Assembly (NCBI GenBank): GCA_003990765.1
Contig: RBNJ01000344.1
Coordinates: forward strand, 1-32,514
Direction: 5' to 3'
Source: Jimgerdemannia flammicorona
Taxonomy: Eukaryota
DNA length: 32,514 bases
Part shown: positions 1 through 32,514 of the stretch, one piece after another
Numbering within the stretch: position 1 is the stretch's first letter
Layout: the number at the start of each line of letters is the position of its first letter
The notes under the pieces: generated by a model
Told to the model about the DNA's origin: nothing
The model's database searches: none
Seen by the model: only the letters and a program-made list of their open reading frames with translations
Program-made: the position numbers and the translations under genes

Positions 1-140
1 ATGTTCTAGTAGTGTCTTGATACTAAGAAAAGATTTCTAGATATTTGAAAAATACTGAAATATAGTGAAAAGACAAAAAAAGACTAGTAAAAAGATATGA
101 CAAAGTACTAAGACTAAAATATAACTAGAAAATTATTATA
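1..140 (-). repeat. Terminal part of a third LTR (related to the Gypsy B LTR), truncated by the window edge
   Basis: Aligns by eye with the right part of the B LTRs (atgttctagtagtgtc...agatttcta...tactaagactaaa...attattata vs 26390-26539) and ends in the same eroded TTACA>TTATA terminus. Confidence 0.8.
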
Positions 141-448
141 TCAGAAGTGAGATTATAATTATTCCTAAATTACTTATTATTATTAAATTTCTTACTTAAT
201 GCTTAAGATATATATTAGTTATATATATATATATACTACTATATTAATAATCTCAGTCTAATAAAAATATGATAGTCTGGCTATATTGATCATTATATAT
301 ACTATTTCTATAACTATAGTTAAATCACTCAGCTATACCATTCTACTGAGATATATATAGAGCTATTGTTTAATAATATATACTGTATTTCCTCAAGTAC
401 TACTTAAATATATTATTGATATATTTGCATCTATTATCTGAGTATATA
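141..448 (-). pseudogene. Ty1/Copia integrase relic, catalytic core (3' part)
   Basis: Minus strand reads IYSDNRCKY...TIALYISQ*NGIAE*FN...EIVYIM...ARL...Y*TEIIN. This is the Copia consensus RSDNGGEY...TAPYTPQQNGVAERFN...EMARTM...AGL...WAEAVN after C>T/G>A erosion. Confidence 0.8.
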
Positions 449-853
449 TGTAATGGTTCTAGTTTTTAAATGAGGAAGTAACTAGTTCTGGTCATTCTAA
501 GTAGCTTGAAGAGATACTTAAGGATTCAAGTTTTCTCAAAGGATTTCTGGGAGAAAATATTCTGAGACTTTATTCATGAGAACAAAGGGGATATTTATAC
601 AAGATCTGAAGGAAGGATCTGGAAGGATCTGAGAAATCAAAAGAAAATACCAAGAGGAAAGTTCTCAGCAAAGATGACAAATGATGACAAATAAAGTTCT
701 ACAAGTTTCCAGGATATTCCGTGACTAGCTAAATAAGTACTAGTTAATGCTCAGCACTAAGAAGGGGATTTCTAAATATACAGAAAGTGCTGGAAGATTA
801 TAGAATATTCAAGAAAGACAGAGAAAAGAAATAAACTATGCTAAAGTGTTATA
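449..853 (-). repeat. 3' LTR of Gypsy A
   Basis: TGTAATGG...TGTTATA, colinear without indels with 11933-12337. AATAAA on - strand at 569-574. Confidence 0.97.
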
Positions 854-869
854 TCTCCCCCTCCTTAAG
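854..869 (-). promoter_or_regulatory. Polypurine tract of Gypsy A
   Basis: CTTAAGGAGGGGGAGA on - strand, abutting the 3' LTR. Confidence 0.9.
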
Positions 870-934
870 AATCAATATCCTCATTGAATTCTCAAAGTTA
901 TATATAACAAACAGTAAGACTAAAAGAAACTTCA

Positions 935-2177
935 AATTAAATGTATCAACTCATTGGCAAGGATTGGCTGTCCTTGTATAAGGCAAGGGCAAAAGTATCA
1001 TCTTGATCAGATGAGAACTGGTTCAAACCTCATTGGTTGCAGGATTTATAGGATTTTCCTATATCTCTTATTTCTGATGCTGTATCCCTTAGAGAGCTCT
1101 GATGCATAATATGCCTGATCAGTACAGTAGGTCATCTACTATCTAAGGAGAGAACCTCACAGGCAGTCAATGAGTTCCTTTTTACTCAAACTCTTGGATG
1201 AGGTCTTGGGAGTTCTTGAGATTGGTGGCAGGTTTCCAGGTAACATCATATTCAGGGTAACCCATCCACTTGACTAGATATTCTGTGCGATGGTATTGGA
1301 CTCGCTTGTCTAAGATTTTCTCAACTTTATACTTAATGTGGTCTTCAACTATGACTGGTGCTGATGGTGTCAGAATTCAGCCAGGATATGGAGATGACTG
1401 GTTCCAGGCCTTGAGTTGTGACATATGGAATACTGGGTATATATGCATGGTTGTTGGCAAGTTGAGGTGGTAAGACTAGATAGAAACTTGCTCTGTGATC
1501 TCAAAGGGTCCAAGGTACTTGGGCTGGAATTTGGCTAACTGGCAGTTAACTTGAGATTGAGTCTTGATGTTGTCAGCTTTGAGTAGAACTATATCACCAA
1601 TGTTGTATATGACATCTTGCCACTTCTTATCTACATACTTAGCTTGATATTGCTGAGCCTTTTGCAGGTTTGTAGTAGTGATCTTGAGAAGGGAATCCAT
1701 TTTGTTGATAAGGTTCTGGGCTGTGGAAACTTATATATGACTGGATTGCTGGAATGAGACTAGACTTGCAGGGGTCTCAGGGTTTTGACTGTGAAGTAGC
1801 TAAAATGGGGAAAGGCCAGTTGATAATTAGTTGGTGTTGTTGTAGGTGAACTCGGTATAGGTCAGATAGTGGTCCCAATTATCTTGCTCATAAGACACAT
1901 AGTTTCTGAGCATTTGTTCAAGTGTTCTGTTCATTCACTCTGTCTGTCCATCAGTTTGAGGATAGAAGGCAGTGGACATAGCAATTTAGGTTCCAAGGGT
2001 CTTGAAGAGTACTTGCCAGAAGTGACTTGTAAACTTGGGATCGTGGTCACTGATAATTACTTAAGGAAGTCCATAATGGTAGAAGACAGTCTTGAAGAAG
2101 ATTCTTGCAATTTCTGGGGCAGTGGCATTGGTTGTGGTTGGCTCGGTGATTGTAATCTTAGTGAGATGGTCCATAAA
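935..2177 (-). pseudogene. Gypsy A integrase core/C-terminus plus chromodomain (about 1183-1335) and a C-terminal extension
   Basis: DHLTK...YHYGLP, PKYLGPF (GPY/F motif), [34 protein letters not shown] (chromodomain). Several in-frame stops. Confidence 0.92.
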
Positions 2178-2351
2178 TGGACATCCCTTTTGCTCAAACC
2201 ATTCAGAGCAAGCTAAGCCACATGGACATCTTTTTGCAACAAGCAACACATTTTCAAGTTTTTCCGTCATCTATTCTGATGTACAAGGTGCGGCAGGAGT
2301 CTAGCTACAATATACAACAAGTCTCATCTGTTTATGCAGAGTTTTCATCAG

Positions 2352-4196
2352 ATGGCGACCCAGGGTTCATCAAGCTCTGAGCATTTGGAGAGGAGGAGGC
2401 CTGGTCTGGGTCTCCCCAAGAGTTTCGTGGCGACAGTTGGAGAGAGTGCAGGGGCAAGAGGAGTAGGTGGTCAGGGGAGGCAGGCTGGTGTTGAGAGTTG
2501 GTATATGGTGATGGGGGGCAGGAGGGTGGCTACTAGGCCCATAGGGGTAGGGCAGGGGGGATGTAGTGTTGACAGGAGTAGGAGTCAGGTGATCAGCCAG
2601 GGGATGGGTCAGGTGACTGGTCAGGTGCCTGCGAGGGGCCAGGGGTCTGGAAGTGGTGTGGCTGGGACTGGTTTTCCTGGGGCTGGGCCAGTGGCTGGGG
2701 TGACTGCTAGAGTGTCAGAGAACAAGAAGAAGGCAATGATGGCAGCTGGTTCTGGTGAACTGGTGGTGCGTCCCTTCTTCCACAAGTCAGTGTCGACGTG
2801 GGCCATATCGGCGAATTTTTTGGGGCTGGGAATGTCTGCTAGAGAAGTCTTGCGGCTAGTGGGAGAGGAGATTGCAGGGGCAGAGTCGCTGAAGTTCATC
2901 CCATCAGCTGAGGCAGTCGAGATCAGATTCGTCGAGGAGGAGGAGATGGTGAAGGCCTTAGAGAAGGGGCTGGTCATCAAGAGTATCAAGGTTGGCATGG
3001 CAAGGTGCCTGAGGTGGGACCCGTGGGTGGTGCGACTGGTGATTGAAGGGTTGCTGATATTGGGGAGACAGGAGACCAAAGGAATAGTAGCAGAGGCACT
3101 GGGGGCATTTGGCGAGATGGTTGACTTTGGGTTCATGTTCTGGGAGGGGACCAAGCTGAGGAATGGCAACTGCAAGGTGATGGTGAGACTGGAAGGCAAG
3201 GAGGCCACAGGGCAAGGGAGGGACTGGCCAGAAGTAGTTCGTATCGGAGGGCAGAAGTGCAAAGTGTGGAGAAGGAAGGGTTCAGAACAGGAGGAGGAGG
3301 AATTGCTAGTCGCTCTAGAGGAGAGAGAGACTGCAAAGGAATTGCGGAAGAGGAAATGGGAGGAGTTCACCAAGGACTGGATCTGGATTCTGACGGATGG
3401 GAAGAGGAAGAGGTGGCGAAGGGCAAACTGGGAGCACCTGCAGACAGTTCTCCAGGGCTTGAAAAGGGAGGAAGAGGAAAAAGCAGAGATGGCCAAAAGT
3501 CAGATGGAAGAGGTGGAGATGGCTGAGGTGTCCTTTTCACAACTAGGAGGTGTAGAGAACTCCACTCATACACCAGTGAAGGGGAAGTGGGCTGATAAGG
3601 AGGAGGCGAACACTGGGGGCTTTGAGGAGGTTATCGAGGTGGTACCAGAGACCCAGTTGGAGGATATTCACATGGTGGGAGCAGCAAACATTCATTGGGA
3701 GTACCCAGAGGCAGGCGAAGTGATTCGGCTAGAGAAGGGCACAGAGGAGGACGACCTGGTGGATGTGGCTTCCGATGTGTCGGTGGATAGAGAGATGCTG
3801 CAGGAGCTGAGCAGGACCCCGAGGCCAGCCACCCCTGGTCCCATGGTGATGATGGCAGATGACTGATATCAGGCAGTGCTCGAGGAACTTGCGGAGGAGG
3901 ATATCAAGGAAGTGGATGTGTTTAATAGTTCGCAGGAGGCCTGGGAAGGGTTCCTGAATGTGGCATTGCAGGGGCCAAAGTTGGTGACAGCGATGGTGGC
4001 GGCGCTTCTGGATAATGAAGGATATGAGGTTGATGAGGACCATATGGCTGATATCAGGAAGGTGGCATCAGAGTGAGTAGATGTCTTCTGCAGTGGTGTG
4101 AATGGAGCTCGTATCTGGAGGGCTATCTGTAAGGAATGGAAGGCTATTATTTGTGGTAGGGCTGAAAAGGTAGTGGTGATTCCAGTGGAACTTTAA
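2352..4196 (+). pseudogene. LINE 1 ORF1 (nucleic-acid-binding, putatively RRM-like; acidic C-terminal half)
   Basis: Long frame from ATG 2352 to TAA 4194-4196, broken only by TGA codons (3864, 4074). Homologous to ORF1 of LINE 2 (MARCLRWDP / MARCLKWDP, GKEATG). Confidence 0.85.
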
Positions 4197-4208
4197 ACAC
4201 TTTTATTC

Positions 4209-7200
4209 ATGATGATGTACAGTCTACATATATTATCTCTAAATGTCAATGGTTTGCAGGATGGAGTGAAGTGAAGGCATTTGTTTTGGTGGCTAAAGAT
4301 CAGGAGGTATGATATGATATTTCTGCAGGATGTTTGGGCCTATGGAGAGCAAGACTATGTGGAGTGGAGCAAGGAATGGTATGGTAGTACAGGGTGGAAT
4401 GAGCAGGTGGGCATCTTGGTTGGCTTGGGGAGAGGAGAGCTGAAGGAGGTTAAGATATATAGTGATCGATTGATCTAGGGGAGATTGAAAGGAGGAGCTG
4501 GCAATGGGCTGGTAGTTGGCTCTGCATATCTGCCAGCAGTGGGCAGAGAGTGAAACCAATGGGTGGAAGGTTGGCTGGATTAGGAAGGCAGAGATGAGAT
4601 TGGGCTAGACATTTTGGGAGGGGACTTCAACATGGTGCGTGATAGGACACTAGATAGGTCAGATGGTGGAGTCAGTGTAGCAGTTTCTACAGGGCTCTTG
4701 CGATGGCTTCAAGTTGAGAAGGAAATGGGTTTGGTTGATGGAGTATGACAACGTCAAGGTGAGAAGTCAGGGCCATTTACTAGGTGGCATCCGGTCGGTG
4801 AGGATTTGGTTGGCATGAGAATTGACTGGATTCTGGTGGCAGAATGCTGGGGTAATGTTTTGGATTCAACAGAGGTACGGTGGTGTCCCTGGTCGGATCA
4901 CTGGGGTGTAGAGGTATGTGGGAGATTCCAGGCGGCCAGTGGCAGTGGAGGCAGATGGCAACTTAACGTGGTACTACTCAAGAGATAGGTGGAGCGAGAT
5001 CAGTTTGTTAAGATCACAAGACAGGAAGTGGCATGGTGGAAGAACAGTGGCCAGTCAATAGCACAGTGGTGGGGGAAATTTAAACATTTGGCAGGTGCAT
5101 TTTGGCATGATGTAGGAGAGGTAGCAGGAAGGGAGCAGAAAGATAGAGAGAGGAGAGTGGAGCAGGGGCTTCGCTGGCGGCTGCGACTTCTAGAGGGTGA
5201 GAATTCCTCAGGGGAATGACACTCCCTGTTGATCAAGGAGGTGGTGGAGTTGTGGTCAGATTTGAAGGCTGCAGAAGATAGGATGGTGGATGGGTTGCTG
5301 GCAAGATTGCGAGCAAAGCGGTTGGAAGAAGGAGAGCGACCCACCAAATACTTATCGGGAATCTTGAAGACCAGAAGGGTGCAGCACAGCTGGGCTTTGG
5401 TGCTGCGAGAGGATGGAACTGAGGTGACTGATATCACAGATATTCTTGGGGAGATTTCTGGTCGATGGTGTACCCTATGGCAGGATGATGGAGGGTGGGT
5501 GGAAGGAGAGGTAGCACTAGAGGTTAATAACAATTTGGTTGGCAGCTGGCCAGTGGTGGCAGAGCCGGCGATTGGTGGGGTGGTAATGGGTAGGGTGACC
5601 CTTGAAGAGGTGTTGGAGGTTCTGAGGAAAGTGCAGGCTGGTTTGTCACCAGGGGAGGATGGACTGTCTTGGGAGTTTTGGAAGGAGTTTCAAACTGAGT
5701 TTGGGGAATGGCTTGTGGAAATGGCAAACTTTACATTGGGGGAAGGCTGCTGGATTGGCAATGGCTCCTTAGGGCTGGTCTCTCTGCTCTATAAGGAGAA
5801 AGAGGACAGATGTGTGTGGCAGAACTGGAGGCCCATCATGTTACTGAATGTGGATAGGAAGCTGGTCTCTAAGATTCTGGCAGAGAGAATGCAACAATGG
5901 ATTGGCCAATTGGTGGGTGATGAACAGTGAGGGTTTGTGAAGGGGAGACAGATTAGAGACAGTACAGCCTGGGAGCAAAATGTTTTGAAAGGTTGTAGAA
6001 GCCGGCAAGTGGATGGAAGGATGGTGTTCTTGGACCAGGAAAAGGCTTATGACAGAGTGTGGTGGAGCTATTTGGAGGTGGTTCTATGGAAGGCTGGATT
6101 TGGCATAAGGGAGGCTCAAAAGCTGATGGGTCTGGTGTGAGGTTGTCGGGCTGCAGTATTGATGAATGGGTGGAGTGGCCCGGAGTTTCCCTTAGGACGA
6201 GGTGTGCCTCAGGGGGATCCTCTCTCACCCCTGCTTTATATTTTATCTTTGGAACCCCTATTGGCATGGCTGAAGGAGAGGCTTACCGGGTTGAAGATGG
6301 GGGATGTGGTCTGGAAGCTAGGGGCCTTTGCGGATGACATGGTGGTAGGGTTGGGCAGTGTAAAAGATGTGGTGAGCCTGCAGGAAGGGGTAGGGCAGTA
6401 TGAGATGTTAGCAGGGGCGAAGTTGAACTGGGATAAGTATGAGACCATGGAGCTTGGAGCTGGTTTGGGGGAGCATGGACATTTTGGACAATTGGTTGGT
6501 CCTGGGGAGGCAGTTCAATATCTGGATGTCTGGTTCTCGGTATATGGGACAGTGCTGCCGAAAGAGTGGTGGTGTGGATTGATACAGAAGTGGGAGAATG
6601 CCTTGGTGGGCTGGTCTGGGAGAGGCTTCTCCTTGGTTGAGAGGATTGTGGTTTTGAATGTATACTGGCTACCAAAGCTGTGGTACTTGGGATACCACCT
6701 GGACTTTCCGGGATGGGTGGTACAGAAACTGAAGAAGGTGGTTGAGAGTTGGCTATAGTGGGGTAGGAGATCGCAGATTAGTTGGGAGATAATAGTGATA
6801 CTGAAGGCAGATGGAGGTCTGGGACTGGTGGACGTCAGAAGGCGGCTGAAGGTACTTCGGGGCTGGTGGGGTCGTCAAATGGCAGAATTAGGAGGGGAGG
6901 GTTGGAGCAAACTAGCGATGGACAACTGGGAAGTTAGGTTCTGCCCCCAGAGTGAGGTTCAGAAGGATATGTAAGGTTTGCTCCAGGTTGGAAGGGTTGG
7001 CAGGTTGCGCTATAAGGGATTCTGGTGGGGTATTGTAGAAGCTTGGCTAGCAATGGGACTTACGGGCCCAGAACCTGGCGAAGAAGAGGAGGACCCAGAA
7101 CGGCAATGGTGGCAATTTGGTGTGATCCATATTGACAGCCACCCATTGGTAGAATACTCTTTAACTGGGGCGATGGAGTGGATCCAGATGGGTCCACTTG

Positions 7201-7843
7201 AGAGGTGGCCAGTTGGATGGCAGAAGGTTGGGTTTGGAGAAGAATGGGAGTGGGGTCGGGTTTGGAGTTGGGGGACCTTGCTACTCAAGATTGCTCCACC
7301 TAAGTTCTGGGTAGTATGGTGGTGATTTCTGTGGAGGAACATCATGCTGAGTTACAGGACAGGGTGGATGGTGGAAGAAGGTGTGAGGGAATGTGAGTGG
7401 TGTTGCGAGCTGGATGGGGGAGTTGTGCAGACACCGGAGTATGTTCTGGCAGCTTGTCCAGGGGTTGAAGGATTTTGGCAGACATTAGAAGGTTACTGGG
7501 AGAAGAGAGCGAACAGGCAGGGGGCCCCACTTGTTGGGTGATCAAGCTTCGACTTGTTGGAGAAATTGGGGACATCTGGGGAGGCCTGGGTCGGATTATT
7601 GACATCTGGGTACTGATGGCAGTGCACTGGCATTGGGTGTTTGAGAGGGATCCTTGGATGGGAATTGGTGAATTGGTGGAGTGGTGGAAGGGGCTACTCT
7701 TGGAAGTGGTGCAAGGGTGGTGGTATCAGGGCAAGAGGCATCAGTTGGGGGCCATGAAGAAGGTGTTAGACATTGTCCAGAGGAGTCAGGGGCATCTCGT
7801 ACTTGGTGAGAAGGGGGTGAGGTGGAAAGAAGGTGTGGGCTGA
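4209..7843 (+). pseudogene. LINE 1 ORF2: APE endonuclease, reverse transcriptase and C-terminal Cys motif
   Basis: SLNVNG, FLQD, GGDFN, RIDWILV, WSDH (APE). PGEDG, NWRPIMLLNVD, LDQEKAYDRV, GVPQGDPLSP, AFADD (RT). CEWC...C tail. Many TGA/TAG stops and one late frameshift. Confidence 0.95.
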
Positions 7844-7965
7844 TGGGCCCTTCCTTGTATTATTATTACATAGTAGTAGGTTGGGTTCATTGTTGTTCTA
7901 AGGTAATCGCTGAGAGACAGGGAGAGTGTAATTCTTAGACTAGTGGAATAAAGGAGTCCAAGTGA

Positions 7966-8024
<59 letters not shown>

Positions 8025-8035
8025 TGGTCCACAAA

Positions 8036-10445
8036 CACCACAATAGCATCATAGCCTGTTTTGGTTCATGGGAGTTGCACAATGAAGTTCATTGTGACTT
8101 GTTCAAACTTCTTGGTTAGAATTGACAAGAGTTGTAGAAGACTAGCAGGTGCTTGGTTGCTTGACTTGTTTCTTTAGCAAAGATCACAGCTTTGGACATA
8201 CTCCTTGATTTCCTTGAGCATGTTTGGCCAGTAGTAGTCTTGTTGAATATTCTTGATGGTCTTCTCAGTTCCAAGGTAACCAGCTAGTGGAGAGTCATGA
8301 TGTTCATGAAGAATCTTATACTGTAGTTCAGGGTTGGTAGGAATATATACTTTGTCTTGATAATACATGAGGTTGTCCTTGATAGTGTACTTTTTCTTGA
8401 ATTCCTTGGTATTCCTTTGTAGAACCAGAGAGTCTTGTTTGTACACCTTCTTGATCTGATTGAGAAATTCAGATACCATGGTGATTTGTAAGATTGTGGC
8501 AAGATCAGGTCTTCTTGATAGTGCATCTGGTATAACTAGAGTTTTGCCAGGCTTGTAGATGATTTTTGGGCTAAAGGTCTGCAGTAGTTGACTCCACTTG
8601 ACTTGTTAGTGAGAAAGGGTTGGTTGAGTATTGATGTACTGAAGGGATCTGTGATCGGTGATCATGTCAAACTCAACTCCTTCTAGATAGTATTGCTAGG
8701 TCTTAAGGATATACATGATTGCCAGGAGTCCTTTTCATGAGTAGCCAGCTTTTGTTCTGCTGGGGACAATTTTCTTGACTCAAAGGCAATAGGTCAGTAT
8801 CCTTGACCATCATCTTGAGAAATGACTGCACTAATGGCAAAGTTAGATATATCTGTAGTGACTGTGAATTTCAAGTTTGGGTCCATATTTCTCAGGACAG
8901 GTGCATGGGTCAGGTGGTTCTTGAGTTCTTGAAAAGCTTGTTGACAGAAAGCATCCTAGATGTAGGGGACATAGAGGTCAGAGTTGGGTTCCTTTCACAG
9001 GAGGTTTGTCAAAGATTCTGCAATGCTAGAGAAGTTCTTGACAAATTGATGGTAGTATCCAGTCAGACCAAGGAAGGACCTGAGTTCAGTGAGGTTTGCT
9101 GGTACAGGCCACTGTTCAATGGCTTGTATTTTCCTTGGGTCTACTTGAATTCCTTTGGCTGATACAATGTGTCCAAGGTATTTGACTTGATCCTTGAAAA
9201 ATTCACATTTCTTGAGCTTTGCATAGAGCTTGTTCTCGCAAAGGATCTTGAGGACTTGTTCAATATGCTTGAGGTATTCTTCTTCAGTGCTACTGAAGAT
9301 CAGGATGTCATTGATGTATACAAGTACAAAGATATAGAGCTGGTCCTTGAAGACAGTTTGCATGAGATCTTGAAAGGTTGCTAGTACATTGGTGAGACCA
9401 AAGGCCATGACTAGAAATTTGTAGAGTCCAAAGGAGGTCATGAAGGCAGTCTTGGATATGTCTTCTGGCTTGATTCGAATTTGGTGATACCTAGAGGTGA
9501 GATCAATCTTGGTGAAGTACTTTGCATTTTTGAGAGCATCAAAGATTTGATCTATGAGCAGTAGTGGGTAATGATTCTTGACTGTGATCTTGTTGAGTGC
9601 TTGGTAGTCTATGCACATTCGCAGAGTATCATCCTTTTTCTTGACAAATAGGACTGGGGAGCCAAAGGGTGACTTGCTTGGCTGAATGGCTCCTTGCTCA
9701 ATGAGTTCATTGAGTTCCTTCTTGACTGCTTTAATTTCTAGTAGAAATATGCAGTATATTTTCTTCTTAGGTATAGCTGCATCAGGTACCAACTTGATTT
9801 TGTAGTCATGGTCTCTTGAAGGTGGTAGACCAGATAGTTTGTCTGGGAAGACATCCTTGTATTTGTTCAGCAGTAGCTTGACACTTTCACTAATTGATAG
9901 CTTCTTGTCTTCTTTCTTTGGTCAGATCAGTACCACAAAGGCACAGGTAGCTTTCTTGAGGGCCTTCTTGAACTGAATTACTGAAAGGTAGCAATTGGGG
10001 TTTTTGTCTGAGTCTTATCTGGCTTGATAGTAATGTTGGTTCCATCCTGAATCAGGGTGACTTCATTCTTGGTCCAATCAATCTGAGGGTTGTGTTGTAT
10101 AAGCCAGGGTTTGCCTAGGATCAGGTTATGGTCTCCTAGTGGTACTACCTTAAAATCTAAATGTTCCCAGTACTTCTGGATCTTGAGAGGGAGTTTAGCC
10201 ACAATTGAGTTAATTGGTAAGGTGGTGCCATCTGCAGTGACAACTCCACCATTCTTGCCAGCTGGTTTGGTAAGAATCTTGAGCTTGTCGATGAGGTTCT
10301 TGTTGATGAAGTTCCCAATAGCTCCACTGTCTATGAGAACATCTAGTTCTTGTCCCTTGACTAGACCTTTGAAAATGAGTATTGAATTGGCTTGGTTCTT
10401 GGCTATGCTTGCAACTTTGTCAGTACTGCCAAAGCCTTTCTGATC
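8036..10445 (-). pseudogene. Gypsy A protease, RT, RNase H and integrase N-terminus
   Basis: LIDSGA (aspartic protease), SKSPFGSPVLFVKKKD..LRMCIDY, YINDIL (eroded YxDD), LRSFLGLTGYY, HEHHD...YYWP...SCDLC (HHCC). Confidence 0.95.
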
Positions 10446-10790
10446 TCACTTGGTTGAAGACAGCTTGGTGACTTCTTTGATGACTGGTAGGGTGGCTCGC
10501 TCCAGAATGAGCTGTGCAATTTTGTCTCCTTCATTAACAGTATATAGTTGGTTCTTGTGGTTGACTAGCAGGACTTGCATTTCACCTTGGAAGTCAGGGT
10601 CAATGACTCCAGCACTAACATCTAATGAGTGCTTGAAACTGAGACCAGATCTTGGTACAATCCTTGCATAATGTTTTTTGAGAATTTTGACTGAAAGGCC
10701 AGTTGGAATGAGCCTTCTTTCATGTGCAGGAATAGTGACTTGTTGTACTGCTTGAAGGTCCAAACCAATGGCTCCTTCTAACTATGCTTG
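10422..10790 (-). pseudogene. dut: dUTPase domain of Gypsy A, between gag and protease
   Basis: All five motifs: AIGLDL, PRSGL, GVIDPDFQGE, GDKIAQL, *DQKGFGST (motif V Arg is now TGA). Confidence 0.95.
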
Positions 10791-10814
10791 AGAGATCTGG
10801 GCCTTGGAGTTGAC

Positions 10815-11864
10815 TCATATGAAATTGAGTACAACTTCTTGTTCAACTGATTGACCTTGAGTGTCTTTGGACAGGATCAGGATCCTCTTTGGTTCAGCAG
10901 TTTTCTTGGGACATTTGGTTGCAATGTGACCAGGCTGATGGCAAAAGAAGCAGGCTCCAGCCTTCTTGAGGTGCTCCTTTTCCTCAGGTGTAAGCTTGCC
11001 TTTCTTGCTCTTGTCGATAGTGTCTAGGTCCATGGGGGCAGGTCTAACAGTTCTGACTTTGGGTTCCTCCTTTCTGTGGTTGTTATTATTGTTGAAAGGC
11101 GGTCTCTTCTGTTCAAAGTAGTGACCATAGGTGATGACATCAAATCTATCAGCAATCTTCATTACTGTATCTAGGTCCTTGGGTTCTTCTAGTTCGACAC
11201 GAACTCGGATTTGACCTTTTAGGCCTCAGATGTACTTGTCGACCTTCTCGTCTTCAGTGATATGTGGTAATTCTAGCAGAATTGATAGGAATTGTGTATT
11301 ATATGCTTATACAGACTTGAGTTGTTTGACATTTGCCAGACAGTCTTGTGCAGCCTTGGTGCTGTTGACTGGTTTGAATTGGTCTTAAATAGTATCAGAG
11401 AATTCACCCCAGTTCTTGATTTGGCCAGAGAATCTGGTATTCTGGACATGATTTCACCACCAGATTACAGCATTCTCTTGGAGGAGTGTGGTGGCGAATT
11501 AGACTAGTGTTGCTTCTTCCAAATTGGTCAGTTCTCCATATTGCTCCAATTGGAAAAGCCAGGCATCAGTAGACAGTCCTCCTCTTTGACCATCAAAAGT
11601 GTCAGGTTTCTGAGGCTTGATAGTGACTGCTGTCAGATATATTGATGTCAGTAGAGGTATAGAGGTATGGGCAGAGGCCTTGCTTTCCTTTCTTTCTATA
11701 TGTTCTTGAAGTTGAGCAATCTGAGCTAATATGGTCTGCAAAAGACTCTCGATGGCCCCATTTGACTGAGTAGGGTTTTGCTGTTCCTCTTCTTCTTGCT
11801 GATTGTATGAGATATTGTCTGGACTATAGGTACTGTATGAAGGGTTCCACCCATTATCCTCCAT
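10815..11864 (-). pseudogene. Gypsy A gag with CCHC zinc knuckle
   Basis: KPDTFDG...AWLFQLEQY, PAPMDLD, CFFCHQPGHIATKC. Confidence 0.93.
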
Positions 11865-11918
11865 AGTGTTGTAACTAATATCTTGAGAGGTATCTTGATA
11901 AGGCTAGGTGTAACTTAA

Positions 11919-11930
11919 CTGCTGCTATCA
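11919..11930 (-). promoter_or_regulatory. Primer-binding site of Gypsy A (probably initiator tRNA-Met), mutated
   Basis: TGATAGCAGCAG 2 nt inside the 5' LTR; element B has TGGTAGCAGTGG at the same position. Confidence 0.75.
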
Positions 11931-11932
11931 AG

Positions 11933-12337
11933 TGTAATGGTTCTAGTTTCTAAATGAGGAAGCGACTAGTTCTGGTTGTTCTAAGTAGCTCAAAGAGATA
12001 CTTAAGGATTCAAGTATTCTCAAAAGATTTCTGAGAGAAAATATTCTGAGACTTTATTTATGAGAATAAAGGGAATATTTATACAAGATCTAAAGGAAGG
12101 ATCCAGAAAGATCTGAGAAATCAAAAGAAAATGCCAAGAGGAAAGTTCTTGGCAAAGATGACAAATGATGACAAATAAAGTTCTACAAGTTTTCAGGATA
12201 TTCCATGACTAGCTAAATAAGTACTAGTTAATGCTCAGTGCTAAGAAGGAAATTTCTAAGTATATGGAAAGTACTGGAAGGTTATAGAATATTTAAGAAA
12301 GACAGAGAAAAGAAATAAACTATGCTAAAGTATTACA
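11933..12337 (-). repeat. 5' LTR of Gypsy A
   Basis: TGTAATGG...TATTACA; TATAAATA on - strand at 12076-12083. Confidence 0.97.
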
Positions 12338-12695
12338 ATATAGTATATATTCCATATTCTGTTTAATTCTCTACAATTACTTAAATTCTTTGAATTTCTC
12401 TAAAATCTCACTGTTTGCTAATAAGAAGTATATATATACTTTATATATATAATTATTAATAAATATAATAAAATATTTCTTCCCACTATAGGAAGTAGTA
12501 TGTATCAGACTACATATATTTATATGAATTAAATTAAGTATACTAGATATGTATTTTATCCATTTCTGAAATAGTCATCAGAATACTTTATTTACTATAT
12601 AGTTCTTATAGAAGTTATTATCAAAATATATATATACTAGCAATCTACTCACTGAACTATTTCTGATTATCTTTTCCAGACTTGATTTGTCTATA
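12338..12695 (-). pseudogene. Ty1/Copia relic continued: GAG-pre-integrase/zinc-binding region and N-part of the integrase core
   Basis: Reads FYKNYIVNK...LNLIHINICSL...SGKKYFIIFINNY...YFL...SEILEKFKEF, i.e. eroded FCxxCxxGK...LDLIHTDVCGP...GGKKYFVTFIDDY. It joins 141-448 across the ATATA TSD. An eroded 'LGHIG' continues across the hAT TSD to about 19182. Confidence 0.8.
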
Positions 12696-12779
12696 TAGTG
12701 CTCCAAATAAGTCAATTCAAATCAAATCCGGATTCAATTTGTCACATGATGGTTTAATCCAAATCTCAAATCTGAAGCT

Positions 12780-13131
12780 ATCTGAATCAACTTGGATTTA
12801 ATCTGAATCGCCCCATCTGAATCGCCCCATCCAAATCACCCATCCGAACCACCCCAATCTGAATCACTCAATCCAAATCACTCAATCCGAATTGCCCCAT
12901 CCGAATTGCCCCATCCAAATCACCCATCCGAATCACCCATCCGAACCACCCCAATCCAAATCACTCAATTCAAATCACTCAATCCAAATCACTCAATCCG
13001 AATCACTCAATCTGAATCACTCAATCTGAATCACTCAATTCGAATCCTCCAATTCGAATCCTCCAATTTGAATCCTTCAATCCAAATCCTCATCTGAATC
13101 CTTCAACTGAATCCTCCAATCCAAATCCTCC
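12780..13131 (+). repeat. Left subterminal tandem array of the hAT (13-14-bp units, consensus about CCGAATCACTCAAT / CCGAATCCTCCAA)
   Basis: More than 20 tandem degenerate units, with CCGA/CTGA/CCAA variants. Confidence 0.9.
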
Positions 13132-13225
13132 ACATGACTCATATGCCGGATGCATCCACAACACAATACACATACATGCATACACACACACACATATACA
13201 TGCACATGCAAACACATAAACACAC

Positions 13226-15835
13226 ATGTCGACAGATCAGTCTTCAACAGTTCACAGTACCGATGATGCTTCAAGTCAAACATCCCTGATAGTTCCATAC
13301 CTTCTATGCAATCCTTGCTCTGAAATCTGGCAATATTGTGCTAAGATAGGAGATGATGTTGTTTGTAATTATTGCAGGTAAAAAATTAAGACACACCTAT
13401 TGACACTTTGCTTTGACATACATATGATATTATTTTGACATACACATGATATTGTTTCATCCACCCCCATGAACTACACCACACCAGCCAGAAGTTCAAA
13501 ATGCTTGTGGGTATGACTTCGAACATGAATCAACATATAAAAGACAAGCACCCTGACAAAATCAAAAAGAACATGGAGACAAATAAAATTGACATCCAAG
13601 CTGTGGTGGGTATGTTTATCCAATTGCCCAACCATTTCTGTACCAATAACGCCATTTAATCAAAAATATTTAGCCATACTCTTCGGCAGAATTTCGAAAT
13701 TGGCTCATTCGCTGGATTGTGTGCACAGACCAGCCATTCACAACCATCGAGAGTGATCAATTATATAGCATCTTTGGCATCCTCAAGCATGATTTATATT
13801 TGCCAAGTGCCGATACTATTCGCAAAGATGTCCTGGAGGCCTATAGGAAGGAGCATGACAATCTCCACCAGACACTTCAGGTAAAATAAGGGCAGCATCA
13901 TGACCTTTGCAAGCTGAATTATATAAAAGAGCTCACCAATTTAACCTCACATTCAATAAGCAGAATTCGGCAGGCAAAATTTCGTTTATGATTGACACAT
14001 AGACATCCCCCAATGCAATTTCATTTCTGGACATTACCAGTCATTGGATTAACCTCGATTGGCAGCTTAAATCTCTCACCCTTGACTTCGTCAAACTTGC
14101 TGGCCCTCATTCTGGAGACAACATCATAGATGCTTTTATTAGTTGTATCTGGGAGCTTGGGATCACCACCAAGGTAAAAAAGGGGGGCTTGCCGTCAGGT
14201 CAGCGTTTTGAGGGAGGTCCTAAACCAAACTAAACCAGATTTTATTGGTTACTTATTTTCACATAAATTTGTCAACCAAATATTTCAAGTACAGATTTTG
14301 GCCATTACGACGGACAATGCTACAAACAACTCAATATTTTTCCAAGATTTAGTGACCAGCCTCAAATAGGAAAATGTGGCCTTCAGTACAGAAAGCTGCC
14401 ATGTGCGATGCCAGGCCCATATACTGAACCTCACTGTTCAGGACTATCTTATGCACATAGACAAAACATCCGAGAGAGAAGGGGCCCTGAGTATAATTTC
14501 CAAGCTGCACAAACTGGTTGTGTTGGTCCGATCATCCCCACAATGATGAGACAAATTCGCTGCACAGTATAGGGCAATCAGTTTAGCCCCGAAAGAGCTT
14601 ATATTGGACATCTGTACACATTGGAACTCAACATTTGCAATGATCCAGTGCACGCTGGAGTTTGCTGTAGTATGCATCCTTTTTTTCTTTAGTCGGCTGA
14701 AGCAACTGTTTTGGATGATGGAAGATTTATTTTAAAAAAAAAAAAAAAAAAAAAAAGTCAATAGATTCAACAATGGCTGCTGACAAGGAAATATGGGCCG
14801 AGGTTCTAGGCAAAAGCGAGTGGGATGTACTTAGGAATGTTGTCAGAGTTTTGGAAGTAAGTGGTGATTGCCCTGGCTCCATACTCATTTGTCTGCCTCT
14901 GCACAATGCAACACCTCACCACATATAACTGCCAGTGTTTCGACGATTGTACAAAGGATATAGTCAAACAAATGACCCCGACAATAAGCTCTGCAATACC
15001 GGTATACAACCTTCTGATTGACCAGCTAGAGGACAAGCTTGAGGACAGGCTGGAGGGTTGTGATGATTTATGGTTAAGCCTGGATCAGAGAGACGCTGTG
15101 GAGGTTGCTCTAAGCAAGCTTAAAAAATACTACTCCCAAACAGATACTGCCATATACTCAATCAGTACAGGTATGTCAATGTCAGCATATGGCCATTGCC
15201 CCTTCCAAAGCAGAGGAAACTCCGCAAAAACTCACTCTCCTTTTCTTCGAACAGTGCTGGACCCACGCTTAAAGCTACAATACCATAAAGATCAGGGCTG
15301 GGAGCAGCACTTCATTGAGAGAACCAAGTAGGCCGTAATTGAAGTATACTGGAAAAACTACGCACCGCTGCAAGGTTCCAGCTGAAGTCCAGACGAATAT
15401 GCTGAGGGATTCCTCCTGTCTCACATTTACTTCAGCAGAAAGAGGAAGAGGGAGCCATCAGTGGAAGAGCTGCTATCAATAGACAAACTTACCATTTACC
15501 TCGCCAGTGACTGCGTGGTCCTGCTGGAGGGCACAGAGGTACTCAACTGGTGGAAGGTGGGTTGTTAGGCGGGCGTTGGGCCAATTTAACCCACTAATCT
15601 AACCCACCAATCTAACCACCACTCTACCCACCGGGGCATGCAGCTGCATCAAACAGACTTCCCCAGCCTGTGTGGTATGGCTCAGGACTACCTGGTGATT
15701 CCTGCCTCCAGTGCTCCCATCAAGCGGGTGTTCTCAGGTGGGGTGGACCTCGTTGCCCCAAAGAGGTGTGCACTGAATGCTGAGACAATCCAGGTATGTA
15801 TGTGTCTGAAGTCTTGGTGGGGCTCAGGCCGCTAA
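13226..15835 (+). pseudogene. hAT transposase, about 9 exons (donors near 13378, 13610, 13881, 14174, 14670, 14857, 15171, 15557), inactivated
   Basis: BED finger SEIWQY...CNYC|...TSNMNQHIKDKH; WIVCTDQPF; ISFMIDT*TSPN (first D); HSGDNI; ITTDNATNN (second D); RCQAHILNL; THWNST; LDPRLK; LNWWK; IPASSAPIKRVFS (catalytic E>K at 15722). Stop codons present; the phase at intron 2 is uncertain. Confidence 0.93.
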
Positions 15836-15944
15836 AATTCGGCAGGTCCACGGATAAGTTGGTTGGCCTTGAGGAATATTTAACACCTTTCAAAATAATA
15901 AAAAAGGAAAAAAAACCTGAGGACTCAGCCTAGAGTTTGTGGCC

Positions 15945-16455
15945 AAAGTGGGGCAGGGTTGGCAGCGGCGGCGGAGGGAGCACGCAATATTTGCGGTCCT
16001 CAGCCAGCAGCAAGGGGCAGCCCCAAGCTGCCAGTGCCCGGGTCAGTGGGCGGATTGGTGGGCGGGTTGGTGGGCAGTGGGCGGGTCAGCAGAGGGAGCG
16101 CACAAAATTTGCGGCCCTCCACCGGCAGCAAGGGGCAGCCCCAAGCTGCAAGTGTCCGGGTCGGGGGGGTAGGTAGAGGGAGTGTGCAAAATTTGCGGCC
16201 CTCTGCCAGCAGCAATTGGCAGCCCCAAGCTGTCAGCACCTGGGTCAGTGGGCAGGGTTGGTTGGTGGGTGCGGGGTCGGCAGAGGGAGCATGCAAAAAT
16301 TTGTGGCCCTCTGCTGGCAGCAAGGGGCAGCCCCAAGCTGCAAGTGTCTGGGACAGGCGGGGCAGGCATAGGGAGCATGCAAAATTTGCAGTCCTCTGCC
16401 AGCAGCCCTCCACCAGCAGCATAGGGGCAGCCCCAAGCCACCAAGGAGTCTGGGG
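15945..16455 (+). repeat. GC-rich degenerate tandem repeat (about 5 units containing AAAATTTGCGGCCCTC..CAGCAGCAAGGGGCAGCCCCAAG)
   Basis: Recurrent GGGGCAGCCCCAAG near 16014, 16132, 16217, 16324 and 16423. Confidence 0.85.
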
Positions 16456-16460
16456 CAGAG

Positions 16461-16580
16461 AGTGCTTCTGGTAGTCGGAGGGTGCTTTCTGGCAGTCAGA
16501 GGGTGCTTCTGGCAGTCAGAGGGTACTTCTGGTGGTCGGAGGGTACTTCTGGTGGTCGGAGGGTGTTTCCAGCAGTCGAA
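16461..16580 (+). repeat. 20-bp minisatellite (GGGTGCTTCTGGCAGTCGGA, about 6 copies)
   Basis: Direct tandem copies visible at 16481-16560. Confidence 0.9.
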
Positions 16581-16787
16581 GTCACCAGTTCGGATCCCAC
16601 AGGCACTCCAGCCCTGTGCCGCAGTACCGCACCAGCGGTACTACAGAGCAGGGCCGAGGGGCCGGTAGGGCCCTATATAATGGCTAAGCTAGTGCTACAT
16701 AAGAGGCACCTGGCCCAACCCCCCCACATAAGACTGCCCAACCCACACAAAATGGCTGCCTACCCCTCATGAAAGATTGCCTAACCC

Positions 16788-18809
16788 TCACAAAAACTGC
16801 TCCACCTGCCAGTCCCAGGCCTTGATGAGTCTATCATCCATTGTGAGTGCAACAACTGTTGTATCCGAGCTCTCCTCAAAGGCGACGGTACTGTGGTAGT
16901 CATGTGGTTGGAATAGGATGGCCATGTTGGCCACAAATGGGACCCCAAAACCATAGATGAGGTCATACCAGACTCTGCCACTATCCTCCCAGGTTGGGCC
17001 CTTTCTTTCCAGTACGTAAAACATTACCGGAGTGACATTATTGTCTGTGTGTGTGGGCAGAGAAAAGTTGTGCCCGACATATCCTGATGTGATGCAGGTG
17101 TACGGTTGGGTGAACCCTTGGCCCAGGACCTCATACTGCCAGGCTGTGCTGGTGGATGCCTGCCCTTGGTCCAGCCCCGGGAGCCCCGGCTTGGAAACCT
17201 GCCAAAACAGATGGCAACTGGTCAGTCCTTTTTGCGTTCGGGGGGGCAGAAACCCCTGGGCCACAGAAACCCCCCAGGCTGCAGCACCCCAAAAAAGCGG
17301 AGCTCCTCACCTCATACGGCACACTAAATTGTACCAAGAATGTACATATAGCTACACCAAGATCACCACCAAGCTGGCCTGCCGTACACTCTACCAATCT
17401 GCTCAAAGAACCCCAGATCATAGCTGCCATCGCTGCACAGGCCGTGTCGTGCTCATGCGCAGTTTGCTCTTTGACGGCACTTCTAAAGTTCCAGTAGGAG
17501 TACAGAATCTTGTGCATCCCTGGATTTGTATCAAAAAAGAGTATGTCAGTAAAGAGTGTGATTTATCTGGGGAGGGGTTAAAAAAAAAAAGGGAGATGAG
17601 TGCGAGGGATTTCGGAACTCTGGAACCCACCCTTCGCCAGTGTTGCAGTATACCCAATTCCTGTCCAAACCCCCCCTCCTTGCTTTTTTTGCCCCCTCTT
17701 TCCTGCCACCCAGTATTTGATGCAATTCTCGCAAATCTCATTGATGTGGCAGCAAAGCTCGTTGCCATAGAGGTTCCTTACCACCATCGCAACCACCTCT
17801 CCATGTTCGTTAATAAAGATATAGTTCTCTTTGTCGTTAGTTACTCCTGCTGACCAATGGACCCCTTGGTTGAGTACGATTGGCTCTGATTCGAATGTAG
17901 ACCCCCAAGCCTTGATGACGATGCCAGTACTGCTCATGCTGAACATCTTGCCCTCGAATTTCTCTATTTGATCAGACGCCAGACATAGTTGAACTCAGGT
18001 AACTTTGAAATCTCCTTTCCAATAGAACTGAGCCCTGATCTGAGGGACCAAGATAAGTATGTGGACGGGTTACATGCAGGTGGATTGCATGCGGGCAGGT
18101 TGTGGGTGGGTTGCATGCAGGTGGGTTGTGTGCAGATGGGTTGCATGCAGGTTGCGTGCAGGTGTGGGTGTTTTTTAGGGGGAGACCACGTAAAAATGAA
18201 ATTAAATAAAACACGGAGGTGGGTATTTCAGAAAAAGAGCATGAGTGAGTGAGCTGCATGCTGATGAGTTGCACGCCGACAAGTTGCACAAGTTGCACAA
18301 GAATTGCTCACGAAGGCTTGCTTCTGTTCCTTTTGAGACCTCTGCCATGCAATGCATTGACTCAACAGCTCAGCCACCAAAGGCATGCCCCACAACGTCT
18401 GCCAGCCTTTCTTCATCTTGACCAGATATTGCGAATAAAGTCGGCAGATCTTGCCATAGAGCTGTGGACCCTAAGAAAAGCATGAGGTGAATTGGGTCAT
18501 GCTGGGGAAGTTTAAATAAACACAAGTAAACAAGTGGCAGCTGAGTGAACAACCTATATCTACTATCAGCTGCTCCAAAAAGGCTGCTGTGTACATAGCT
18601 GTGAGGTCTGTGAATTCCGAGGTCCGAAGGGCTGCCGTGAGTTGTTGCCAGAATTCTCCCTCATCCCTGCCATTGCCATCGCCACCGCCACTGCCGTCAC
18701 CCCTTTGGCTCTCGATGAGCAGCTTGTGTGCTGTCCATATGAGAAAGAATCTAACATTGTCAGCAGAGAGTGCATTTCTACCTCGAATACTCCCTCTTTT
18801 GATGATCAT
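16788..18809 (-). pseudogene. hAT cargo gene: putative TET/JBP-family Fe(II) dioxygenase (about 477 aa, 5 exons: 18809-18564, 18470-18312, 18039-17631, 17519-17311, 17198-16788), one in-frame TGA at 17997-17995
   Basis: Four GT-AG introns join the exons in phase (1434 nt total), with CTGAC branch points in introns 3 and 4. The last exon has HNFSLPTHTDNN (HxD) and AILFQPHDYHST (distal H), resembling JBP-type NF...HTD / LLF....HGNT motifs. The exon 1 boundary is the least certain. Confidence 0.7.
18062..18170 (+). repeat. About 15-bp minisatellite (GGGTTGCATGCAGGT) inside intron 2 of the cargo gene
   Basis: About 6 degenerate tandem copies. Confidence 0.8.
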
Positions 18810-19011
18810 TGCAGGGTGAAAAATGAGTAGACTGGACCAACATATGAATTAAGGGCTGCTGTTTTGTTTGCTCATAATGCAGCAGGAAAGAACAAAGAAA
18901 AAGAACAAAGAAAAGAGAGGGAACAAAGGAAAGGGTGATATTACCAAAGTACGGCAGAAAAAAAAAAACAAGAGTGAAATGAACAAAAGAAAGGGTGATG
19001 TCACCAAAGAT

Positions 19012-19150
19012 TTCAATCCAGATGGATCAATCCAGATGGATCAATCTGGATCAATCCGGATCAATCCGGATCAGATCATGAGACCAATCCGAGTTGATTC
19101 GAATCTATCACATGATAAATCTGAATCGAATCTCATCCGGATCAACTCCA
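19012..19150. repeat. Right subterminal repeats of the hAT (10-bp GGATCAATCC units; GATTCGAATC palindrome)
   Basis: Tandem gatcaatccg/gatcaatcca/gatcaatctg next to the right TIR. Confidence 0.85.
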
Positions 19151-20012
19151 TTCGTTCGGAGCACTATGTCTATATATTCTAAGCAGAGATAAAAGAGAAT
19201 ATAACAGAAGCCTAAGAAAGGAGAGAACCAGAGGGTCCAGAGGCAAAACCTGAGTCAAAATTGAAGGAGATAGAAGAAAGACAAGATATGAAAAAGGTGA
19301 GAAATAAGGATAGACAAAGAACAGGGTAGAAATTGTATCTATTGTTTATTATTATATAAAAGTACAGTCCTTATATATAAATATAAAGTCTCAAAAAGGA
19401 ATAATGTACTATAATATAGAGATAACCAAATTAAGAACCTCATATCATATAAAGATAAGAGAAGAACCAATCTCAGAATAAAAATAAAAATCAGAAACAA
19501 ATAAATCCAAATTGAGATTAAAAAACATTCTAGCCCCCTCTGGGGTCTTATATTTATTTTAAGGTTTTTGATCTTTACTTTACTCCTCTCTGCTATCTTC
19601 AGCCCCTTAGCTTTATCTTGAGCTTACTATAGCTCACTTTACTTGACCTCAACTTCTTGCTCTCACTCACCTCTCTGAAGTCTGCAGATATTTTTTAATC
19701 TCAATTTGGATTTATTTGTTTCTGATTTTTATTCTTACTCTAGAATTGGCTCTTTCTTTATCTTTATGTAATATGAGATTCTTAATTTAGTTATCTCTAT
19801 ATTATAGTATATTATTTCTTTTTAGAACTTTGTATTTATATATAAGGACTATACTTTTGTATAGCAATAAACAATAGATGTAATTTCTATCCTATTCTTT
19901 ATCTGTCCTTATTTCTTGCCTTTTTTATATCTTGTCTTCTCTCTTTTTTTATAGTCACTTGGACTCCATCTTTATTACCAGTCTATGAATAAGTATACAA
20001 TATCACCACTCA

Positions 20013-23000
20013 CTATTCTATCCCCATAGGGGGGCTCCTCCCCACCTCTTCATGTATAAAGACCACCCTCTCACCAACAACTCCAACTCTCCCACCACTC
20101 TGACCACAGATTTTTACTACTAAGTGGTGCCTCCGACCCCCCTGCAACCCCCAACCAAGCCACCAGCCTATCAAGGTGTCCTCCATAAGGCACTGCCACT
20201 GTGATAACCAGCTCTTCAAGCTCTGTCGCCTCTTCTCCTCAAATACAAATAGCCAGTGACTGGCCAGCCCAACCCAAATAGCCAATGCCCAACCTAAAGT
20301 AATCTACTCCACCTCTACCCCTCCTACCAATTGATCCCTCAGGTCCTCCCACCTTCCCCGTACATCATCTCCCCTATGCCTCACCCCCAAGTAGTCCCCA
20401 ATGGCCTGCCAAAAGTCTTCCAACACCTCACACTCCCCTAGCCAATGTTCTGGTGTCTGTACAAATCCCCCTTCCTGCCCTACATTATGGCACTCCTCGC
20501 AGTCAAAGTAGCCCCCTACGACAAGGTGTTCTGAGTGGAAGTTAAGCATTACATTCCTCCTCAGCACACACCACCAGACCACCCAGTACTTCAGCAGTAT
20601 CCATTTTTTCACTGTGGCGCTCCAGGTCCAAACCCCATGCCAGTCCCACTCCTCTTCAATTCCAACTCCTTGCCAACTGCTAGGCTACAGATCCTGGCCT
20701 GGTCCCCTTTGGCATTTCACTTCACCACTAATGTTGAACTCAGGTAAAGATATGCTGTCTAGTAGAATGCCATCCTATCTCCACATCGCCGGGCCCCAAG
20801 CCCTCTCTCCCTCATTCTCTTGCCAGCGAATACCAATGCGATGTGCCCCCTCTGCTATCCCCCATCAGAAGCCTTTATATTGCAATTGTGCAGTGTTCTG
20901 AAGCCCAACAAATGAAAGATCACTAGTCAAGCCTCTTGGTGACGACTGCCTCTCCCAGACCTTCTGCAGCAGGGGAACCCAACCCCCTCCATGCAACTCC
21001 ACCACCCTCTTAAGCCACCATGCTCTTAAGCAGTGTAGTCATTTGGGGAAGTCCACCAGCCCAAGACCACCTCTCGCCACCAGTAGGGACAAAGTCTCCC
21101 AACCAATCTGACTCCGTCTACTAGCCCAAATCCATCCCTTAGCCACCCTCACCAATCTCTTCACCACCCAGGCTGGGAAGTCCAGATGATAAGCCAAATA
21201 CCATAGCTTCGGCAGTCAGTATACATTCAAAATCATGATCCTTCCTGCCAGAGAGAAGTGTCTTCCCCCCCAGCCCCGCAGGTCCTCCTCCCAAATTCCA
21301 ACCCTCTGCTCCCACCACAGCCTGGGCAGAACAGACCCATAAACCAACAAATAGATACCCAAGTACTACACCGCCTCTCCAGCAGAGACAATTGTTCCAA
21401 TGACCTCTCCGCCCACCAGGCTATTGCCCAGCACCATTGTTTCACACTTGTGCTAATTCAGCTTCACCCCAGAGTTCTCCTCATACCACTCCACTGTCTT
21501 CTTGAGCTCCTTGACATCTGCAATTGCTCCCAAACCAACCACCATGTCATCTGCAAAGGCTCCAACTTTCCAGCCAACTCTATAGATAGAGAGCCCCACT
21601 ATCCTCTGCCGAATTCTGTCCATCAGAGGTTCCAAAGAAAGAGTATACAAAATGGGGGACAGTGGGTCCCCCTGGGGCACTCCCCTACTCAGAGGGAATG
21701 CTACCCCTCTATGCTCATTACACAAGAGTGCAGCCCTACTCCCTTCCAGTAGGCTGACCATTGCTGACTGAAATGGGACTGGAACCCCAATTCTATCTAA
21801 TACTTTTGCCAGCCAGACTCACTGCACCTGGTCATAAGCCTTCTCCTGATCCAAGAAGACAAGACACCCATCCAGTCTACAGGCTCTAGCACCTTCAATA
21901 ATGCCATATACCCAAGCTGTGTCATCTCTAATAAGCCAACCCCCTACAAAGCCCCTCTGCTCAATACTAACAATTTACTGGGCTACCTTCTGTAGCCTTG
22001 CAACCACCACCTTAGTCACCAACTTTCAGTCCATATCTAGCAACATTATTGGCCACCAGTTCTTCCAATCCTCTCACCTTCCTTTGTTCTTATAAAGCAG
22101 CATCACCAGCCCAAGATCCTGCTCCCCCACCCATCTCCCTAACTGCAATATAAAATCACACAGTGCTGTCAACTCCCCCAACATACTCGGGACTCCAACC
22201 ATTCACTTCCAGAAGTCCCAGGGTAGGCCATCCTCCCCAGGCACTGTACCTGAAGCTGTCGCAGCAAGAACCTGGCAGATCTCATCCTCCTTTACAGGTA
22301 TCACCAGGTCACCTAGTCCCTCAGCTTGTAGTGGGTGTCAATCTTCCAATGTTCAGTCAATGGCAGTAGCATCTGCCCCACCCTCCTCCTCACTCCACAA
22401 TCCACTCCATCATTCCTTCAGTGTTCCAAGGATATCCTGTACACCATGCACTAGTATACCATCTGAGTCAAGTACCCCTTCCCACCACTGCTGTACCCTT
22501 CTCACTTAAAGTGTCCTCGAGAGAAACTTGGAAGGCCTCTCCCCTTCCTCCAGCCCCTGCCAACAAAGCCATGCCACCAGACCTTGCATCCTTGACTCTT
22601 CCTCTTCCCATAGTACCTGTTGTAGTTCCCCAACCTCCATCTTTACCCTCATTATTCTTCAATCCTCTTCTCCCAGTCTCGCCCACTCCTCTAGGAGCCT
22701 AGCTAATCTAGTAGAAGCCCAATGTACTCTCCACCTTCGCTGCCTCCCAGCCTCTCTGCCAGCCTCGCTCTAGTATATCCTAGCCATCTCTTTCATCCTC
22801 ACCCACCAAACCCCAATTGGGACCCCTTCCTGCTGTCAGTTCTCCACCTTCAGCTGAATGTCTTTCGCCCACTCCTCCCACCAGGACTCATCATTCATCA
22901 AGGAGGAATTTAGGTACCAATGTCCAGGCCCATCACCACTTCCCCCAAAACACCCCTGTCCCAAAAGGCCCCAGTGATCTGACCATAGACACCATTCCAC

Positions 23001-23677
23001 CTCTAGCATCTTCCAAACATCGTGGCCTCAACAGTTGGCCATCAGAATCCAGTCAATCCTTGTCCCTAGGCCTTCAGCCCAATGTGTATATACCCTCCTG
23101 TCCCCCCAGTACTCTCTACCAGCATCCACCAGCACTCCTAGCCTTTCAACTTCCTCCCACATTGCCAGCCCCCCACTCCTGCTCTCAGCACCCCATCCTC
23201 TATCAGTTCTATTCAACTGTATATCCCAAACCATATTGAAATCTCCTCCAAGCATATCCACCCCAGCTTCAGCAAGGATCCCACTCTCCTGGAGCCTTTC
23301 ACCCAATCCACATGCTCCCCCTACATGGTAGGACAATAACAGGAGCCAACTGTGACTGGCTCCCAACCTGCACGAATCCACTCACCCCAGACCAGTCTCT
23401 CCCCCCAGCTCCTCACATCCCTTATCTCCCCTCTGCCTTTCCAAACCAGAATCCCAACTTTGCTGTTCCAAATTGCCATGCCTCCCCATTCCTTTGTCCA
23501 TTCCATCCTATCAGAATCATCCTCACACCTGACATCCTGCAAGAGGAAGAGATCAGCCTCCAATCTCTTCAGCTAAGTAAAAATGTTCCTACATCTAACT
23601 GCGCCCCTTAGCCCATTCACATTCAAAGAAAAAATGTTGATTGTACTGTTCAGAGTTAACTACAGTTTGTTCTCCAT
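20013..23677 (-). pseudogene. LINE 2 ORF2 (APE endonuclease plus RT)
   Basis: SLNVNG, LLQDV, GGDFN, RIDWILM, GVPQGDPLSP, AFADD, CEEC...PEHWLGEC. Many stops and frameshifts. Confidence 0.93.
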
Positions 23678-23683
23678 CGATCT

Positions 23684-25708
23684 CTACTGCTCTATGCTCA
23701 TCTCCTCCTGTACTATGTCCAGATTATGTTCAGCCATCACCTCCACCTCTTCAACCTCCTGAGCCTCCAATTCAGCCAACAGCTCATTCATCTCCCCATC
23801 GGCCTTCTCCTCAAACTTCTCTCTGTACTCGATGCAAGCCTCCTGCCAAAGCTGCAACCCATAATGCTTGTTCCAACAGTACTCAGCCCTCTCCCCAGTG
23901 ATAACCACCATCTCTGCCTCCCGCTCCTTGTCCACCTCATACCCTTCTTCCTCCAGATACACCGTAAGAATTTCTGCCTTCAGTGTCATCACCACTCCTT
24001 CCCCCTGCAAAATTCTCATCCAGTGCTCATCACCTATCCCACGCAAGTCCACCTCCCCCAGCTCTTCTGCTGCCAGGTTATTCATCATCTGGCACATCCA
24101 AAGTAGGTTCCCCACCTCCTTCCCACCAGGGGTTGCCAGCCTCCCTCCATCCAGCATCGTGGTGTCAGCTCTGGCACTCGCATCCTCATCCCACACCTCT
24201 GGGACATCCACCAGTTCCTCCTCTCTGGCCGCCACTACTTGATCCTCATTTATTACCTCCAGAATGCTAAATTTCACCTGCTGGGTCCCCAGCATCATCA
24301 TGTCCTCCCCATTCTTGTTCCTGGAAGCCAGGCCATGCCTGATAAGAGGGGAAGGAGTGGGGGAGTTCTCCCAGACTTCATCCCAAACCTCCAAGGTGCT
24401 ATCAGCATATGGGTCGCTAAACTTCCCCTCTTTTGCCTTCCCTATCTCCACCCCATCATTCCCACTCCTCTCACCAGCCCAGATGCTTGCTCCGGCCCCT
24501 TCCACACCCATCTTCTTGCTCGCATCCTTCTGTAGTCCACCCCCCAGTTTAGCCAGTAGATTCTTCTGTCTCTTCCACCTCTGAGTCCTTTCCCACTACA
24601 CCTTGTCCACTCGAATCCTCTTTCCATCCACCACCTCCAGGTGCGTCGACTCCTCGAAAGTCTTCCAGGCCTTAGCTTGCCGCTCCACAGCCCCATCCAG
24701 TTCCTCCAGCACTTCTAATAAATCCTCTTCCTCTTCTTCACTTTCTTTCACCCTTGCCACCTTGCACAGGATCGCTCCCTAAACCATCACCGAAGACCAG
24801 TTCCTCGCCTTCCCAGTAGCCTCTTTTCCAGCCAGCCGAATCCTCACATCCACATCCCCAGTCCTGAGCATGGTCCCTTTCCAGACCCTGAATCTGATAT
24901 CCACCACCTCTCTATACTCCGCCATGACATCCTCCACTCTCTTTCTCATCTCCATCACCATCACCATGGGTACTCCTTTCACCAGCAGCTGGACCACCCT
25001 TGGATCCCACTTCAAACATCTTGCCATCGGAACACACACCTCCCCAACCACCAACCCAACCTTCAGTGCCTCCTCTAGTGGTTCAGCCTCCTCAAAGCCC
25101 ACCTCCACACCCTCCAGTCCCTTCAGAAACTTCACTGAAGCAGCTCCCGCCACCTGCTTAGCGATAAGCCCCAGCACCATTTTTGCCATCACTGCTAAGC
25201 CCTGGAAGCACAGTATAACTGCGAATGCTGAGATTGATTTCTTGAGTAATAGGGCCACCACCAGGCCCATCACACCATCTGCCAAATCTCCTTGTCTTCC
25301 AAGCCCCAGCTACTCAGCCTCGCCAACAGCTGTCATATCTGGATTTTTTTCCAGATTAGCAGTCCTGTCGCCATCAGCAGTCACACTCCCCCCAGCTGCT
25401 ACTCCCCCAGCTTCACTGCCCCCCCTTCCAAGGGCTACTCCCCCCTGCACTGCTGCCTTCTTGTTCTTCTTGCCCCTCCTCAGCCAGCCCTCCAGCCCCG
25501 ATGCCTGCTGCCTCCCCTTCACTGTCTCAGCAAAGCTTGCCCTCCCAGACCCCTGACCTCCACCAGTACCTCTACCCCTTCCTTGTCCACCTGCCAGCAG
25601 CCCCCTCATGCTCCCCCCCAGGCCTGGACCCCTCCCAACTTGCTGCCATTCAAAAGCACTTGGGCCACTCTGCCCAGTACGCACCTCAGCTCACCTATCA
25701 GTTGTCAT
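23684..25708 (-). pseudogene. LINE 2 ORF1
   Basis: ATG at 25708, Gly-rich N-terminus, MARCLKWDP / GKEATG shared with LINE 1 ORF1, acidic C-terminus. Confidence 0.82.
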
Positions 25709-26075
25709 GTTGTTAGTCTCTTTGCTCCAAAAACGATATCATAAGTGCCTTCTAAAGGTTGTGTAACCTGAGTGGTACCAGAGAAAGATGTCTTTCAAAG
25801 GTATCTTGTCTTCTCTCTATCTCTTTCAATTTTAACTCAGCTTTATCTCTAGACTCTTTGGTCTTCTCTTTTCTTGGACTTCTATTACACTCTCTTCTAT
25901 CTCTACTACTATTAACACAGTTATAGATGAGGATATTCCTTCTTCTTCTCTTCTTCTCTACTTTATTCCTACCAATATATATCTCTTTTAACTCTTATAT
26001 ATTGTCTGCTATTCTCTCTCTCCTTCTTGACCTTTGCTTATTAGACTACCCTCTTCTCACTTAATTCTACTTGGT

Positions 26076-26539
26076 TGTAGCAGTTCTAGTTTCTTCAAGA
26101 GGAAGCAACTAAATCTGGAAGTTCTGGTTGGCTTAAAGTAGCTCAAAGAGATACTTAAAGGTTCAAGTATTCTTGAAGGATTTCTGGGAGAAAATATTCT
26201 GAGCTTTATTCAAACAGAGAATAAGGATATTTATATATGATCTGAAAGAAAGATCTGGAAGAATCTTGGAAAAAAAGAGAAATGCCAAGAGATAGGTTCT
26301 CAGCAAAGCTGACTAATACTATTCTACAATGTTCCAAAAGGTTCCATAACTAGCTAAGACAAGATGCTTGGTGCTAAGGAAAGACAAGAATGTTCTAATA
26401 GTGTCTGGGTACTGAGAGAAGATTTCTAAGCAAGTAGAAGGTAATGGAATATAGTAAAATGTTCAAGAAATGACAAGAAAAGACTAACTAAAAGATGCAA
26501 AAATATACTAAGACTAAATATGACTGTGATATTGTTATA
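26076..26539 (-). repeat. 3' LTR of Gypsy B
   Basis: TGTAGC...TGTTATA, matches 31725-32192 (4-bp ATAT indel); adjacent eroded PPT at 26540-26555. Confidence 0.95.
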
Positions 26540-26599
26540 TCTCTCTCTCTTTAAGAACTAATATTCTCATTAAGTTCTTAGATAACACAAGACTAGATA

Positions 26600-29500
26600 T
26601 ACTTAACCAAAATTTCTCAAACTTGAATTGGCATATTGGTGGAGATTGGCCATCCTTGTATAGAGCAGAGGATCTATTATCAGACTAACTAACTAGGAGG
26701 AGTTTGAATCTAGCTAGTAGCTTCATTTCAGTAGACTTTTTGTTCATTAAATGTTCTGCTAGTTCTAGAGTTCCAAAGTAAACTTCTGATACATAAGGTA
26801 CTGGTTATTGCCATAGGTTGTTGATAATCCAAAGAAGTTACTACAGGGATTGGACAATATATTTTGCCTTGAAGTCTTGAACTAGATCTTGAGAGTTCTT
26901 GAGGTTGACCAGTGATTCCCAGGTAGCATCATATTCAGGATAACCCATCCACTTGACTAGGTATTCAGGATGGCAGTAGCAGATTCATTTGTTAAGAATT
27001 TTTTCAGCTTTATACTTGATATAGTCTTCAATGATCATAAGGGTGGAAGGCTTAGGAATTTGACCAGGGTAGGGTGGTGACTAGTTCCAGATCTTGAGGT
27101 GTGACACATGAAAGACTGGGTGTACTCTTATAGTTTCAGATAGCTTGAGGTGGTAGGAGGATGCAGAGACTTGTTCAGTGATCTCAAAAGGTTCAATATA
27201 CTTGAGTTGGAACTTGTTTGAAGGGCAGTTGACTTGAAATTGTATCTTGAGGTTCTCAGTAGACAGTAGGACTTGATCTCTAATAGTATAAGTGATATCA
27301 CAGTATTTCTTATCAGCATACTTGGCTTGATGCTATTGAGCCTTCTGAAGATTTACAGTAGTGATCTTAAGTAGTTCATCCATTTTTTCTGTAAGGTTCT
27401 TAGCAGTTAGAACTTGTATTTGACTGGTTTTCTTGAAAGGAAATAGACTTATAGGGGTCTCAGGATCTTGATCATGGAGTAACCAGAAAGGGAAAAGACC
27501 AGTAGATGATTAGACAGCATTGTTGTATGCAAACTCTACATAAGTCAGGTAGATGTCCCAATAATCTTACTTGTAAGAAACATAGTTTCTAAGTATTTGT
27601 TCTAGAGTTCTGTTCATACACTCAGTTTGTCCATTAGTTTGTAAGTAAAAGACAGTAGACATAGCCAATTGGGATCCCAAAGTCTTGAAGAGGGTTTGCT
27701 AGAAGTAATTGATGAACTTGGGGTCATGATCACTAACAATTACTTGTGGTAGAATATAGTGATGGAAGATAGACTTGAAGAAGATTCTTGCAATCTCAGA
27801 TACAGTAGCATTGATAGTGATTGGTTCAGCAATCATAGTCTTAGTCAAGTGGTCAATAAATATGATGATAGTATCAGCACCAGATTGAGTTCATAGTAGT
27901 TGAGTTATAAAGTCCATGGTGACTTGCTCAAACTTCTTGGTAGGAATTGGCAGTAGTTGTAGTAAACCAGTAGATGCTTGATTGGTAGACTTGTTGTATT
28001 GACATAGATCATAGCTGGCAACATAGTTCTTGATTTCCTTAACCATGTTTGGCCAATAGTAGTAGCATTGGATGTTCTTGACAGTCTTCTCAATTCCCAG
28101 GTAACTGATGAGAGGGAAGTCATAGTGTTCTTGCAAAACCTTGTAGTGTAGGTTCATGTTTTCAGGTAGATAGACTTGGTCTTGATGATAGATTAGATTA
28201 TTCTTGACAGTATATATATTCTTGAGTTCATTCAAGAAAACTCTAGTGGTAACTGTGTCTTCTTTATAAGCTTGCCTGATTTGGTCTAAGAATTCTGATA
28301 CCAAGGTGACTTATATGATTGTGGCAAGGTCTGGGCATCTTAATAAGGCATCTGGTACTACAAGTGTCTTGCCAGGCTTGTAGATGATCACCAGATTGAA
28401 GGTTTGAAGCTTGAGGCTCTACTTGGCTTATAGATATGATAGAGTAGGTTGGGTGTTGATATACTTGAGGAATTGATGATTAGTAATGATATCAAACTCA
28501 ATACCTTCTAGATAGCATTGTCAGTAGTCTAGTGCATGTATTATTACTAGTAGTTTCTTCTCATGAGTAGCTAGCTTTTGTTCAGCTGGGGCCAGCTTGC
28601 AGGACTCAAAAGAAATAAAGCAATATTCTTTGCCATCATCTTGTAATAGGACTGCTCTAATGGCAAAATTCAATACATCAGTAGTGATCATAAATTTTAG
28701 GCCTTGATCTGTATTATGTAGGACTAAAGCATGGGTTAGATAGTTCTTGAGTTCTTGAAAGAATTGTTGACAGAAGAGGTCTCAGGTATAGAATATATAG
28801 TGGTCTGAGTATGGGGCCTTCCTCATGAGATTAGTCAGTGGCTCAGTAATACCAGAGAAGTTTCTGACAAAGTAGTGGTAATAGTTAGCTAGACCAAGAA
28901 AGGATCAGAGTTCTGTGAGGTTTGATGAAATGGGCTATTCTTCAATTGCTTCTATCTTGTGTGGGTCTATTTGAATTCCTTGTGCAGAGACAATGTGGTC
29001 AAGGTATTTGACTTATTCCTTGAAGAATTTACACTTCTTGAGCTTAGTATAAAGCTTGTGTTTTCATAGGATCTTTAGAACTATTTGAATGTATTTGAGG
29101 TATTCTTCTTTAGTTGCACTAAAGATCAGGATGTTGTCAAGATATATCAACAGGAAAATAAATAGTTGGTTCTTGAATATCTTGTTCATCAGGGTCTAGA
29201 ATATGATAGGTATATTGGTGAGATCAAATGCTAAGACCAGGAATTTGTAGAGTCCAAAAGGGGTTATGAATGCAGTCTTGAGAATGTCTTCTGGCTTGAT
29301 TTGAATCTGGTGGTATTCTGACATGAGGTCTAACTTAGTGAAGTATTTGGCATTCTTGAGAGCATCAAAGATTTGATCAATCAAGGGTAGTAGATAGCAG
29401 TTCTTGACAGTAAGTTTGTTGAGTACATGATAGTCTATATATATTCGCAGGGTATCATTCTTCTTCTTGACAAATAAGACTGGTGAGTCATAAGGAGATT

Positions 29501-31634
29501 TGCTTGGCTGGATGGCTCTTTGTATAAGTAGTTCTTCTAGTTCCTTCTTGACTGCTTCAATTTCAAGTAGTGACATACAATACATGTGTTTCTTGGGTAG
29601 TATAGCTCCTGGGGTCATTTTGATTTCATGATCAATTTCTTGTATAGGTGGTAGACCAGGTAGCTTGTCTGGAAAGACATCCTTGAATTCTTCTAGTAGT
29701 AGCTTGATGCTTTCATTGACTGATAGTCTCTTGTCTTGTTTCTTGGGGCAGATCATTATAACAAAGACATATATTGCCTTCTTGAGTACTTTCTTATACT
29801 GTATAGCTGACAGTGTTGCAATCTGGGTCTTACTTGTAGTCTTGTCTGTCTTGATCATAATATTAGCTCCATCTTGAAGTAGAGTGACTTCATTCTTGTA
29901 CCAATAAATGTCTGGGTTGTGTTTCATAAGCCAGGGTTTTCCTAAGATCAGATTATGATCTCCTAGTGGTATGACTTCAAAGTCTACTTGTTCCTAATAT
30001 TTCTGGATCTTAATGGACAGTTTGGCAGCAATAGACTCAATGGGGTGCAGAGTACTATCTACAGTGACTATACTATTGTTCTTGGGTATAGGCTTGGTGA
30101 GGATCTTAAGGCTTTCAATGAGATTCTGATTGATAAAGTTCCCTATAGCTCTGCTGTCTATGAGTACTTGAACTTCTTTCCCTTTGACTAGGCCTTTGAA
30201 AATGAGCATAGCTTGAGCTTGATTTTCACTAAGACTTACTGCTTGATCAGTACTGCCAAAACCCTTTTGATCTCATTTGGTTTCAGGAAGTTCTTGGACT
30301 TCTGTAATCTTGAGTTAACTGGCTTTTTCTAGGATAATTTGCACAACTTGGTCTCCTTCTTTAACTGTGTAGTCTTGATTCTTCTGGTTGACAAGCAAGA
30401 CTTGAACTTGTCCTCAAAAGTCTGGATCAATGATACCAGTGCCTATATCTAAATGATGTTTGACACTGAGTCCTGATTGTGGTGCAATTTTAGTATAATA
30501 TCCTTCAGGGCATTGAACTGCAATTCCAGTAGACACCAGAGTATGGCCCTTGGCTAGAATAGTGACTTGTTTGACTGAGTGTAGGTCAAGACCAATAGCT
30601 CCTTCTGTTTAATATTGAGGGACCTGGGCCTTTAGATGAAGCTTCTTGACCTTAAGCTCAAGTTGACTAGTAGTGGAATTGATGGATATATTCTTGGACA
30701 ATACAGTGACTGGTCTTGAGGGTTCACTAGTCTTTCTAAGATATTTGGTTGCATTGTGTCCTGTTTGGTGACAGAAAAAACAGACTCCAGATTTCTTTAG
30801 GTGGTTCTTTTCTTCAGAAGTGAGCTTGGTATTCTTTTTGTTCATGGTATCTACATCTATTGGTACTGGACCAACTGTTCTTGGTTGGTTTCTGTGGCAG
30901 TTCTTGAAGTGGTTCTTCTTGTGGCATTCTGGTTTGAAGTAGTTGCCAAAGGTAATAATATCAAATCTATTGGCAATTCTCATAGCTTCATCAAGAGATT
31001 TGGGCTCTTCTAGCTTGACCTTGACTTGTGTGTTTCCCTTCAGACCTCAGACATAGTAGTCTATCTTTTCATCCTCAGATACCACTGGTAGCTCAAGTAG
31101 GATTAACAAGAATTGTATATTATAGCTTTACACAGACTTGAGTTGCTTGATGTTCACTAGCTTGTCCCTGGCTAGCTTGGTAGTATTAGCAGGCTTGAAC
31201 TGCTTGTGAAGAGCTCTCTTGAAAGCCTCCCAATCTCTGATTCATACATATGAGTATATAGATATAACTATGATATGATTGCACTACCAGATGGCTATAT
31301 TTCCTCAGAAGAGTGTGGCAGCAAATTGGACTTACATATCATCTTCCATTCTTGTGAGTTTGAAGTATTGGTCCAATTGGAAGGTCCATGCATCTGTAGA
31401 TAGTCCTCCTTAATAGCTATCAAAGGTGTCTGACTTGAGTGGCTTAAAACTGACTGATGCTATAGCAGAATGTGGTGTTCCCATAGTTTGTGTTTTCTGG
31501 TATTCTAGTTGTACTTGAAGTTCTTGAATTTGGTAGACCATAGCATTGATCATATCTTCTATATTGAGCTGTGGTCCTTTTACTTCTTCTATAGCAGAGA
31601 GGTCTGGCTGGTAGGCTGACTCTTCACAGCTCAT
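26600..31634 (-). pseudogene. Gypsy B gag-dUTPase(about 30248-30605)-PR-RT-RH-IN-chromodomain(about 26880-27020) polyprotein
   Basis: CFFCHQTGHNATKY, EGAIGLDL...GIIDPDF...[37 protein letters not shown] fragments starting at 31634, 30983, 30209, 29927 and 28304 are all in one frame. Confidence 0.95.
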
Positions 31635-31710
31635 TTCGGGTTTGTGTAACTAGTTGTGACTGGTTTCCAAATTCATGTAAGGTTTCTTAATAAGGCAAGG
31701 TATAATGACA

Positions 31711-31722
31711 CCACTGCTACCA
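31711..31722 (-). promoter_or_regulatory. Primer-binding site of Gypsy B (probably initiator tRNA-Met)
   Basis: TGGTAGCAGTGG, 2 nt from the 5' LTR; complementary to ...CUGCUACCA-3'. Confidence 0.8.
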
Positions 31723-31724
31723 AG

Positions 31725-32192
31725 TGTAATGGTTCTAGTTTCTTTAAGAGAAAGTAGCTAAATCTGGAAGTTCTGGTTGGCCTAAAGTAGCTCAAAGAGA
31801 TACTTAAAGATTCAAGTATTCTTAAAGGATTTCTGGGAGAAAATATTCTGAGCTTTATTCAGGCAGAGAACAAGAATATTTATACATAATCTGAAAGAAA
31901 GATCTGGAAGGATCTTGGAAAGAAAGAGAAATGCCAAGAGATATATAGGTTCTCAGCAAAGCTGACTAATACTATTCTACAATGTTCTGAAAGATTTCAT
32001 AACTAGCTAAGACAAGATGATTGGTGCTAAGAAAAGACAAGAATGTTCTGATGGTGTCTGGGCACCAAGAGAAGATTTCTAAGTAAGTAAAAGGTGATAG
32101 AACATAGTAGAATATTCAAGAAATAATAAGAAAAAACTAACTAAAAGATGTAAAAATGTACTAAGACTAAATATGACTGTGATATTATTATA
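31725..32192 (-). repeat. 5' LTR of Gypsy B
   Basis: TGTAATGG...TATTATA followed by TSD TTGGT. Confidence 0.95.
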
Positions 32193-32514
32193 TTGGTTCT
32201 TACTCTCTCTACTAAGAAGGCCCACCTTTACTATAATATTAGTGCTGTGACTTTGTCTACTATTTGGTTTTCTATTCTTACTGAAGAGTATTAGTAGATC
32301 TTCTCTAAGGAGATCTATACTACCTCTATTGCCACCAAGACTGCTACTACTGATACTTTATATAATATCACTTCTGCTGCCTCTATTTAGTTCCATTAAG
32401 CTTGTATTACCTTTATGGTCCTTGCCTCCTTCTGTCTCTCTGATACTACTCTCTTCTATAGTTTTATAGCTGATGCAGTTCTCTCTATTACTGCTGATAT
32501 TGAGGCTATTCATT

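Follow-up and report, generated by a model that had tools for sequence, protein, structure and literature searches.

The window analyzed here, a stretch of 32,514 nucleotides of Jimgerdemannia flammicorona DNA, contains a hAT DNA transposon harboring two genes, one encoding a transposase and the other a putative dioxygenase. The following features were located (P and L numbers designate related proteins and metagenome loci, respectively, introduced below).

12696..19166, unstranded: hAT DNA transposon of 6,471 bp carrying the transposase and dioxygenase genes, delimited by terminal inverted repeats and a target-site duplication
13230..15835, plus strand: disrupted copy of a hAT transposase gene, with the Dimer_Tnp_hAT domain (PF05699)
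15950..16560, unstranded: block of GC-rich internal tandem repeats separating the transposase and dioxygenase genes at their 3' ends (families D8 and D13, units of ~85-118 nt)
16788..17198, minus strand: dioxygenase exon 3, an open frame comprising codons 176-311 and the stop codon (coding part 16791-17198), with the predicted core (HxD motif, distal His, and last strand)
17199..17310, minus strand: intron 2 (GTGAGG...GCAG, 112 nt, phase 0)
17311..17519, minus strand: exon 2, aligning with residues of P0003 and P0009 and with exon 2 of L001
17520..17630, minus strand: intron 1 (GTGGGT...CCAG, 111 nt, phase 1)
17631..17946, minus strand: exon 1 as modelled, an open frame with an ATG at 17946-17944
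18303..18371, minus strand: candidate remnant of an upstream exon (tblastn with exon 0 of L001, E = 0.02)

The transposon is bounded by perfect 9-bp terminal inverted repeats, TAGTGCTCC, with 11 matches over the first 12 positions. It is flanked by an 8-bp target duplication, TGTCTATA, present in identical form at 12688-12695 and 19167-19174. The dimerisation domain of the transposase was detected at 15590-15835 with PF05699 (E = 4.1e-12; 46.2 bits for a cut-off of 21.4). The element thus combines the features by which hAT transposons are recognized, namely an 8-bp target duplication, short inverted repeats, and a C-terminal dimerisation domain. The transposase coding sequence is interrupted by two adjacent in-frame TGA codons (14547-14552) and is otherwise continuous. 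Within the internal repeat block, 21-nt repeats were seen at 16440-16560. Since the dioxygenase gene is located inside hAT ends defined by the inverted repeats and the 8-bp duplication, it is a passenger of the 6,471-bp transposon, in agreement with an earlier, sequence-only reading of this DNA that had described the dioxygenase as cargo.

The dioxygenase gene was modelled from the sequence and its relatives as three exons on the minus strand (16788-17946) encoding about 311 residues. Translation of the minus-strand frame 16788-17306 gives ...LPTHTDNN...QPHDYHSTVAFEESSDTTVVALTMDDRLIKAW... followed by a stop codon. Exon 3 is homologous to P0001-P0004, P0009, and L001. Both intron positions are common to the window gene and L001, which are ~30% identical: L001 contains a phase-1 intron at a spot identical to that of intron 1, and the position of intron 2 is matched to within one residue. 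Splicing of intron 1 generates ...AKG|MHK..., similar to ...AKGMHC... in P0003 and ...ASGMHS... in P0009. An alternative donor for intron 1 at 17618, which would create a split AGG Arg codon (...GFQR|MHK), was dropped. The donor at 17630 was preferred because ...AKGMH... fits the relatives, GTGGGT is a better donor, the intron of L001 is located here, and an 8-nt deletion at 17614, present among the intron 1 indels of related copies, would otherwise be exonic. All 10 indels listed for the related metagenome copies were intronic (6 in intron 1 and 4 in intron 2), none being exonic. The invariance of H225, R240, and H277 in a seven-row alignment of the family (A4), the intron positions shared with L001, and the confinement of the listed indels to introns indicate that the dioxygenase frame is not due to chance.

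Exon 1 was matched in tblastn searches by residues 91-227 of P0003 and by exon 1 of L001 (residues 55-148). The true start of the gene may be located upstream from the modelled ATG. Residues 28-90 of P0003 had no match anywhere in the window. The region 17950-18290 contains short tandem repeats.

Searching a set of representative proteins with exon 3 led to 8 matches at E ≤ 0.001, including 5 relatives (P0001-P0004 and P0007). P0005 was rejected as a repeat protein. P0006 and P0008 (932 and 937 aa; 6-7 short stretches) were also rejected, the match being confined to the C-terminal ...IKAWDW... tail, as was the case for the matches to WD40 coatomer proteins in the PDB. With P0003 as the query, only P0003 itself and P0009 were found; a search with profile A2 recovered only P0003 and P0001. 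Two of the 23 pattern matches obtained by scanning metagenomes were confirmed (L001 and L002), as compared to 0 of 15 for genome contigs and 0 of 30 for viral contigs. A word-index search of exon 3 against longer proteins provided 129 candidates, none of which scored. The terminal repeat word TAGTGCTCC was absent from L001 and L002. Several copies of the clade are damaged: P0004 has HxN in place of HxD, L002 contains a stop codon in exon 3, and P0007 is truncated. Alignment A4 comprises seven rows, i.e. the window protein, P0001, P0002, L001, P0009, P0003, and P0004.

Analysis with Pfam hmmscan detected no family at E ≤ 1 in three frames of the window and no dioxygenase family at E ≤ 10 in P0001-P0004, P0009, the L001 pieces, and exon 1 of the window. 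The TET/JBP family HMMs PF12851 and PF20515 gave no match, PHROGs contained nothing relevant, and sequence and profile searches of the PDB revealed no dioxygenase. In the protein-language-model Atlas, in which a neighbourhood is a lead rather than a proof, 19 of the 30 clusters nearest to exon 3 had PF12851 (Tet_JBP), with a best score of 0.93, 179 shared features, and a recognition value of 2335. For P0003, PF12851 and PF20515 (2OG-FeII_Oxy_6) were present in 12 and 6 of the 30 nearest clusters, respectively. PF20515 was found on 15% of the members of the top cluster for this protein (score 0.96), and recognition was 2142, under the 2300 mark. Two AlphaFold models were of low confidence (mean pLDDT of 37.4 and 44.1). 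The low-confidence model of exon 3 displayed eight strands, and its VIA-align matches were all cupins or double-stranded beta-helix proteins (27 chains at Z ≥ 5, with a maximum of 6.1). No TET, AlkB, or JBP chain was present among the 50 fold matches listed for this low-confidence model, for which Foldseek returned no match at E ≤ 0.001.

The absence of matches in Pfam, PHROGs, and PDB sequence searches and the fold matches to generic cupins at Z values of 5-6 would be compatible with another type of cupin or double-stranded beta-helix metal protein, acting on a substrate other than DNA, devoid of kinship with TET/JBP enzymes, and harboring an HxD...H motif by chance. We consider this very unlikely because the Atlas neighbours are mostly Tet_JBP and 2OG-FeII_Oxy_6 clusters, because short motifs resembling those of one of the published fungal types, the PE type, were seen by eye across the whole domain, and because fungal TET/JBP genes are known to ride DNA transposons (Kojima 2025; PMC12730594). 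The language-model neighbours and the motif likeness to the PE type are the bases on which the window protein is classified as a divergent TET/JBP-like double-stranded beta-helix dioxygenase, an assignment that they support without proving it and that matches the sequence-only reading. By motif, the nearest known type would be the PE type of Kojima 2025, which is likewise supported and not proven.

The residues of the predicted active site are encoded at the following positions.

17070..17072, minus strand: His218 (CAC), located near HxD; Arg (CGC) in most related copies (R218H)
17043..17051, minus strand: HxD motif H225-T226-D227; His in all seven rows of A4, Asp in six (Asn in P0004)
17004..17006, minus strand: Arg240, 15 residues past the first His (H+15), at the end of the strand after HxD; 7 of 7 rows (R65 of A4)
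16893..16895, minus strand: distal His, H277, 52 codons past H225; 7 of 7 rows of A4
16860..16862, minus strand: Thr288 (ACA), 11 residues past the distal His (H+11), which a motif alignment equates with the canonical 2-OG-binding Arg; first residue of the last strand, TTVVALTM

The protein therefore has the iron-binding TET/JBP triad, HxD...H, the two His being about 50 residues apart. [quoted passage not shown] This Arg is located 9 residues past the distal His in CcTet (PMC11040006) and 10, 13, and 15 residues past it in NgTET1, CMD1, and TET2, respectively (PMC7854593). The codons following H277 are AGT ACC GTC GCC TTT GAG GAG AGC TCG GAT ACA ACA GTT GTT GCA CTC ACA ATG. The 20 residues following H277 include no Arg or Lys, the first being R298 (H+21). 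No series of C>T or G>A changes converts a CGN or AGR codon into ACA or GAT since, in the codon table, ACA needs A at position 1 and C at position 2. These results agree with the sequence-only reading, which had reported the lack of an Arg after the distal His, the spacing of 52 codons between the two His, and the impossibility of deriving GAT ACA ACA from Arg codons by C>T/G>A decay. All seven rows of A4 are devoid of Arg and Lys over the interval H+7 to H+19, and position 288 is occupied by Thr, Ala, or Leu. Thus, the gap is an inherited trait rather than damage to one copy, and the window protein belongs to a small unnamed clade devoid of the predicted 2-OG-anchoring Arg.

The column containing Thr288 was set by eye from short motifs (x-R-L-G-L-S in the PU type and Q-x-G-x-S in the PE type). 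Rows of Table S1 of Kojima (PMC12730594) were aligned by eye in the same manner for the AG (n = 3), PU (n = 13), and PE (n = 5) types. According to this alignment, the canonical place is occupied by Arg in all 3 AG rows, by Arg (8 of 13), Lys (1 of 13), or His (4 of 13) in the PU rows, and by Gln in all 5 PE rows, none of which has Arg. Arg240 may substitute for the missing Arg, the geometry of this proposal being derived only from the spacing of Trp358 in CMD1. The PE-type rows, as aligned by eye, have an Arg at H+16.

The window copy is decaying. When it was compared with related copies, 37 of the 40 best-supported differences were transitions, and 33 of these were C>T or G>A changes derived in the window, in agreement with the decay pattern noted in the sequence-only reading. 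Sixteen of the 33 changes were located at CpG (expected 11%; binomial p = 1e-7). Fifteen of the 28 best-supported coding differences were synonymous and 13 non-synonymous, indicating weak constraint on the window copy. Near the HxD motif, Arg210 has been replaced by Cys (R210C) and Arg218 by His. Five of the seven sequences of A4 have Arg at position 218. At nucleotide 17071, the window has T. In the related copies X1-X4, which come from the contigs of four sequencing runs, C accounted for a depth of 49.4 out of 83.1 (X1), 22.3 out of 22.3 (X2), 6.18 out of 6.18 (X3), and 0 out of 2 (X4). The window copy is thus affected by CpG-biased C>T/G>A changes, by R218H and R210C, and by the stop codons in the transposase gene. 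These two substitutions and the two in-frame stops had been missed by the earlier reading.

A loss of catalysis throughout the clade, the protein surviving as a passenger with a DNA-binding or regulatory function or just as a set of dead copies, would fit the missing co-substrate anchor and the number of broken copies (HxN in P0004, the exon 3 stop in L002, truncation of P0007, and R218H and R210C in the window). Conservation is against it: H225, H277, R240, and 14 additional positions are invariant in A4 among sequences that are 27-52% identical to the window protein, only one of the seven rows has lost the Asp of the triad, and both the intron positions and the reading frame have been maintained. 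A catalytically inactive family is accordingly highly improbable.

The sequence-only reading had viewed the absence of the Arg as a possible CMD1-like trait. CMD1, from Chlamydomonas reinhardtii, is an ascorbate-dependent 5mC glyceryl transferase forming 5gmC. It is a TET homologue that shares HxD...H with the window protein and whose use of ascorbate has been established by structure and assay (PMC7854593). [quoted passage not shown] Since CMD1 retains the aligned Arg410, the absence of Arg in the window protein is not a CMD1 signature, and this part of the earlier interpretation did not hold. The analogy between the window protein and CMD1 is weak.

A co-substrate other than 2-OG is less likely than non-canonical binding of 2-OG. 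According to this alternative, members of the clade, possibly along with those of the PE type, would have abandoned 2-OG for ascorbate or another small molecule and would, like CMD1, catalyze an unusual base modification. In this respect, the Arg conserved in the superfamily is absent from 7 of 7 rows of A4 and from 5 of 5 PE-type rows compared, and the R385A substitution inactivates CcTet (PMC11040006). HHpred analyses by Kojima identified CMD1 as the solved protein nearest to the PE type (e-value of 1.4 versus 19 for NgTET), and the author leaves room for a different activity of the PU and PE types (PMC12730594). We nonetheless regard the use of a different co-substrate as rather unlikely. 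CMD1 excludes 2-OG by means of Trp358 and the orientation of the Arg410 side chain, while keeping Arg410 (PMC7854593). At the place corresponding to Trp358, 13 residues past the first His (H+13), the window protein has Leu238, in a register that is uncertain. The clade has an invariant Arg240 and a conserved Arg218, both available for binding. Other families of 2-OG oxygenases hold 2-OG by residues on other strands. The fuller scenario, according to which the clade, perhaps with the PE type, lost its 2-OG anchor and uses another co-substrate, for instance ascorbate or an oxo-acid other than 2-OG, to form, on or around the element, a base modification undescribed in fungi that counteracts silencing by CpG methylation, is distinctly unlikely.

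The reading that we favor, with a probability of about 60%, is that the window contains a decaying copy of a hAT-borne, divergent TET/JBP-like dioxygenase belonging to a clade that has inherited the loss of the Arg and that probably still uses 2-OG in a non-canonical manner. Intact members of the clade would most likely hold 2-OG through other residues. The candidates are Arg240, which is invariant and located on the strand that follows HxD, and Arg218, which closely precedes HxD as Arg321 does in CcTet. They may act on methylated bases in and around the element, enabling it to escape silencing by CpG methylation. Such a role in escape from silencing has been proposed for transposon-borne fungal TET/JBP genes (PMC12730594), and it is in line with the observed/expected ratio of CpG, which ranged from 0.01 to 0.41 across the elements of the window. 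A clade that combines a constrained iron triad with the absence of the Arg would have either a new mode of 2-OG binding or, like CMD1, another co-substrate, in which case it might make a different DNA base. Either outcome would extend current knowledge of TET chemistry and of the arms race in which transposons oppose the defences of the genome. CcTet is, to our knowledge, the only fungal enzyme of this kind studied biochemically so far, and it depends on the Arg that is missing in the window clade.

The element can be compared with known systems at several levels. As a transposon, it shares with canonical hAT elements the short inverted repeats, the 8-bp target duplication, the subterminal short repeats, and a transposase containing the dimerisation domain. 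It differs from them by the dioxygenase passenger, the GC-rich internal repeat block, and the interruption of the transposase. The hAT7 elements of Puccinia also carry a TET/JBP-like passenger, of the PU type, next to a hAT transposase in one element (Kojima 2025). However, hAT7 generates 7-bp target duplications rather than the 8 bp found here, and the 13 PU-type sequences compared have no recognisable likeness to the window protein. Identity of the window family with the rust PU type was therefore rejected, since the motifs and the length of the duplication both differ.

The PE type, described in transposons of Pezizomycetes and Agaricales (PMC12730594), shares its domain layout with the window protein, as judged by eye from the five sequences compared. 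Common features, also identified by eye, include a motif close to the N-terminus, GE(I/L/V)VA(M/V)V.RN, two motifs in the vicinity of the distal His, YG(I/F).(I/V) and P.D.HGT, an Arg located ~15-16 residues past the first His, an Arg two residues beyond the last strand, and the absence of the canonical Arg in both. The PE type and the window clade are both carried by DNA transposons. In contrast, HxE is the stated hallmark of the PE type (PMC12730594), whereas six of the seven rows of A4, the window protein among them, have HxD, and P0004 has HxN. In addition, the place of the Arg is occupied by Gln in the PE type and by Thr, Ala, or Leu in the window clade. None of six short motifs of the window family was present in the supplementary file of PMC12730594 as searched, with its long entries truncated, and the word arginine does not occur in the main text of that article.

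CcTet of Coprinopsis cinerea, a transposon-derived fungal TET of the AG type, shares the HxD...H triad with the window protein, in the form of His326, Asp328, and His376 (PMC11040006). This enzyme requires 2-OG, little activity being obtained with ascorbate alone, and its Arg385, located 9 residues past the distal His, is described as highly conserved across the superfamily (PMC11040006). Arg385 is essential in CcTet, as indicated by the inactivity of the R385A derivative, whereas the window protein has Thr at the corresponding place. CcTet also contains Arg321, which is located just before HxD, contacts the co-substrate (PMC11040006), and may have its counterpart in Arg218 of the window clade.

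The dioxygenase gene, taken as cargo by the sequence-only reading, was found to lie within a hAT transposon. The gene lies between element ends that are perfect inverted copies of TAGTGCTCC (9 of 9 bases), and the 8 bases flanking both ends are identical (TGTCTATA). The element and the three-exon model of the gene comprise the following features.

12696–19166: hAT transposon of 6,471 bp containing the dioxygenase gene
About 13230–15835, plus strand: transposase with a hAT dimerisation domain (E = 4.1e-12)
17946–17631, minus strand: exon 1
Intron 1, minus strand: donor at 17630, GTGGGT...CCAG, 111 nt, phase 1
17519–17311, minus strand: exon 2
Intron 2, minus strand: GTGAGG...GCAG, 112 nt, phase 0
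17198–16791, minus strand: exon 3, containing 16830–17090, with the stop codon at 16790–16788
H225-T-D227, minus strand, last exon: HxD motif
H277, minus strand: distal histidine, 52 codons past H225

The transposase is interrupted by two adjacent in-frame TGA codons (14547–14552). Subterminal arrays of short repeats are present on the left (12812–13089, 14-nt units) and on the right (19010–19150, GATCAATCCGGATC-like units) of the element. GC-rich tandem repeats (15950–16560, 64% GC; units of about 85–118 nt followed by 21-nt units, with no evident function) occupy the region between the transposase and dioxygenase genes, whose 3' ends face each other.

The donor of intron 1 was placed at 17630, and a candidate at 17618 was rejected, for three reasons. 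The resulting product agrees with ...AKGMH... in P0003, a full-length relative of 374 residues, and with ...ASGMH... in the related protein P0009. The relative encoded by the metagenome contig L001 (about 30% identical) has a phase-1 intron at precisely the same site, its second intron lying at most one residue from that of the window gene. Finally, all 10 indels among the rows listed for contigs of four public sequencing runs fell within the two introns, and none was exonic. Upstream, positions 18303–18371 weakly match an upstream exon of L001 (tblastn E = 0.02); CAACCCACCTGCATG-like short tandem repeats occupy 17950–18290, between this match and exon 1. No counterpart of residues 28–90 of P0003 was found in the window, and the N-terminus of this gene copy may therefore be damaged, disrupted, or different.

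The minus-strand open frame at 16788–17306 reads ...LPTHTDNN...QPHDYHSTVAFEESSDTTVVALTMDDRLIKAW... and then ends at a stop codon. Numbering follows the spliced product of 311 residues, and H+n designates the nth residue after a histidine. The sequence-only reading had reported two histidines 52 codons apart, no arginine between the distal histidine and the final strand, and codons there that C>T or G>A decay could not have produced from arginine codons. All three observations were borne out. The first basic residue past H277 is R298 (H+21), and C>T and G>A changes alone cannot turn any arginine codon into ACA or GAT, the codons that make up GAT ACA ACA at 16865–16857. Codons 288–289 were untouched among the best-supported 40 of 290 differences from related copies.

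Members of the family are scarce in protein collections; the searches recovered six proteins (P0001, P0002, P0003, P0004, P0007, and P0009) and the metagenome loci L001 and L002; P0001 is 83% identical to the window protein and covers exon 3 only. In an alignment of the window protein, P0001, P0002, L001, P0009, P0003, and P0004, residues H225, R240, H277, and 14 further positions were invariant, and D227 was present in six of the seven rows. The first refuting condition named by the sequence-only reading, intact paralogs with the arginine, was answered by the relatives, which lack it: no row contained arginine or lysine from H+7 to H+19 past the distal histidine. The last strand of the clade conforms to x-x-(G/S/A/V)-hydrophobic-(S/T/A). 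The arginine column was fixed by eye at H+11 against the -R-L-G-L-S- of rust PU-type sequences (Table S1, Kojima 2025), PU, PE, and AG being types of fungal TET/JBP proteins. This column holds threonine in the window protein and P0001, alanine in P0002, and leucine in P0003, P0009, L001, and P0004. The H+11 spacing falls inside the range of solved enzymes, given in the available text as +9 for Coprinopsis cinerea CcTet (His376 to Arg385; PMC11040006) and as +10 for NgTET1, +13 for CMD1, and +15 for TET2 (PMC7854593). In rows of the same Table S1 read by eye, the canonical place was occupied by arginine in 3 of 3 AG-type rows; by arginine (8), histidine (4), or lysine (1) in 13 PU-type rows; and by glutamine in all five PE-type rows reaching that far. 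With no arginine in the aligned relatives or in the PE-type rows, its loss is, at the level of aligned sequences, a trait of the whole clade shared with the PE type. The reported absence of the arginine is confirmed, and its occurrence across the clade makes the observation stronger than the sequence-only reading had recognized. The word arginine has no occurrence in the main text of PMC12730594, a count outside which Figure 7 and the PDF supplement lie.

The sequence-only reading took the missing arginine as a possible sign of chemistry like that of the Chlamydomonas enzyme CMD1. According to the available text of PMC12730594, HHpred finds CMD1 to be the solved protein nearest the PE type, and Kojima considers another activity possible. 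CMD1 itself has an arginine, Arg410, aligned with TET2 Arg1896 and NgTET1 Arg289 in the portion of PMC7854593 available. The missing arginine is therefore not a signature of CMD1, and CMD1-like chemistry is unsupported, though possible, for this clade. In CcTet, as described in the available part of PMC11040006, Arg385 is needed (R385A is dead), 2-OG is required, and ascorbate alone gives little activity.

Two other arginines are candidate substitutes for the canonical residue. Arg240 (H+15 from H225, in ...ERKG) has a possible equivalent in an arginine at H+16 in PE-type rows (by eye). In CMD1, Trp358 (H+13), on the strand corresponding to that of Arg240, is described as reaching the canonical arginine side-chain spot (PMC7854593, available text). 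A residue at H+15 would point as Trp358 does, one strand step farther, if loop lengths agree. Arg218 of the clade, seven residues before H225, recalls CcTet Arg321, which is located five residues before His326 and hydrogen-bonds the co-substrate (PMC11040006, available text); it may likewise serve.

The gene matched 447 contigs of a run labelled soil metagenome (X1), 59 of them at least 99% alike, and the element is therefore a high-copy repeat somewhere. Among the best-supported 40 of 290 differences from related copies, 37 were transitions, 33 of which had A/T in the window against G/C in the other copies; 16 of these 33 were at CpG (11% expected, p = 1e-7). Coding differences in this set of 40 comprised 15 synonymous and 13 non-synonymous changes, including R218H and R210C. 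At position 17071, the depth of C (arginine) in other copies was 49.4 of 83.1 in X1, and 22.3 of 22.3, 6.18 of 6.18, and 0 of 2 in three further runs (X2, X3, and X4). The CpG observed/expected ratio was 0.41 in the gene and 0.01–0.38 in the other elements of the window. This CpG depletion and the transposase stops indicate that the window copy is old and wearing down, and was probably methylated. Further L001-type copies are broken in the same transition-driven manner: L002 (1673–2110) has a stop within exon 3, GR is changed to RC in L002 and P0007, the latter also truncated, and HVD is changed to HVN in P0004.

The remainder of the window consists of retroelements with RVT_1 and integrase matches.

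2000–8024, plus strand: LINE-like reverse-transcriptase element, GC skew about +0.45, poly-A end at 7968–8024
8025–12311: gypsy-like LTR retrotransposon, RVT_1 and integrase zinc domain, CpG observed/expected 0.09
20000–26000, minus strand: LINE-like reverse-transcriptase element in opposite orientation, GC skew about -0.45
26076–32193: gypsy-like LTR retrotransposon, RVT_1 and integrase zinc domain, CpG observed/expected 0.01

The skews imply that the coding strand of the LINE-like elements is G-rich and C-poor. The LTR pairs of the two gypsy-like elements are 90–93% alike, and a LINE insertion splits the left LTR (449–830) of the first from its body. About 110 bp right of the hAT end, a large AT-rich inverted repeat (19278–19938; 251-nt arms, 87% complementary, 159-nt spacer) may represent a foldback or a further small element.

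Evidence for the TET-like nature of the gene, also proposed by the sequence-only reading, is mixed. Sequence and profile searches of Pfam, PHROGs, and PDB gave no match linking the protein to TET/JBP. Two AlphaFold models from shallow alignments had low pLDDT (37.4 and 44.1); the better one matched generic cupin/double-stranded beta-helix chains only (best Foldseek E = 0.059, best VIA-align Z = 6.1), with no TET chain among the 50 fold matches listed. In favor, Tet_JBP annotated 19 of the 30 ESM Atlas clusters nearest to exon 3 (best 0.93), and a domain-wide run of motifs, identified by eye, is common to the window protein and PE-type sequences. For P0003, the nearest cluster (0.96) carried the fungal 2OG-FeII_Oxy_6 family on 15% of members, but the recognition value fell short of the mark set by the tool. 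The window protein retains the iron triad, and its gene resides on a DNA transposon, as fungal TET/JBP genes do according to the available text of PMC12730594. By the hallmark given for the PE type in the same text, HxE, the window protein, with HxD, is not a member of that type. Together, these results support classing the protein as TET/JBP-like, in a hitherto unnamed clade close to the PE type. L001 ends in GATTTGA-type repeats (3500–3610) similar to the subterminal arrays of the hAT element, and its gene may therefore also sit in a hAT-like element. Transposon-borne fungal TET/JBP genes are a known kind; what appears new, judging from sequence, is that the carrier is a hAT element flanked by 8-bp duplications and that the co-substrate site is putatively non-canonical.
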